A stretch of 64,000 nt of DNA. It comes from an uncultured Chitinophaga sp. (lineage in GTDB: Bacteria > Bacteroidota > Bacteroidia > Bacteroidales > GCA-2748055). This document shows positions 1 through 64,000 of the stretch, piece after piece (position 1 is the stretch's first letter; each line of letters opens with the position of its first letter). The stretch spans positions 39,879 to 103,878 of the forward strand of contig CAYGFI010000002.1 in NCBI GenBank assembly GCA_964349045.1. Reading direction: 5' to 3'. Below the pieces are notes generated by a model. It searched no databases. It was not told the origin of the DNA and saw only the letters and a program-made list of their open reading frames with translations. The translations under genes and the position numbers were made by a program.

Positions 1-845
1 ATTCTGATAAACACCTTGACATACTGATTGATCTCTGGCTCGAAGAGGATATTGGCGACGGGGATCACACGACTTTATCCACCATTCCTGCCACTGCTTC
101 CGGTAAGGCAAAACTTCTGGTTAAACAGCCAGGTATCATTGCCGGGGTAAGGATTGCTATAGAAATATTCAAACGCTTCGATCCCGGAATGAAAACAGTA
201 GTTTTTATTCCCGATGGAAGTCCCATTAAACCAGGAGACATAGTCTTCGAAGTACAGGGATTGGTACGAACCATTCTTCAGACCGAACGCCTGGTGTTAA
301 ACGTTATGCAAAGAATGAGCGGAGTTGCAACACATACAAATAATTATGTCCATAAACTTAAAGGCTTAAAAACAAAAATTCTTGATACCCGTAAGACCTC
401 ACCCGGTATGCGTTTATTAGAAAAAGAGGCCGTAAAGCTTGGAGGTGGAGAAAATCACAGGATCGGGTTGTATGATATGATCCTTATCAAAGACAATCAT
501 ATTGATTTTGCAGGGGGAATAGGAAATGCCCTCGAATGGACAAGGAAATACCTCAGGGATAATAAGAAAGATCTGAAAATAGTTATCGAGGCCAGAAGCC
601 TTGATGATATCCGTGAAATACTGAGAAATGGTGGCGCAAACCGTATCCTGATCGATAATTTTACTCCCGCTCTCACCCGCGAGGCCGTTAAACTGGTTGC
701 CGGGGCATGCGAAACGGAATCCTCAGGAGGAATAACTCTCGACAATATTCGTGAATATGCTGAATGTGGGGTTGATTATATCTCCGTGGGAGCATTAACA
801 CACCAGATTAAGAGTTTGGATCTGAGTTTGAAAGCGGCTTTTTAA
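1..845 (+). CDS. nadC: Nicotinate-nucleotide pyrophosphorylase (quinolinate phosphoribosyltransferase), 5' end cut by the window edge
   Basis: The frame of listed ORF 189..845 stays open back to nt 3 (SDKHLDILIDLWLEEDIGDGDHTTLSTIPATASGKAKLLVKQPGIIAG..). QPRTase-like blocks: ..ILDTRKTSPGMRLLEKEAVKLGGGENHRIGLYDMILIKDNH.. and ..DYISVGALTH. Stop TAA at 843-845. Confidence 0.9.
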   Translation, partial: SDKHLDILIDLWLEEDIGDGDHTTLSTIPATASGKAKLLVKQPGIIAGVRIAIEIFKRFDPGMKTVVFIPDGSPIKPGDIVFEVQGLVRTILQTERLVLNVMQRMSGVATHTNNYVHKLKGLKTKILDTRKTSPGMRLLEKEAVKLGGGENHRIGLYDMILIKDNHIDFAGGIGNALEWTRKYLRDNKKDLKIVIEARSLDDIREILRNGGANRILIDNFTPALTREAVKLVAGACETESSGGITLDNIREYAECGVDYISVGALTHQIKSLDLSLKAAF

Positions 846-993
846 TGCGTTATGAATTTTTTTGAACTAATAATATTATCCCATCGCCATGTCGTGTCGA
901 TTGAATGATAAAAAATCAGATCCCTAATTGTCGTTCCCTCGTTACACCGTTACCTTTAAATACTGCAGTTTTAGCGCAGGTGAACTCCTTAAT

Positions 994-1046
994 CCTTTAC
1001 CTCGTTACCCATTTACTTATTCACTCATTTACCCATTTACCTATTT
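994..1046. repeat. Degenerate 8-nt tandem repeat (consensus YMTTTACY, about 6.5 units) directly upstream of pdxH
   Basis: Reads cctttacc|tcgttacc|catttact|tattcact|catttacc|catttacc|tattt with strict 8-nt phasing. A related CGTTAC-type stretch (tcgttccctcgttacaccgttacc) lies at 931-956. Confidence 0.7.
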
Positions 1047-1085
1047 ATGAACTTACTTTCCCCTCAACTGTTTAATGAAAAAAAA

Positions 1086-1727
1086 ATGAATTTGTCTTTT
1101 TCTTACCTAAGAAGAGAGTATTCCGTGAAAAAGCTCACCAAAAAAGATGTGAACCCGGATCCATTTAAACAATTCGGAACATGGTTTGATGAGGCTTTTG
1201 AAACCATCACGGTAGTTCCGAATGCTATGATCCTTAGCACTTCGAACCAAAATGGAAGACCTTCTTCAAGGGTTGTTTTGCTAAAAGGTTTTTCAGAAAA
1301 GGGCTTCGTGTTTTTCACAAATTACGGATCCCGAAAAGGCAATGACATAGAAAGAAATCCTTTTGCAGCTTTACTTTTTTTCTGGGGAGAATTGGAAAGA
1401 CAGGTGCGTATTGAAGGCCGAGTAGAAAAAATCAGTCATAAAGAATCCTCCGAATATTTTGTTACACGCCCACGACTGAGTCAGATCGGTGCTTTGGCAT
1501 CTGCGCAAAGCAAAGTTATTAAAAAAAGATCAGAGCTGGAAGATGCATTTCACAAGCTTGATAAGGTGTATGAAGGTAAAGAAATCCCAATGCCTGAAAA
1601 CTGGGGTGGATATATTGTAATTCCTGAATATTTTGAATTCTGGCAGGGCCGGCAAAGCCGACTGCACGATCGGATCTGCTATCGCCAGAGTGCAGGAGTT
1701 TGGGAAATCGAACGTCTGTCTCCCTGA
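1086..1727 (+). CDS. pdxH: Pyridoxamine 5'-phosphate oxidase
   Basis: ..LRREYSVKKLTKKDVNPDPFKQFGTWFDEA.., ..SSRVVLLKGFSEKGFVFFTNYGSRKG.., ..FWGELERQVRIEGRVEKIS.., ..FEFWQGRQSRLHDR..ERLSP are PNPOx hallmarks. The listed ORF starts at 1047, inside the 8-nt repeat. ATG 1086 (MNLSFSYLRREY) gives a typical length. Confidence 0.9.
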   Translation: MNLSFSYLRREYSVKKLTKKDVNPDPFKQFGTWFDEAFETITVVPNAMILSTSNQNGRPSSRVVLLKGFSEKGFVFFTNYGSRKGNDIERNPFAALLFFWGELERQVRIEGRVEKISHKESSEYFVTRPRLSQIGALASAQSKVIKKRSELEDAFHKLDKVYEGKEIPMPENWGGYIVIPEYFEFWQGRQSRLHDRICYRQSAGVWEIERLSP

Positions 1728-1749
1728 TAGAAAAGAATAATATAAGAGC

Positions 1750-2510
1750 TTACATCACATGTATATACTTCAGAACCAGTTCCCTGGTTTGCTCCTGCTT
1801 CCCTATTAGTCTTTCAGACAATCCCTTGTCATCATAGGCTTTAAGCTTTTTTACCACGTTATCAATCATCCCGGAGGAAAAGATTCCGGATTGCTCAAAT
1901 ATTTTTCTTTTCAGCTCGAGTGCTTCAGCTGAATCGTAACAGCTATAAGGAAGATGGCCTAGTGTTGAGAGTTTCTCATTATTCTTAAAAATATCAACCC
2001 CAACATATAATTTGTCTGCGAGAGAGATGGCATCCTTCATTTCAAGACCATGTTGTGTTGCTACCACCAATCCTGCTAAAAGATTATAGATATCTGCTGA
2101 TCCGTCGGGTACTCTGAATTCAACCGTCTGTGAATTGCCGACGGGTATATTTTCAGTGGGTTCAGAGGGATTTGAATCTCTTAGCATATCCTTTTTACCT
2201 AACCAGCCCAGTGGAACTCGAATCAATACGCTCCGGTTGCGGTCTCCCCAACATATATACGTTGGTGCTTCCTGGTTTGGAACCAACCTGAGGTAGGAAG
2301 TGGGAATTGTATTGCCAAATGCAGTAAGTGCAGGTGCAACATCAAGGATACCGGCAATCATGGAGCGGCTTGTATCCGATAACTTTCCGTTTTCGGTCAT
2401 GATGTTTTTACCGTCTTTCTCAAGCATCATATGAATATGCAGGCCGCTGCAGGCTTTGGCAGAAAACTCACCAGCTTATTAGGAACAAGGCTGAAATCCA
2501 TATGATCTTT
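1750..2510 (-). pseudogene. Glutamine synthetase remnant (C-terminal half only, with a frame break)
   Basis: ORF 1750..2430 carries the GS C-terminal catalytic region (..NRSVLIRVP.., ..EFRVPDGSADIYNLLAGLVVA..). Its frame continues upstream as AGEFSAKACSGLHIHMM and then hits a stop. The FLPKP motif (TKDHMDFSLVPNKLVSFLPKP, 2451-2510) sits in a different frame only 2 nt away. No N-terminal beta-grasp half exists before the next gene. Confidence 0.75.
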
Positions 2511-2596
2511 TGTTTATGAGTGAACAAAGATAACCGGAAGCCTTTATGCCGTAAATGATTTATAACATGAGGTGGGTATGTTGTTTAGCTTTTATT

Positions 2597-2667
2597 CGTG
2601 ACTCGTGAAGGGGTGATGGGGTGACAAGAGGAGCCCCTCGTCACGTCGTCACGCGTTACGCGTCACG
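2597..2667. repeat. Imperfect palindrome built from CGTGAC / GTCACG 7-8-nt units
   Basis: Left arm cgtgact cgtgaag gggtgat ggggtgac, centre aagaggagcccctc, right arm gtcacgtc gtcacgc gttacgc gtcacg. It overlaps the stop codon (2663-2665) of the L,D-transpeptidase-like gene. Confidence 0.65.
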
Positions 2668-3304
2668 TTCTTCGTTCCTCCCCATAAACAAATAAACAAC
2701 TCCCGCCAGAAATCAAATCGATTATTTCCCTTGAAATTTCCAGGGGCAATGCCGGGCAGCCCCAGCTTCTGCCAAGTCGCCCGTACTTACTGATGTATTC
2801 TTCACTTACATATTCTGCCCCATGAATAACAATTTCCCGGTTACGGGCGTTGTCGTTGATTCCCTTTTCAAGCCCGTCGAGTTTCATGGAATACCCATTT
2901 TCTCCTTGATAGGTTTCAGCGGTAAGGAAAAATCCCAGGCAGCTTTGTAAAGAATTCATCTGATTAGAAAAACTAATTGCTTCATTATCACCTGTATTTT
3001 TACCGTGTGCAACATAAGTTTTAAAAAGCAATTGCTTTTTCTGTAGGTCAATTACAAAAAACCGTTTTTCGGAAGATGGCTTTGAATAATCAATAATGGT
3101 AAGGATGTTTTTCTTTTTCAGGTTTTCAATTTTCCCATAACCCCGGATGGCAATAGTAAATATTTCAAATGCCACTTCCTTTTCGGGTAAACAGTCGAGC
3201 CATAACCGGCGGACATCATTTTTTTTATTTGCCTCAGTGCAGGTAAGACTGACTGTTGTATAGAAGATGATGATAAATAAAAGAAGTTTATGAACTGCGT
3301 TCAT
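2663..3304 (-). CDS. L,D-transpeptidase catalytic-domain family protein (YkuD_2-like), secreted
   Basis: ..IVIHGAEYVSEEYISKYGRLGRSWGCPALP.. contains the His..Cys catalytic signature of YkuD-type enzymes. Start refined to ATG 3304 (MNAVHKLLLFIIIFYTTVSLTC, signal peptide). The maximal ORF reaches 3343. Confidence 0.75.
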   Translation of the reverse strand: MNAVHKLLLFIIIFYTTVSLTCTEANKKNDVRRLWLDCLPEKEVAFEIFTIAIRGYGKIENLKKKNILTIIDYSKPSSEKRFFVIDLQKKQLLFKTYVAHGKNTGDNEAISFSNQMNSLQSCLGFFLTAETYQGENGYSMKLDGLEKGINDNARNREIVIHGAEYVSEEYISKYGRLGRSWGCPALPLEISREIIDLISGGSCLFVYGEERRT

Positions 3305-3345
3305 AGTTGGTTTTTTTGCAATAATTCTGACAGAACCGGTCACAT

Positions 3346-3996
3346 CTATTTAAATTTTAATCCTATGTTTACCCTGAAATACCTGTTAAAAATATCATCA
3401 TGGTATGAATAGATTTTATTTATCCCAAATTTATAATCGGGATTAATAAAGCATTCAAATGATGAAAAGGGTACCCGAATTCCAAATCCACCATGCAGTC
3501 CAAATGAACTTGATAAGTCCGCTCTTTCATTGTATTGAGTTTCTGTATGAAAAATTGGACTATTCTCACTATAATCATAAATATGCATGGTTCCTTTTTT
3601 CTTTGAATTTATAACCATATCAGCGAATACACCCGTTTCAATATATACGTTTGACTTACTTCCTATATTTAATCGCCACCGTAACGGGACAGAAAAACAA
3701 TTCATGCTATAGGTCAAGTCTGTTGAATTTGCAAAATGACCTTCATACATTGATTTCATAAACTGACTGGTTCTGTTAAATTCCAATCCAAATACTAAAT
3801 TTATTTTTTTATCTGATCTGAAAAGATGATTTGCTCCAAAACCGAATCCATTTCTGTTTTCTGTGTTATCATTATGCAATGTCGACCTGTTAAATGAAAT
3901 GCTATATTCATCAAATGAAAAATAACCGGAATCCTGTCCTGATATTTTAATAAATATTCCAATCAGACCCAATGTTATCAGTAATAAATATCTCAT
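3346..3996 (-). CDS. Outer-membrane beta-barrel (porin-family) protein
   Basis: Signal peptide MRYLLLITLGLIGIFIKISGQ. Alternating aromatic/small-residue beta-strand pattern throughout (..FGFGANHLF.., ..GLHGGFGIRVPF.., ..YFRVNIGLKFK at the C-terminus). Maximal ORF reaches 4020. Confidence 0.55.
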   Translation of the reverse strand: MRYLLLITLGLIGIFIKISGQDSGYFSFDEYSISFNRSTLHNDNTENRNGFGFGANHLFRSDKKINLVFGLEFNRTSQFMKSMYEGHFANSTDLTYSMNCFSVPLRWRLNIGSKSNVYIETGVFADMVINSKKKGTMHIYDYSENSPIFHTETQYNERADLSSSFGLHGGFGIRVPFSSFECFINPDYKFGINKIYSYHDDIFNRYFRVNIGLKFK

Positions 3997-4032
3997 TTTA
4001 CTGCCTGATTTAGTTGTCATTAAAATACTGCC

Positions 4033-4449
4033 TTATTCAATGGTTTTTAAGAATTGTTCCGCACTCATCACAGGGATAAGCGACTTTTTAAAATCTTTGA
4101 GGTTTCGTGTGATTATTATATCCTGTTTATTTTCGATTGCTGAGAAATATTGCAATCCATCTTCAAAGTCTTTAAATCCCAAGTCATTTAATGCTAATCC
4201 TATTATCTTATCATCAAGAGGTAAAACATCTACTATTAGCTTTAACCGTCTCAGTATCGATTTCGATTCATTTGCGGAGTTTGATCTGAGTAAAGCATAA
4301 TTAGTATTGGCAAATGTTAAAGATAAGACACTCAATTTAATAAGTTTTTTATCAGCCATCGAAAACAACCTGGCTGAATCCTGGTAGTAAGGTTCTCTTT
4401 TAGCCAACAAATCAATAACTACATTTGTATCTACCAGAAGTTTTTTCAT
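4033..4449 (-). CDS. PIN-domain ribonuclease toxin (VapC-like)
   Basis: MKKLLVDTNVVIDLL.. (first acidic PIN residue), ..FEDGLQYFSA.., ..IITRNLKDF.. . Its ATG overlaps the upstream gene's TGA as ATGA (4446-4449), the classic TA coupling. Confidence 0.8.
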   Translation of the reverse strand: MKKLLVDTNVVIDLLAKREPYYQDSARLFSMADKKLIKLSVLSLTFANTNYALLRSNSANESKSILRRLKLIVDVLPLDDKIIGLALNDLGFKDFEDGLQYFSAIENKQDIIITRNLKDFKKSLIPVMSAEQFLKTIE

Positions 4450-4691
4450 TTATATTTTTCTTCAATAAAGCTGGAGTAATCCTTCTTGTAATCGTAATCT
4501 TCCGGTAAATCAATTACACCACTTAAGCTTTTAACCAGGGGTGTAATTTCCATCTCTGATGGATTTTGCCTTGTTACTGAATCAAGATAGGTTTCAATCA
4601 ATTTTGATAAGCTTATTTTATGATTCTGAGCATAATGTTTAGCCCTGATAATCACTTTGTTGTCAAGTCTTAGTGTCAGTTTTGTTTCCAT
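4446..4691 (-). CDS. Antitoxin partner of the PIN toxin (resembles the DUF6364 family)
   Basis: METKLTLRLDNKVIIRAKHYAQNHKISLSKLIETYLDSV.. . Small, immediately upstream of the PIN gene and 4-nt overlapped with it. Maximal ORF reaches 4712. Confidence 0.7.
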   Translation of the reverse strand: METKLTLRLDNKVIIRAKHYAQNHKISLSKLIETYLDSVTRQNPSEMEITPLVKSLSGVIDLPEDYDYKKDYSSFIEEKYK

Positions 4692-4868
4692 GGTAATGAT
4701 AATTACGTACAAAATTATGAAATAGGTACGTCAATTGCAAAATATTATAGAGTTGCTTACAGGTTTTTTGCTAACGATCATTATTACAGATAAAAAATTG
4801 AAATGCAAAAGGGTAACTACTGACCCAGGTAGAATGGTTTGCTTTAGATTCAACAAACAATCCATTTA

Positions 4869-7271
4869 TTACCACTTAATGTTAATCTTCTCTCCCCGTT
4901 TAATGCTGATTTCTTTTTGTTTATCCCCGGAAATCAGCATAACAGTTCCACTTTCTTTTGCATAAACGGTAAGTTTCTCCAGGGATTTGTTTTCCCATTC
5001 CATGGAAATTTCAAATCCTCCCCTGGCGCAGAGGCCCTTTACTGAGCCGCTCTCCCATACATCTGGAAGCGCTGGCAGGAGGCTGATTTTTCCGTTACCC
5101 GATTGTACCAGCATTTCAGCAACGGCTGCAGCTCCGCCAAAATTCCCGTCGATCTGAAAGGGCGGGTGTGCATCGAGCAGGTTGGGATAGGTTCCCCCTC
5201 CCCCGGAATAGCTGGTTCTTACGCTGTCGGGCTCCACATAATGTAGCAATTCGCGGTACATCTTGTAAGCACGGTTTCCATCCAGTAACCTTGCCCAAAG
5301 GTTTATACGCCATCCTTTTGACCAACCGGTTGTCTGGTCGCCTTTAATTTCAAGGGTCTTACGGCAGGCATCTGCCAGTTCAGGAGTTGATGCGTGGCTT
5401 ATGTGATGACCCGGGTAGAGTCCGAATAAATGCGATTGATGGCGGTGCTGAGGCTCTGCATCTTCCCAATCGTAATACCATTCCTGCAGGTTTCCCTTTG
5501 TACCAACCTGGTAGGGATATAAACGGGAGAGTGCTTCCTTGATTTTTGCCCGGAATTCCTCATCTGTATATAAAATCTCAGAGGCTTTGATGGTTTGTTC
5601 AAAACATTCCCGGATCATGGAAAGGTCGGCAGTTCCGCCGTACATCGTGGCTCCGCGGTAGTCATCGGGGGCAATGTAAATATTTTCGGGGGAGGTGGAT
5701 GGGGAGGTGATCAGCCTTCCGTCTTTATCTTCTATTAACCATTCAAGGCAAAACTGTGCAGCCCCACGAAGGATATCATAAGCTTCATTTTTCAGGAAGT
5801 CTTTATCCCGGGTAAAGGCGAAATGCTCCCACAAATGCGTTGCCAGCCAAGTTCCTCCCATGTTCCAGTTAGCCCACGCGGGATCTCCCTTGCCAAAATC
5901 TCCGACTGGGTTACTCATGGCCCAGATATCTGAATTGTGACAGGCTGCCCAACCGTTAACCCCATAAAATGTCTTTGCAGTTATTGCACCTGTTACTGAG
6001 ATGTTTTTAATAAAACCCAGCATGGGTTCATGCATTTCAGAAAGATTAGTGTTCTCTGCAAGCCAGTAATTCTCCTCTGCATTAATATTTATGGTATAAT
6101 TGCTGCTCCATGGCGGGCGGAGGTAAGGATTCCATATTCCCTGAAGGTTTGCAGGAACGCCAGGGGTGCGGGAACTGCTTATCAGCAGATAACGGCCAAA
6201 CTGAAAATATAGAATTTCGAGATTTTTATCTTCCTGTCCATCAGCGTACCGCTTCAGGCGCTCATTGGTTGGCTGATCGGGAGCAGTGGTTTTTCCCAGG
6301 TCAAGGCTTACACGGCTAAAATATTTTTGATAATCCAGTACATGGTTATCCCTGATTTGCTGGTATTCTTTACCTGATGCCTGTGCCAGTTGTTTATTCG
6401 CTATCGCCTGGTGATCCAATCCTTCAGTAGCCGGGTTTTTATCAAAGCCGTTAAAGCTGGTTGCAACTGAAATATAGATCAGCGCTTCGGTTCCCCCTTT
6501 CAGACCAAGGGTGTTATCAGTTGCAACAAGGGTGCCGTCGATATTTTTAATTTTAACGAGGGAGCAAAACCTGGTTCCACGGGTTTCGTCAAAAACGACT
6601 GAATTGCGCATCTCCCCCCTGTAACTGGGTTCTGCGCGAATGGGGGCAAAACCTGATGCATTGAGAATCTCATCAGAAATTGAAATTTTATTGTTTAGCA
6701 GGCTTTCAAATTTTAAATCAAAATTCAAGGCTCCCTTCTTGCTGCAGGTGAGTTTAATTAACATGACCTGGTCGGGATACGAAACAAAATACTCACGGGT
6801 ATACTTCACCCCATCAATTTCATAGTTCACTTTTGAAACCGCATTGCTGATATCCAGTTCGCGGTAATAATTCTGAGTCTCACCAATATGTTTAAAATTG
6901 ACATACAGGGTTCCCAGGGGAGCGTAGGATTCCGAAAATTTTCCCTGAATTTTTTTGTTAAGAAGGTCTGCCTGCCGGTAGTCTTCATTTTTAAGCGCCT
7001 CCCTGATGGCGGGGAGATTCTTATATGCTTCCGGGTTCATGTTTGGATCAACCGGTTCACCTGACCAGAGGGTAGCATCGTTCAAATAGATTTTATCGGA
7101 GTTTATTCCCCCGAAAACGGATGCTCCCATCTTACCGTTTCCAAGAACCAGGCTTTCCTCGAAGTAGCTGGCGGGTTGGCTGTACGAGAGGGTGGTGGGG
7201 GACTGGGCTGAAGCTAAACTGGTAATGAACTGGACCAGAAGAAATGTGGTAATCTTAGTATTTTTTCTCAT
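4869..7271 (-). CDS. Glycoside hydrolase family 95 (alpha-L-fucosidase-like), secreted
   Basis: 800 aa with a signal peptide. GH95 N-terminal block ..SLVLGNGKMGASVFGG..IYLNDATLWSGEP.. . Also ..NINAEENYWLAE.., ..TTGWSKGWRINLWARLLDGN.., ..HPPFQIDGNFGG.. . Confidence 0.85.
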   Translation of the reverse strand: MRKNTKITTFLLVQFITSLASAQSPTTLSYSQPASYFEESLVLGNGKMGASVFGGINSDKIYLNDATLWSGEPVDPNMNPEAYKNLPAIREALKNEDYRQADLLNKKIQGKFSESYAPLGTLYVNFKHIGETQNYYRELDISNAVSKVNYEIDGVKYTREYFVSYPDQVMLIKLTCSKKGALNFDLKFESLLNNKISISDEILNASGFAPIRAEPSYRGEMRNSVVFDETRGTRFCSLVKIKNIDGTLVATDNTLGLKGGTEALIYISVATSFNGFDKNPATEGLDHQAIANKQLAQASGKEYQQIRDNHVLDYQKYFSRVSLDLGKTTAPDQPTNERLKRYADGQEDKNLEILYFQFGRYLLISSSRTPGVPANLQGIWNPYLRPPWSSNYTININAEENYWLAENTNLSEMHEPMLGFIKNISVTGAITAKTFYGVNGWAACHNSDIWAMSNPVGDFGKGDPAWANWNMGGTWLATHLWEHFAFTRDKDFLKNEAYDILRGAAQFCLEWLIEDKDGRLITSPSTSPENIYIAPDDYRGATMYGGTADLSMIRECFEQTIKASEILYTDEEFRAKIKEALSRLYPYQVGTKGNLQEWYYDWEDAEPQHRHQSHLFGLYPGHHISHASTPELADACRKTLEIKGDQTTGWSKGWRINLWARLLDGNRAYKMYRELLHYVEPDSVRTSYSGGGGTYPNLLDAHPPFQIDGNFGGAAAVAEMLVQSGNGKISLLPALPDVWESGSVKGLCARGGFEISMEWENKSLEKLTVYAKESGTVMLISGDKQKEISIKRGEKINIKW

Positions 7272-7344
7272 AGACTTGTTTCAGACTTAACAATAACTTT
7301 TTTTATGTTCAGATATGCTTCTTATGTTCTTGACTTATACTTTT

Positions 7345-7448
7345 TTCACAGGGCGATGCCCTGTGTTAGTATATATCGGGCTTTCAGCCCTGGTGCCTGT
7401 TTCACAGGGCGATGCCCTGTGTTAATATATATCGGGCTTTCAGCCCTG
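7345..7448. repeat. Tandem duplication (period 56 nt) of a 48-nt double-hairpin unit
   Basis: Unit ttcacagggcgatgccctgtgtta(g/a)tatatatcgggctttcagccctg at 7345-7392 and 7401-7448, with 1 mismatch. Each unit has an 8-bp stem (cacagggc gat gccctgtg) and a 5-bp stem (gggct ttc agccc). Confidence 0.9.
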
Positions 7449-7467
7449 TGGAATAATGGGATGTAAA

Positions 7468-7845
7468 TTACTTCTGGCTTTCAGGCACAAAAAACATTCC
7501 CGCGATTTGATTTTTTTCATTAAAGACCAATTTCATCTGCAAATTCATCTTTTCAAAATGGCATAACACGTAGGTAACATCATATGTTTGAATTTTACCT
7601 TCAGTGATCTCTGAAAACTTCTGGAATTTGCCACATTTGCTGTTTAAATCTTCCCATACGAATTTCAGTTTATCTTCGGGCAATGCTGTTTTCATAGTTT
7701 CATCATAAAAAAAAACAATTTTTGAGTATTCGGTTTTTTGAAAACTATTAATAACTTCTTTTGAGATACTAATATTTTTACTTTCCTGGAAAAGTATGAA
7801 TGCGCTGAAAGCACACAAAAGAATTACTAAAATTGAACTTTTCAT
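7468..7845 (-). CDS. Small secreted protein (DUF3887-like)
   Basis: 125 aa, signal peptide MKSSILVILLCAFSAFILF. The ..ETMKTALPEDKLKFVWEDLNSKCGKF.. pattern is reminiscent of DUF3887. The family call is tentative. Confidence 0.45.
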   Translation of the reverse strand: MKSSILVILLCAFSAFILFQESKNISISKEVINSFQKTEYSKIVFFYDETMKTALPEDKLKFVWEDLNSKCGKFQKFSEITEGKIQTYDVTYVLCHFEKMNLQMKLVFNEKNQIAGMFFVPESQK

Positions 7846-8058
7846 TTATTAATAAATTATTGGAGTTTTTAAATCTTTTTGGGTTCTCTCTGTTAATTAA
7901 TCAAGCTGAGCTGATACTTATTTAGTTAATTTTAAAAAAATTATGAATAACGGTTAAATACTTTTTATTTTTGAAGTAAATAATAAATAAAGAAATGAAT
8001 ATCTTAATTAAAGTTAATTACAAGATTTTTTCAATCTCAAAATAAAATAAATTAAATC

Positions 8059-11000
8059 CTACCTCGTCAACATCGCTTTCCTCATAATCACCGTATCATC
8101 CACCAAAATCCTGAGGTAATATAAACCGGGTTTATAATTTACATCGGTTGCTTTCATCTCAAGTTTATAAGCCCCTGCGGATTGGTTTTCATCGAGCATG
8201 ATTTTAATCTTTTCACCAACCACATTGTAAATTTCTACTTTCATCCTTGCCGGTTTTTCGAGGGAATAACTGATGGTTGTAAAGTCGGTAAACGGACTTG
8301 GATAAACAGTCAGTTGGATGGCATCGGCCAGCGGGTTATTTATGTTGGTGCCCTGTATCCTGTTATCTTCCAGGTTGGACAAAGAGTGAACAAACGGACC
8401 TGAACTGGCTTTTTTACCAAGCAAGCCTGCCGGATCGCAAGTATCAGGATTTAATAAGGATATCTGGTAATAAACGATTCCTTCAGGTACGGTGTTATCA
8501 GTAAATGATGTTATGCTGCTTTGAACGGTTTTTAAAAGTTCAAGGCTGTCAGCTGCCGGTCCCCTGTAGATCTCATAAGTACCAAATAGCATACCCTCAT
8601 AATTTTCCCAGATCAGGTTCAACTCCTCATTTAATCCCTTGTTTATTGTAAGATGCATTGTTTTATGCGGAGGGCTCATCGGGCTTTCGTTTCCACAGGT
8701 ATCAACAACCGAGATCCTGTACCGGTCGCTCTTTTCTTCGGGAGCGGATGCTGCATCGGTAAACACTGTCAGTTGGGTTGCTGATTGAACACCGATTATT
8801 TCATAGACTCCTGCAAAGGTTGATTCCCGGTAAATCAGGTATTGTTCGATGGAGGACATATCCGGTTTTTCCCATATTACCATGTTTTTACCGCTTTCAT
8901 CCACAGTTACCATGCAGATTTTCTGACCTGAATAGGGTATAGTAGCCTTAACTTCCAACGATGCTTTACTTCCACAACCATTTACCCCATAGGCTGTAAC
9001 GCTGAAAATACCGGAGGTATCAATTGCAATTGATTGTGTAGTCATATTATTATTCCACATGTAAGAAGCATAACCGGAACCTGCATCGATAATAATTTCA
9101 TCACCATAACATATTGTCCTGGTTGTTCCAAGATTTGGAGCGATTGGAGCTGGTAACGTATTAATTGCAATTGTGTCTGTTGATCTGCATTTAAATATAT
9201 CTGTTGCCTGCAAACTGATATTACCGGCATTGTGAACCACTATTTTAGCTGTTGTTTCACCAGAGCTCCATAAATAAGATATGTATGAATTCCGTGGACT
9301 TAGCTCAACAGAATCGTTCTGGCAAATGGTAAGATCACTCCCCAGGTCAAGTTTGGCCGAAGACCTGCTTTCAACCAATACCTGTTTGGTAGCTGAGCAA
9401 GAATTCACATCATAAACCGTAACCTCAAGGGCTTGATTGGTAGCAACTTTTTGTATCCGCGAGTTTGATCCATTGCTCCACTTATAACTGACAAATTCAC
9501 CCGGATCCAGAAATGCAGGTTCATCGCCACAAATGTATTCAATAGGATTTAAAGTGATAATTGGTGTATTGCTATAAACAACTAATATCTCATCACTTCC
9601 CTGGCAGCCATTTTTATCTGTTACGGTTAGTCTAAACAGACCGGTGGAGGACACTGATCTGTCTTTCTGGGTGGAGCCATTTTCCCATAAATAAGAATGG
9701 AAAGCTGCAGGACCGTTAATAGTCATTAACTGGTTGCCGCATACTGTAGTGTCATTACCTAGATTAAACTGTGGTGAGGTTGTTACTGAAATGGTAAACG
9801 TATCGGAAGTCGCATAGCAGCCGAAATCGTTGGACACATTTACTGTAAATTTACCTCCTGTTGAGATTTCAATGGACTGAGTAGTCTTTCCATTTGACCA
9901 AAGATATGATGCGAAATTACCTGCATCGAGCATTGTGCTTTCGCCATCGCAAAATGTTACCGGCCCCATAATTACCGGACGTGGTTTAACCGCACCGTTC
10001 CCGGCGATATTAGATTCAATCCCGGTATAATCAGGGCTTCCTGCATCAATACATCCAGAAGGTATACTTGCTTTAACCTTGTAATAAACCACGCATTGCG
10101 GTACAAAATTGTCAGACCAGCTTGTAATACTTCCGGCTATATCTTTAACCTTAACCATATTTATTGAGTCGGATCCGCGATATATTTCATATTTGGCCAG
10201 GTTAATCCCCTCGTAAGCAGTCCAGGTAAGGTCAAATCCTGCGGAGCCTTTGTTCACTTTCAGGAAAATTGTGCCATGTGCGGGTGATAATCCGGATTCA
10301 TGACCACATGTGTCCACAAGCGACAATTTGTAGTTGTACTTCAACTGGTCGGAGAATGATAGGGTGTCAGTAAATATTCCGGCATCATCGTACTCCTGCA
10401 TACCAATCATTTCATAACCGCCTGAAATACTTTCACGATAAACTTTATATAACAAGGTTCCTTTCCCGGGAGTTCTCTTCCAGACAATAGTATTATTATT
10501 TAATTGTTTGTTAGCCGTCACGAAGCATATTTGCTCATCTTCATAAGGCGACTGCACAAAAACATATGCCGTGTCGCTGTTCTGACATCCAAATTCATCA
10601 GTTACTGTAACAGTATAATTTCCGGTAGAACCGACTGCCAGAGTACTTCCTGTATAACCGGTATTCCAGCTATAAGAATTAAATGTCCCTGCGAATAAAG
10701 TTTCCTGTTGCCCCTGACACAGGAATATATCATTGCCCAACTCTGGTTCCGGTAAGGGATGTACACTGATAGTAACCGTATCGGAATAGTGGATTTTATT
10801 ATTATAATCAACAGCCTTTACCCAATACGAGCCATTCGTATTCAGTTCGACAGACCGGCTTGTTTCTCCTGTGCTCCATAAGAAGGACTTATACTCCCAG
10901 CCAGCGTTGTATACATGACTCTGGCCCTGGCAAATGGCAGAACTACCTCCCAGGTTAATAATGCTCATGTTGTTAATTTCAATATCAATGGTATCAATAG

Positions 11001-14000
11001 CCCCTTCATCATTGTCAGCCGGGATCATAATAAGTGTATATGTACCATCGGCATCCGGAATGTCAGTTAAACTGTTCCATACCAGGCTTCCGGAATAATT
11101 TGCCGGCAAAATACCTGTTGTCTTACCCTCAAGAGTACAGGGATTCCATAAATTGTTTTTAAGGTACCTCATGGTTATCCTAAGGCTATTACCTTCCGGG
11201 TCGGTTAAATTATAACTGATTATTATATTCCCTCGTTTAAGACCTGAGATTTCTGCTAAAGTTACCGCGGGGATACCATTATTATCAATATGGAATGTCC
11301 ATTCAGCAGGGATGCCATCGTTACCGTCATTTGGAGTCAGACGGAACAAGACATCAGAAACATCAATCCCATTGAAATCAGTATTGGTATTCCAGGTAAA
11401 ACTACCTGCATAATCAGCAAAGACAATACTATCCAGGTTGCCGGATACTGAGGCTGTTTTCCATGTAAGCCCTTTATTTGTGGAATATTGAGCCCTCAGA
11501 TCTATTTCATCCTGTTCATCATCAGAAACCAGGTAATTGAAGAGAACATCCCCGCCGGTTTCAAAAGGCAGCATATTGGTAATCTGAACGGATGAAATGC
11601 CAATATTATCGACAACCAGATCAACCGTATCTGACTGGCCTTTATCGGCATCGTAAGGAGTAATTCTGAATGGTGTAACTCTTGCGGATCCTGCCAGGTC
11701 AATGCCTGCCTTCCAGACTATCGAATGGACTCCATTGGCGATATCAGTGGTATCTCCAGTAATGGTTGCACCGAGCCAGACTTTAGTGACTGGATTGTAG
11801 TATTCTGCATAGATCCGGCACAGATCGGCTTCATTATCATTGATTAAATAAGAAATTGTAACATCGTCTTTCACCTCACCAACGATTAAAGGAATAGTAA
11901 CAACCGGGCGGATGTTATTATTTACAATAAGCTTATTGGATACACCTGGCGTTCCATCGTACCGCAGATCGCCATCGCGTGGAGTGAGCCTGAAGCGGAC
12001 ATTTTTTAGCACGACACCGGGTATATCGGCATAAGAATGCCAAACCACAGATCCTGAATACTTTGTAGAATCCAGGTTCACCGTATCACCGGTAATTGAA
12101 GCCATATGCCAGGTAGTCCCTCCATCAGTTGAATAAGAGGGTTTGAGTTTGACGATATCTTTTTCCGCATCGGAAATAATATAATTAACCGTTACATCTT
12201 TGCTAACCACTCCCGGAATGCTACCTAAAATAACAGATGGGTTTTTATTACCATCATCAGTATAGAAGGTAATGTTTTGACTACCCGCGATATTCCCTGT
12301 ATTGTCCGCCATTCCTGTGTTGGAAAGTGAAATTTCAGTTCCGGTACCCGGAAGGGGGCCGTCGAGCTGCAGAATAACAGCCTGTTTGCTGCCATCGCCA
12401 TCCAGATCAATGAAAACAGGCGCTGACAGATAATAATAAATATCCAGGAAATTATCGGTTACCCTTGAGAATAATGCTTCCTCAGGAGTTCCGTCATTTC
12501 TGAAATAAGTAATGCTTCCATTTTCTTTACCCAGGAAAAGATCAAAATCTCCATCTCCATCAATATCTGTAAATTCAGGTGTACTATATGTACCAAGATT
12601 TGTTAGATAATTTGAAGTAACCATTGACCACTTGGGTTCAAAAGAATTCCCATCATTTCTATAGAAATACAAATTACCACCACAATCACCTATAAACAGA
12701 TCAAAGTCTTTATCATTATCTATATCTGTGAATGAAGCCTTTCCTGAGCAAAAGCCCATAAATGAGCTTTGTTTCCATAAAGTTTGATCCTGGTATAATT
12801 CTTCTGAAAAAGAAATAATTGAAGCTGCGCACCAATTATTAGCATTTATAAGTTCTACATTGCTATCATTATTTATATCGACAGGATAAAATGATTGATG
12901 ACAATTTAACGGGAATCCTTTTAAACTTTGCTGATTCCAAATTGGATTTAAAGCATTTCCAATATTCCTGAAAAATACGGTATTGCCATCATTCCCGATA
13001 AATAAATCAAAATCACCATCCGTGTCGATATCCGTAAATGCAGGTCGTAACCAACCGGAATTATAAATACCCATAGAATTGGTCACTCTTAAATCTATAG
13101 ATTTAATTATTGAGTTATTTAAATAAACCCTTAAATCCCCCCAGTTACCACCAACAATCAAATCTTTATCCTCTGCTCTATAAACCTTCTTTACACTCAA
13201 CCCATTATTAAGACTCCACTTTGCCGGATCAATTGCTGAGAAGAAGTCAATTTCTTCTGAGAAAGTAACGAGCAGCGTTGAATCCTGGGTTTCGCCATAT
13301 GCCGATAATAATGTTGGCGGTGTGCCATCAGAAGTTCCGTCAGTTGTTGCCATAATACCCTGTTCGAGCGAATAGTTAACCGGTTTTATTCCGAATAGGT
13401 ATTCACCATCGGGTAAAGTTGTTTGATAGCTTATTTTGGTGGAATCAAGAACAACCCAGGCAATCGTTGTATCAATTGCAACATCTGAGTTGGAATAAAA
13501 AAGGTAATACTGGTAAGCCTTCGGGTGGTTGTTCCAAACTAATTCGACCTTTCCGCCCTCAAGGGTACGAGCCCTGAAGTTATCAACCGGCCTCATAAGA
13601 ATGGCTTCATTGGCCCAATTGCTGTAAGTGACTTTTACCGTGACACCATCATCATAATAATCCCAGATCTTGGAGGATATTTTTGAGGTAAGTGTTGTTC
13701 CCCAGTAGTTTTCCTTAGCATTAATTGTCTCATAACTCTTGCGTAAAGCCTTCACATTAAACTTCTTATTATTATAAATATTATTGAAGTTTATAACAGG
13801 TAAATTCGCTGCTTCAATGCCATCATCCATGTTATCGAAGATGTCGTTGTACATGATCTGTGAGTTACCGTTTTCACGAATACCGTCATTTCCATTGGAT
13901 GCAACAAGGTTGGAGGTAATGGTATTGTTATCACTCTGGATGCCGATAGAGCCGTTCTTCATTATTTTATTATCCGAAATAGCAGAATTTGTAAGGCTGA

Positions 14001-17000
14001 CCCCAATCCCGCTATTGTTTTCGATATAATTTGAACTCAGTGTAATGTTTCCTCCGATCACTCCATCTCCGGTATTATATCGTATTGAGTTTCTCTCTAC
14101 AATAGACCCACCATCGGAGAAAAGTCCGGAACTGAAATTGTATTCAATAACATTATCACGGACAGAACAATTATTCGCATACATTCCTCTTCCTGAATTT
14201 CGCAATACTTTATTGCCGGATACAAAGCTGTTCCAGGCATTTAAGCCCTCGCCTTTATTAAGTTCTATGATATTGTTCTCGATAAGATTGGCAGTATTTA
14301 CCGACATACCTGCGCCATTATTGGTAACTATATTGTTCCTGACAGGTTTGTTGCTGTTACTGCTTAAGATTACAGCCCAGGATTTATTTTCAGAAAGGAT
14401 ATTGTTTTCGAAAGTGAAATTTCCACCGGGCGAGTTGACACCGTAATAATTACCGGTAAACAGACTATTCGTAATATTTCCTGTGACATTATTGTTTGCA
14501 AAAACTCCGTTTTCCCTGTTATCAATGAAGGTCATGCTGTCAATAATCAGTTTGCCACCGTTCATTTCAACCGCGTTGCGGCAATTGCTGATTTTACCGC
14601 GGCTCAATGTAACTTCCGATACATCGCCCCAGATTCCTTTATCGGCATTCTCGATTTGGAAATGAGAAAATTCGCCGGAACCGCTGCGGAAGAATATATT
14701 GCCAAAAGGATCAAAAGCTGCATTGGTGAACAGGATTGGTTCTGATTCAGTGCCGTTGGCCACTAAACGACCATCGATGGTAACCTGGCGCATTGAATCA
14801 AGTATTAGCATTACACCCGGTTCAATAGTAAGAGTAGCGCCTGAATCAACTCCCATGTTACAATTAATATAATAGGGACTATACTCTTTTGTAAGTGTGA
14901 AATCTTCGGAATAAACTCCACATACCGGGGTTACCGACAAACCTGAAAGCGCTACAACGCGTATGGGCTCATCGTGCGATTCGGCTTCAACAAGTATGGT
15001 ATCGCGATAAACACCAAGGACAGTAGGATGAAATGTAACATTTACGGGAACATTGCCAGAAGCATCAACTGTAATGCTTGATTGTTCAATTGCATAAGGT
15101 GCGGTGGGTGCATATAGCTTAAAGCTTTTTGGGATATTGGCAGTATTCGACAAATTAAAGGTTTTTGTTATTGAAGAATTGGTTTCAACAACGCTGAAAT
15201 TAACTTTTTGATGTTGAGTTCCCTGATATAACAGGGTCACTTCCTCAGGAGTCAGTGCGCGGTTATAGAGTGCTATATCATCAATTAATCCGTTGTAATA
15301 GTTCCATGTATCATTGGCATTATTTCCAAAAGCTCCGATTATAAAATCACTAAAAAACGTACTGAAAGGCACGCTCTGTAAAGTGTTTACAAGCGACCCG
15401 TTTTTGAATATAACCATATTGCCTCCTTCGTAGGTAAGAGCAATGTGGGACCATTCGTTATTTGGGATTGTAAAACCAAGTGGGAAGTCGTAACATCCTC
15501 CCCAGAAATAGGCAGTAGCTCCAGATCTTCCAATACTAAACATTTTATAACTACACTCATTTTTTCCCATATTAATAATTGTACCTCCATCGCTGTTTGG
15601 TTTGGTCCAGAAACATATAGAACGCGGTGTATTACCTTGAGGAACATTTGAAATGCTGGAAAATATCTTTGAGGAACCTGTAAATGAGAACGCGTTATTG
15701 GCAACACCAAACCTGTCAGGTGCAAGTGTTGCAGAGCTTACTGTACAATTGTTATTGTTTCCCGACTCATCATTTGCATTACTATTATAAGGATACCATG
15801 CCAACAGTCCATCAGTGGGTAATCCATTGGCAGTTGTTTTTACGGAATTGGAAAGGTTGCTTTCGAAACCCGCGGTATCGATAGCAGAAATCCAGTAACT
15901 ATAGTTTTGTCCGGGTATGAAAGAATGATCGGTAAATGCCGTTACATTTTTACCCAGGTTAAACAGAGGCACTAAACTGGATGTATCATCAGAATTATTC
16001 CTGTAAAGTTTATACCCCGCCAAATCTGCCTCAGAGGATGCGTTCCAGGTAAATTGCATGGAATCGCAATAATAGTTAGCTTTAAAATTTGAGGGAGGAT
16101 CGATATAATCGAATTTTGCTATAAGCGAAATTGAACTTGCCTCTGAATAATATAAAGCCTGTATTTCAGATTCCGAGATGCTTCGGTTATAGATTCTTAT
16201 CTCATCTAGTGATCCGCTAAAATAACCTACGCTCGCATCCGTATAAGGAGCAGAACCATAAGGGCTAACAGCCGAGCCAATAGAAAGCTCTCTGTCGGTA
16301 ACAAAAGTATTATTTATGAAATTGCTGTTTCGTGAAACTTCTGCACCATCAATATACATAACGGTTCCTGCCTGGCTGGTAGTAATAAGCCAATGATGCC
16401 AGGTATTTACAGGAATCTGGCTATAAGTGTGCATAAGACTGTTGGCACCGCAATGCGATTGCACTTCAAATTTTCCGTTCTGTCCGGAATTTATAATCTG
16501 TAAATAACTGTTGCAACTGCTGCTTCCTCCATAGCCAATCAGACCGGGCATATTTGAAACCTTATTGGCATTGAACCACAAACTTATGGTGCGTTCACCA
16601 GTTGGTAAATTGTTTGAAAAGGATTTAATATAATCGTCAATTCCATCAAATGAATATGCACTATTGGGATTCCCGAACCTGTCATTACCTAAAAATGCGC
16701 CGCTAACGTTTCCATTCCTGCCATACCCGCTTTCATCAAGGGCGTTTCCCTGGAAAGGATAATATGCCACAAGACCCTCGTTCAGTGTATTAACCTTATT
16801 ACTGGCATTGCAGAATATATTCAGGTTATCTTTATAACTTCCCTGAACAGAATTCCTGTCGAGAGTAAACACAATTATTGCTGAATCACCATCAATTATT
16901 GTATCAGGGACTTCGTATGCATATTTGTAAGGATGATCTATTACTGCAAGACTGTCAATATATAAGGGTTTATCACCAACATTTCTGATCCATGCTGAAA

Positions 17001-20000
17001 GTTGTGGTTTGCTGTATTTTGAAGGTCTTAAAGTACCGAAATCAACGAGGACCGGGGCCAAATCCAAAATAGCAGACAATTTAAACTGGGTATAAGACAG
17101 TTTGCTTGAATTATTGTTTGCTCCAAGAGCTTTTATGGCAAATTTGAAATCTGCTTTTGGAAGAGAAGCCTGGTAGCTTGTTTTGGATGAATCCAGGCTA
17201 ACCCAAATATTTAAAGAATCTACAATCCCTGATTGGTTATCATAGAAAAGCTGATAACCTGAACTTTTCATAACCGGCGTCCAATTCAGTTCAATGATCC
17301 CATTCGATATTTTATTAGCAGTGAAGCCTTGGACAACATTAAGGGTTATAGGTTCATTTTTATATGGATCATAATCCACTTTAACAGTTGCCCCATCATC
17401 GTAATAATCGTAAACACGCTGTTTGATAACCGATGATGAAGTAGTTCCCCAATAATTGTTTTCTGCATTAACCGTTTCATTGGATTGTTTGGTGGCTTTC
17501 AGGTCGAAAGCTTTATTACCGATAATGTTATTGAAATTAATAACGGGTAAGGTTGCTGTTTCGATCCCGTCGCCTCCATTTGCGTATATATCATTGAATT
17601 TGATTGTGCAATTGCTTCCCTCGTTAATACCATCGCCAGTGTTATATGCAATTTTATTGTTTTCAATAATATTATACCCGCTGGTTGAAATACCATTTCC
17701 GGCATTCTGCAATATTTCATTTTGCTTTATGGTTGAAGCAGACAAACTGAGACCATTACCTGCATTATGATTAATAAAGTTTAATAATAAGGTCAATGAT
17801 TCTCCACTTATACCACCTAAGGAGTTATCTCTAACTTTATTATTCGTTAATGTACTGCTCACTGCCCTGATTCCCCAGCCAAGGTTATTGTTAATTGTAT
17901 TATCCTGCACTCTACTGCTCCAGGCATTGATACCAATGCCCTTATTGGAAGAGATAATGTTTTCACCGATTGTGGCACCGGTTGCATTAATTCCCTGGTC
18001 GGTGTTCGATGACACAATATTTCTGTTTATTAAACTATTGCTGGCATGCAAACCTGAACCATTATTGTTTAAAATGCAATTATCTATAGCTTTCCCCTGG
18101 TTTTCATCGATATAAATACCCCATCCACGATTATTTGTAATGGTATTCCCTGTCATGGTAAAGGCACCTTGCAAAACACCATTCTCAATATTATTATTAA
18201 TGTTCGAATTTGATATAGAACCCGTAGTCCCGTTATAAGAATAAATACCATTATTAAGGTTTCCGGAAATCAAAATGTCTGAAATATTTGCCCGGCAGTT
18301 GTTAAGTTCAATTCCCTGTCCGCAGCTTGTTATTTCTCCACCGGTTATTGTCAGACTGGTATTTTCTCCATATATCCCTTTTTGTGCTCCTTCAATAATA
18401 ACATTTGAAAGTAAGCTTGCTCCGCTCTGCCTGAAGAAAATCCGGTCGAAATTGTCGCCTCCTTCGCTAATAAAACGTATCGGCTCTTCTGGTGTTCCAT
18501 TGGCAATAAGGCTTCCATCTACAAGGATTTTGCGCATGGAATCGATCTGGATCGTAACGCCAGGTTCAATTGCAAGGGTTTTGCCTTTGTCTATGGTAAG
18601 AACACAATTTATAAAATAGGGGCTTTTTGCTTTGGTTAAGGTTGTGTCTTCAGTAATAACTCCGCATAATTGGGTAACACTTGATCCGGAAACAGGAACT
18701 TTAATTAATGGTTTACTGTGATCCGTCCGTTCGATGTATAATGTATCGGTATAGAAACCCAAGGCAGAGGGATTAAAAGATAGGTTAATTGTTCCAGAGC
18801 CATTTGCCTGGATATTAATTGAAGATTGACCGACTGTAAATGGGACATTTAGAGTATTAATGGTATAATCGGCATCAGATGATTCACTGTTAAGTATTTT
18901 TAACTTTAAGGTTTTATTTGACCCTGCAGCTAATGCACCGAAGTTTAGTTCAGTCGGAGAAACAGGCTTACCATAAATATTTGTTATTTCGGTTAAGTTC
19001 AGAACACGGCTATAAATTGCTATATCGTCAAGCAACCCATTAAAATTCTCCGAGCCACGCTTTCCCCCGAAAACCAGATTATAGTTTACATAATTATAGA
19101 TATTTCCTTTAAGGCTGGCTGTATCAGCTAAAAAACCATTTATATATAATTTACAATTTAATGAACTTTGACTCCCATCAAAAGTGTAAACGATATGGTA
19201 CCAGTTTTCAAAATTAACAGTATTAGTACCACTCGTTATTACCTTGCTATTGTCACAATATTCAGTAATAGAAGCAGAAAACTTTCTATCGCGATGAAAT
19301 GATATGTAAAAAGGTTCGCCATTGCACCAATCCCTGTCTTGTGAAATAATCATATCTCTATTTAACCCTGAACCAAAACTTATAGGTTTTACCCATACAC
19401 TTATTGAAAATGTTGAATATCCACCTAAATGAAAATCCGTTTCTATTTTATCATTAATCCCATCAAAAGTATATGCCGAATTGGGTTTACCAAAGCGATC
19501 ACTAACCAGCGTGGCCCCTGAAACAGAAGCAATATGGCCGTTATTACTTTCGTCATTTGCATTGCCATTGAATGGATAAAAAGCAATCAACCCGCTGTTT
19601 GGTATTTTTGGCGGTGAAATGGTTTGCAATTGCAGGGATAATTCACTTTCATAATCAGCAGTGTCAATAGCCGTAACCCAGTAATAATAAGTTAAACCCG
19701 GAATGATTGTGTTGTCTGAAAACGAAGTGTCGGTATTTGTCAGGTTTGCCAGGGTCATTGCGGAAGAAGGATCTGCTGCGTTATTTCTGTAAATTTTGTA
19801 TCCTGCGAGATCGCTTTCATTTACGGCATTCCATGTTAATTTAAGGGAATCTTTGAAATATGATGCTTTAAAGTTAGCAGGCGCACTAATCCCCTTTATT
19901 ACTGCAGAAATTTTTAAAATTGTATCACTTTGCAGCTTACTGCCATTGCTATAAAGTCTTGCATCGAGTGCATAGGTATTCAGTGGATAATTTCTTTCCA

Positions 20001-23000
20001 GCTTAATCATAACCGGTATTGAATCACCGGAGGAAATATCGGCCGGGAATGTTGCACCTATTGAGAAGGGAGGCGTAATCCCACCAATACTATCGACATG
20101 CAAAGACAGATCTCCGGTATTTTTGATGTGCGTAATTAGCTCGCTATCAATATATTTAGAGGGGCGCAGCGAACCAAAATCTATAAACTCCGGCACAAAT
20201 TCTGAAATGCTTGATAAAACATAATTATAATAAACCAGCTGGCTTACTCCTCCGCTCTCACCTAAAGCCCTGATAGCAAATTTATAATCGCCTACTGCCA
20301 ATGTTGCAGTATAACTTGTTGCAAGAGAGTCTAATGTTACCCATACTGAGGTTGTATCAATCGTTCCTGACTGGTTATCATAATACAGTAAATAGTTTTT
20401 AGCTTTAATATTCTCCTGCCAGCTTATTTTTATTTTGCCGGGCATATCTTTTACAGCGATAAATCCCTTTACGGATTCAAGCGGAACGGGTGCTCCTTTA
20501 AAGGGATTGAAATCAACTTTCACCGAAGCTGCATCATCGTAAAAATCTCTTACGTGATTTTTAATTGTGTCGACAACTGTAGTTCCCCACCAGTTATATT
20601 CTGCATTAACAGTTTCTGAGGTCTGTTTGGTAACTTCAATATCATATTTCCTGTTATTAAAAACAGAATTGTAATTAATTGTTGAAATGTTATTGGCTAA
20701 TACCCCATTTAAGGTATTGTTTATTATTTCGTTATAACGAATCTGAGAATTACCATTATCAACAATACCATTGCCTTTATTGCTTAGGATCAGGTTGTTA
20801 TTTATGTTGCAATTTCCGTTTGCCACTATACCATCTGAAAAATTATTATAGACCTTATTATAGGAAATTGCAGAGGATGTAACTGCTTTTATTCCTACAC
20901 CCCGGTTATCCGATATCGTATTTGATTTAATGGTCCCGTTACGAAAAAACAAACCAGAACCATTTTGTTGGATAAAATTACTTTCAATAATGGTTGTTTG
21001 ATTTTCACAATTAGAATAAATAGCCCATCCGTTGTTTTCCCTGATAATGTTACCTTTTGCCGTAAGATTTACCCATTCCCAGGAGGATGGATAGCTAATT
21101 CCATTTCCCTGGTTATTTTCAACCAGGCTTTTATTTATTACAGCGGTTGAATAATTGGTAAAGCAAAAACCGTCTCCCGAATTATTTTTAAATATGGATG
21201 AAGTTGTATTGATGTTGCAATAACTATTTGCATTCAGACCAGTTGCCTTATTATCCCTTATTATGGAATAATTCAAATTAAGGATGGATGTGTTCTCCGC
21301 ATAAATCCCATTTGTAGTATTTTCGAATATCTCCGTATTATTGATGATAGCTTTCGTCCCGTTTAGTGAAATCCCAAGGTTACATTTGCTTATTTTCCCC
21401 TTATCGGCAATAATAACTGCGTTTTCCGCAAATATACCCTGTTGCGCATTTTCAATTGAAAAGTTATTTAATTGTCCCTTACTGTTTGCACGGAAATAGA
21501 TTCTTTCAAACCTGTTACTCCCGTTATTAGTAAATAAAACCGGTTCATCCTCAGTCCCTTTTACGATTAATTCCCCATCAACCAGTATCCGTTTCATTGA
21601 ATCGAGAACAACTGTTACACCTGCTTCAATTGTCAGAGTAACACCCTGGTCTACTCCCAGGTTTCCGCAATTGATGAAATAAGGGCTGTTGGCCTTTGTC
21701 CAGGTAGTATTCTGGGTGAGTACACCACATAATGTATTTGCCGCATAAGCAGTAACATTGTATTTCTGAACAGGAATATAGGGATTACTAATGGTAAGCT
21801 TAAGTGTATCGTTGTAAACACCAATGGAGGAAGGCGCAAAAGTAATTACCAGTTCAACTGTGTCTGCAGGGTCAATATCAAAGGCTGTCTGGTTCAGGCT
21901 AAAAACCGGATTATCCAATATAATATCAGTGATATGAAGAATATCACTTTTTAATGGATTTATAATTTGCAGCTTTTGCATCTTGGTCTCTCCGGGCTGA
22001 ATGGCTTTAAAAATAAAGGGATCAGGTGATACTGGAACATAATGGCTGGATGCAGTAAAGATGAAACTTCTTTCTGTTGCAAATGGGCTTCCCTTGTATG
22101 CATTATCAACAGTTTGCACACTCCAGAAATGTTCTCCCGGCTGGAGGTTGTTGATTTTCCATGTCTTATTCAGGTTGGTATTACCCATTCGTACTATCTG
22201 GCGGAGACCATCTGAAGCTGAGGCGGGTGAAAAGTCATCGCCGGATTCCGAAGCTGTTCCAATGCGCAGGTTATAGGTAAGACCAGCTTGTGGGGTTTCT
22301 GCATCAGATGATTTGTCCCAGCTAAACTGGACATAACTGTCGGTAATGGTTTCCGAAAGATTGTTGGGCGCCAATGGTGCAGTATTAGAAACAATACCAT
22401 CGTTTCTATACAGTTTTGTTATTTCTGAAGTACCTGTATGTCCTGATAAAATAACATCCAGATCACCATCATTATCGTAGTCCCCAAATTTTCCACAACT
22501 ATAATGAATACCTGTCAGACCGGCTTGTATATCTGTAAATACATTATTCCCATTATTACGGTAGATCCTGGAAATAATTTCACTTACCTCGCCAGGTTTA
22601 TAACCAGTTAAAAGGATATCCAGATCTCCGTCGTTGTCGAAATCTCCAAAGTCTGCATATCCATATCGTACATTGGGTAAGCTGGTTGAAATATCCGTAA
22701 ACAGGTTATTGCCATCATTTCGGCTCAGAAGTACACCACTATATCCCAGCAGTAGGACATCAAGGTCTCCATCGTTGTCATAATCACCCCAGGTGGCAGA
22801 GGAACAATCATAATAGGCTCCAAAATTTCTTATTGTACTGATACCTGCAGGCCCATTATTTTGAAAGATCCGGCTATTATCGCCAGATGTTAAAATATCC
22901 AAATCGCCATCATTATCATAATCACCCCAATTTACATCGCCCATATAATTATAACCAAAATCGTATTTTAAGGAGTACTGTCCATTCTTATACTCATAAA

Positions 23001-23604
23001 CTCTTGTCAGCCAACCGTAATAGGAATGGTGCCCGTTCAACAAAATATCCAGGTCGCCGTCATTGTCAAAATCTCCCCAGTCAACATCGCCCCAGCTATC
23101 ATTTGTTAAAATATTCAACCCAATATCTGTAAAGGTACCAATACCATCATTGCTGAAGATTTTCGTCGGGCTATTTCCTGTAATCAGGATATCCAGATCT
23201 CCATCGTTGTCATAATCGCCCCATGTACCATCTCCATAAGAAATTGAAGCCAGGTTGGCAATTTCAGTAAAAACTGCATTGCCGTCATTCCGGAATACCT
23301 TAGCCATTCCATTACCAGTGAGCAGTAAATCCAGATCGCCATCGCTGTCATAATCACCCCATTCGATTGATGGCACATATAATCCGGGCAAAGAAGTTGG
23401 CACTTCAGTAAACGTTTGTGCCTCAACCAACGAAAAATGAAGAAGGAAGAATAAAGAAACTAAAAGCCAGTTTATGCGACTTACGCCTATCCTGACCCGC
23501 CCATGCATTTCAATGTTTGTTTTGTAAATTTCTGTTGCTGGAATTTGGGCTGTTCTGGTAATTGTTATCTTTTTCATGTTACCCGGAATATATATTTGTT
23601 GCAA
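8059..23604 (-). CDS. Giant (5,181 aa) T9SS-sorted multidomain surface or secreted protein: FG-GAP propellers, 3x Ig/beta-helix/Fn3/LamG supermodule, Asp-box repeats, Cys-rich Ig-like repeats, Por C-terminal domain
   Basis: One uninterrupted ORF. Likely start ATG 23508 (MHGRVRIGVSRINWLLVSLFFLLHFSLVEAQ, signal peptide). Seven W/FGDYDNDGDLD FG-GAP/VCBS repeats. Three parallel beta-helix blocks, each ending NAE.N.WGTT...DYYDD. Three LamG_3-type domains (GL.A.YPF.GNA.DESG ... LDDIAIY.R.L). C-terminal ..LTVYPSPFTDFTTISYSL..VEIYNVVGEKI..GLYYLRI.. matches the T9SS type-A CTD. Confidence 0.9.
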   Translation of the reverse strand: MQQIYIPGNMKKITITRTAQIPATEIYKTNIEMHGRVRIGVSRINWLLVSLFFLLHFSLVEAQTFTEVPTSLPGLYVPSIEWGDYDSDGDLDLLLTGNGMAKVFRNDGNAVFTEIANLASISYGDGTWGDYDNDGDLDILITGNSPTKIFSNDGIGTFTDIGLNILTNDSWGDVDWGDFDNDGDLDILLNGHHSYYGWLTRVYEYKNGQYSLKYDFGYNYMGDVNWGDYDNDGDLDILTSGDNSRIFQNNGPAGISTIRNFGAYYDCSSATWGDYDNDGDLDVLLLGYSGVLLSRNDGNNLFTDISTSLPNVRYGYADFGDFDNDGDLDILLTGYKPGEVSEIISRIYRNNGNNVFTDIQAGLTGIHYSCGKFGDYDNDGDLDVILSGHTGTSEITKLYRNDGIVSNTAPLAPNNLSETITDSYVQFSWDKSSDAETPQAGLTYNLRIGTASESGDDFSPASASDGLRQIVRMGNTNLNKTWKINNLQPGEHFWSVQTVDNAYKGSPFATERSFIFTASSHYVPVSPDPFIFKAIQPGETKMQKLQIINPLKSDILHITDIILDNPVFSLNQTAFDIDPADTVELVITFAPSSIGVYNDTLKLTISNPYIPVQKYNVTAYAANTLCGVLTQNTTWTKANSPYFINCGNLGVDQGVTLTIEAGVTVVLDSMKRILVDGELIVKGTEDEPVLFTNNGSNRFERIYFRANSKGQLNNFSIENAQQGIFAENAVIIADKGKISKCNLGISLNGTKAIINNTEIFENTTNGIYAENTSILNLNYSIIRDNKATGLNANSYCNINTTSSIFKNNSGDGFCFTNYSTAVINKSLVENNQGNGISYPSSWEWVNLTAKGNIIRENNGWAIYSNCENQTTIIESNFIQQNGSGLFFRNGTIKSNTISDNRGVGIKAVTSSAISYNKVYNNFSDGIVANGNCNINNNLILSNKGNGIVDNGNSQIRYNEIINNTLNGVLANNISTINYNSVFNNRKYDIEVTKQTSETVNAEYNWWGTTVVDTIKNHVRDFYDDAASVKVDFNPFKGAPVPLESVKGFIAVKDMPGKIKISWQENIKAKNYLLYYDNQSGTIDTTSVWVTLDSLATSYTATLAVGDYKFAIRALGESGGVSQLVYYNYVLSSISEFVPEFIDFGSLRPSKYIDSELITHIKNTGDLSLHVDSIGGITPPFSIGATFPADISSGDSIPVMIKLERNYPLNTYALDARLYSNGSKLQSDTILKISAVIKGISAPANFKASYFKDSLKLTWNAVNESDLAGYKIYRNNAADPSSAMTLANLTNTDTSFSDNTIIPGLTYYYWVTAIDTADYESELSLQLQTISPPKIPNSGLIAFYPFNGNANDESNNGHIASVSGATLVSDRFGKPNSAYTFDGINDKIETDFHLGGYSTFSISVWVKPISFGSGLNRDMIISQDRDWCNGEPFYISFHRDRKFSASITEYCDNSKVITSGTNTVNFENWYHIVYTFDGSQSSLNCKLYINGFLADTASLKGNIYNYVNYNLVFGGKRGSENFNGLLDDIAIYSRVLNLTEITNIYGKPVSPTELNFGALAAGSNKTLKLKILNSESSDADYTINTLNVPFTVGQSSINIQANGSGTINLSFNPSALGFYTDTLYIERTDHSKPLIKVPVSGSSVTQLCGVITEDTTLTKAKSPYFINCVLTIDKGKTLAIEPGVTIQIDSMRKILVDGSLIANGTPEEPIRFISEGGDNFDRIFFRQSGASLLSNVIIEGAQKGIYGENTSLTITGGEITSCGQGIELNNCRANISDILISGNLNNGIYSYNGTTGSISNSNINNNIENGVLQGAFTMTGNTITNNRGWGIYIDENQGKAIDNCILNNNGSGLHASNSLINRNIVSSNTDQGINATGATIGENIISSNKGIGINAWSSRVQDNTINNNLGWGIRAVSSTLTNNKVRDNSLGGISGESLTLLLNFINHNAGNGLSLSASTIKQNEILQNAGNGISTSGYNIIENNKIAYNTGDGINEGSNCTIKFNDIYANGGDGIETATLPVINFNNIIGNKAFDLKATKQSNETVNAENNYWGTTSSSVIKQRVYDYYDDGATVKVDYDPYKNEPITLNVVQGFTANKISNGIIELNWTPVMKSSGYQLFYDNQSGIVDSLNIWVSLDSSKTSYQASLPKADFKFAIKALGANNNSSKLSYTQFKLSAILDLAPVLVDFGTLRPSKYSKPQLSAWIRNVGDKPLYIDSLAVIDHPYKYAYEVPDTIIDGDSAIIVFTLDRNSVQGSYKDNLNIFCNASNKVNTLNEGLVAYYPFQGNALDESGYGRNGNVSGAFLGNDRFGNPNSAYSFDGIDDYIKSFSNNLPTGERTISLWFNANKVSNMPGLIGYGGSSSCNSYLQIINSGQNGKFEVQSHCGANSLMHTYSQIPVNTWHHWLITTSQAGTVMYIDGAEVSRNSNFINNTFVTDRELSIGSAVSPYGSAPYTDASVGYFSGSLDEIRIYNRSISESEIQALYYSEASSISLIAKFDYIDPPSNFKANYYCDSMQFTWNASSEADLAGYKLYRNNSDDTSSLVPLFNLGKNVTAFTDHSFIPGQNYSYWISAIDTAGFESNLSNSVKTTANGLPTDGLLAWYPYNSNANDESGNNNNCTVSSATLAPDRFGVANNAFSFTGSSKIFSSISNVPQGNTPRSICFWTKPNSDGGTIINMGKNECSYKMFSIGRSGATAYFWGGCYDFPLGFTIPNNEWSHIALTYEGGNMVIFKNGSLVNTLQSVPFSTFFSDFIIGAFGNNANDTWNYYNGLIDDIALYNRALTPEEVTLLYQGTQHQKVNFSVVETNSSITKTFNLSNTANIPKSFKLYAPTAPYAIEQSSITVDASGNVPVNVTFHPTVLGVYRDTILVEAESHDEPIRVVALSGLSVTPVCGVYSEDFTLTKEYSPYYINCNMGVDSGATLTIEPGVMLILDSMRQVTIDGRLVANGTESEPILFTNAAFDPFGNIFFRSGSGEFSHFQIENADKGIWGDVSEVTLSRGKISNCRNAVEMNGGKLIIDSMTFIDNRENGVFANNNVTGNITNSLFTGNYYGVNSPGGNFTFENNILSENKSWAVILSSNSNKPVRNNIVTNNGAGMSVNTANLIENNIIELNKGEGLNAWNSFVSGNKVLRNSGRGMYANNCSVRDNVIEYNFSSGLFSDGGSIVERNSIRYNTGDGVIGGNITLSSNYIENNSGIGVSLTNSAISDNKIMKNGSIGIQSDNNTITSNLVASNGNDGIRENGNSQIMYNDIFDNMDDGIEAANLPVINFNNIYNNKKFNVKALRKSYETINAKENYWGTTLTSKISSKIWDYYDDGVTVKVTYSNWANEAILMRPVDNFRARTLEGGKVELVWNNHPKAYQYYLFYSNSDVAIDTTIAWVVLDSTKISYQTTLPDGEYLFGIKPVNYSLEQGIMATTDGTSDGTPPTLLSAYGETQDSTLLVTFSEEIDFFSAIDPAKWSLNNGLSVKKVYRAEDKDLIVGGNWGDLRVYLNNSIIKSIDLRVTNSMGIYNSGWLRPAFTDIDTDGDFDLFIGNDGNTVFFRNIGNALNPIWNQQSLKGFPLNCHQSFYPVDINNDSNVELINANNWCAASIISFSEELYQDQTLWKQSSFMGFCSGKASFTDIDNDKDFDLFIGDCGGNLYFYRNDGNSFEPKWSMVTSNYLTNLGTYSTPEFTDIDGDGDFDLFLGKENGSITYFRNDGTPEEALFSRVTDNFLDIYYYLSAPVFIDLDGDGSKQAVILQLDGPLPGTGTEISLSNTGMADNTGNIAGSQNITFYTDDGNKNPSVILGSIPGVVSKDVTVNYIISDAEKDIVKLKPSYSTDGGTTWHMASITGDTVNLDSTKYSGSVVWHSYADIPGVVLKNVRFRLTPRDGDLRYDGTPGVSNKLIVNNNIRPVVTIPLIVGEVKDDVTISYLINDNEADLCRIYAEYYNPVTKVWLGATITGDTTDIANGVHSIVWKAGIDLAGSARVTPFRITPYDADKGQSDTVDLVVDNIGISSVQITNMLPFETGGDVLFNYLVSDDEQDEIDLRAQYSTNKGLTWKTASVSGNLDSIVFADYAGSFTWNTNTDFNGIDVSDVLFRLTPNDGNDGIPAEWTFHIDNNGIPAVTLAEISGLKRGNIIISYNLTDPEGNSLRITMRYLKNNLWNPCTLEGKTTGILPANYSGSLVWNSLTDIPDADGTYTLIMIPADNDEGAIDTIDIEINNMSIINLGGSSAICQGQSHVYNAGWEYKSFLWSTGETSRSVELNTNGSYWVKAVDYNNKIHYSDTVTISVHPLPEPELGNDIFLCQGQQETLFAGTFNSYSWNTGYTGSTLAVGSTGNYTVTVTDEFGCQNSDTAYVFVQSPYEDEQICFVTANKQLNNNTIVWKRTPGKGTLLYKVYRESISGGYEMIGMQEYDDAGIFTDTLSFSDQLKYNYKLSLVDTCGHESGLSPAHGTIFLKVNKGSAGFDLTWTAYEGINLAKYEIYRGSDSINMVKVKDIAGSITSWSDNFVPQCVVYYKVKASIPSGCIDAGSPDYTGIESNIAGNGAVKPRPVIMGPVTFCDGESTMLDAGNFASYLWSNGKTTQSIEISTGGKFTVNVSNDFGCYATSDTFTISVTTSPQFNLGNDTTVCGNQLMTINGPAAFHSYLWENGSTQKDRSVSSTGLFRLTVTDKNGCQGSDEILVVYSNTPIITLNPIEYICGDEPAFLDPGEFVSYKWSNGSNSRIQKVATNQALEVTVYDVNSCSATKQVLVESRSSAKLDLGSDLTICQNDSVELSPRNSYISYLWSSGETTAKIVVHNAGNISLQATDIFKCRSTDTIAINTLPAPIAPNLGTTRTICYGDEIIIDAGSGYASYMWNNNMTTQSIAIDTSGIFSVTAYGVNGCGSKASLEVKATIPYSGQKICMVTVDESGKNMVIWEKPDMSSIEQYLIYRESTFAGVYEIIGVQSATQLTVFTDAASAPEEKSDRYRISVVDTCGNESPMSPPHKTMHLTINKGLNEELNLIWENYEGMLFGTYEIYRGPAADSLELLKTVQSSITSFTDNTVPEGIVYYQISLLNPDTCDPAGLLGKKASSGPFVHSLSNLEDNRIQGTNINNPLADAIQLTVYPSPFTDFTTISYSLEKPARMKVEIYNVVGEKIKIMLDENQSAGAYKLEMKATDVNYKPGLYYLRILVDDTVIMRKAMLTR
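8062..8322 (-). other. T9SS (Por secretion) C-terminal sorting domain of the giant protein
   Basis: aa ~5095-5181: AIQLTVYPSPFTDFTTISYSLEKPARMKVEIYNVVGEKIKIMLDENQSAGAYKLEMKATDVNYKPGLYYLRILVDDTVIMRKAMLTR. The same domain type ends the proteins at 41607..44681 (about 41610-41840) and 44730..46517 (about 44733-44969). Confidence 0.8.
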
Positions 23605-24044
23605 GTGAGTTTCCCTGATAAAATGGACTTGTTCTCGTGTTAAATGATCAGAAAAGTTTGTTGGTTCAGGTACTATCGATTTTTTTAAATTAACCGATTA
23701 AATTAATACTTAAAAAAAACTTAATCAAGTAATAATCCAGATTATTCTAAATAATAAATAAATAGCCATTTCACCCGGATAACCTGTTTTTCTTATGAAT
23801 ATCAACATTCCTATCATGTTTAATATGCTTTCATTCTACGTAAACATGTTTTATAATATAATTTTGCTGATCAGGATATGATCATACCGGACTTAATAGT
23901 TAATGTTCCAGGTATGTTTTTAGTGAATCACTTTGAAGGAAATCAATATTATTTGCTGCCGTTTTACTATACTTGTGAAAAATCATTGTTACAGACCGGG
24001 AATAATTTATTCAACCCGAATTAAAAACATGCTTATTCAAAAAG

Positions 24045-24052
24045 TAGTTTTG
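24045..24052 (+). promoter_or_regulatory. Candidate Bacteroidota -7 promoter box (TAnnTTTG) for the GH9 gene
   Basis: TAGTTTTG lies 25 nt upstream of ATG 24078. It sits in the loop and right arm of a perfect 10-bp A/T-rich inverted repeat: ttattcaaaa (24033-24042) / ttttgaataa (24048-24057). No clear -33 TTTG seen. Confidence 0.35.
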
Positions 24053-24077
24053 AATAAAATATTTTAACCTTATAACT

Positions 24078-26561
24078 ATGAAGACCCGTTATATTGGCAA
24101 TTCCGTATTTTTAATTATTTCGTTTTTTTCTTTTGAAATATGCGCTCAATCCCTCCTGATCAGCGATCAGGAATATTTCGAAAAACCCGGATTGAACATT
24201 ATGGTATTTTTTGATATTTATCCCGAAGGTCACCAGGGAGCTATTGGCATCATTCAGAACGGAACCCGGGTGGTCACCAACGGAGATTTGCGGCTGGAAC
24301 CCACACCGGGACAATGGCAACCCATCCCAAAGGTTGGAAAACGAGTGGTGGATAGGGCAAAAAATGAGATTAGTGTAGACTGTACCTATCCCGACTCGAA
24401 TATTAACCGAAAAGGATTTAACCCGGTTTTTTACCCTGACCTTTATTTTACATACAAGGTTAGGGTTATTGGTGATGGAAATAAATTCCACATTATTGTA
24501 GATCTCGACAAACCTCTCCCCGCAGAATGGGAAAAGAAAGTGGGATTTAATTTTGAATTGTTCCCCGGAATTCTGTTTGGTAAAAGCTGGTACCTGGATG
24601 GTGAATCAGGAATTTTCCCCCTGCAACCCAATGGTCCCATGGAGAAAGATGTTGACGGGAACTGGCAGGCTTTCCCGATGGCTGCAGGTCAGAGGCTTAC
24701 GGTAGCTCCTGAAAGTGATGCTCAGACAATGAGTATTGAAAGCAAGGGAGAGCCTCTCCAGCTTCTTGATGGACGGTTTTACCATAACAACGGCTGGTTT
24801 GTTGTCCGCTCACTGGTGACTCCCGGTAAAACTACGGGGGCCATAGAATGGCTGGTAGATTGCAATGTTATTGAGAATTTCAAATCCAAACCGGTGGTGC
24901 ATGTCAGCCAGGTTGGATATCACCCCGACCAGGAAAAAATTGCAGTTATCGAAGTTGATAAAAATGAAGTGAAAGTTGAAAAAGCAAGTTTATTAAGAAT
25001 CTCTGAGGATGGCGGATCGAAAGAGATCCGTTCCATTGAGCCTGTAGAATGGGGAAATTTTCTGAGATTTAAATATTACCGGTTTGATTTCTCGGATATC
25101 AAAACACCCGGAATGTATCAGGTTAAATATGCAGGAAACACAACCGAACCATTCAGAATCAGCAAAGATATTTACGACCGGAATGTCTGGCAACCCACCC
25201 TCGAATACTTTCTCCCGGTACAGATGTGCCACATGCGCATAAACGAAGGATACCGCGTATGGCACGGCCTCTGCCACATGGACGATGCCCTCATGGCTCC
25301 TGTTGACACCAATCATTTCGACGGATACAAACAGGGACCATCAACCCTCACCCGGTTCAAGCCCCTGGAACAGGTTCCCGGGTTGAACCGCGGTGGCTGG
25401 CATGATGCCGGAGATTACGATCTGCGTGTGGAATCACAGGCAGGCGAAGTATGGATTCTCTCCCAGGCATTTGAGCAATTTAATACAGAATGGGATCAGA
25501 CCACGATCGATCAGCATAAACTGCTGGTTGAAATTCATCTGCCTGATGGGAAAAACGACATCCTGCAGCAGGTGGAGCACGGTGTAATTACCATCCTGGC
25601 CGGTTACCAGAGTCTCGGGCGTCTTTACCGCGGGATCATTGAAAACAATTTAAGGCAGTATGTTCACCTTGGCGATGCAGCAACCATGACCGATGGTAGA
25701 AAAAATAATCCCAACCTGAAACAGGATGAAGTCACTTCCCACGAATCCGGTATCCACGATGACCGCTGGGTTTTTACTGAAGAAAATCCCGGACGGGAGC
25801 TGGAAGTGGCCAAAGCACTTGCAACAGGGGCAAGGGTTTTAAAGGGATTCAATGACACATTAGCTAATCAGTCAATACAAGCCGCAGAAGAATTGTATGC
25901 CCAGGTCAATCCCGATAAAAATCCCAGATTTACAGGTTCAAAGATAGGTGCAGCCGTTGAACTGCTGATAACAACGGGAAAGAAAGTTTACAGGGATGAT
26001 ATCCTGAAATACACTTCTCATGAATCCTTAAAAAGAAAGGAAACAATAGCATTTACAGGCAGAGTTCTGAAGCAGGTAAATGATCAAAGGTTCACCGAAT
26101 TGGTTATAACAGCAGCAATAAATTACAAAGCTGAAGTTGTTAATTTACAAAAGGAAAATCCCTTTGGTGTCCCATACCGGCCGCATATCTGGGGTGATGG
26201 CTGGAACATTCAGAGTTTTGGCGTAAACCAGTATTTTCTCCAAAAATATTATCCTGAAATCTTTGATTCGAAATATATGCTGAATGCTTTGAATTTTGTG
26301 TTGGGAAATCATCCGGGTGAAAACACATCTTCCTTTGTTTCCGGTGTTGGAGCGCGTTCTGTAACACAGGCTTATGGCATAAACCGTGCAGACCGTTCGT
26401 TTATCCCGGGAGGTTCAGTTTCGGGTACCGGAATTATCCGCCCGGATTTCCCGGAGTTAAAGGAATGGCCTTATTTCTGGCAGCAAACGGAATATGTTAT
26501 GGGTGGAGGGGCTACGAATTTTATGTTTCTGGTACTGGCGGCGCAGGCTGATCTGAAATAA
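24078..26561 (+). CDS. Glycoside hydrolase family 9 (endoglucanase-like) with N-terminal Ig-like domain
   Basis: 827 aa with a signal peptide. ..VVHVSQVGYHPDQEKIAVIE.. resembles the CelD_N Ig-like domain. ..NRGGWHDAGDYDLRVESQ.. resembles the GH9 DAGD motif. C-terminal ..FWQQTEYVMGGGATNF.. . Confidence 0.8.
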   Translation: MKTRYIGNSVFLIISFFSFEICAQSLLISDQEYFEKPGLNIMVFFDIYPEGHQGAIGIIQNGTRVVTNGDLRLEPTPGQWQPIPKVGKRVVDRAKNEISVDCTYPDSNINRKGFNPVFYPDLYFTYKVRVIGDGNKFHIIVDLDKPLPAEWEKKVGFNFELFPGILFGKSWYLDGESGIFPLQPNGPMEKDVDGNWQAFPMAAGQRLTVAPESDAQTMSIESKGEPLQLLDGRFYHNNGWFVVRSLVTPGKTTGAIEWLVDCNVIENFKSKPVVHVSQVGYHPDQEKIAVIEVDKNEVKVEKASLLRISEDGGSKEIRSIEPVEWGNFLRFKYYRFDFSDIKTPGMYQVKYAGNTTEPFRISKDIYDRNVWQPTLEYFLPVQMCHMRINEGYRVWHGLCHMDDALMAPVDTNHFDGYKQGPSTLTRFKPLEQVPGLNRGGWHDAGDYDLRVESQAGEVWILSQAFEQFNTEWDQTTIDQHKLLVEIHLPDGKNDILQQVEHGVITILAGYQSLGRLYRGIIENNLRQYVHLGDAATMTDGRKNNPNLKQDEVTSHESGIHDDRWVFTEENPGRELEVAKALATGARVLKGFNDTLANQSIQAAEELYAQVNPDKNPRFTGSKIGAAVELLITTGKKVYRDDILKYTSHESLKRKETIAFTGRVLKQVNDQRFTELVITAAINYKAEVVNLQKENPFGVPYRPHIWGDGWNIQSFGVNQYFLQKYYPEIFDSKYMLNALNFVLGNHPGENTSSFVSGVGARSVTQAYGINRADRSFIPGGSVSGTGIIRPDFPELKEWPYFWQQTEYVMGGGATNFMFLVLAAQADLK

Positions 26562-26599
26562 ATGACCAGAGGAAGTTAATAACATTCAGCAATTCATAT

Positions 26600-27055
26600 C
26601 TACTCATTGTTTATTTTTAATAGCTCGTCTATTATATTTTCAGAAATCCTGAAATCAGTAAGCAATAAACTATCAATTATAGGCCTGACAGCACCAATTA
26701 CCCCTATCTGCTTTGCTTTGGTTATTACGCCCAGGGTGCCGGTAAATTTTAAATTTAACTTCAAGGCCAACTTTCTGGCTTTCAAGTCATCTATTAAAAG
26801 CAATGGATTTTCAATTTCCTTTGCCAAAGCAATTGCACTAGCTTCCCCTCTATCAATTTGTGTTTCAATAAACTCCTGATATTTTTTGTCCTTAACTTCC
26901 TTTATTATAATCCAATCCGGCAGATTCTCTGAAAACTCCTGAGCGACCTCGGGTGTGGTTATTACATTATCATAAACCTTTCGAAGTATATCCAATTGTC
27001 CGATCTTATTAAATATGATCAAACAACTTGTATCAGAAATTACAATACTATGCAT
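26600..27055 (-). CDS. DUF3368-type PIN-like toxin
   Basis: MHSIVISDTSCLIIFNKIGQLDILRKVYDNVITTPEVAQE...RGEASAIALAKE...LLIDDLKARKLA.. . Start refined to ATG 27055, which overlaps the upstream UPF0175 gene's stop (27048-27050) by 8 nt. Maximal ORF reaches 27127. Confidence 0.75.
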   Translation of the reverse strand: MHSIVISDTSCLIIFNKIGQLDILRKVYDNVITTPEVAQEFSENLPDWIIIKEVKDKKYQEFIETQIDRGEASAIALAKEIENPLLLIDDLKARKLALKLNLKFTGTLGVITKAKQIGVIGAVRPIIDSLLLTDFRISENIIDELLKINNE

Positions 27056-27275
27056 TGGATATATCAGAATGCAAATCCGACAAAGAATTACTGAAAACAG
27101 AAACCCTGTATCTACCCATAATCTCAATAAAAGTTCTTTTGGATAAACCTGCTAATTTAGCAGCTTGGCCTGATGATAATTTGCCATCCTCATATAACTT
27201 AGTAGCAATTATCATTGTGTATTCATGGTCCTTTAAATCAACATCATCTGGTACCTGCAGATTTATTGTTTTCAT
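27048..27275 (-). CDS. UPF0175-family antitoxin
   Basis: 75 aa: ..MIIATKLYEDGKLSSGQAAKLAGLSKRTFIEIMGRY.. (HTH-like). It is the canonical partner of DUF3368 genes and overlaps the toxin start. Confidence 0.75.
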   Translation of the reverse strand: MKTINLQVPDDVDLKDHEYTMIIATKLYEDGKLSSGQAAKLAGLSKRTFIEIMGRYRVSVFSNSLSDLHSDISNA

Positions 27276-27478
27276 GCTATCACATTTTATAAATACAAAG
27301 ATACGACTTTTTCCAATGGTTCAAGATTCAAAATCAGCTTAAATGACAGAAACACCAGGGTAACATTTAATCAAACTAATGTGTATCGTTTAATATTTCA
27401 AATTTAAGCGCCAAAATCTAATTCCTTCCATCAATACATATATATTAAGGTGAAATCGAACTCCTATGAAATGAATTC

Positions 27479-28036
27479 TCAATAAAGTCTCGTCCCCAAG
27501 TCACAAGCCCTGATTAGCTTATCAAGCCGGGCCATCCGGGTAGCTTCCTGTTTGGCTGCCATTATCCAGTACATCCTTGTTTTCTGATAGGAAGGAGGCT
27601 GGGATTTAAAAAAGTTCCAGGCTTTTTCATTTCTTAAAAATATACTTTCCAGATATTCAGGAAATCTTTCGGGTCTGTTTTCATAGCTATAAACTTCTGA
27701 TTTCTCTTCCCTGCGTTTGCTAAAAAGCTCCAGGCCAGCCGGCTGCATTAATCCTTTCTCAATAAGGATTTCAACTTTTCTGATGTTAACAGTACTCCAG
27801 TTACTTTTTGGCCTTCGGGGAGTAAACCTGATACAATAACTACTGTTATCAATTGTTCTGCGTATTCCATCGATCCAGCCATAGCACAGGGCTTCATCCA
27901 CAGACTGTGGCCAGGTCATGCTGGGTTTGCCTGTACCGACCTTAAAAAACCCAACAATTATTTCCAATTCTTTTTTATGGTTTTTTTCCAGCCATTGGCG
28001 AAAGTCGGATTGGTTTTTGAAAAATACGGCATTCAT
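27479..28036 (-). CDS. YdeI/OmpD-associated family protein
   Basis: 185 aa: ..FRQWLEKNH....VGFFKVGTGKPSMTWPQSVDEALCYGWIDGIRR..D..SY.IRFTPRR..SNWS..N.. is typical of the family. Confidence 0.75.
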   Translation of the reverse strand: MNAVFFKNQSDFRQWLEKNHKKELEIIVGFFKVGTGKPSMTWPQSVDEALCYGWIDGIRRTIDNSSYCIRFTPRRPKSNWSTVNIRKVEILIEKGLMQPAGLELFSKRREEKSEVYSYENRPERFPEYLESIFLRNEKAWNFFKSQPPSYQKTRMYWIMAAKQEATRMARLDKLIRACDLGTRLY

Positions 28037-28055
28037 CGTGCAATTTTAATTCAGT

Positions 28056-29696
28056 TTAATCAAAAATATATAATTGAAATCTCTGAATAGCATAATCACC
28101 AACCGGAATACGTATATGCCTTCCCTGGTGTGTTTGATCTCCGTTTAAATGCCGTAATATGGTCCATACATTATTTTCAAATTTACCTTCATCAGCTTTC
28201 AGTATACCGGCATTTAACAAATCATTTTTCAAGGGTCTGAATGTAACGACTATGCCCGATCCGGCAATATAGAATTCGTCCGTGTCAGTTTGTATCAATA
28301 TTGCGCTTGCCATTGGCCATTCATTGTCAGTAGCGCCGGGCGACCAGCCTAATGTATGATCATGGCGAAAAGTAAATTCATATTTCCCAAGATTAATGAT
28401 TGTATCCTGATTCTGTTTATCAAGTAAAACACCTTCGATTCTATCCTTTCCCTGATTTGACGCAATAGTTGTTGAAAGCTGTGCAATCAGGTTATACATC
28501 TTTCCCAGTGGTTCATCCTTTGGATTATCAACTGACTCGATAGAAAAAGGTGAGAAACCAAGCGCATTGTAATGGCCAATTGCAAAAACTGACTTAAATG
28601 CAGCCGTATTATCAAACCGATGCTCGGGGATAAATAATGGATTTCCCTGGCGGGAAAATAAATCGCACCAATGCTTAAATTCAGGGAAATAAATATCTGG
28701 CGCAAGAAAATCAATGGACGACCCTGCTGCCTTCCATACATCCATCAAATGAGGTAATGGTCCACCGCTTGGATAACCTTTTCCAGGCTCCCTGCCCTGT
28801 CTGTTTAAGGCAGCATTAACAAACATGGGTAAGGGATAAATATTTTTCCCGGCTTCGATAAGGGTGTTCGTATATTTTGAAAAATACCATGCCATAAATA
28901 TTTCATCCGTTTGTAAACCCTTTCCAAAAACTTCTTCCCAATTTCCTGAAATTTTCATTCCATTGGCTTTCCAGAGGTTTAAAAACTCAGGTACAAGATT
29001 TGCGCTGTTGTGTTGCATGTAATTAATTAATTCCGGGGGAACATCCGTTTTAAACGCTTCATTTGCCAAGGGATGATAATCTCGCGCTGAAGGAAGCATT
29101 CCTATTTCATTTTCCACCTGTACCATAATTACAGTATGGTGGTTTTGATCAAAATCCTTAATAAAACCCATGAAATTTTTAAAAGCATTCAAATCTGCCA
29201 TTAAATTATTTTCACTAAAGGGAGTCAAAATTTCATAGCTTCGGTTTTTATCATCTTTAACTCTTGGAAACCTTTCCTGATTTAATTTAAGCCAGACAGG
29301 AGAATGACTTGACATACTATTTTTCCAGGATGCGAACCAGAGAAACACTATCTTTAAGTTGTTATTCCGGGCCTCTGTAATTAATTGTTTTACAAGGGAA
29401 AAATCAAATTTCCCTTCCTCGGCTTCCATAAGTTCCCAATAAACCGGCATTAACACGGTGTTGAGATTCATGTCTTTCAGTTTTGGCCAGATGGGTTGCA
29501 TGTACTGAATCGTTGTTGCTGAGGAATTTCCCAATTCTCCCCCAAGAATAATAAAGGGATTACCGTCAATTATTAATTGGGTGACCTTATCCTTTTTTTG
29601 AAGATATGGGATAGTGTCCTGGCATGGACTGATCCGGACAATAAATACAGAAATTAAAAGAAGGCTCAATTTTAAAAAGGAATTCATGGCATTCAT
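28056..29696 (-). CDS. Clan GH-A beta-galactosidase-like hydrolase (GH35/42-like N-domain with DUF5597-like C-domain)
   Basis: Signal peptide MNAMNSFLKLSLLLISVF. ..FIILGGELGNSSA.., ..VLMPVYWELMEAEEGKFDF.., ..VQVENEIG.. (acid/base Glu context). Maximal ORF reaches 29720. Confidence 0.65.
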   Translation of the reverse strand: MNAMNSFLKLSLLLISVFIVRISPCQDTIPYLQKKDKVTQLIIDGNPFIILGGELGNSSATTIQYMQPIWPKLKDMNLNTVLMPVYWELMEAEEGKFDFSLVKQLITEARNNNLKIVFLWFASWKNSMSSHSPVWLKLNQERFPRVKDDKNRSYEILTPFSENNLMADLNAFKNFMGFIKDFDQNHHTVIMVQVENEIGMLPSARDYHPLANEAFKTDVPPELINYMQHNSANLVPEFLNLWKANGMKISGNWEEVFGKGLQTDEIFMAWYFSKYTNTLIEAGKNIYPLPMFVNAALNRQGREPGKGYPSGGPLPHLMDVWKAAGSSIDFLAPDIYFPEFKHWCDLFSRQGNPLFIPEHRFDNTAAFKSVFAIGHYNALGFSPFSIESVDNPKDEPLGKMYNLIAQLSTTIASNQGKDRIEGVLLDKQNQDTIINLGKYEFTFRHDHTLGWSPGATDNEWPMASAILIQTDTDEFYIAGSGIVVTFRPLKNDLLNAGILKADEGKFENNVWTILRHLNGDQTHQGRHIRIPVGDYAIQRFQLYIFD

Positions 29697-29900
29697 TTTT
29701 TTATTGATTCTAAGGTACAATTCATTAATGACTTTTTACCAGTTAATGGGTTTGTCACCTAATTCCCTGAATTAATCAGATCATTTTATAGAATAATTCT
29801 TTTGCCTCTGAAGTGAAATGTTATTTATGCAATCCACCTTTTACAGGCTGAATTGTTAGCATAAAAAAAATGGAGAAAGGTTCGTGCAACCGGACAAAAC

Positions 29901-32552
29901 TCATTCCCTCAAAATACCGATCTGCTTCTCCAGGGAGCTGATTTTCGACTCTGCATCGGCCTTCTTGGCCAGCTCGAGTTCCAGTACATGCTTTGGTGCA
30001 TTCTGAACAAACTTCTGGTTTTCAAGCTTTTTCAGAACGGAATTGAGGAACCCCTGAGTGTAATCAAGCTCCTTTTCGAGTTTTACCAGCTCCTCTTCGG
30101 TATTCAGAAGATTTCCCAGCGGAACATAAAACTCAACATTCTTAACCATAAATGAACCTGCCGTTTCATTTTTTTCTGTTACTAACCGTACATCGGAAAC
30201 ATTGGCCATCTTTTTAATCACCTCGTTGAAGCGGGGACTGAACGCGCTTTCGGCATCAATATAATCAAGCTCCAGTACTTCCTTCATGGCTATGTTTTTG
30301 TCGTTCCGGATGGTACGAACGCCTCCGATAATTTCCCGGGTCAGATCAAACTGAGCCATTATGGCTTCATCTACATTCCCTGTCCGGGGCATCTTCGAGA
30401 TCATAATACTTGCGCCTTCTTCCCGCTTCTTTATCAGGTGCCAGATCTCTTCGGTGATGAACGGCATAAACGGGTGCAGCAAAAGTGTCAGTTTTTCAAA
30501 AAATCCTATTGTACTTTCAAGAGTCGCTTTGTCAATTGGCTTCTGGTAAGCCGGTTTCACAATCTCGAGGTACCAGGATGAAAACTCGTCCCAAAAGAGT
30601 TTGTAAACGATCATCAGCGCTTCGGAAAGGCGGAAACGATCGAAATGTTCGTTGAGTGAACGGATCGATTCGTTTAATTTTGAATCGAACCAGAGAATAG
30701 CCGTTCGCGCTGATTCGGGCTGGGCCAGCCTTTCATCAGCTTCCCATGAATTAACAAGACGAAACGCGTTCCAGATTTTATTTCCAAAATTTCGTCCCTG
30801 CCCGGTAAGACTCTCATCAAAGAGCAGGTCGTTCCCGGCAGGTGAGCAAAACAGCATACCCACGCGAACACCGTCGGCCGTATATTTCTTCATCAGTTCG
30901 ATGGGATCGGGGGAGTTGCCCAGAGATTTCGACATTTTCCTGTGCTGTGTATCGCGTACAATTCCCGTGAGATAAACATTTTTAAATGGTTTATCATTAC
31001 GATATTCGTACCCGGCCATAATCATCCGGGCCACCCAGAAAAACAGTATTTCCGGAGCGGTTACGAGGTCATTGGTGGGATAATAATAGTTAATGTCGGC
31101 GTTACCGGGATTTCTGATCCCGTCGAAAACCGATATGGGCCAGAGCCATGATGAGAACCATGTATCGAGTACATCCTCATCCTGTCGAAGATCTGAAACT
31201 TTTAAACCGGAATTTCCTGTTTTTTCAATAGCGAGGGAGAGTGCTTCTTCGGCATTCATGGCAACCACGTAATCATTGGGACCGTCGGCATAAAAATAAG
31301 CAGGAATGCGCTGCCCCCACCATAGCTGACGGGAAATACACCAGTCTTTAAGGTTTTCCATCCAGTGCCGGTAGGTGTTTTTGAATTTCACGGGATGCAG
31401 TTTTATCTCATCATTCAGAACATTTTCCAATGCCGGTTTTGCCAGTTCTTTCATGTCGAGGAACCACTGCAGGGAAAGTTTTGGTTCAATAACGGCATCA
31501 GTACGCTCAGAAAATCCGACTTTATTTACGTAATCCTCGGTTTTCAGCAGATAGCCCTTTTCTTCAAGTACTTTTACAATCTTTTTCCGAACCACGAAAC
31601 GGTCCTCTCCCACGAACCACTGTGCTTTTTCGCTGAGGGTTCCGTTGGGATTGAAAATGTCGATCGATTCGAGGTTGTATTTTAATCCAAGGGTATAGTC
31701 GTTCACATCGTGTGCCGGGGTAACTTTCAAAGCGCCAGTACCGAATTCCATATCCACATATTCGTCGCGGATAACGGGTACAGGCCTGTCAACTAAGGGA
31801 ATGATAACTTTTTTCCCATGGAATTCCTTGAAGCGATAATCATTGGGATTTACGCAAACAGCGGTATCTCCAAGTATGGTTTCCGGACGCGTGGTTGCAA
31901 TAACAATGAATGCATCTTCGCCCTGAACCGGGTATTTGATATAATACAGTTTTGACTGTAGCTCGCGGTAAATAACTTCCTCATCGGAAACGGCAGTAAG
32001 GGCTTGCGGATCCCAGTTTACCATGCGCACCCCACGATAAATAAATCCCTTTTTATACATATCGTTAAACACACGGATCACACTTTCGGACATGGCATCG
32101 TCCATGGTAAATTTTGTTCGTCGCCAGTCGCATGAGGCGCCTAATTTTTTAAGTTGTTCGAGAATGATCCCTCCGTGTTTCTGCCTCCAATCCCATGCAT
32201 GATTCAGGAACTCCTCCCTGCTCAGGCTTGTTTTTTCAATTCCTTCTTCTCTGAGCTTATAAACCACGCGTGCCTCTGTAGCAATGGATGCATGGTCGGT
32301 ACCCGGCACCCAGAGTGCATTTTTACCAAGCATCCGCGCACGGCGGATCAGTACATCCTGTATGGTATTGTTTAGCATGTGTCCCATATGAAGAACACCG
32401 GTCACGTTAGGCGGAGGAATAACAATGGTATAGGGTTCGCGTTCATCGGGATCGGAGTTGAAGAATCCATGATCCATCCAGTATTTGTACCATTTGTCCT
32501 CGGTAAGTGAAGCATCGTATTTCGAAGGAATGTTCATTGTTTCAATTGACAT
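29901..32552 (-). CDS. valS: Valine--tRNA ligase
   Basis: 883 aa. HIGH-type motif ..[17 protein letters not shown].., KMSKS motif ..[14 protein letters not shown].., coiled-coil C-terminus. An alternative start is ATG 32537 (MNIPSKYD). Confidence 0.95.
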
Positions 32553-32580
32553 GAAGCGTAAAAATCAATTTTGAATAGTG

Positions 32581-32588
32581 CAAAAATA
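32581..32588 (-). promoter_or_regulatory. Candidate -7 box (TATTTTTG on the minus strand) for valS
   Basis: Plus-strand caaaaata is the reverse complement of TAnnTTTG. It lies 28 nt upstream of ATG 32552. Confidence 0.3.
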
Positions 32589-32635
32589 GCAATAAGTAAG
32601 GAAAAATTGAGTGATATGGGGGAATTGGAGGAAAA

Positions 32636-32718
32636 TTAAGCGCAAAGGCGCCAGGGCGCAGATTAAAACGCAAATCTAAAATTGCGTTAGGCTTGCGTCT
32701 TTGCGACATTGCGCTTAA
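32636..32718. repeat. 83-nt nested imperfect palindrome built from GCGCAAAG-type octamers
   Basis: Outer perfect 10-bp stem ttaagcgcaa / ttgcgcttaa (32636-45 / 32709-18). Inner perfect 7-bp stem aacgcaa / ttgcgtt (32667-73 / 32682-88). Arms read gcgcaaag gcgccagg gcgcagat ... ttgcgtta ggcttgcg tctttgcg. It starts 5 nt past the GH88/105 stop. Confidence 0.85.
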
Positions 32719-32722
32719 AAAA

Positions 32723-33880
32723 TTAGTTCTCAAAAACCAATGTCCCAATAATAAACGACCCGAAAGCCGCAAACGGGCTCACTTCTTTAGGCTGGGAAAT
32801 ATAGTCGTTATATGAGTTTTGTACTCCGATGCTGCTGCAGTCAATGAGATCGACAAATCCCTGATTGTTGGTGACAGTTTTTTTAATGATGCCGGAATAT
32901 GCTTTATCAACAACCGGCTGGAAGACATCTGAAGAAATATAACCGTTGTCTATTGACTTCTGCAGAAGGTAGATAAACATTCCAGTACCGGAGGTTTCAT
33001 TCCAGTTTCCGGTTTCAAGAGGTTTATCCACTACCTGGCACCACATCCCGGTCTCCGGGTCTGCCGAATTTTTCAGTCCATCGCATAATTTTTTTAAAGC
33101 ATCCATCAGTTTTGCCCGCCCCGGCTGGTTTTCAGGCAGGTAATCAAAGACATCAGCAATAAGCACTGCAAACCAACCGAGACCTTCGCTCCATACTTCG
33201 GGTGCCAGACCGGTATTTTTATCGGCCCAGGATGCTGTTTTATTTTCATTCCACCCATGCAGCAATAAACCATTTTCTTTCTGACATTTTCCGATAATCA
33301 GAGTTATCTGGTTAACAACCTCGTTAAAGGCAGAGCTATCGTTCATGAGTTTGCCGAAACGCGCATTGAAAATCTGACCCATAAATACTCCATCTACCCA
33401 AACCTGATCTTTGGACCATTCCTGGGATGAATGCAGGAAGAGTCCGTTCCCGGCCCTCGGATATCCCCCGAAACCTTTCGAAACATGGGTTGCAGCAGTT
33501 TTATATTTTTCAAGACCTGTTTGTTCGTACATGAAAAGAATTGCATATCCCGGAAGAAAATTATCGAGAGCATCGTTTACAAAATCAGGAACATTGCCCT
33601 GTTCATCCACCTGCTGATCCACGTAGCGTTTGATGTAATTGAAGTAAACAGAATCACCTGTTTTATGCCACATTTTCTCCATGGCAAACATGATGTAGCC
33701 GGCCTGCCAGCTGAAGTGGTTGGATTGACCGGCCCAATGAATTGAATCGGGATCAGGAAAGCGGCGGATGAAATCTTTTGCAACCTGAATTGAAAGTCCA
33801 GGTGTTTTCTGAACAATATCGGAACAACAGGTAATCAAAAATCCAATAATTAGCGTTGAAAATATTGCTTTTATAAACAT
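32723..33880 (-). CDS. Glycoside hydrolase family 88/105 (unsaturated glucuronyl/rhamnogalacturonyl hydrolase-like) lipoprotein
   Basis: MFIKAIFSTLIIGFLITCCS lipoprotein signal. ..HWAGQSNHFSWQAGYIMFAM.., ..QVWVDGVFMG.., ..GLLLHGWNE.., ..WSEGLGWF.. are typical of YteR/UGL-type (alpha/alpha)6 hydrolases. Maximal ORF reaches 33943. Confidence 0.8.
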   Translation of the reverse strand: MFIKAIFSTLIIGFLITCCSDIVQKTPGLSIQVAKDFIRRFPDPDSIHWAGQSNHFSWQAGYIMFAMEKMWHKTGDSVYFNYIKRYVDQQVDEQGNVPDFVNDALDNFLPGYAILFMYEQTGLEKYKTAATHVSKGFGGYPRAGNGLFLHSSQEWSKDQVWVDGVFMGQIFNARFGKLMNDSSAFNEVVNQITLIIGKCQKENGLLLHGWNENKTASWADKNTGLAPEVWSEGLGWFAVLIADVFDYLPENQPGRAKLMDALKKLCDGLKNSADPETGMWCQVVDKPLETGNWNETSGTGMFIYLLQKSIDNGYISSDVFQPVVDKAYSGIIKKTVTNNQGFVDLIDCSSIGVQNSYNDYISQPKEVSPFAAFGSFIIGTLVFEN

Positions 33881-33939
33881 AATTATAGAGATTAAATTCA
33901 GATTCCGGAAGTATAATAAAATACCGGAACAAAATATTC

Positions 33940-35064
33940 TCATTTAAAAAAGTTATAGAAATTCAATCTGTTGATTGTATGAAATTCTGCTTCAGTGTAA
34001 TTCTCCCGAAAAGCCATTGGTGGTTTAACCTCTTTATCACCCCATTTGAACTCAAATGCCTTTAAAGTGGAATCACTTTCCTCTATTAAATCAATCTCCT
34101 GCTGATCGTAAGTGCGCCAGTAATAATAAGAAGTAAATGATTGATCATAATGTCCTTTTTTAATTCTTTCCGAAATGCAGAAATTCTCCCAAAGTTTTCC
34201 AGAGTCATCCCGAAGATCTAAAGGATTAAAGCTGGAAATTATGGAATTTCGAATCCCATTATCCCAGTAATAATATCGAGGTGACTTAGTTATTTCCTTT
34301 CTGAGATTCCGACTAAATCCATTAAGTCTAAATATAATGTATGTCTTTTCAAAGAGCTCGAGATAGCGTTGTATTGTCTTCACTGTAGTTCGAAGATTGG
34401 AAGCCAACTCATTATAAGAAACATCATTACCAATCTGAAAAGCAATAAGTCGTAAAAGATTCATTACAAATAGGCTGTCTTTGAGATTATCGAGTTGTAG
34501 AATATCCTTCAATAAATAACCATTTCTTATATTTTCCAGAATTTGCTTTTTCCTTTTATCAGTATTCGCATTAAAAACCTGTGGATACATTCCAAATACC
34601 AGAAATGCAGGTAATTGTCTTAAGGTCGATATATAATCATCAGATATTTCATCAACAGAAAAAGGATAAAGATTGAAAAATATTGATCTCCCGGTAAGGG
34701 GTTCCCCAATCTTATTCCGCAAATCAAATGAAGCTGAACCTGTAACAAAAACATTAATCCCGGGGTTTGTATCAACCAATAGTTTCAGATTTGCACCAAT
34801 TTCCGGAATGTTTTGAGATTCATCAACAAACAGATATTCATATCCACTAACTATATTTTTCAGTACTGTTTCACTCTTGCTTGATAGAATTCTTGAAACA
34901 TCGTAATCCTCACCATTAAGATACAAAATTCTTTTGCTTACCAAATCCCTCATAATCTCTTTCATAAGCACAGTTTTCCCCGTTCTTCTTGCACCAAACA
35001 AAACTGAAACTCTTCCTGGTTCAAATGATTCAATCAACTGATTTTTAATTGCCCTGGAGATCAT
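33940..35064 (-). CDS. AAA-family ATPase with C-terminal DUF4143 (paralog 1)
   Basis: Walker A GARRTGKT, Walker B-like ..YLFVDESQ.. . C-terminal ..YYWRTYDQQEIDLIEESDSTLKAFEFKW.. is nuclease-like (D...E.K). Clear paralog of 58624..59757. Confidence 0.85.
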   Translation of the reverse strand: MISRAIKNQLIESFEPGRVSVLFGARRTGKTVLMKEIMRDLVSKRILYLNGEDYDVSRILSSKSETVLKNIVSGYEYLFVDESQNIPEIGANLKLLVDTNPGINVFVTGSASFDLRNKIGEPLTGRSIFFNLYPFSVDEISDDYISTLRQLPAFLVFGMYPQVFNANTDKRKKQILENIRNGYLLKDILQLDNLKDSLFVMNLLRLIAFQIGNDVSYNELASNLRTTVKTIQRYLELFEKTYIIFRLNGFSRNLRKEITKSPRYYYWDNGIRNSIISSFNPLDLRDDSGKLWENFCISERIKKGHYDQSFTSYYYWRTYDQQEIDLIEESDSTLKAFEFKWGDKEVKPPMAFRENYTEAEFHTINRLNFYNFFK

Positions 35065-35082
35065 TTATAATATATTGGTATA

Positions 35083-35090
35083 CAAATTTA
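35083..35090 (-). promoter_or_regulatory. Candidate -7 box (TAAATTTG on the minus strand) for ATPase paralog 1
   Basis: Plus-strand caaattta lies 18 nt upstream of ATG 35064, in a very AT-rich 204-nt spacer. Confidence 0.35.
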
Positions 35091-35268
35091 GGTAATTTTA
35101 TATACAATGATATATGTTTTTACATTAATAATCATACTGTTTATGATAATTTGACTATTGAAAAAGAATAATTTGTCATAGAATTCCATTCAAATAATCA
35201 ATAGCACATAAAGCAAAAAAAGAATAATCTCAGTTTTCATGCTAACTAATACCTTGAAACGTACCTAA

Positions 35269-36894
35269 TTAATTTTCATATATATTATTCAAAAACAAAT
35301 ACCTCGCATCATCCAATGCATCTGTCGCTTTTGATTCAACATCAATTATCATTACCGGTGGAGTGAGATCAGTTGCATCTGCAGCAGGCCATACCGGTAC
35401 ATTTTCCCCATTCGGATTGCCGGTTTTAACAAAATTGGCAAAGTAATCCTTCATAGTTTCAGAAACAATATGATCTTCTTTTGTCCATGCATATTCAGAA
35501 GCCAGGTAAAGATTACCCATGCAATATTCTATTTCTGAGGCATGTGATGCACCAACCGGTCCGGGCATTTCAGGTGCGCTATCGTCTTTCTTCACTGTTC
35601 CACCAGCCAGTCCTGCCTCAAGCGATTTATCAACGAGAGGTGGTCTGATTCTGCAAAAAAGATAACGGTACACGGGCTGTGAGCTGTTTTTCCTGTGCAG
35701 GTCGAACCACTTCCAGGTGCTATAGGAAATAAACCTGTCCGAAGCGAGTGCCGTGGCCGACAGCTCAATTTCTTTATCAGAGCCATGTGGATATAGTTTA
35801 AGAACTTCTTCAAAATCATTGGGATAGGCCTCTTTGACTTTATTTAAATAGTTTTCTTCTGTATATGGTCCCTGGGTAAAAGCAAAGCCGGGTATTTCGG
35901 CTGAATTCCATCCTAAAAGTAAAGGTACCTGTGCCTGTTGCCTGGTATTAAATATCTCAGGAAGGGTTTTTGGATAAAAATACCCATCCAATACTGTTGG
36001 AAAACCGAAGCGTCCTGATTTTTGATAAATCTCAAAAATTTCATTTGTGCTAAGTTTTCTTAAGTCAGCCAGGGATGAATATCCTGCGTTTGCTGCAAAC
36101 TCAAGCCCGGCTTTTTCTCCTTCAGAAAGAGGCACAGGAGCAAGTGTTGGGTAGATTGCAGCGCCGCTTTCGCCAATGGCTCCTGCAATGAAGTTTTTCG
36201 AGAGAGGTGATGCCATCTGGGCGCTAACAGAAATTGAACCTGCAGATTCGCCGGCAATTGTTACGCGACCCGGATCTCCACCAAAGGAAATAATATTTAA
36301 CTGAACCCATTTTAATGCAGCACTCTGGTCCAACAGTCCGTAATTCCCTGATGCTTTGTATGGACTTTCGGCGCTAAGTTCAGGATGCACAAAAAAGCCA
36401 AAAATATTTAACCGGTAGTTTACGGTTATTACAACTATTCCCTTTTTTGCCATACTTGCTCCATCGTAGCGGGGTTCGGAACCATCACCGGCCACAAATC
36501 CCCCTCCATAAAAATAAACCAGTACCGGGAGTTGTTCTTTGTTACTTTTGGCAGGAGTCCATACATTGAGGTAAAGACAATCTTCGCTCATTGTGTCTGA
36601 CCTGAAACGCATGTCCCCAAAAACATTAGCCTGTACGGGTCTGGGACCGAATTTTTTAGTTTCCAGCACACCCTTCCAGCTTTCGACCGGTTGGGGCGCT
36701 TTCCACCTGAGATAGCCTACCGGCGGTTTGGCAAAAGGGATACCAAAAAAGTACTTAAGCCCGTCTTGTGTATTTTGAAAACCCTCAATGACGCCGTTTC
36801 TGATTCTCACCTGGGCGGGAGTTGTTTTTAAATCCTGGACAATTCCGGAAAAACTTAAAAGGAGCAATGCTCCATATAGTAAAATGTTTTTCAT
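35269..36894 (-). CDS. Carboxylesterase type B (para-nitrobenzyl-esterase-like), secreted
   Basis: 541 aa with a signal peptide. ..EDCLYLNVWTP.., ..VYFYGGGFVAGDG.., nucleophile elbow ..IAGESAGS.. . Confidence 0.9.
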   Translation of the reverse strand: MKNILLYGALLLLSFSGIVQDLKTTPAQVRIRNGVIEGFQNTQDGLKYFFGIPFAKPPVGYLRWKAPQPVESWKGVLETKKFGPRPVQANVFGDMRFRSDTMSEDCLYLNVWTPAKSNKEQLPVLVYFYGGGFVAGDGSEPRYDGASMAKKGIVVITVNYRLNIFGFFVHPELSAESPYKASGNYGLLDQSAALKWVQLNIISFGGDPGRVTIAGESAGSISVSAQMASPLSKNFIAGAIGESGAAIYPTLAPVPLSEGEKAGLEFAANAGYSSLADLRKLSTNEIFEIYQKSGRFGFPTVLDGYFYPKTLPEIFNTRQQAQVPLLLGWNSAEIPGFAFTQGPYTEENYLNKVKEAYPNDFEEVLKLYPHGSDKEIELSATALASDRFISYSTWKWFDLHRKNSSQPVYRYLFCRIRPPLVDKSLEAGLAGGTVKKDDSAPEMPGPVGASHASEIEYCMGNLYLASEYAWTKEDHIVSETMKDYFANFVKTGNPNGENVPVWPAADATDLTPPVMIIDVESKATDALDDARYLFLNNIYEN

Positions 36895-37009
36895 TTCTTT
36901 TGTTTTTCAAAATTATACAGATGATCGCCTATAAAGATCAAGCAGGAGAATCCCACACCATTTAATTTTGTTATATTTTGAGAGCATTGCCTGTAATTTC
37001 TTTTTTCCA

Positions 37010-38212
37010 TTATTCAAACTCCTTTAATTCATTCTCAATGTCTTCAATTTGTGGCAGTGATGATTTCAGCTCATCAGGAATGGCCTTACTTATCTGGTAA
37101 TCAGAGACTCCTATCGGGTTATTATTACCTTTTAAAGAATACTCTGCCAGTACTTCATTTTTCCCTTTGCATAATAACAAACCAATGGTTTCATTATCGG
37201 TTTCCGCCTTTAATTTATCGTTTATTACATTAACATAAAAATTAAGCTGACTGGTGTCTCCCGGCTGAAAAGGACGGGCTTTAAGCTCTACAACTACGTA
37301 GCAATGAAGCTTTGTATGGTAAAACAACAAATCGGTATAAAAATCAGAATTCCCAATTTCAAAATGTACCTGTCTGCCGATAAAAGCAAAACCTTGTCCT
37401 AACTCCAATAAAAATTTTGTAATATGATTTGCCAATTGCTCTTCAATAATACGTTCATCGGCCTTTCCCTTAGCCTGAACGAAATCAAAAATATAGGGAT
37501 CTTTGAGTAAATAATTGGCAAAATCAGACTGAACCGGGGGAAGAGTTCTTTCGAAATTGGTGATTTTCTTTGTTTTTATTTGTCTCTCAAATAGGCCACT
37601 TTCAATCTGCATCGCCAACACGTTTCTGCTGTTTCCATGTTCGATGGTATTGAGCATGTACCAAAATCGCTTACCCAGATGCGGTACTTTATCCATTAAA
37701 ATGATATGGTGCGACCAGCTTATTTTCGCCAGAACTGAGCTTAAAAAAATAGTTCCTCCCATTTGAAGCCCATCAATCATAAGCGAAGGCGGGTTATCAT
37801 TTTGTATTTGCGCAACAGCTTGTTGCGTAATTACAAGTTGCTCATTATCTGCATGTAGCAATTTCGCAACAGCTTGTTGCGAAATTGAAGATACTCCTTT
37901 GATCTGGGTTTCAATATTGATTATGGTTTGAATTACCGGTAATGAGTATGAAGAAGAAAACTGCTTCATATAAAGAAGGTTTCTGGAAGAAAAACCTTTA
38001 ATATCAGGAAATTCTTTTCTCAGATCATCAGCCAATAAATCAATAATTTTTGCGCCCCATCCTTCAATTCTTTGATTTTCAAGAATAAGTCTGCCCAATT
38101 GCCAATAAAGTAAAAGCATCTGGCTATTGGCAACAGAAACAGTTTGAAGCTGAGCTTCTTTAATCTTTTGCCTTATTTCTGAGAATAATGCTATGTATTT
38201 TTTATTATCCAT
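37010..38212 (-). CDS. DUF1016 / YhcG-type PD-(D/E)xK nuclease-domain protein
   Basis: ..ISWSHHIILMDKV.., ..ERIIEEQLANHITKFLLELGQGFAFIGRQ.., ..DFYTDLLFYHTKLHCYVVVELKARPFQPGDTSQLNFYVN.. (D...ELK core). Confidence 0.8.
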   Translation of the reverse strand: MDNKKYIALFSEIRQKIKEAQLQTVSVANSQMLLLYWQLGRLILENQRIEGWGAKIIDLLADDLRKEFPDIKGFSSRNLLYMKQFSSSYSLPVIQTIINIETQIKGVSSISQQAVAKLLHADNEQLVITQQAVAQIQNDNPPSLMIDGLQMGGTIFLSSVLAKISWSHHIILMDKVPHLGKRFWYMLNTIEHGNSRNVLAMQIESGLFERQIKTKKITNFERTLPPVQSDFANYLLKDPYIFDFVQAKGKADERIIEEQLANHITKFLLELGQGFAFIGRQVHFEIGNSDFYTDLLFYHTKLHCYVVVELKARPFQPGDTSQLNFYVNVINDKLKAETDNETIGLLLCKGKNEVLAEYSLKGNNNPIGVSDYQISKAIPDELKSSLPQIEDIENELKEFE

Positions 38213-38532
38213 TATCTAATCTACAAATCTTTCATGTTCTCAGTGATCCCAATGAATTAATCAAAGAGACTTCTATCGCTACTATTTGTAAAAAACTTTG
38301 ATGACATCAGACTTCCTGTTTAATTTGGATCCCGCATTCAAATCGACATTATCTGCAGCTATTCAAATATAAGTTTTTCTTTTTGAAGTTTTAATTTATT
38401 GTAGCATTAGAATTATCCCATTTGAGGAATTTGTTGTATAGAAGTCTTGAAAAAATAATTTCCAGGCGTGCTTTTGATCATAAAAACCGTTCTATATTTA
38501 ATCTATATTTACAACGCATTATTTTTACTAAA

Positions 38533-38964
38533 ATGAATAAGACTTTTTTTTTATTACTACTTAGCCTGTTTATACTTAGCAGTTGTGGTGAATCTAAAAA
38601 AGGTTCCTCAATTGATGCAAATAATTCAAAAATTGAGTTTGAAAATACCACTTTCGATTTCGGAAAAATTGCTTTCAGAAGTGATGGAACCTGCATTTTC
38701 ACATTTACCAATACTTCAATGAAACCTCTTATTATCAATGTTGTAAGAACATCCTGCGGATGCACTAATCCTGACTGGCCAAAAGATCCACTTGATCCGG
38801 GAAAATCAGGGGAAATAAAGGTAACTTACAACACACAGATTCCGGGAAGTTTTCAGAAAAGCATTACTGTTTTTTGTAACGCGGTTAACTCCCCTGTTAA
38901 ACTAATTATCAAGGGAGAGGTACTACCCGACACAAAAACTTCGAACTCATATTCAAATAATTAA
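38533..38964 (+). CDS. DUF1573-domain lipoprotein
   Basis: MNKTFFLLLLSLFILSSCG lipobox. ..FENTTFDFGKI..DGTCIFTFTNTSMKPLIINVVRTSCGCTNPDWPKDPLDPGKSGEIKVTY.. is the canonical DUF1573 pattern. The listed ORF starts at TTG 38422. Confidence 0.85.
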   Translation: MNKTFFLLLLSLFILSSCGESKKGSSIDANNSKIEFENTTFDFGKIAFRSDGTCIFTFTNTSMKPLIINVVRTSCGCTNPDWPKDPLDPGKSGEIKVTYNTQIPGSFQKSITVFCNAVNSPVKLIIKGEVLPDTKTSNSYSNN

Positions 38965-38967
38965 ATC

Positions 38968-40164
38968 ATGCCTGGAATATCCAAAAAAGGTCAGCAAATG
39001 CCGGCTTCTCCCATTCGAAAGCTTGTTCCTTTCGCTGAGGAAGCCAAACGAAAAGGTCGTAAAGTTTACCATTTGAACATTGGTCAGCCCGATATTCCCA
39101 CTCCCCCGGCAGCATTGGAAGCTGTAAAAAACATGACTACAAAAGTCATTGAATACAGTCATTCTGCCGGCCACGAGAGCTACAGGAAAAAACTGGCTGC
39201 TTTCTACCAGAATATAGGGATACATGTTGATCATACAGAAATCCTCATTACCACAGGTGGCTCGGAGGCAATTAGTTTTGCACTGATGGCTACCGCGGAT
39301 TATGGAGACGAAATCATTGTTCCGGAGCCTTTCTATGCGAATTACTATGGATTTGCAAATGCTGCCGGAGTAAAGGTTGTACCCGTGAAATCGGATATTG
39401 ACCATAACTTTGCCCTTCCCCCGGTAGCAGACATTGAAAAGCTGATAACATCCAGAACCAGGGGGATTCTTATCTGCAGTCCGAATAATCCCACAGGTTA
39501 TTTATACTCCCGCGAAGAGATTGAACAACTTGGTAAGATTGTTAAGAAACATGATCTCTTTCTCTATAGTGATGAGGCCTACCGGGAATTCTGTTACGAC
39601 GGGCTGGAGCATTTTTCGCCCATGAAAATAAAGGATATTGAGCAAAATGTGATCCTGATCGATTCAGTATCCAAGCGATACAGCGCCTGTGGGGTTAGGA
39701 TAGGTGCGCTGGTGTCTAAAAATAAAGAAGTAATTTCCACAGCACTTAAATTTGCCCAGGCAAGGTTAAGTCCTCCTTCATTCGGACAGGTTCTGGGAGA
39801 AGCTGCAATAGATACACCCGGATCCTACTTTACAGAAGTATATGATGAATATATCGGCAGACGGAATTTCCTGGTTTCCGCACTTAATAAAATGCCTGGA
39901 GTAAAATGTCCTTTGCCCAAGGGTGCATTTTACACAATAGCCCATCTGCCGGTTGATGATGCCGATAGGTTTGCCCAATGGCTTCTGAGTGATTTTGAAT
40001 ACAACAATCAGACAGTTATGGTTGCTCCGGCATCGGGATTTTATTCGAACCCGGAATCGGGAAAGCATGAGGTTCGAATTGCTTATGTGCTTAAGATTGA
40101 GGATTTGAAGAAGGCTATGGAGTGTCTGGAGAAGGCGTTAATGGTTTATCCCGGGAAAATTTAG
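38968..40164 (+). CDS. Pyridoxal-phosphate-dependent class-I aminotransferase (aspartate/aromatic type)
   Basis: 398 aa. ..SPIRKL.., ..LNIGQPD.., ..SPNNPTG.., PLP-lysine context ..DSVSKRYSACGVRIG.. . Starts 3 nt after the DUF1573 stop. Confidence 0.85.
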   Translation: MPGISKKGQQMPASPIRKLVPFAEEAKRKGRKVYHLNIGQPDIPTPPAALEAVKNMTTKVIEYSHSAGHESYRKKLAAFYQNIGIHVDHTEILITTGGSEAISFALMATADYGDEIIVPEPFYANYYGFANAAGVKVVPVKSDIDHNFALPPVADIEKLITSRTRGILICSPNNPTGYLYSREEIEQLGKIVKKHDLFLYSDEAYREFCYDGLEHFSPMKIKDIEQNVILIDSVSKRYSACGVRIGALVSKNKEVISTALKFAQARLSPPSFGQVLGEAAIDTPGSYFTEVYDEYIGRRNFLVSALNKMPGVKCPLPKGAFYTIAHLPVDDADRFAQWLLSDFEYNNQTVMVAPASGFYSNPESGKHEVRIAYVLKIEDLKKAMECLEKALMVYPGKI

Positions 40165-40170
40165 AATAAT

Positions 40171-40266
40171 TTTTTCAGGTTCAAGATTCAAGGTTTTGCA
40201 TTGGTGAGCCCGGATTTATCACATTTTCAGGATTCGCGTTTCACGTTTTCGGCTCATCGGGTGAAA
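40171..40266. repeat. Two diverged direct copies of a TTTTCAGG(A)TTC... unit with short TTCAAG/TTCACG sub-repeats
   Basis: tttttcaggttcaagattcaaggttttgcattggtgagcccgg is followed by cattttcaggattcgcgtttcacgttttcggctcatcgggtgaaaag. tgagcc(c)g / cggctca are inverted. Lies between the aminotransferase stop and the ATPase-2 stop. Confidence 0.5.
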
Positions 40267-40311
40267 AGAGTTTAAGGAATTTTAGTTTTGACCTCTGAAA
40301 TGACACATTGT

Positions 40312-41487
40312 TTAAAAGCTTGCTATCTTCTTTGCATACTCAAAAGCGTGTGATACATTTCCCACAATTACATTACGACTCATCTTATAAGATTCATTAA
40401 CGGGTGAGACAACAAAAAGCTCGTTAATACCGGTATCCTGCAAAGCAATAAAAGTTCCTTTTGATACTGATGGCGAGGTTGTTGCTTTACATTCAAACGC
40501 TATTTTTTTCAACCCCTTTGTAAGAATAAGATCTATTTCGCAACCGGTTGCCGTGCGGTAAAACCAAGATTCCCACTCATACATCAGAGTGGTTAAGTTT
40601 TCAATAGCATAGCCCTCCCAGGATGGTCCATAAACCGGATGACCCAGCAATTTGTTTGTGCTTTCAATTTCAAGCACAGCATGCAATAAGCCTGAATCTC
40701 TTATATATACTCTGGGTGATTTGGTAAGGCGCTTACTAAGATTGTTTTCATATGGACGCAATGTCCGGACTAAAAAGGATTTTTCGAAAAAATCAAGGTA
40801 ATTGCGAATTGTATTATTTGAGATTGCTAATGAATCACTTAGTCGGCTACTGTTAAATAGCTGACCATGATTATTGGAAAGCATTTGTAAGAGCCTGTTA
40901 ACCGTCATGAGAGGAATGCTGTTACTCCCTTTAATAATGTCCCTTTCCAAATATGAACGTATATAAGACTGTCGCCAGATGTGACTCTGCCTTTCTGTTT
41001 CGGCCAGAAACGACTGTGGAAACCCTCCACGCAACCAGTGTCGGGTTTGAGTATTGTTAATCCCCTTCTCAGCTTCAACTATCGTAAAAGGAGTAAGTTC
41101 TATATAACCGATGCGGCCAGCCAGAGATTCAGAACTTTTATTTACCAGTTCACGGGAAGCTGACCCTAATAATAGTAAACGACCATTACGGCGGTTTGTA
41201 TCAATGATGCCGCGTAATTCAGAAAATAAATCTGGTTTGAGCCGGACCTCATCCAGACATACGGTTGCATCCGGATTAATTTCGAAGAAAAACTGAAGAT
41301 CGTCAATTCGCTTCAGATCGCCTGGATTTTCGAGATCCAGATAAATGAAACCTGGAATGGATTTACCAATTTGCTTAGCAAGTGTAGATTTGCCACACTG
41401 TCTTGGACCAAGCAGAGCCACTGCCGGAAATATTTTCATGTACTCCAGTACTCTTTCTTTATCTGTTCGTTCAATGTAAGTTTGCAT
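40312..41487 (-). CDS. AAA-family ATPase with C-terminal DUF4143 (paralog 2, different subfamily)
   Basis: Walker A GPRQCGKST, ..VCLDEV.. . C-terminal ..TATGCEIDLILTKGLKKIAFECKAT.. . Start refined to ATG 41487 because the TTG-initiated extension (to 41514) overlaps the candidate -7 box. Confidence 0.85.
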   Translation of the reverse strand: MQTYIERTDKERVLEYMKIFPAVALLGPRQCGKSTLAKQIGKSIPGFIYLDLENPGDLKRIDDLQFFFEINPDATVCLDEVRLKPDLFSELRGIIDTNRRNGRLLLLGSASRELVNKSSESLAGRIGYIELTPFTIVEAEKGINNTQTRHWLRGGFPQSFLAETERQSHIWRQSYIRSYLERDIIKGSNSIPLMTVNRLLQMLSNNHGQLFNSSRLSDSLAISNNTIRNYLDFFEKSFLVRTLRPYENNLSKRLTKSPRVYIRDSGLLHAVLEIESTNKLLGHPVYGPSWEGYAIENLTTLMYEWESWFYRTATGCEIDLILTKGLKKIAFECKATTSPSVSKGTFIALQDTGINELFVVSPVNESYKMSRNVIVGNVSHAFEYAKKIASF

Positions 41488-41511
41488 ATTATAATTTATA
41501 TTGACAATATG

Positions 41512-41519
41512 CAAACTTA
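41512..41519 (-). promoter_or_regulatory. Candidate -7 box (TAAGTTTG on the minus strand) for ATPase paralog 2
   Basis: Plus-strand caaactta lies 24 nt upstream of ATG 41487. Confidence 0.35.
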
Positions 41520-41606
41520 ATTAAAAAGTTTTTAATTATAAAAAATCCCAATTCTGAGCAGAGAATTTATATTGATTTAAAATTTAAGTTTACTAAAAAT
41601 AAATCC

Positions 41607-44600
41607 CTACTGTACAACCAATTTCATGGTTTCAATCTGTTGATTTCCTGAAAATTTTACCAGATAAACATGTTTGTCCAGATATGATCTGTCAATCTGA
41701 ACAGGTCTTTCGTTGCTTAGTTGTCCGGAAAAAACAATTTTGCCATGGATGGTATAAATGGAAACTTCTGCAGGTTCTGATATACTGTGACTTGTAATAT
41801 TAAGCATGCCACTTTGAAAAGGATTTGGATAAACCGAAAAAACAGAACTGCAGTTGGCATCAGTAACGCTAACAGGAATAGCCCTGTTCAATTGGATATA
41901 ATTGAGATTGAATCCAGCGGTTACAACATTGATTTTCATTTCCTGAATTCCTATATTGAGCGGGATACCTTTCTTTGTAAAAGTTTTCCATGACTGCCAT
42001 CCTCCGGTTGCAGCAAGGCTTATATCACCGCTTGATAGGTTACCATTGCTGAATGTGATATTTATTTTGGAAGCCGCATTAACAGCAGCCCTTACATCCA
42101 GGTCATAATTCATCGCAGAATCAACATTTACCGTATAGCTTAACCATTCTCCAGCTGATGTCCAGCCTACATTGTAACCTCCCTCGGTGCATACTTCTAT
42201 ATCAACACTCTCCTCAGTACGATACTGGCCGCCCTCATTTGCCAGAGAGGCGTCATGAAAGCCAAATCCTTCACCGCCGGTATCATAATCTTCAGCCTGG
42301 ATTATTCCTGGTATTTGTTTTGCCGAACCTCCATAAGGACCTTTCTCTTCAGCTACAATTACCATGCATGAAGCCTGAAGTCCAAGTTCCTGTGATTCGG
42401 CAGTTATATTTGCACTTCCGGGAGATACTGCATTTATGAGCCCATTTTCGTCAACGGTTACTTTTGCCGGATTACTGGATCTCCAGTCAACAACCGTATC
42501 GGAACAATGAGTAACAGTAGCCTTCATCTGAAAAACATCATTTTGATGCAGCACGATCCTGGATTGGTTCAGCCTGATTTTGGGTATTGGAGGAGGAATG
42601 GTATCGGGTTGTCCTATTTTCCACAAACCATAGCAACTACTTCCGCACCAGGCATACCTGGTCTCCGGGTTAACCCTGATCATGGTGGTTTCGCGTCCTG
42701 CAGACATTCCGAATTTCGAATTATTGTGGCGCGGGTCAACCGTCAGGGGAATCCAGGTGTCGCCTCCGTCGGTTGAGCGGATCACACCAATGTCGTTGCT
42801 GTAAATATCCCTGGAACCACCTGAATACACTATCTCAGGATTGACAGGATCAACGGCTACGGTGCTAAATCTTTTTACATTGAATTTATCTGCCGGTGTA
42901 TTGAATGTAAGATCAACAACAGAACTATCGGAAACATATACTTTCCATAATCCGTCGGTATAGCATGCCGCATAGATGGCATCATTAACATGATCATAAG
43001 CCAAATCCCTGATCCCTCCTGACAAGGTTGTTATTGCTTCCCATGTAGTGCCCTTGTCGGTCGATTTAACAATTGTTGAATTGTTATAAACTCCAAACAA
43101 TTCATGATTCCCGGAAGGGTTCGAAGTAATAACTCCATTGCAGCCTGTCATTTCAGACCATTTAATTCCTTTATCAGAACTTCTTAGATTACCGGCAAAC
43201 AATATATTTCGGTCACCGGGCATTCCATAACAGAAAGGTAATCCCAGGGATATCCCTTTGATCTGGTAATTCAGCCCTCCGTTAAAAGTAATACGCAGTT
43301 CAGGAGAAGGATCATTCCAGCCGTCAGATTTCCTGCCAAACCATGTAAGCGAATCTACTATATAACCCCCGTGAATATCTCCTCCCCATCCATTTCCGGA
43401 CATATTAAGGAATTTAAACGTATAACCGCTATCGATAGAAACGGCTGCATCATAATCCTGGGCTGCAAAGAAGAACAAGTCAGGATTATCGAGATTAAAG
43501 CTCATGTTTCCTCTCGACATGATAGCGGAAGCACCGTTGTTTGACCATATCAATGATGCTCCACCGTTTGATGATTTTGTTATAAAGTCGCCTCCCACGG
43601 TAAATAAGGTGTCTCTGCTTACCGGGTGCCATGAGGGATACATCATCCTTCCAAAATTTCTTGGAAGAAAATCAAGACCGTTGTCATTGTTTGTTTTCGT
43701 CCAGTTTGCTCCCCCGTTATGACTATACAGGTAATAGGTATTCCATTGATCAGCAGGGTTAGCGTGTTGAGTAATAATATATTGATCATCGAGCGGATTT
43801 ACGCGAAGATAATTTGCAAAGGAAGTAAATCCCACTGTTGGTTTTGCAACAAATGATTCTCCTGTATCTGTGGAAACATATATTTTGTCAGCAGTGCACA
43901 GGTATAATCTGGATGGATCCTTCGGATACACATCAAATCCTTTGACACTTCCCGTGAAGGTTTTCGTGAAATTAAGACCCTGATCGATGCTTTTGAAAAC
44001 CCCGTTATTGTTGGCAACAAACAAATAACCCCGGGCAGGAAGGACTTTTATAATGGAATTTCCATAAACTCCGGAGTTCGCGATGATCTTCCAGGTATTT
44101 CCTCCATCCACTGACTTGTACATGCCGGATGCCAGAGTACCTGAACCTCCTTCTGAGCCGGCGGTCCAAGCGATGCGTGAGTAGTAAACAATCATGCTGT
44201 ATCCTTTTTCAGCATCAAAACTGGAAGGATCGTAGGCAATTTGTTCCCTGATATCGCGGTATCCGCAGGCATTATCCAGCAGGACCTGTTTCCATGATTT
44301 GGCTGTATCGGTTGTGAGATAAAGGCCATGGTAATTACTCCATGCGGCTTTTTGTGAGTTAGACCCTACTGAGATGGCCCGTGCCGGGTTATTCGGGTCG
44401 ATGAAAAGTCCGCAGGTACCACGTGGGGTGTATCCATTATTTGCCGGTTCCCAAAGCTGGCCTCCGTTTACACTTCGCCACACGCCGCCTACGTCGCTGC
44501 CATGAAGCATTACATTGCCATCTGCGTTATCTATTGCAAGAGCCAGTGGCCATTGGCCGCCTTCGCCACCGATGAATCCTGCTTCACGCTGGGCTTTACT

Positions 44601-44681
44601 GGCTAAGGCGGCATATTCCCAGACCTGGGCATTGACAGAAAAAACAACTAATAAAAATGTAATAAAAACATATACTTTCAT
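41607..44681 (-). CDS. BNR/Asp-box beta-propeller protein (sialidase/GH74-like fold) with Big_2, CBM6-like and T9SS C-terminal domains
   Basis: 1,024 aa with a signal peptide. Asp-box-like S/T-x-D-x-G-x-T-W motifs (VDGGNTWK, HNGGANWT, TDKGTTWE, TDGGDTWI). ..KVTVDENGLINAVSPGSANITAES.. is Big_2-like. ..IQAEDYD..GGYNVGWTSAGEWLSYTVNV.. is CBM6-like. The tail ..FSVYPNPFQSGMLNI..VSIYTIHGKIV..VYLVKF.. is a Por CTD. Confidence 0.7.
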   Translation of the reverse strand: MKVYVFITFLLVVFSVNAQVWEYAALASKAQREAGFIGGEGGQWPLALAIDNADGNVMLHGSDVGGVWRSVNGGQLWEPANNGYTPRGTCGLFIDPNNPARAISVGSNSQKAAWSNYHGLYLTTDTAKSWKQVLLDNACGYRDIREQIAYDPSSFDAEKGYSMIVYYSRIAWTAGSEGGSGTLASGMYKSVDGGNTWKIIANSGVYGNSIIKVLPARGYLFVANNNGVFKSIDQGLNFTKTFTGSVKGFDVYPKDPSRLYLCTADKIYVSTDTGESFVAKPTVGFTSFANYLRVNPLDDQYIITQHANPADQWNTYYLYSHNGGANWTKTNNDNGLDFLPRNFGRMMYPSWHPVSRDTLFTVGGDFITKSSNGGASLIWSNNGASAIMSRGNMSFNLDNPDLFFFAAQDYDAAVSIDSGYTFKFLNMSGNGWGGDIHGGYIVDSLTWFGRKSDGWNDPSPELRITFNGGLNYQIKGISLGLPFCYGMPGDRNILFAGNLRSSDKGIKWSEMTGCNGVITSNPSGNHELFGVYNNSTIVKSTDKGTTWEAITTLSGGIRDLAYDHVNDAIYAACYTDGLWKVYVSDSSVVDLTFNTPADKFNVKRFSTVAVDPVNPEIVYSGGSRDIYSNDIGVIRSTDGGDTWIPLTVDPRHNNSKFGMSAGRETTMIRVNPETRYAWCGSSCYGLWKIGQPDTIPPPIPKIRLNQSRIVLHQNDVFQMKATVTHCSDTVVDWRSSNPAKVTVDENGLINAVSPGSANITAESQELGLQASCMVIVAEEKGPYGGSAKQIPGIIQAEDYDTGGEGFGFHDASLANEGGQYRTEESVDIEVCTEGGYNVGWTSAGEWLSYTVNVDSAMNYDLDVRAAVNAASKINITFSNGNLSSGDISLAATGGWQSWKTFTKKGIPLNIGIQEMKINVVTAGFNLNYIQLNRAIPVSVTDANCSSVFSVYPNPFQSGMLNITSHSISEPAEVSIYTIHGKIVFSGQLSNERPVQIDRSYLDKHVYLVKFSGNQQIETMKLVVQ

Positions 44682-44729
44682 ATTGAAAGTAGTTTAAGTA
44701 TTTCTGATTAATTTCCTTACTTCAGGCCT

Positions 44730-46517
44730 TTATTGTGTAAGAATAAACTTTCCTGCATATTCAGTTCCGTTTGTGGATGCTTTTAAAATATATGTTCCTG
44801 CTCTAATACCAGACACATCAATTTTTACGGTCTCTTTCGTAAAGGAATAAATTTGCCCGGTTTGTAATAATTGGCCTGAAATATCATAAATCCCGATCTT
44901 GCAACTCCCCTGAAAAGGATGATTAAAAACTGTTAAACTACTTTCACCCGGAGATAGATAAAAAAATAATTGGTTGATTTTTTCAGGTGATACTACCTGA
45001 TTGACCATATCCTTTGTAAGGGCATCAAGCATTTCTCTGTCAAGCTTATTCCCCTGGTAAATTTCATAAATGCAATCGCTTCGATCAGAGTTTAAAATTC
45101 CAAAACTGCCATTGAAGTTCCATAATGCCCAGCCAACATTATTTTCATGGAAAAACCGGACTAAGTCATTAAGAAATCCAACAGCAACATGATGAGGTGT
45201 TTTATTATACACTCCAAATTCCTGCATCATTAAGGGAATCCCATATTGCTTTGCAATCGCGAGATTTTTTCGGTAATTCTCAAAGGGCAGTAAATCTTCA
45301 CCATCAATAGTTTTAATATTCCCATTCCCATCTATTTTATAAGTGTCTTGCTTTTGACCCCATGTATCATCCGAGAGATTGTAGGAAGTTAAAGAGGTGT
45401 TATTTTTCAAAGATATTGAATTTATTAACATCCAGTCGCCAGAAACATTCTCAAAACTAAGCCGGGTAACATCTTCAGAAAGTGTAAATGAAAAGTCCTT
45501 ATTTGAGATGTTCTGATATCCCCATTCCGTTTTATTAACCTGCGAAAAATCGTTGCCGGTATCGGCTCCGCAAACAAATTTTTTAGACATTACAATTTTG
45601 CTGTTTGCTTTAACCTGAAGCGTTGATTCAATGGAAACCTGCCGGACATTTATAATAACTTCAGTTCCATTTAAAAAGGTTCCTTCAAAGACAAGAGGGC
45701 TTTTAAATTCAGATTTCCATGGACCATACAGGTAATTTGAAATCCATAACATTGGCCACTTTGGTACCGGCCATAACTCTGAACCGCTTACCCACTCAGC
45801 CTTATAATGAGTTAACCCAAACGGGTCGTAAGTATGTATGGATTGAGCCACATTTGGTTCATCTTTCAAAGCTGAAAGAATATCTCTCCCGTAATTCAGT
45901 CCATCAATAAAAATAATTCTATCCGGACTGGTATTATGAATTGTGTCTATCGCCCTTTTCATTATAGGGAGATACAGGTCTTCGGCAACATTACTGGGCT
46001 CATTCACAAGATTAAAACTTAATGCTGCCGGAGAGACATCTTTGTATCTGTTAGTAAAAAATTCCCAATGAAGAACAAAAGCATCCTGTGCAACTTTATC
46101 CGTCCAAAGGTCAAGTTGCTGATTAACAGGTAATGTAGCGGAATTAACGCAATAGCCCGGAGCACGATGAAGGTTTATGCAGACATGGATATTGTTTTCC
46201 TGCCCCCATTTAACGGCATTATCTATTTCCACAATTTCAGTTTCCAGAAAAGTGTACCAATCGCCTGCCTTGGTATACGTTCTGTAATCCAAAGGGAGCC
46301 TTACAAAATTAAACCCCAGGTCATGGATGAGTTTAAATTCATTCTGACTAAATCCGTTATTAGTCCAGGAGACATCAAATTTTCCGAGCAGGTTAAAACC
46401 TTTTTGATCTGAGCAGAATTTTACTAAATCAATAGGCTGATTTTCCTGTGCATTAAGAAATCGATCCTGATGATTCAGTAAAAGTGAAAAAAATATGAAG
46501 AATAAATAATATCTCAT
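44730..46517 (-). CDS. Glycoside hydrolase family 5 (cellulase-type) with T9SS C-terminal domain
   Basis: ..GFNFVRLPLDY.., ..HVCINLHRAPGY.., acid/base ..FNLVNEP.., nucleophile context ..PLMMQEFG.. . C-terminal ..CKIGIYDISGQLL..GTYILKA.. is a Por CTD. Confidence 0.8.
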   Translation of the reverse strand: MRYYLFFIFFSLLLNHQDRFLNAQENQPIDLVKFCSDQKGFNLLGKFDVSWTNNGFSQNEFKLIHDLGFNFVRLPLDYRTYTKAGDWYTFLETEIVEIDNAVKWGQENNIHVCINLHRAPGYCVNSATLPVNQQLDLWTDKVAQDAFVLHWEFFTNRYKDVSPAALSFNLVNEPSNVAEDLYLPIMKRAIDTIHNTSPDRIIFIDGLNYGRDILSALKDEPNVAQSIHTYDPFGLTHYKAEWVSGSELWPVPKWPMLWISNYLYGPWKSEFKSPLVFEGTFLNGTEVIINVRQVSIESTLQVKANSKIVMSKKFVCGADTGNDFSQVNKTEWGYQNISNKDFSFTLSEDVTRLSFENVSGDWMLINSISLKNNTSLTSYNLSDDTWGQKQDTYKIDGNGNIKTIDGEDLLPFENYRKNLAIAKQYGIPLMMQEFGVYNKTPHHVAVGFLNDLVRFFHENNVGWALWNFNGSFGILNSDRSDCIYEIYQGNKLDREMLDALTKDMVNQVVSPEKINQLFFYLSPGESSLTVFNHPFQGSCKIGIYDISGQLLQTGQIYSFTKETVKIDVSGIRAGTYILKASTNGTEYAGKFILTQ

Positions 46518-46613
46518 GTTTATGAGTTTTTAATTGGGATAATATTGTTGCAATTTAGGGGAAAAATATCATTTAAACTTTTTTAAAAAATCTCTACAAG
46601 CTTAACCTGTATT

Positions 46614-47108
46614 TTATTCCATTACGGACACCTCAAAAAGCTCGCCTGAGTAAACCTCCTTAAGAAATATCTCAAATCCAATGTTACTTAAGTCTTTTCC
46701 GGTCAGGATGCATATTTCCTTATCATTCAAAGTTTTAACCCTGTATTTTTTTAAAGGGTCCAGATACTTTATCGTTACAGTTCGGCTGACCTCAGTGGAG
46801 CCGTGACGGAATACAGCAATAATACCCCCGTTTTTCAGATCCGTATTGATTCGTTGAAAACCATCCCAAAAGCCTTCCATTGGCTCCCCAAACCCTGGCA
46901 AATCCTATCTATAGCTCATAATGCTGTATTTTTTCTCCATCATTTGAAGCCAATCGGCATAAGCCCGGTATTTTTTCAGGTCTGATTCTGATAGATTTCT
47001 GGGATCACCAAGCATAATGGGTAAAGCCCCTGCAATTGATTTTATGTGCATCTCCCAGGCAGTATCCTGCATCTTCAACCAAACATAATGATTCGTTATA
47101 AAAAACAT
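46614..47108 (-). pseudogene. C-terminal remnant of a clan GH-D (GH36-like alpha-galactosidase) gene with an in-frame TAG
   Basis: ORFs 46905..47108 and 46614..46901 are in the same frame, separated only by TAG (46905-46907): ..KKYSIMSYR*DLPGFGEPMEGFWDG.. . The tail ..YLDPLKKYRVKTLNDKEICILTGKDLSNIGF.. resembles the C-terminal beta-sandwich of melibiase-type enzymes. A stop two codons upstream of 47108 and the divergent SGNH gene leave no room for the catalytic domain. Confidence 0.5.
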
Positions 47109-47141
47109 TTGCTATTTTCGCTTAAATCAAATCGTAATATA

Positions 47142-47774
47142 ATGAAAAAAACAATAATCCTCTTTGTTGCAATCCTTCTTATTTCTTCATGTTCGGAGGA
47201 AAAAAATGTAAAAATTGCCTGTATCGGTGACAGTATCACTGAAGGCGCCGGTATAACCTGGCAAAGTAAAAAAAGTTACCCTGTGCAACTTGATAGCATT
47301 TTAGGACCGGGATACAGTGTTCTGAATGCCGGGAGAAGCGGTGCTACTCTTTTGAAAGAGTCAAACCTGCCATATTGGATCTGCAATGAGTTTTATAACG
47401 TTTTTGCGTTTGAACCCGATATTGTTATAATAAAACTGGGAACGAACGATTCAAAGCCTTTTAACTGGAATGAGGAGAATTACCTGAAGGATCTGCAATC
47501 TATGGTTGATACTCTGAATTCCATACCTAGCCGGCCCCAAATATACCTTTGTTTTCCAGCTCCAGCGTTTAATAATGCCTGGGGAATCAGTGATTCTGTG
47601 ATACGTAAGGGAGTAATACCTTCCATTGAAAAAATTGCAAAAGCGAATAATCTCAAAGTCATTGATTTATACCAGCCCCTGATCGGTCATGTAGAATTTT
47701 TTCCGGACAGTATTCATCCTAATGAAGTGGGAGCAAAGGTAATGGCAGAGGTAATTGCCAGGGAAATAAAATAG
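47142..47774 (+). CDS. SGNH/GDSL hydrolase (acetylesterase-like) lipoprotein
   Basis: MKKTIILFVAILLISSCS lipobox. Block I ..IACIGDSITEG.., block III ..KLGTNDS.., block V ..DSIHPN.. . The listed ORF starts at 47046. Confidence 0.85.
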   Translation: MKKTIILFVAILLISSCSEEKNVKIACIGDSITEGAGITWQSKKSYPVQLDSILGPGYSVLNAGRSGATLLKESNLPYWICNEFYNVFAFEPDIVIIKLGTNDSKPFNWNEENYLKDLQSMVDTLNSIPSRPQIYLCFPAPAFNNAWGISDSVIRKGVIPSIEKIAKANNLKVIDLYQPLIGHVEFFPDSIHPNEVGAKVMAEVIAREIK

Positions 47775-47775
47775 A

Positions 47776-47806
47776 CACAGATTATTCAATATCTGTGAAT
47801 CTGTGG
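47776..47806. terminator. Hairpin (7-bp stem) plus a tandem arm copy between convergent genes; possible bidirectional terminator
   Basis: cacagat tattcaat atctgtg followed by aatctgtgg. It begins 2 nt after the SGNH stop and lies 35 nt from the GH3 stop. There is no clear U-tract on either strand. Confidence 0.3.
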
Positions 47807-47840
47807 CTTCTTCATAACTTAGGTTTTACAAAATAAATAC

Positions 47841-50453
47841 CTACTTAATTTCTAAAACACTCCCGGTTATTTCAATAGATTTAACCTGGGAGTTTTCCCC
47901 CGGAACCACCCCGTCAACCGCAATATCAAAAACTCCCGGCTCCACAACCTGCAGCGCATCAGCATTGGTAACCGAGAAATCCTCAGGTTTCAAAGTAAAT
48001 GTGACTGTTTTCTTTTCTCCCTGCTTCAGGTAAACTCTTTTAAATCCTTTCAATGAAGTTATGGGAACAATGGAGGTGGCTGATTTATTCGAGACATAGA
48101 CCTGTACAACCTCTTCGCCGTCTTTTTTTCCAGTGTTCTTTACATCAACGCTTACCTCAACCGGTGACTGTGTATCGGAAGTTTTATCTACAACCAGATT
48201 GCTGTATTCAAAAGTGGTATAGCTCAATCCATATCCGAAAGGATATAGCGGAGTGCCTTGGAAATAGCGGTAAGTACGGTCCTGCATATCATAATTGGAA
48301 AAAGCAGGAATATCTTTTTCTGATTTGTAAAAGGTTACCGGGAGCCGGCCGGAAGGATTGAAATCGCCAAAAAGCAGCCGGGTTAATGCCGTACCGGTTG
48401 TTTCTCCCGGGTAGAATGCCTGAACGATTGCCGGTAGATTTTCATCTTCCCAGTTAAGGGCAATGGCGCTTCCGCTGAAATTGACATAGACAATGGGTTT
48501 GCCGGTTTTATAAAGTTCTCTGAGCAGATCTTCCTGAATTTTTGGAAGATTGATGTGAGTGCGGTCTCCATGTGAGAAACCGTCAATAACCAGCGGCATT
48601 TCTTCACCTTCCAGGTTCGCGGAAATTCCTCCGCAGAAAATTACAACGTCTGCTTTTGCAGCGGCATTCAGAGCTTCTTTTTGAAAATCCCGTGAAACAT
48701 CTATCCAGCTTAGACTTGCAGATGATTCAATACTGTTTACATAAGGATTAGATGAAACGCGTAGTTCTGCTGCCAAATCATATTTTTTACCTTTTTCAAG
48801 GGATATTCCCCCAGGATTAACTGGTTTGCCATTGATGATCAATCTGACATTTCCTCCAAACTGGTACATACCGGTTTTCTGAGGAATAAGAACTCCTGTC
48901 CAACGTACCGAGAATTCCTCTTCAACAAGATTATTAATGGGTGACCGAAGCCAGTAAAAATCTATTTTCGGATCAATCCTTACAATTTTTGGCTGCCCGT
49001 CGAATTTAGTATTTGTAAAATATTCGGCTTTAAGTCCTTTAACCAGTTTTCCGTTTTCATTATGGAAAAAGTTTTCGGGGGAGATAATTTCAAGATCTGT
49101 ATTTACTTCGGGAACAATCGGACACCCGGGAGTGTAAAGCACATTCTTGGTTCCAAGCTTGTCAATCAATGCTTTCAATGGGGTTATTGGCCGGATAGGT
49201 TCCCCGTTATAATTGCCAATCAGGATGGCGAAATTATTGGCATTGGGCCCGATAAGTGCAACTTTCTTTACATTTTTCAGGGGAAGGATGCCGTCGTTTT
49301 TCAGAAGCACAAGGGATTTTTCCGCTGCTTCAAGCGATAATTTGAGATTCGCCTCTGATCCGACCACTGAGTACGGAATTTTTGTAAAGGGAACCATTTC
49401 TTCCGGATCGAACATGCCGAGCATGAACCTTGCTTTATATAATCTTTTTACAGAAATGTTGATATCACTTTCGTTAATGATTCCAGCATTGATTGCTGAA
49501 TCAAGGTTATCAACCAGAAATTTACGGTTCTGTTCGCAGTTAAGATCGGTACCTGACGATAAGGACCAACCCCATGCCTGGGATGAAGTTTCAACAACAT
49601 GATGTGCATTTTTCTCATAAAAATCAGAGATTGCTCCACAATCTGAAACTACATAGCCATTAAATCCATATCGTTCACGCAGGATTTTCGCGAGCAAAAT
49701 ATCATTACCGCAACATGGTTTGTCGCGGAAGCGGTTATACGCGCACATTACCGACTGAACATGAGCTTCCCGGATCGTCATTCTGAATGCGGGAAGATAT
49801 GTATCATACAGATCACGGTCATGTACGAAAATATTATCCACATGACGGGAAAATTCAGGTCCGCTGTGCACCGCGTAATGTTTGGAGGTCGCAATGGTTT
49901 TCAGATATTTTGGGTCGTTTCCCTGTAAGCCATTAATAAAATTAACCGCCATGGTACCTGTCAGGTATGGATCCTCCCCGTATGTTTCCTGTCCGCGGCC
50001 CCATCTCGGATCCCTGAAAATATTGATGTTAGGGGTCCAGAAAGTCAGACCGGTATATATGCTGCGCACGCCGTTATCTGCAAAATACTTATGCTTTGCC
50101 CTTGCCTCATCGCTTACTGCATTTCCTACACGCAACATCAGGTCCTGATCAAAGGTTGCTGCTAAGCCGATTGCCTGGGGGAATACAGTTGCTTTACCTG
50201 CTCTGGCAACACCGTGCAGGCATTCGTTCCACCAGTTATAGGCTGGAACTCCGAGCCGATCAATAGCTTCAGCCTGATTAAAGAGTTGCGCCACCTTTTC
50301 CTGAATAGTCATTCGTGAAACCAGGTCATTAACCCTTTCATCAATTGATACCTGCGGGTTCTGGTAAGGCAGAACTGCTGAAGTCTGACTATATCCACTT
50401 CCGGTAAATAACAGGAGGATAAGCGGTGTAACCAATAGAAATTTACAATTCAT
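47841..50453 (-). CDS. Glycoside hydrolase family 3 (beta-glucosidase/beta-xylosidase type) with PA14 insert
   Basis: 870 aa with a signal peptide. ..RDPRWGRGQETYGEDP.., nucleophile context ..GYVVSDCGAI.., PA14-like ..LKAEYFTNTKFDGQPKIVRIDPKIDFYW.. . Confidence 0.9.
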   Translation of the reverse strand: MNCKFLLVTPLILLLFTGSGYSQTSAVLPYQNPQVSIDERVNDLVSRMTIQEKVAQLFNQAEAIDRLGVPAYNWWNECLHGVARAGKATVFPQAIGLAATFDQDLMLRVGNAVSDEARAKHKYFADNGVRSIYTGLTFWTPNINIFRDPRWGRGQETYGEDPYLTGTMAVNFINGLQGNDPKYLKTIATSKHYAVHSGPEFSRHVDNIFVHDRDLYDTYLPAFRMTIREAHVQSVMCAYNRFRDKPCCGNDILLAKILRERYGFNGYVVSDCGAISDFYEKNAHHVVETSSQAWGWSLSSGTDLNCEQNRKFLVDNLDSAINAGIINESDINISVKRLYKARFMLGMFDPEEMVPFTKIPYSVVGSEANLKLSLEAAEKSLVLLKNDGILPLKNVKKVALIGPNANNFAILIGNYNGEPIRPITPLKALIDKLGTKNVLYTPGCPIVPEVNTDLEIISPENFFHNENGKLVKGLKAEYFTNTKFDGQPKIVRIDPKIDFYWLRSPINNLVEEEFSVRWTGVLIPQKTGMYQFGGNVRLIINGKPVNPGGISLEKGKKYDLAAELRVSSNPYVNSIESSASLSWIDVSRDFQKEALNAAAKADVVIFCGGISANLEGEEMPLVIDGFSHGDRTHINLPKIQEDLLRELYKTGKPIVYVNFSGSAIALNWEDENLPAIVQAFYPGETTGTALTRLLFGDFNPSGRLPVTFYKSEKDIPAFSNYDMQDRTYRYFQGTPLYPFGYGLSYTTFEYSNLVVDKTSDTQSPVEVSVDVKNTGKKDGEEVVQVYVSNKSATSIVPITSLKGFKRVYLKQGEKKTVTFTLKPEDFSVTNADALQVVEPGVFDIAVDGVVPGENSQVKSIEITGSVLEIK

Positions 50454-50660
50454 ATTAATGTAATTTGAGTTTGAATTAAAGTCCGCAATATATTAAAAAC
50501 TACAACAAATTTCAAAGACTCAGTTGCGGCCTCCGAAATTGTGGAGAGATGAATATGATGGAGGATTTCAACTCATCAACAGAGGCAATTATTCTGAATG
50601 GTTATTGGAAGGGATGGTATAGCCCTTAGCAATATAGGGGAAGGCAAGGGTCTGGGGAGG

Positions 50661-51782
50661 TTAAACCTTCAGAAATATCTTCCTATTATAAAAAAAGTAA
50701 AGTATAATCCATCCCACGGCAACATAACCAATTGCTGCAATAAGGTGCGACCAGTGCTCAGAAAACAGACCTGCAAATCCCCCGAAAAGAAATTTTGAGG
50801 TATGTCCCAGATTAAAAAGAGCCTGACCCAGGTATATTGTTATGGAATTCATCCCTATAACGGTAAAGAAGAACGGCCATCTGTTGAATTTCCACACATC
50901 AATGACAAGGTAAAAAACAGCAAAAAGAACCAGGCTTATCCCTCCAGCGAAGCATGTAAATGAACTCGTCCAGAGGTTTTTGTTTATAGGGAATGTTAAG
51001 CCCCACACTTTGCCGATTACTATCAGCCCCACTCCACCTAAAATCATATAAAGGACTTTTCTTGAAAGCTTGTTTTTCAGATAATCGGATCTGACAAACT
51101 GCCCGGTCAGCATACCAAGCAGGGCTGTGGCAATTGCCGGGATGGTACTTAGAAGACCTTCGGGATCGTGGACTTTCAGGTATAAGGTTCCGGGCATGAA
51201 TAGCCTGTCGATAAAGCCGGTCAGGCTGCCTTCCATTGAATATGGATCGGTTGAACCCAGGTCATGCGCAGGAAAGAGCATCAACAGGAACCAGTAAACC
51301 AACAGGATCCCTGAAACCCAGACCATTCTGAACCGGGTTCCTGAATTGATAAAAATAAGTGCAGCAAACATCCAGGCAAGCCCTATGTGTCCTAATACAC
51401 TGCCATAGCGCATGTTGGCAAAATCAAACCGGATGGCATTGTTATATATTATTCCCAGGATAACAAGAGTTAATCCCCTTTTAAAAATATGCCAGTACAG
51501 TGCTTTGCGTTTATCGGGTCCGTTGTAATTCTTTGCATAGGAAAAGGGAAAAGAAATCCCGGCAATAAAAAGGAAAAGCGGAAAAATCATATCAAAGAAT
51601 ACGAAACCGTGCCATGGAACATGATCCATTTGCGTTGCCCACCATTCCAGTACCGGCCATCCGGTTAGAGCTGCAAGTGCGATAAAAATTTCAGCTCCGC
51701 CCATGATCCAGAACATATCGAATCCGCGGAGTGCATCAAGCGACTGAAGACGCTTAGATTCTTTTACTTCGGGTGTTTTCAT
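50661..51782 (-). CDS. DUF5009 / DUF1624 polytopic membrane protein (heparan-alpha-glucosaminide N-acetyltransferase-like)
   Basis: 373 aa. ..RLQSLDALRGFDMFWIMGG.. is the family N-terminus, followed by about 10 hydrophobic spans. Its ATG (51780-51782) directly abuts the GH20 stop (TAA 51783-51785). Confidence 0.75.
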   Translation of the reverse strand: MKTPEVKESKRLQSLDALRGFDMFWIMGGAEIFIALAALTGWPVLEWWATQMDHVPWHGFVFFDMIFPLFLFIAGISFPFSYAKNYNGPDKRKALYWHIFKRGLTLVILGIIYNNAIRFDFANMRYGSVLGHIGLAWMFAALIFINSGTRFRMVWVSGILLVYWFLLMLFPAHDLGSTDPYSMEGSLTGFIDRLFMPGTLYLKVHDPEGLLSTIPAIATALLGMLTGQFVRSDYLKNKLSRKVLYMILGGVGLIVIGKVWGLTFPINKNLWTSSFTCFAGGISLVLFAVFYLVIDVWKFNRWPFFFTVIGMNSITIYLGQALFNLGHTSKFLFGGFAGLFSEHWSHLIAAIGYVAVGWIILYFFYNRKIFLKV

Positions 51783-53408
51783 TTAGTAAATATTTTTTGA
51801 ATAATTAATCCCGGCATTATCGAACCGTGCAAATTGCTTATCCAGGCGTCTTACAAAATCTTCATAGTTTTTGTTTTCTGGCTTTGACCAGAGTACTTCA
51901 GCCATTGCATCGAGACGTGGGAACATCATGTAAAAAGAATGTTCCGGTGTAGGAATGTATTCTGTCCAGAGGTTTGCCTGTCCTCCCAGTATATGTTTTG
52001 CTTCATCAGCGGTAAGGCTGTCAGGAACAGGGATGAACTGGTACACCTTGCTTAAGGGAAGAAATCCACCAATGGCCAGTGGCTCAGATTCCTGTGGCCC
52101 CTGGTAATAATCGAAATAACAAAACTGTGTGGGACTCATTACCACATCATGTCCGGATCTTGCTGCTTCTATCCCCCCTTCAAAACCTCTCCATGACATT
52201 ACAGTTGCGCGGGGAGCAAGTCCACCTTCAAGAATTTCATCCCACCCTAAAAGATTTTTATCCTTAGATGCCAGAAACTTCTCAATCCTTTTAATAAAAT
52301 AACTCTGCAATTCCAGTTCATCTTTCAGTCTTTCGGTTTTAATCCTGGACTGGCATTTCGGGCATTTTTCCCAATTTGTTTTTGTTGCCTCATCTCCCCC
52401 GATATGAATATACTTTGAAGGGAAAAGATCAGCCACTTCAGTAAGGACATTTTCCAGGAATGTGAAGACCTCTTCATTCCCGGCGCAATAAATTTCCGTA
52501 ACCGGCCATACACCACCTGATAATACAGTCATCTTTTTCCCTGAGCAGGATAATTGCGGATAAGCAGCAAATACGCAGGAAACATGGGCTGGCATCTCAA
52601 TTTCTGGAACAACTTCAATGTTTAGTTTTGCAGCATATTCAACCACCTCACGGATTTCATCCTGAGTATAAAATCCTCCGTAAGTTGCTTCTTCCCCGGG
52701 TTTCTGTGCAGGACGTTCATTCCAATGCAAATCCTCATGATCAACCCTCCATGCTGAGGTTGTGGTAAGTTCAGGATACTTTTTAATTTCGATTCTCCAA
52801 CCCTGGTCATCAACAAGGTGCCAGTGAAAATGATTCATCTTTCGTGCCGAAAGCTGATCGAGAACATTCTTAACATGAGAAACCGGAAAGAAATGCCGTA
52901 CACAATCGAGCATCATTCCCCTCCAGGGAAACTGAGGCTGATCGGATATTTCAACTGCAGGTACACTCCATGAAATGTCACTTTTCACTGAGGGACTTTC
53001 AATTTCCGGGGGAAACAACTGTCGTAAAGTCTGTACCCCGTAAAAAAGTCCTTCTTTTGCAGATGCTTTTATTACAACACTTTTTGAAGTGGATTTCAAA
53101 GTGTATCCCTCTTTATTATCCAGGCCCGGCAGGCTCTCCTGGATGGAAAGGACAATTGCATTTTTCTTATGTTCGGTAACAACCGGAATTTCAATACCGG
53201 TAGCATTTTTCAGAAAACCCTGCAGGTAAGTGGCTACTGGAACGGCATCTCCCTCTGCTACAATTACAGTTTTGGCCGAGAGTATAAAAGTTCCTTTTCC
53301 ATAGGTGATTGAATCCGGAACAGGAATTACTGAAATCTCTTTGGTCATCTCAGGCTTTGTGCAGGAAATAACCATCATAAAGCATAAAATTGTAGTTAAT
53401 GTTTTCAT
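51783..53408 (-). CDS. Glycoside hydrolase family 20 beta-N-acetylhexosaminidase lipoprotein
   Basis: MKTLTTILCFMMVISC lipobox. ..FPWRGMMLDCVRHF.., ..HWHLVDDQGWRIEI.., ..IHIGGDE.. . The listed ORF (to 53477) reads through the upstream hairpin (..HTEKAQKGTE..), so I treat that extension as spurious. Confidence 0.9.
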   Translation of the reverse strand: MKTLTTILCFMMVISCTKPEMTKEISVIPVPDSITYGKGTFILSAKTVIVAEGDAVPVATYLQGFLKNATGIEIPVVTEHKKNAIVLSIQESLPGLDNKEGYTLKSTSKSVVIKASAKEGLFYGVQTLRQLFPPEIESPSVKSDISWSVPAVEISDQPQFPWRGMMLDCVRHFFPVSHVKNVLDQLSARKMNHFHWHLVDDQGWRIEIKKYPELTTTSAWRVDHEDLHWNERPAQKPGEEATYGGFYTQDEIREVVEYAAKLNIEVVPEIEMPAHVSCVFAAYPQLSCSGKKMTVLSGGVWPVTEIYCAGNEEVFTFLENVLTEVADLFPSKYIHIGGDEATKTNWEKCPKCQSRIKTERLKDELELQSYFIKRIEKFLASKDKNLLGWDEILEGGLAPRATVMSWRGFEGGIEAARSGHDVVMSPTQFCYFDYYQGPQESEPLAIGGFLPLSKVYQFIPVPDSLTADEAKHILGGQANLWTEYIPTPEHSFYMMFPRLDAMAEVLWSKPENKNYEDFVRRLDKQFARFDNAGINYSKNIY

Positions 53409-53428
53409 GTTTAAAGTTTTTAATTTTA

Positions 53429-53485
53429 CCTCTGTGCCCTTCTGTGCCTTCTCTGTGTGATTAATTTTTCTTTTCACACAGAGAA
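53429..53485. repeat. Tandem CTGTG-type ~10-nt units ending in a perfect 12-bp hairpin
   Basis: cc tctgtgcc ct tctgtgcc tt ctctgtgtga. Stem ttctctgtgtga (53449-60) / tcacacagagaa (53474-85), 13-nt A/T loop. Lies between the GH2 stop (53511) and the GH20 start (53408). Confidence 0.85.
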
Positions 53486-53510
53486 AGTTAAGAGTTACAC
53501 AAAGTTGGGT

Positions 53511-56500
53511 CTATTTATATGGTTTTATATGTATAGTGAAATTGTACATCGTCGGTAAAACCCTGTACTGGTTGAGCACAGAGATTGCAGTACAACCCAC
53601 CCCGCTGGTTGCATAATCAAAGTTAAAAGTAATTCCGTTAAATGGCTTTACCTGATAAGGATACCTTGCCCGGGTCATATTGTCGGTGTTGTAAGGATGC
53701 GCATTGAAATTAAAAAGTTCACTTCCTGTAAATTCCAGCCCAAAACCGTCTGCAGTTTCCAGTCGCACCCAACGGTTATCAGTCCGCAGACCATAATCCT
53801 GCGGAACAAGGTATGGCTCTTTCATTTCGTGAACGGCGCTTTTATAAACACCAATTTTCGCACCTGTTTTACGGTCGGGGTAATTCTCAAACGGACCGCG
53901 TCCGTACCACTCAACAATATTTAATTCCTGGTTGATGTTCATCTGGATTCCCATCCTGGGCAACCAGGCGGGCATCAATCCTTGTGGAACAACAGAATGT
54001 TGAAGCTGGATTTCTCCATTTCCATCAACCAGGTAGACATAATGGTTATCAAATGCGGTACCAAAGGTAATCCCTTCTGCATGATCCTGAACTTCAACTT
54101 TTACCTTTTTGTCATGGGTCATTGAGACAGACAATTGATCAAGTTTATATGTCAGGTGATCAAGTCCGAGAGAGCGCCAGTTATTGGCAGGATCTTCTCC
54201 CATACCAGGTTTTCGGTACGTTAAATCGGAACGCCACAAGGCCCACTGGTCGAGTTCATTTGCGAGCGGAGCCCGCCAGACATTTAGTTTAGGGCCTTCA
54301 TTAATCATCTGTTTTCCAAGATATTGCAAAGAAGATAGCCGTCCTGTTGATTTATCAAACCAGTATTCAAAGTCATTTCCTGTGATGGTGATATTATCAC
54401 TATCCTCTGCAAAAGACACAAGGGGCAGTGTCTGTTCTAATGACATCTCCTCACTTTTTTTCCAGGGAAGCTCCAGCTGGTTCCATGCCACCTCAAATCC
54501 CGCTGGCGCCCAGGCTTCTGCTTTTTCCAGGCTGAAACTAACAAGAAGCCGGTATTCGGTATTTGACTTAAGATCAGGCTTCTCAATTGGAATTCTTACT
54601 ATTTTTCTTTGAAGGGGAGCAATATCAGGATTTAATTCACCTTGTTGAATTACTTCCCCATCAGCCTGAAGCTGCCATGCTGTTTTCAGTTCGTTCAGAT
54701 TTGTGAAATGGAAACGATTCCAGATTTCTACTGTCCCTTCCTGCGGATTTAGCCATTCTACACTTGCCGGCTGGGCTGATTTTTTAACCTGCCACATTTC
54801 CGGTTGCGGAGTACGGTCGGGCCAGATAAGACCATATGTACGCCCCCCTATTCCCATGGAATAAAAAGTTCCTGCTTCTCTGACTTCATCGAAATCGAGC
54901 CAGAGCTGTGCTTCATTTTTAAGTGCTGGAGTTGGGTTAAGAAGCTGATCAATGGGTATGGCTTTATCGAAAACGGCCACCTGGTCGAATCGTGCATTGC
55001 TTGTTCTCCCGGGATATTCCTGTCCTTCAATTTCGGGATTACGGCCGATGTTTACCGGGTATGGTTTATTTGTAATGGTTCCGGAAAAGGATTTAAAACC
55101 TGACAGGTTTTTATCTACATAAATAGATAGTGTTTTGCCATCGTATATTCCTGCAAGATGATGCCAGTTGTTTTCCCAATTTTGCGGAACGGGTACCGTT
55201 ACCGAATTACGTTTTGAATCAGTAACATAAAACACCAGCGAATCCTTATGATTCTGACAGAGTCCGAACTGGTAGCTTCCTTTTGTTATAAAAGTTCCAT
55301 CAGTATTCCATTTCCGGGGATAAACCCATAACGAAATGGTAAGCTGGCTTCCTGTAATATCGAGGGATGGATCCCTGTAAACATCTACCCATTGATCGTG
55401 TCCGCTCAGTTCCACTGCATTACCGGATTTCCCGGGAACCAGTTTTCCCCGGCCTTTAATCGTGGTATTAATATTGTTTTTTGATGCATCAGTAAGTAAG
55501 AGTATCTTTTCGGTTATCCCCGGACTTACATAATCCCATAAGGCTCCGCCAATACAACGCGGGTATTTGTAAATTACGTCCCAGTATTCATCGAGTCCCC
55601 CTCCCCCGTTACCCTGAACTGAAATATACTCGTCCATGAAGGAAGGGCGTGGATCCTGAGATTCAGGAACCTGGGCAATCCGTGTTTTCAATTCATATGG
55701 AGTGGCGTAGCGGGGTCCATAAATATCTTCGCAGGGAACTTCGTTTTTCCAGGTAACATCATCCGCATTGCCTCCATACATGAAAATGCGGGAAGGGTCA
55801 AGTCGCTTACCTTCTTTTATTACTTCACAGATATTGTTTCCAAAACCACTTTCATTTCCAGCGCTCCAGAAGATTACCGATGGGTGGTTCCGGTCGCGAA
55901 GGATCATCCCACGAACCCTGTCAACATAGGCATCACGCCATTCGGGCATTTCAGAGATGTATTCTGTTGCATGAGATTCATCGCCGGTTTCGTCAACTAT
56001 ATATATTCCCATCTCATCAGCAAGGTCGAGATATTCAATGGTTGGAGGGTAGTGTGAAGTGCGGACGCAGTTTATGTTGAACTGCTTCATCAGAGTGAAA
56101 TCTTTCAGGATGGTAGCCCTGTCCATAGTGTGGCCCAGCTCGGGGTGCTGCATATGGCTATTGACCCCGTTCAGTTTTACAGGTACTCCATTTACATACA
56201 ATGCCTGGTGTTTTACCTCTACCTCTTTAAATCCAATGCGGTTTGAAAGGATTTCAACCACTTTTCCCTCTTCATCAAGGAGCTCCAGGGTAAGACAATA
56301 AAGATCAGGTTTTTCGTCTGACCACCTGTCAGGTTTTATGACCTGACAGGTATGATTAACCATCTGAATGGAATTCCCCTTAACTGTTACCGTTTTGGTA
56401 ACAAGATTCTGCACAACAGGCTTGCGGTTTTTATCAAATAAATTGAACCGAACAGTTAATCCACTTTGAACTGATCCGGTGTAGTTGGCAATTTCTGCTG

Positions 56501-57290
56501 AAATAGTAAGCTCAGCATTAATGTATTCTGCATCAAGGTCCGTTGTAACGTAATAATCACGCAAATGAACTTTTGGAGTTGCCATCAGGTATACATCCCT
56601 GAAAATCCCCGACAAACGCCAGAAATCCTGATCTTCCAGATAGGTCCCGTCAGAATATTTGTAAACATTAACCGCCACCAGATTTTTACCCGGTTTAAGA
56701 AATTTTGTAATGTTATATTCAGCTGGTTCGTTTGCGCCCTGATTATAACCAACCTCCTTTCCGTTAACCCATACAAATGATGCAGAGGTAGTTCCTTCCA
56801 TCCGGAGAAACACTTCCTTTTCTTTCCAATTGGAAGGCAGGGTAAAGGTTTTGCGGTACGAACCAACCGGATTATAATCATGCGGGATGAAAGGCGGATT
56901 TGATCGGAAAGGATGGGATATATTTCTGAAAACAGGATCTCCATACCCATGCATCTCCCAGTTGGAGGGGACAACCAGGTTATCCCATTTGCTGTCGTTG
57001 AATTTTTCAGAAAAGAAATCCTGAGGGGATGCTTCCGGGTTTTCAGACCATTTAAACTTCCAGGTTCCGTTAAGGGATAGGTATGAACCTGATTTATTCC
57101 AGTTGTTTTCCAGAGCATCTTCAACAGATGAAAAGGGTACCATGGGAACGTGACCTGTTTCCTGGTTCAGAGCGAATTTGCCGGGGTCTTCAATATAATC
57201 ATAAACGTTTTCCAGGAAACCCAGTTCCTGGCTGAAAGCGCTGTTTATACAAAGAAGGAAAGCTGAAAGGACAATATTAATCTTTTTCAT
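53511..57290 (-). CDS. Glycoside hydrolase family 2 LacZ-type beta-galactosidase carrying a LamG_3-like insertion
   Basis: 1,259 aa with a signal peptide. ..NHPSVIFWSAGNESG.. (acid/base), ..FMDEYISVQGNGGGGLDEYW.. (nucleophile region). C-terminal ..TDNRWVRLE..FNFNAHPY.. is the LacZ domain-5 pattern. aa ~592-785 look like a concanavalin/LamG domain. Confidence 0.85.
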   Translation of the reverse strand: MKKINIVLSAFLLCINSAFSQELGFLENVYDYIEDPGKFALNQETGHVPMVPFSSVEDALENNWNKSGSYLSLNGTWKFKWSENPEASPQDFFSEKFNDSKWDNLVVPSNWEMHGYGDPVFRNISHPFRSNPPFIPHDYNPVGSYRKTFTLPSNWKEKEVFLRMEGTTSASFVWVNGKEVGYNQGANEPAEYNITKFLKPGKNLVAVNVYKYSDGTYLEDQDFWRLSGIFRDVYLMATPKVHLRDYYVTTDLDAEYINAELTISAEIANYTGSVQSGLTVRFNLFDKNRKPVVQNLVTKTVTVKGNSIQMVNHTCQVIKPDRWSDEKPDLYCLTLELLDEEGKVVEILSNRIGFKEVEVKHQALYVNGVPVKLNGVNSHMQHPELGHTMDRATILKDFTLMKQFNINCVRTSHYPPTIEYLDLADEMGIYIVDETGDESHATEYISEMPEWRDAYVDRVRGMILRDRNHPSVIFWSAGNESGFGNNICEVIKEGKRLDPSRIFMYGGNADDVTWKNEVPCEDIYGPRYATPYELKTRIAQVPESQDPRPSFMDEYISVQGNGGGGLDEYWDVIYKYPRCIGGALWDYVSPGITEKILLLTDASKNNINTTIKGRGKLVPGKSGNAVELSGHDQWVDVYRDPSLDITGSQLTISLWVYPRKWNTDGTFITKGSYQFGLCQNHKDSLVFYVTDSKRNSVTVPVPQNWENNWHHLAGIYDGKTLSIYVDKNLSGFKSFSGTITNKPYPVNIGRNPEIEGQEYPGRTSNARFDQVAVFDKAIPIDQLLNPTPALKNEAQLWLDFDEVREAGTFYSMGIGGRTYGLIWPDRTPQPEMWQVKKSAQPASVEWLNPQEGTVEIWNRFHFTNLNELKTAWQLQADGEVIQQGELNPDIAPLQRKIVRIPIEKPDLKSNTEYRLLVSFSLEKAEAWAPAGFEVAWNQLELPWKKSEEMSLEQTLPLVSFAEDSDNITITGNDFEYWFDKSTGRLSSLQYLGKQMINEGPKLNVWRAPLANELDQWALWRSDLTYRKPGMGEDPANNWRSLGLDHLTYKLDQLSVSMTHDKKVKVEVQDHAEGITFGTAFDNHYVYLVDGNGEIQLQHSVVPQGLMPAWLPRMGIQMNINQELNIVEWYGRGPFENYPDRKTGAKIGVYKSAVHEMKEPYLVPQDYGLRTDNRWVRLETADGFGLEFTGSELFNFNAHPYNTDNMTRARYPYQVKPFNGITFNFDYATSGVGCTAISVLNQYRVLPTMYNFTIHIKPYK

Positions 57291-57440
57291 GCGGTCAGTT
57301 TAGCATTTGGCTGGTGCAACCGTAAATATAAAAAAAGATTCTTTCAAACCTTACACCTTGTTCAAATATTAAAGGGGTTGATGGTTGTAATTTAAAGTTC
57401 AGATATTATAGAACCGAGCGGCGTAATCATACCAATCCTA

Positions 57441-58613
57441 TTATTCATACAAAACATATTTCGCCCTCAAGGCCTGGTACTCTTCCAAGTCCTTTTCCCA
57501 TTTCTGCTTTATTTCATCAATTGTAAGCCCTGCCTCAATATCTTTACGAAACTGATCCGTTCCAGCCAGTTTTTCAAAATACGGTTTAAAGAAATTGCCT
57601 TTGTCACCCGAGTCATTATAAGCCTGTATAAGCCATTCCAAACGGAGCCCCTCCCAGTTCCCTTCCTCCGGTAAATAGCCTCTTAAATCAATCCCTTTGC
57701 ACTTCTGATTCTCAAATTTAGGTTGCACTGAGGCTCCGGGACGGCTTATGGGTGTATATTCAAAATCCCCGCCATTGAATTCCGGGTACCCGAAAACCTG
57801 GAAAGGAAAATCAGTTCCCCTCCCCTCGCTTACTATGGTTCCTTCAAAAAATGCAAGAGATGGATAAAGCCGGATTGCCTGTATATTAGGTAGGTTTGGG
57901 GAAGGGGGTACCGGGGGAATATATTCGCTTTTGTGTTTATAATTTTTGCAGGGAACCCAGCTGAGATTGCACTTCAGACTGTCTTTCAACCATCCCTCGC
58001 CGTTTATCATCCTGGCGTATTCTGCTACTGTCATTCCATGAACAACAGGAACGGGGTGCATCCCGACAAATGATTCAAATCCCTTTTCAAGGATGGGGCC
58101 GTCAATATAATTTCCATTGGGATTGGGCCGGTCGAGCACCAGGAATTCCTTTCCGTTTTCTGCACAGGCTTCCATGAGGTAATGCATGGAAGATATAAAT
58201 GTATAAAACCTTGCCCCTACATCCTGGATATCAAAAACCACGATATCTATGTCACTTAACTGAGTGGGTGTGGGTTTACGATTTTTACCATAAAGTGATA
58301 TTATTGGAAGTCCGGTGACCGGGTCTTTCCCGTCTTTTATAAGTGTTCCGTCTGCCTCATTTCCCCTGAAACCGTGCTCTGCGGAGAATATCTTTTTCAC
58401 ATCAATTCCGAGGGAGACAAGGGTGTCCACCAGGTGTCTATTGCCAACCATAGTTGTTTGATTGGCCATTACAGCAATTCGCCTATTTTCGAGCATTGGC
58501 AGATAAACTTCTGTTTGGTCTGATCCGCATTGAACAGGTGGTTTACATACCGGAGCCTGTGAACAAGCAAGAATCGAAATCATTAATAATGCACAAATGA
58601 ATAATCGGATCAT
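57441..58613 (-). CDS. DUF1343-family protein (exo-beta-N-acetylmuramidase NamZ-like) lipoprotein
   Basis: MIRLFICALLMISILACS lipobox. ..VMANQTTMVGNRHLVDTL..GIDVKKIFSAEHGFRG.., ..FDIQDVGARFYTFISSM.. are typical DUF1343 blocks. The listed ORF (to 58829) overlaps the upstream ATPase and is probably over-extended. Confidence 0.8.
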   Translation of the reverse strand: MIRLFICALLMISILACSQAPVCKPPVQCGSDQTEVYLPMLENRRIAVMANQTTMVGNRHLVDTLVSLGIDVKKIFSAEHGFRGNEADGTLIKDGKDPVTGLPIISLYGKNRKPTPTQLSDIDIVVFDIQDVGARFYTFISSMHYLMEACAENGKEFLVLDRPNPNGNYIDGPILEKGFESFVGMHPVPVVHGMTVAEYARMINGEGWLKDSLKCNLSWVPCKNYKHKSEYIPPVPPSPNLPNIQAIRLYPSLAFFEGTIVSEGRGTDFPFQVFGYPEFNGGDFEYTPISRPGASVQPKFENQKCKGIDLRGYLPEEGNWEGLRLEWLIQAYNDSGDKGNFFKPYFEKLAGTDQFRKDIEAGLTIDEIKQKWEKDLEEYQALRAKYVLYE

Positions 58614-58623
58614 AGTTTTATAT

Positions 58624-59757
58624 TTATTCAATCCCTGTAAATCCCATATAATTATCCGGATTAATAAGTGCAAACTCTGTATTTGAGTAGTTTGTTGAGA
58701 ATGTTGCAGATAAAGTTGCTTTCTTTTTTGAATTCCACTTAAATTCATAACAATAGAGTTTCCCATCCCGCTCTTCAATGTAATCAATTTCCTGTTGTTG
58801 TGTTGTTCTCCAAAAATAGCAACTTGCATAATTCATGGAATAATTATTACGTTTAAACCTTTCACAAATCAAATAATTCTCCCACAATGCTCTAATATCC
58901 GTTCGGATTGCAAGCGGATTAAAATTCGAAATCAAAGCGTTTCGTACGCCATTATCATAGAAGTAAATTTTTCTGCTCTTTTTAAGCTCGTTGCGAACAT
59001 TTCGACTGAATGACCGCAGATGAAATAAAATATATGATTTTTCGAGTAAATCAATATATCTCTGGACAGTGGCGGTATCTATGCCCAGTAATTGCGATAA
59101 TTCATTAAATGACACCTCATTACCAACCTGCAATGCGAGGGCCTGTAAAAGCTTTTCAATGATCTCGGGTTTCCGAATATCCTGAAATTCGAAAATGTCT
59201 TTGTATAAATAGCTTGATACGATATTTGTCAGAATTTCCCGTTCGTTTCCCATGTTATTTACAACATCAGGATACATCCCATAAATCATACGATGCTGTA
59301 ACAACCTGTTTTCCTCTAACAATCCATTCGCATTTACTAACTCTTTAAAGGTAAACGGAAACATTTTATATTCAAATTTTCTTCCGGTTAACGATTCGCT
59401 GATAGAATTAGAAAGTTCCAAAGCCGAAGATCCGGTAACAATAATTTGCTTTTCCTGAAAGTTATCAACCAGTAATTTCAAAGTAATACCAATATCTTTC
59501 ACCCGTTGTGCTTCATCAATAAGAATTAATTCCGATTTCCCGATTAATACTTTTAACTGTGTTGAGTTAGGTAATTCCAGCTTTTTCCTTACATCAGGTT
59601 CATCACAATTCAAAAACAAGGTTTGCTTATCACTGCTCGTTGAAATCTGGTTTAGCAAAGTTGTTTTCCCCACCTGTCTGGGACCAACAACAATTATTGC
59701 CTTTTTCTGATATAGCCTGCTAGCAATAATAGGTTCTAACTCCCGGTTTATATTCAT
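58624..59757 (-). CDS. AAA-family ATPase with C-terminal DUF4143 (paralog 3)
   Basis: Walker A GPRQVGKTT, ..LILIDEAQ.. . C-terminal ..YFWRTTQQQEIDYIEERDGKLYCYEFKW.. . Collinear with paralog 1. Ends 10 nt upstream of the DUF1343 start. Confidence 0.85.
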   Translation of the reverse strand: MNINRELEPIIASRLYQKKAIIVVGPRQVGKTTLLNQISTSSDKQTLFLNCDEPDVRKKLELPNSTQLKVLIGKSELILIDEAQRVKDIGITLKLLVDNFQEKQIIVTGSSALELSNSISESLTGRKFEYKMFPFTFKELVNANGLLEENRLLQHRMIYGMYPDVVNNMGNEREILTNIVSSYLYKDIFEFQDIRKPEIIEKLLQALALQVGNEVSFNELSQLLGIDTATVQRYIDLLEKSYILFHLRSFSRNVRNELKKSRKIYFYDNGVRNALISNFNPLAIRTDIRALWENYLICERFKRNNYSMNYASCYFWRTTQQQEIDYIEERDGKLYCYEFKWNSKKKATLSATFSTNYSNTEFALINPDNYMGFTGIE

Positions 59758-60010
59758 TGAAAGAAATTTGTATAAAAATATGATAAATTTCGATTATAAT
59801 CTAAATTTATTATGATATTTCGAGATTATAGCCACAATTTATTATATGTATTTGATTTCATTCTTTCCATTCCAACTTTTAGCGCCAAGAGGAAACTCAG
59901 GAAAAATAATCAATTGCCAACACTCACTCATCTATACCATTAACAAATTCATCGTGAGACTTTGAAGCTTTGTGCCATTTAGTAGTTCATAAAAAAATGT
60001 CTTTCCTGAT

Positions 60011-61315
60011 ATGGCTCGTACTTTAAGACACGAATTTATTACTTTTACGCATCGATTAAAACCAAAAGGATTGAATACTGAGTTTTTTATTGCAAAAAGG
60101 CTTAACAGCAGAAAGGAAACGGGCAAACGATTCCCCGGAACGATTATGGGAATTGCTGTATTTGGCATTGCGCTTGGCCTGGCAGTGATGCTGGTTGCTA
60201 TTTCAATTGTTACGGGCTTTAAAGAAGAGATCAGTAATAAGGTAATAGGCTTTGGATCGCATATCCAGATATTAAATTACGATTCCAATGTATCGTTCGA
60301 AACCAGTCCCATCGATGCCAATCCGGATTTCCTCCCCCTTATAAAAAATACAACCGGAATTAAGCACATACAGGTTTTTGGTCTTAAGGCTGGTATTGTA
60401 AAGACTCCGAACGATATACAGGGATTGGTTTTAAAGGGAGTCGGCCAGGATTATGACTGGAGTTTTTTCGACAGATCCATGTTGGAAGGCAATTCTTTCC
60501 GGATGGACCACGATACAGTCTCAAACAGCATTGTAATCTCCTCCTTCCTGGCAAAAAAGCTGAAACTCGAGACCGGGGATAGTTTCCAGATGTGGTTTAT
60601 CCAGGATACACCGCGTTTCAGGAAATTTACCATTTCAGGGGTTTATGAAACCAGCCTCCAGGAGTTCGATAAAACTTTTGCGATGGTTGATATCAGGCAT
60701 ATCCAGAGGCTTTCCGGGTGGCAGGAAAACCAGGTAAGCGGACTTGAAATGATGGTAACTGATTTTAAAGACATAGACCGCATTACCAATGAAGTCAATG
60801 AGATTGTTTCCACTACATTTTTTGGGGATGGATCAAGACTTAAGGTGCTGAATATCGTGGAAAAATATCCTCAGATCTTCGACTGGCTGAACCTGCAGGA
60901 TATAAATGTTCTCGTAATCATAATCCTGATGCTTATTGTTGCCGGTATTAACATGATCTCCGGTCTTCTTATAATTATTCTCGATCGCACTAATATGATA
61001 GGAATTCTAAAAGCTCTGGGCACTTCCAACAGGAGCATCCGAAGAATATTTTTATACCAGTCATCCTATCTTATCCTGAAGGGTTTACTCTGGGGAAATT
61101 TATTAGGAATCGGCCTTTGTTTACTTCAGAAACAATTCAGCATTATTCATCTCGATCCGACTTCGTATTATCTGACCACAGTGCCGGTTAATATAAACCT
61201 GATAAACCTGTTTCTGCTGAATACAGGTACTGTGGTTGTTATTTTGACTTTTCTGATTTTGCCATCGATGCTTATAAGCAGGATATCACCGGCGGAATCG
61301 ATCCGGTTTAAATGA
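60011..61315 (+). CDS. LolC/E-like ABC transporter permease (MacB-type periplasmic domain plus FtsX domain)
   Basis: ..FFIAKRL.. N-terminus, four hydrophobic spans, periplasmic domain between TM1 and TM2, ..ILKALGTSNRSIRRIF.. FtsX signature. In-frame TTG 60071 ((M)NTEFFIAKRL) is an alternative and perhaps better start. Confidence 0.8.
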   Translation: MARTLRHEFITFTHRLKPKGLNTEFFIAKRLNSRKETGKRFPGTIMGIAVFGIALGLAVMLVAISIVTGFKEEISNKVIGFGSHIQILNYDSNVSFETSPIDANPDFLPLIKNTTGIKHIQVFGLKAGIVKTPNDIQGLVLKGVGQDYDWSFFDRSMLEGNSFRMDHDTVSNSIVISSFLAKKLKLETGDSFQMWFIQDTPRFRKFTISGVYETSLQEFDKTFAMVDIRHIQRLSGWQENQVSGLEMMVTDFKDIDRITNEVNEIVSTTFFGDGSRLKVLNIVEKYPQIFDWLNLQDINVLVIIILMLIVAGINMISGLLIIILDRTNMIGILKALGTSNRSIRRIFLYQSSYLILKGLLWGNLLGIGLCLLQKQFSIIHLDPTSYYLTTVPVNINLINLFLLNTGTVVVILTFLILPSMLISRISPAESIRFK

Positions 61316-61321
61316 TTCCAT

Positions 61322-61987
61322 ATGACTTTTGAAGAAAAAATATCACTCATCAGATATGAACTGCAAAAGACTTTACCCGGTCAGAAGCTGCAATACATTA
61401 TGGCTCCTGAGTTTCGGACAAGTCCTGATTTGTCTTCCCCTGATAAAAAAGCGGCAGTGATGATCTGTATATTTCCTGAAGATCAGGATTTTCAGATTGT
61501 TTTCATTAAAAGGAGTGAATATGATGGCCCACATGGAGGACAGGTAAGTTTTCCGGGGGGAGTATTTGAAACCACTGATAAGGATCTTGAAGAGACAGCA
61601 ATCCGTGAAACAAGGGAAGAAATTGGTCTGAGTTTTGAAAAATCGGCAATCCTTGGAGCACTTACTCCTCTTGTAATACCCATCAGTAAAATGCATGTAC
61701 AACCATTCGTTGGATATTACAGTTTGAAACCGGTTTTTTCAATTGATAAACGTGAAGTTGAATATCTTATAATTACTTCATTGAGTGAATTACTGAATCC
61801 CTTATGCATAAAAAAAGAGAATTGGTTGCTTCATGGAATGGAAATACAGGTTCCCTTTTACAGGATAAACGAGAGTATTATCTGGGGAGCGACCGCGATG
61901 ATTTTAAGTGAGTTCCTGGCTGTTATTTCAGGTTCTGGGCTATATCCACAAATTCAATATTCAGGTAATGATCGTACCGATACATAA
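61322..61987 (+). CDS. NUDIX hydrolase (CoA pyrophosphatase-like)
   Basis: NUDIX box ..FPGGVFETTDKDLEETAIRETREEIGL.. preceded by ..AAVMICIF.. . The last 65 nt overlap the convergent MltF-like gene. Confidence 0.8.
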   Translation: MTFEEKISLIRYELQKTLPGQKLQYIMAPEFRTSPDLSSPDKKAAVMICIFPEDQDFQIVFIKRSEYDGPHGGQVSFPGGVFETTDKDLEETAIRETREEIGLSFEKSAILGALTPLVIPISKMHVQPFVGYYSLKPVFSIDKREVEYLIITSLSELLNPLCIKKENWLLHGMEIQVPFYRINESIIWGATAMILSEFLAVISGSGLYPQIQYSGNDRTDT

Positions 61988-63356
61988 TTTCGCGAACATA
62001 ATTATAGGTCTCTTTCCCGCGACAATAGCCGTTATGCACTATAGGGTCATTATAGTATTCAGGCTGTGACTTATTCAACAGGTACGTTTCGACATTATTT
62101 TCCCACAAATCCGGATCTCCACCATATTTCACGGTCAGATTAATGGCATCCCGTACATGTCCATATCCTATATTATAAGAAGCCAGTACAAATTTAGCCC
62201 TTTCATGGGGGTCCTGAATCTCATTTATAAATCGCTTTTCAAGTTTTTCAACCAGTCTAATACCTGCTTTGATCTGTGCTTCAGGAGATGATTTTTGGCT
62301 AACCCCCAGTTTTTGGGCTGTTTGTGGCATAAGTTGCATAATACCGAAGGCTCCTGCCCATGACGTTACGTTAGGATTAAATCTAGATTCCTGGTATATC
62401 ATAGATGCGAGAAGACGCCAGTCCCATCCTATTTTCTCTGCTTCTGTTTTAATAATCTGGTCATATCTTGACATTTTACCGGTTTCCGGATAATAGTAAT
62501 CACTTTTAACGATAAACGCAGATCTTTCGCTATTGAAGTACTTATTATAAATAACAGCATATTTACTGGATTTCCTGAAAATATGCAGCCAGGTATCAAT
62601 CTCCTTTTTAAGTTCAACGGAACCTTTTCTTACAGCCCATGCCTGATTTTGAGAAAATGAAATGGCCGTTTCAATATCAATTTCCGGATAATAGGTTTTA
62701 TTTACCTGAGCCAGGTTCTGGTCAGCGATGGTAAATTCTATGTCTCCATTCGCTACCATTTTTATCAGTTGCTCAGTTTCGGTAGGGACTTCAATGATTT
62801 CAATATCCTCGCCAATTTCGTCCTGAAGATTCTGAAGTCTTGCAGAATAGGAAGAGTTCTGTCGCACATAAATGGTTTTTCCCGCGAGATCAATGGGATT
62901 ACGTATCAGGTTAATATTTTCTGATTTAGATGGATTATTTTTCCGTTGAACCAAAACCTGAGAGGTTTGGCTATGAGGTATAGTAAAATCGACCCATTCC
63001 CGTCGTGAATTTGTAACCGTAAGGTTGGAAGCAATAATATCAAAATCACCGCTGATAAGATTTTCAAAGTTAGCTGCTACATCGTTATTAGCTTTTAATT
63101 CGAGTTTTATGTTCAGATACGCTGTAAGTTCACGGAGCATTTCATATTGAAATCCCATGGGTTGACCCCGGTAAATAAAATAATTTATCGAATTATAATC
63201 AGTAACAACCGTCAGTTTTCCTTTTTCCCTGATTTGAGTCAGATCGATAGTCTGAGCTTCAACGATCTTTGGGCTTACCTCGTCCGTTTTACAGGAATAC
63301 GATCCCGGAATTATCGAAATTAAAAATAAGGAAATAATATATATAAAAATTTTCAT
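61923..63356 (-). CDS. mltF: MltF-like lytic transglycosylase (solute-binding-protein-like domain plus SLT domain)
   Basis: Signal peptide MKIFIYIISLFLISIIPGSYSC. ..LTVVTDYNSINYFIYRGQPMGFQYEML.. is the SBP_bac_3-like half. ..LLASMIYQESRFNPNVTSWAGAFGIMQLMPQTA.. is the SLT catalytic Glu region. Maximal ORF reaches 63389. Confidence 0.8.
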   Translation of the reverse strand: MKIFIYIISLFLISIIPGSYSCKTDEVSPKIVEAQTIDLTQIREKGKLTVVTDYNSINYFIYRGQPMGFQYEMLRELTAYLNIKLELKANNDVAANFENLISGDFDIIASNLTVTNSRREWVDFTIPHSQTSQVLVQRKNNPSKSENINLIRNPIDLAGKTIYVRQNSSYSARLQNLQDEIGEDIEIIEVPTETEQLIKMVANGDIEFTIADQNLAQVNKTYYPEIDIETAISFSQNQAWAVRKGSVELKKEIDTWLHIFRKSSKYAVIYNKYFNSERSAFIVKSDYYYPETGKMSRYDQIIKTEAEKIGWDWRLLASMIYQESRFNPNVTSWAGAFGIMQLMPQTAQKLGVSQKSSPEAQIKAGIRLVEKLEKRFINEIQDPHERAKFVLASYNIGYGHVRDAINLTVKYGGDPDLWENNVETYLLNKSQPEYYNDPIVHNGYCRGKETYNYVREIMYRYDHYLNIEFVDIAQNLK

Positions 63357-63798
63357 GTCAAATTCATTTAAAAAAGATAACCTTGTCATTTAGTGTTCCT
63401 ATCATTAACACCTGAATGATTTATTTGTTCTGACTAATTTATTTTATACCTATTGCAATGTTACGCAATATTTTTATAATTAGTAGTTAAACAGTTCATT
63501 AACAACCCGTTAAATAAATATCCCACATAATTTCTCTTCGCCAACTTATAACAAAACTCATCCAGATTGTTTTATAATTATATTCTGTAAATCTTCTGTT
63601 TTATCCAAGGCAATGTCCAATTTTTATTACATATCATAGCAAAAATACATAGTAAATAGTTGGTGACAAAGGTGATAGACTATTATATATTAACTGTTAT
63701 ATAATTTTAGGTATAATTTACATCATTAAAATTTTTTATGTCTGTCCGAATCAGATAATTTCTGATTTTATTAACCTAAGTCAATATTAGAAATTTCT

Positions 63799-64000
63799 TT
63801 AGTCATAAAAAGTCCAGGATAATCCGAATTTAAGTGAACCGGGATTCATTGGATATCCGTAAGTGGTGAAATAATTATACCCTGCTATTCCGGCTAAAGC
63901 ATTCGTATATTTTACAAAGAAGCGCGTTCTTTTAACTTTCCAGTTAAGAAATCCGTCTAAAAACGGATATTCACCGATTCGGGCAATATCCTGTCGATAG
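63799..64000 (-). CDS. 3' end of an unidentified gene (possibly an outer-membrane beta-barrel protein), truncated by the window edge
   Basis: The minus-strand frame is open from the window edge to TAA (63799-63801). My hand translation: ..YRQDIARIGEYPFLDGFLNWKVKRTRFFVKYTNALAGIAGYNYFTTYGYPMNPGSLKFGLSWTFYD*. It is aromatic- and Gly-rich with an alternating pattern. It is not in the ORF track because it is short. Confidence 0.35.
   Translation of the reverse strand, partial: YRQDIARIGEYPFLDGFLNWKVKRTRFFVKYTNALAGIAGYNYFTTYGYPMNPGSLKFGLSWTFYD

Follow-up and report, generated by a model that had tools for sequence, protein, structure and literature searches.

A 15.5-kb Bacteroidales gene predicted to encode a giant C-terminally anchored surface protein

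Giant surface proteins and their export

To our knowledge, giant surface proteins exported by a type IX secretion system (T9SS) are plentiful in environmental Bacteroidota, and a ligand is known for almost none of them. Giant RTX adhesins, such as the ice-binding adhesin MpIBP and LapA, project a ligand-binding cluster on an array of Ig-like extender domains. They are T1SS substrates with an N-terminal anchor and RTX repeats. T9SS export covers proteins of up to 669 kDa, and cargos with a type-A C-terminal domain (CTD) pass via PorV to the attachment complex and on to A-LPS (PMC11611037). Carbohydrate-binding adhesins are also secreted by this route, e.g., RemA with its lectin domain (PMC11205867). 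In Cytophaga hutchinsonii, the non-enzymatic T9SS cargos CHU_3220 (type B) and CHU_0922 (type A) are needed for cellulose binding (PMC11611037).

Here, a giant gene is described from a 64,000-nucleotide stretch of DNA (hereafter the window) of an uncultured Chitinophaga sp. placed in the Bacteroidales by GTDB (assembly GCA_964349045.1, contig CAYGFI010000002.1, positions 39,879 to 103,878). An original prediction, made from the letters alone, had read the gene as a T9SS cargo with an unusual domain mosaic which might work as a scaffold with neighbouring T9SS glycanases. Profile scans reproduced the proposed domain order almost exactly. The mosaic itself is less unusual than supposed, as its component domains are common in environmental Bacteroidota surface proteins.

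The reading frame and its domains

The frame 8059..23604 on the minus strand, to which all feature coordinates below refer, is a single uninterrupted run of 5,181 codons from a TTG (~15.5 kb; stop codon at 8059-8061). It is the longest open reading frame of the window, exceeding the next by a factor of four. At 40% GC, where ~6.3% of codons would be stops, chance would leave a run this long free of stops with a probability of ~1e-146. Pfam and NCBIfam profiles matched domains from end to end, so the one long open frame first proposed holds. The ATG at 23508 (M33) is the likely start, giving a product of 5,149 aa. It is favoured because normal n-, h- and c-regions follow M33 and because the relatives P0257 and P0265, described below, have short signal peptides; an alternative ATG (M10) lies at 23577. 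The protein is acidic and repetitive, with ~36 binding and spacer domains, a mature mass of ~550 kDa and a pI of 4.6.

An assembly artefact or a decaying pseudogene has to be considered for a gene of this size, since the full 15.5 kb come from one metagenomic assembly. The search for a second contig or an independent assembly covering the gene found none and recovered the GH9 neighbour only. Against this reading, the frame is unbroken and matched by domains throughout, the gene and its flanks have the same GC content, and 1,900 aa are colinear with two independently assembled relatives. Moreover, the internal repeats share just 25-55% amino-acid identity and the gene contains no long stretch of nearly identical repeated DNA, which makes a misassembly by repeat collapse unlikely. 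The chance of an artefact is thus rated as next to negligible, and the gene, judged by its frame and domain matches, is real and intact.

The N-terminal head (aa 63-405; 22390..23418) consists of the seven predicted FG-GAP/VCBS repeats, which were found by Pfam (FG-GAP_3, 1e-32) and are also in register as DNA repeats. A DxDxDG Ca2+-type loop is present in each of them (aa 84, 130, 178, 228, 274, 321 and 375). This is, at the sequence level, the pattern of an integrin-alpha-like FG-GAP propeller, and the head is presumed to form a seven-bladed beta-propeller; its PDB sequence match, CRTAC1 (9etn), is weak. The Fn3-like domain expected behind the propeller at aa 408-517 was recovered at aa 409-517 (22054..22380), but weakly (Pfam fn3 E 0.0036; hhalign probability 8.5%).

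Three supermodules follow at aa 525-3422, close to the 520-3420 read by eye. Their kit comprises ASH/choice-of-anchor-D Ig, beta-helix, Fn3, further Ig or fn3 and LamG domains. Supermodule 1 (aa 525-1543; 18976..22032), delimited by profile matches, internal repeats and an AF2 model of aa 524-1135, contains an ASH-type Ig (525-620), a beta-helix (623-1040), an Fn3 (1045-1132), an Ig (1136-1236), an fn3 (1239-1330) and a LamG_3 domain (1333-1543). Profile matches, internal repeats and motifs delimit supermodule 2 (aa 1544-2795; 15220..18975), with an ASH-type Ig, a beta-helix (1644-2086), Fn3, Ig, LamG (2273-2498), fn3 (2501-2592) and a last LamG (2594-2795). Supermodule 3 (aa 2797-3422; 13339..15216) is reduced to an ASH-type Ig, a beta-helix (2891-3335) and an Fn3 (3339-3422). 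The Pfam model Laminin_G_3 matched three modules (145.7 and 73.2 bits; cut-off 27.6), and the third LamG, in supermodule 2, has a weak match (E 1e-5) in the solved PDB chain 5hon_A, whose deposited name is 'Extracellular arabinanase'. Enzymes can carry LamG_3 as well, as does a GH2 in the same window.

By profile and alignment, the three beta-helix modules belong to an extracellular PbH1 family of wide distribution. Their N-cap (TTWTKANSPY...GVTLTIEPGV), Asn-ladder coils and C-cap (N.T.NWWGT...IYD) recur in stand-alone right-handed parallel beta-helix repeat proteins (Beta_helix/NosD) of Bathyarchaeia, Marinimicrobia and WOR-3. These proteins differ in that they are 25-32% identical, usually 400-500 aa long, single-module and secreted. 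The AF2 model of aa 524-1135 has a pLDDT of 84.6, with the helix and Fn3 above 90. A PDB sequence search gave no match for the beta-helix or for the C-terminal third of the protein. Many lyases, hydrolases and epimerases have the right-handed beta-helix as their catalytic fold, and AlgG and AlgE have a His/Asp/Tyr catalytic site. An alginate-epimerase-type enzyme (AlgG, AlgE, PL6) was rejected for these modules: the structural likeness is generic, no catalytic column is conserved, and the helix body holds 0% His in modules 1 and 3. Indeed, the residues invariant in the alignment of 67 family members are structural ones, those of the Asn ladder and the cap motifs, and no D/E/H/K/R column is conserved in the helix body. 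An active site may be confined to one lineage, and lack of conservation across the family is thus no proof of inactivity. Pfam and NCBIfam found no GH, PL, CE or peptidase family anywhere in the giant protein, in agreement with the original reading of no recognisable catalytic domain.

The last ~1,900 aa (aa ~3290-5181; 8062..13737) form a C-terminal chassis. It includes a Big_5/SbsA-like Ig domain in two parts (aa 3426-3480 and 3744-3789; 12238..13329), split by an FG-GAP insert of ~263 aa (aa 3481-3743; FG-GAP_3, Pfam). The second FG-GAP region of the first reading is thus present but nested in an Ig domain rather than free-standing. The nesting is seen in the alignment, where P0265 matches both flanks without the insert and P0257 carries it; Big_5 was matched on the P0265 counterpart of the split domain. 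Next come four tandem Ig-like beta-sandwiches of ~105 aa (aa 3790-4212; 10969..12237), the 'Asp-box' type. The AF2 model (pLDDT 94.5) folds them into four separate sandwiches, and Foldseek matches multi-Ig proteins. Four Asp-box repeats had been counted here, and the number stands, but a canonical Asp-box (SxDxGxxW) occurs in one repeat only (STDGGTTW, aa 3825). A sialidase-like BNR/Asp-box propeller was therefore discarded. No Pfam or NCBIfam model matched this domain. Nearly all of its 660 relatives lie within giant proteins, where arrays can reach 22 copies, as is usual for extenders.

The array at aa 4213-5059 (8428..10968) consists of PKD-like Cys repeats 1 and 2, an fn3 pair, PKD-like repeats 3-7 and a second fn3 pair. 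The seven Cys-containing repeats interleaved with two Fn3-like pairs were correctly recognised by eye, though the repeats were taken for Ig-like. The former match K319L-like_PKD (42 bits), with their Cys pairs 44-45 residues apart, and the latter are true fn3 relatives, aligning to Pfam-positive fn3 domains of the same gene with hhalign probabilities of 98.8% and 94.3%. The PKD/fn3/CTD cassette recurs on smaller Bacteroidia T9SS cargos, whose heads are non-catalytic propeller or Ig domains.

Both termini carry export signals, much as foreseen. From M33, a basic n-region and a hydrophobic core lead to the cleavage site, and a Sec signal peptide is read by eye at aa 33-62 (MHGRVRIGVSRINWLLVSLFFLLHFSLVEA, cut after VEA and before Q; 23419..23508), one residue shorter than proposed. 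At the other end, after a linker (aa 5060-5095), a type-A T9SS sorting domain is predicted at aa 5096-5181 (8062..8319). Por_Secre_tail (PF18962) and TIGR04183 both match aa 5100-5177 at borderline scores (27.5 bits for a cut-off of 27 and 23.0 bits for a cut-off of 23), and the region aligns with the CTD ends of relatives. Assignment as a predicted type-A T9SS cargo is hence supported, with both models right at threshold. Two further proteins of the window bear a CTD, a GH5 and a GH74-like protein, which suggests a working T9SS in the organism; no T9SS machinery genes lie within the 64 kb.

Relatives and genomic neighbourhood

No full-length homolog was found in the libraries searched. A GTDB genome scan with aa 3761-5070 gave no ortholog and six distant loci sharing the C-terminal cassette only. 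The output of a homolog search with aa 3420-4220 was dominated by short FG-GAP proteins, and in a metagenome scan with the chassis alignment the cap motifs of the beta-helix prevailed, so that the proteins recovered were generic beta-helix ones. The two closest relatives, P0257 (3,121 aa) and P0265 (4,460 aa), are unnamed or 'hypothetical' metagenomic proteins colinear with the whole chassis (47% and 43% identity, respectively). They share with it, in order, the beta-helix cap, Fn3, the Big_5-like Ig, four Asp-box Ig domains, the PKD/fn3 arrays and the CTD, and upstream of it they have the same ASH/beta-helix/LamG kit. Their heads differ, with two Fib_succ_major domains or fn3, LamG and a C-type lectin where the giant protein has its FG-GAP propeller. 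P0265 lacks the nested FG-GAP insert that the other two carry. By this comparison, the three proteins are a small unnamed family of giant Bacteroidales proteins in which a ~1,900-aa C-terminal chassis is kept and lectin-type heads are swapped. Tetranucleotide correlation is 0.85-0.96 among all Bacteroidia loci and does not distinguish P0265 from the related locus L064. The genomic neighbourhoods of P0257 and P0265 differ from that of the giant gene and hold no recognisable glycoside hydrolase.

The giant gene adjoins a divergent GH9 gene and a GH95 gene on the same strand. Its adjacency to GH9 was rightly noted, but the 473-nt shared spacer, counted from the TTG, becomes ~569 nt if the ATG at 23508 is used. 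Likewise, the gene does lie among secreted glycanases in so far as GH9 and GH95 have signal peptides, but these two lack a T9SS sorting domain, and the T9SS glycanases are 18-23 kb from the gene. With 72 occurrences where 70 are expected, the Bacteroidetes -7 motif shows no enrichment, and in the spacer it occurs on the GH9 side only. The single terminator-like hairpin downstream of the gene stands after DUF3887.

In at least three related Bacteroidales lineages (ValRS 86-88% identical), the order GH9 / GH95-YkuD-DUF3887-GlnA / PNPOx-QRPTase is kept without the giant gene. At one of these related loci (L065), GH9 and GH95 themselves form the divergent pair. Because synteny is kept where the giant gene is missing, the gene is, by comparison of these genomes, a recent, lineage-specific insertion beside a pre-existing GH9/GH95 block, and its adjacency to sugar-degrading genes is a consequence of this insertion. 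No tRNA marking the insertion site was found. The rearranged block which holds the gene also contains a toxin-antitoxin pair.

Proposed function and comparison with known systems

The giant protein is probably a C-terminally anchored, multivalent surface adhesin or lectin with no enzyme activity. We infer its secretion, anchoring, orientation and ligand class from the domains. Sec would take the protein across the inner membrane and, by a cut after VEA, leave an N-terminal Gln; the type-A C-terminal domain would then direct it through the T9SS. Were it to follow the path of characterised type-A cargo, loss of the sorting domain would leave a new C-terminus, which anionic LPS would tether to the outer membrane. 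An anchor at this end would make a stalk of the 15 consecutive small beta-sandwich domains towards the C-terminus (four Asp-box Ig-like, seven disulfide-type PKD-like and four fn3). The distal binding region would then be formed by the N-terminal ~3,700 residues, which comprise the seven-repeat FG-GAP propeller of Ca2+ type as the tip, the three beta-helices as rods, three lectin-like LamG modules and the FG-GAP module nested in an Ig domain. We propose that the protein binds particles, matrix or other cells in a multivalent manner, with glycans as the probable target. The glycan-binding or adhesion half of the earlier proposal fits the three LamG_3 domains, the 5hon_A match and the lectin heads of the relatives; the other half, a scaffold for glycanases, is not supported. 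Several points weigh against the adhesin reading: the CTD scores lie exactly at threshold, the beta-helix fold is catalytic in many enzymes, the glycanase-rich genome leaves room for an enzymatic or enzyme-organising role, and the whole gene is known from one assembly.

A giant multi-catalytic surface enzyme, with the beta-helices as a new lyase, epimerase or hydrolase family and LamG and FG-GAP as carbohydrate-binding modules, is unlikely. Points in its favour are the top Foldseek PDB matches (AlgG, AlgE4, an alginate epimerase/lyase, PL6 lyases and phage depolymerase tailspikes), the many glycanases encoded in the window and the fusion of LamG_3 to enzymes elsewhere, such as the window's GH2. 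These structural matches are generic, however (TM <=0.5, 8-16% identity), and no GH, PL or CE family was matched by Pfam or NCBIfam. The three paralogous helices are just 30-47% identical to each other, conservation in the helix family is confined to the Asn ladder and caps without an acidic, basic or His column, and an AlgG/AlgE-type His-dependent site is absent from helices 1 and 3. It is quite unlikely that the protein is a scaffold which holds the GH9, GH95, GH5 or GH74 enzymes on their substrate and is co-regulated with GH9 through the shared spacer. The physical adjacency to GH9 and GH95, the LamG modules and the non-enzymatic T9SS cargos required for C. hutchinsonii cellulose binding (PMC11611037) speak for it. 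Nevertheless, GH9 and GH95 are neighbours in related genomes without the giant gene, no recognisable glycoside hydrolase occurs at the relatives' loci, GH9 and GH95 have no CTD, the CTD-bearing glycanases anchor themselves, and the -7 box is solely on the GH9 side. A cellulosome-type scaffoldin was rejected, as neither cohesin nor dockerin families occur in the giant protein or in any glycanase of the window. The link between the giant gene and the glycanases, including the suggestion that it works with T9SS enzymes next door, is thus unsupported.

Of a similar kind is the idea that the ASH-Ig/beta-helix/Fn3 supermodules are a new carbohydrate-active catalytic or enzyme-docking unit, and the protein a T9SS-anchored cellulosome-like megaenzyme or scaffold, acquired to work beside GH9/GH95, of a head-swapping family in uncultured Bacteroidales; it is given a very slim chance. 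A passive surface coat or decoy, varying between strains and shielding the cell from phage, grazers or host factors, is very unlikely too. It would suit a lineage-specific insertion in a rearranged block with a toxin-antitoxin pair, the head swapping among relatives and an acidic, repetitive protein, but the lectin-type modules speak for ligand binding. Finally, a gliding-motility adhesin of the SprB/RemA type, moved by the T9SS-linked motor, is distinctly remote. The giant filamentous T9SS cargo is similar in size to SprB (669 kDa; PMC11611037), but its CTD is type A and not the motility-linked type B, SprB repeats are absent, and no gld, sprC or sprD gene lies within the window.

The protein, most likely a long adhesin, is of an ordinary kind for the phylum, and current understanding of T9SS and polysaccharide degradation is unchanged by it. 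What the gene illustrates cleanly is a conserved C-terminal chassis, comprising stalk and anchor, that is combined with exchangeable heads of lectin type. Furthermore, it adds an Ig-like 'Asp-box' extender domain, which has no Pfam or NCBIfam model and is almost confined to giant proteins, and a dated insertion event seen by comparing related genomes. It also calls for caution, as adjacency to CAZyme genes in such genomes can be accidental.

Among known systems, SprB and RemA of Flavobacterium johnsoniae are very large, repetitive, filament-like, non-enzymatic T9SS exports, as is predicted of the giant protein. They follow the same logic of a long extender with binding modules, as in RemA with its lectin domain (PMC11205867). 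Membership of the SprB family was rejected, since Pfam and NCBIfam matched neither a type-B CTD (TIGR04131 or CHU_C, PF13585) nor SprB repeats (PF13573) in the giant protein. In contrast to SprB and RemA, it has a type-A CTD, no SprB repeats, no link to gliding genes and a kit of its own (FG-GAP, PbH1 beta-helix, LamG, Asp-box Ig, PKD-like and fn3 domains). CHU_3220 and CHU_0922 resemble it, by description, as large T9SS surface proteins without a catalytic domain; the difference is that the giant gene is not conserved beside glycanases. The giant RTX adhesins share the design of an Ig-like extender array that projects a ligand-binding cluster, but in place of type I secretion, an N-terminal anchor and RTX repeats, the giant protein would be a T9SS substrate held by its C-terminus.

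Reading frame and domain architecture

The giant gene lies at window 8059..23604 (-) as a single ORF of 5,181 codons counted from a TTG, and the next longest ORF in the window has 1,259 codons. At 40% GC, where about 6.3% of random codons are stops, a stop-free run of that length has a chance of about 1e-146. Domain matches tile the translation end to end, which rules out a fortuitous frame. The gene is a real, intact ORF, and the original prediction of one open frame is borne out by both the ORF scan and the domain matches. Copies of the internal repeats share 25-55% identity at the protein level, and the sole DNA repeat family within the gene, the seven FG-GAP units, is 61-73% identical. The repeats are old, and such divergence makes repeat collapse during assembly unlikely. 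No second assembly of the gene was found, an exact look-up of the neighbouring GH9 gene returning only a 3.5-kb Logan contig that ends short of it; an assembly artefact is nevertheless hardly credible.

The true start is probably not the TTG. Two ATG codons occur near the 5' end, at 23577 (M10) and 23508 (M33), and a normal signal peptide follows directly after M33 only (MHGRVRIGVSR-INWLLVSLFFLLHF-SLVEA, then Q), which favours this codon. An N-terminal Gln after cleavage is usual in Bacteroidota. Translation from M33 would give 5,149 aa and would leave about 569 nt, not the 473 nt first proposed, between this gene and the divergent GH9 gene.

The protein comprises about 36 domains, with a computed mass of about 550 kDa and a pI of 4.6 for the mature form. 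All residue positions are numbered with the TTG codon as 1. Behind a Sec signal peptide (aa 33-62, cleavage read from the sequence as VEA/Q), aa 63-405 contain seven FG-GAP repeats. A DxDxDG loop occurs in every one of them, and among solved structures CRTAC1, a propeller protein that binds Ca2+, is nearest to them in sequence. After a weakly matching fn3-like domain (aa 409-517) come three supermodules. The first (aa 525-1543) consists of an ASH/choice-of-anchor-D Ig, beta-helix, Fn3, Ig, fn3 and LamG; the second (aa 1544-2795) has the same kit but two LamG modules, and the third (aa 2797-3422) is limited to Ig, beta-helix and Fn3. A Big_5/SbsA-like Ig domain at window 12238-13329 (-) is interrupted by an FG-GAP module of about 263 aa, so that one domain is nested within another. 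Four repeats of about 105 aa follow (aa 3790-4212; window 10969-12237, -). The next stretch, aa 4213-5059, alternates PKD-like Cys repeats with fn3 pairs: two repeats, one pair, five repeats, one pair. The PKD-like repeats score 42 bits with K319L-like_PKD, with 44-45 residues between paired cysteines, and the two kinds of unit in the fn3 pairs match the gene's own Pfam-positive fn3 domains with probabilities of 98.8% and 94.3% (hhalign). A linker leads to the type-A T9SS C-terminal sorting domain (CTD, aa 5096-5181), which barely reaches both curated cut-offs (Por_Secre_tail, 27.5 vs 27; TIGR04183, 23.0 vs 23). Judged by profile scans and landmark positions, the domain list originally compiled by eye is correct nearly residue for residue, and the proposed signal peptide and type-A CTD are both present. 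The claim that no catalytic domain can be recognised also holds: Pfam and NCBIfam scans gave no catalytic family, the domain set being propeller, beta-helix, LamG and beta-sandwich.

Beta-helix modules and Asp-box domains

A structure model of aa 524-1135, built from a 67-sequence alignment, reached a pLDDT of 84.6, the beta-helix and following Fn3 exceeding 90 and the leading Ig being poor. Foldseek against the PDB returned DHS dehydratase, AlgG, AlgE4, alginate epimerase/lyase, tailspikes and pertactin (E 1e-7 to 1e-4, TM at most 0.5, identity 10-14%), and a structure search of a viral library gave likewise generic matches. The beta-helix family is made up mostly of stand-alone secreted proteins of 400-500 aa from Bathyarchaeia, Marinimicrobia and WOR-3, the best match to the module having 154 bits and 32% identity. 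Family members share an Asn ladder and both caps, the N-cap and a C-cap bearing the motif N-W-W-G-T; no conserved acidic, basic or His column was found in the helix body in the family alignment. About 20% of the residues in the helix bodies are Asn, and His is entirely absent from those of modules 1 and 3. The module is read as a probable structural or binding rod and not an enzyme, although lineage-specific active sites could escape the conservation test; a new beta-helix enzyme is unlikely. An enzyme of the AlgG/AlgE type was rejected on its defining feature, which was looked for and not found.

The model of aa 3790-4212, built from 26 sequences (pLDDT 94.5), consists of four separate beta-sandwiches. 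Its best structure matches are the multi-Ig proteins contactin and Dscam and the MG domains of complement and alpha-2-macroglobulin, so that this region is no BNR propeller, and the sialidase-type propeller was discarded on this defining feature. Of the four Asp-box repeats originally described, the number stands, but the repeats are Ig-like sandwiches and only the first has a canonical Asp-box. No model for this domain of about 105 aa exists in the copies of Pfam and NCBIfam searched. When 1.84 billion representatives were scanned in full with HMMER, 660 relatives emerged; almost every one is a protein of 1,000-5,900 aa, and the domain can be repeated in tandem up to 22 times, a distribution that points to extender-domain behaviour. 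These proteins (set including P0241-P0390) come from several phyla; Rifleibacterium and an archaeal MAG are among the sources.

Relatives and genomic context

No full-length homolog was found in the libraries searched. The closest proteins, P0257 (3,121 aa) and P0265 (4,460 aa), are unnamed and metagenomic; both align colinearly with aa ~3290-5181, P0257 at 47% identity and P0265 at 43%. Among the best 150 proteins with the Asp-box domain, only these two have the PKD/fn3 cassette. The FG-GAP insert occurs in P0257 and not in P0265, where both flanks align and the counterpart of the split Ig matches Big_5. Upstream of the shared chassis (the C-terminal ~1,900 aa), both have the same ASH/beta-helix/LamG kit with other heads: two Fib_succ_major domains in P0257 (270 bits), and a C-type lectin (27.8 bits, cut-off 22.6) with three LamG modules in P0265. 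Smaller Bacteroidia T9SS cargos, headed by non-catalytic propellers or Ig domains, share the giant protein's final ~900 aa, made up of PKD-like repeats, fn3 pair and CTD, at 30-37% identity. Taken together, these alignments suggest a conserved stalk-and-anchor chassis with interchangeable binding heads. A 325-aa protein of a Bacteroidia MAG (L007 12964-13941; record labelled Chitinophaga) consists of the fn3 pair and CTD alone, so a stand-alone minimal form of the unit exists.

The window's ValRS is 86-89% identical to that of uncultured Bacteroidales MAGs, four loci of which were compared for synteny. L064 runs from ValRS to OmdA, GH9, YkuD, DUF3887, PNPOx and QRPTase; L065 has GH9, a divergent GH95, YkuD, DUF3887, full-length GlnA, PNPOx and QRPTase; L068 and L069 have GH95, YkuD, GlnA, PNPOx and QRPTase. 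Their blocks align by blastn to window 1-7,800 and 24,147-32,600 at 66-79% identity. No trace of the giant gene was detected by tblastn in L064, L065 or L068, and none is called in L069, which has the gene order of L068. Since these GH9/GH95 blocks lack it, the GH9/GH95 pairing is older than the giant gene, which was inserted between the two in the window's lineage. The insertion came with local rearrangement, a toxin-antitoxin pair and, probably, an internal deletion in glnA. At 39.4%, the gene matches its flanks in GC content, and no tRNA was found at the site.

A functional tie to the neighbouring glycanases, as first suggested, is not supported: the GH9/GH95 pairing predates the gene, and no glycoside hydrolase is recognisable in the neighbourhood of P0257 or P0265. 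GH9 and GH95 have signal peptides and no CTD; the enzymes that do bear one, GH5 and GH74-like, are 18-23 kb distant. A Bacteroidetes -7 box occurs 26 nt upstream of GH9; the side facing the giant gene has none. The motif is not enriched in the window and allows no regulatory conclusion. A scaffold for local glycanases is slightly less likely than a new enzyme. A cellulosomal scaffoldin was also considered, and its defining feature was absent.

Several other genes deserve mention. A 226-aa ORF (window 1750-2430, -) encodes only the C-terminal part of glutamine synthetase; the relatives have a full-length GlnA of 496 aa at the equivalent position beside PNPOx. A stretch matching L065 20024-20805 is missing here, and the ORF, near the PNPOx end of the rearranged block, is probably a pseudogene of glnA left by an internal deletion. 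Between an OMP gene and GH95, window 4033-4712 (-) encodes a PIN-like toxin of 138 aa together with a small 88-aa ORF resembling an antitoxin, both recognised by eye from translations and absent from the relatives' syntenic loci. Three AAA_14 + DUF4143 ATPase paralogs lie among glycanase genes (window 33940-35064, 40312-41514 and 58624-59757, all -), and copies also adjoin ValRS in L064 and L065. The last overlaps the downstream NamZ ORF (window 57441-58829, -) by about 205 nt, and NamZ probably starts further downstream than its first ATG. A GH2 beta-galactosidase of 1,259 aa (window 53511-57290, -) has Laminin_G_3, a domain type of the giant protein, fused between TIM barrel and domain 4. 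Two T9SS-cargo glycanases lie side by side at window 41607-46517 (-): one is a Sortilin/BNR (GH74-like) protein that also has Big_2, CBM6 and a CTD, the other a CTD-bearing GH5. They show that the organism uses the T9SS for secreted enzymes. No SusC/SusD pair was present among the scanned window ORFs of at least 150 aa.

Proposed function and comparison with known systems

Cargo of type A reaches the attachment complex by way of PorV and becomes attached to A-LPS, and T9SS substrates range up to 669 kDa (PMC11611037). The giant protein would be anchored at its C-terminus, with the 15 C-terminal beta-sandwiches as a stalk and the N-terminal 3,700 residues presenting a binding surface that would be multivalent, dependent on Ca2+ and probably directed at glycans. 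Judged from typical domain sizes, the extended protein may reach of the order of 100-150 nm. A C-terminally anchored surface adhesin with stalk and multivalent binding region is favoured with moderate confidence. A passive variable coat is improbable, more so than a glycanase scaffold, and a gliding adhesin like SprB is less probable again: the SprB family carries a CTD of type B together with SprB repeats, whereas the giant protein has a type-A CTD and lacks these repeats, which rules out membership.

In its way of working, the adhesin would nonetheless resemble the giant T9SS adhesins SprB and RemA, the latter a carbohydrate-binding adhesin exported by the T9SS (PMC11205867), as well as the surface proteins without enzyme activity on which C. 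hutchinsonii depends for contact with cellulose. It will not surprise a specialist and opens no long-standing question; its distinctive traits are the small unnamed chassis family and the uncatalogued extender domain. The giant protein belongs with the giant modular T9SS surface proteins of environmental Bacteroidota.
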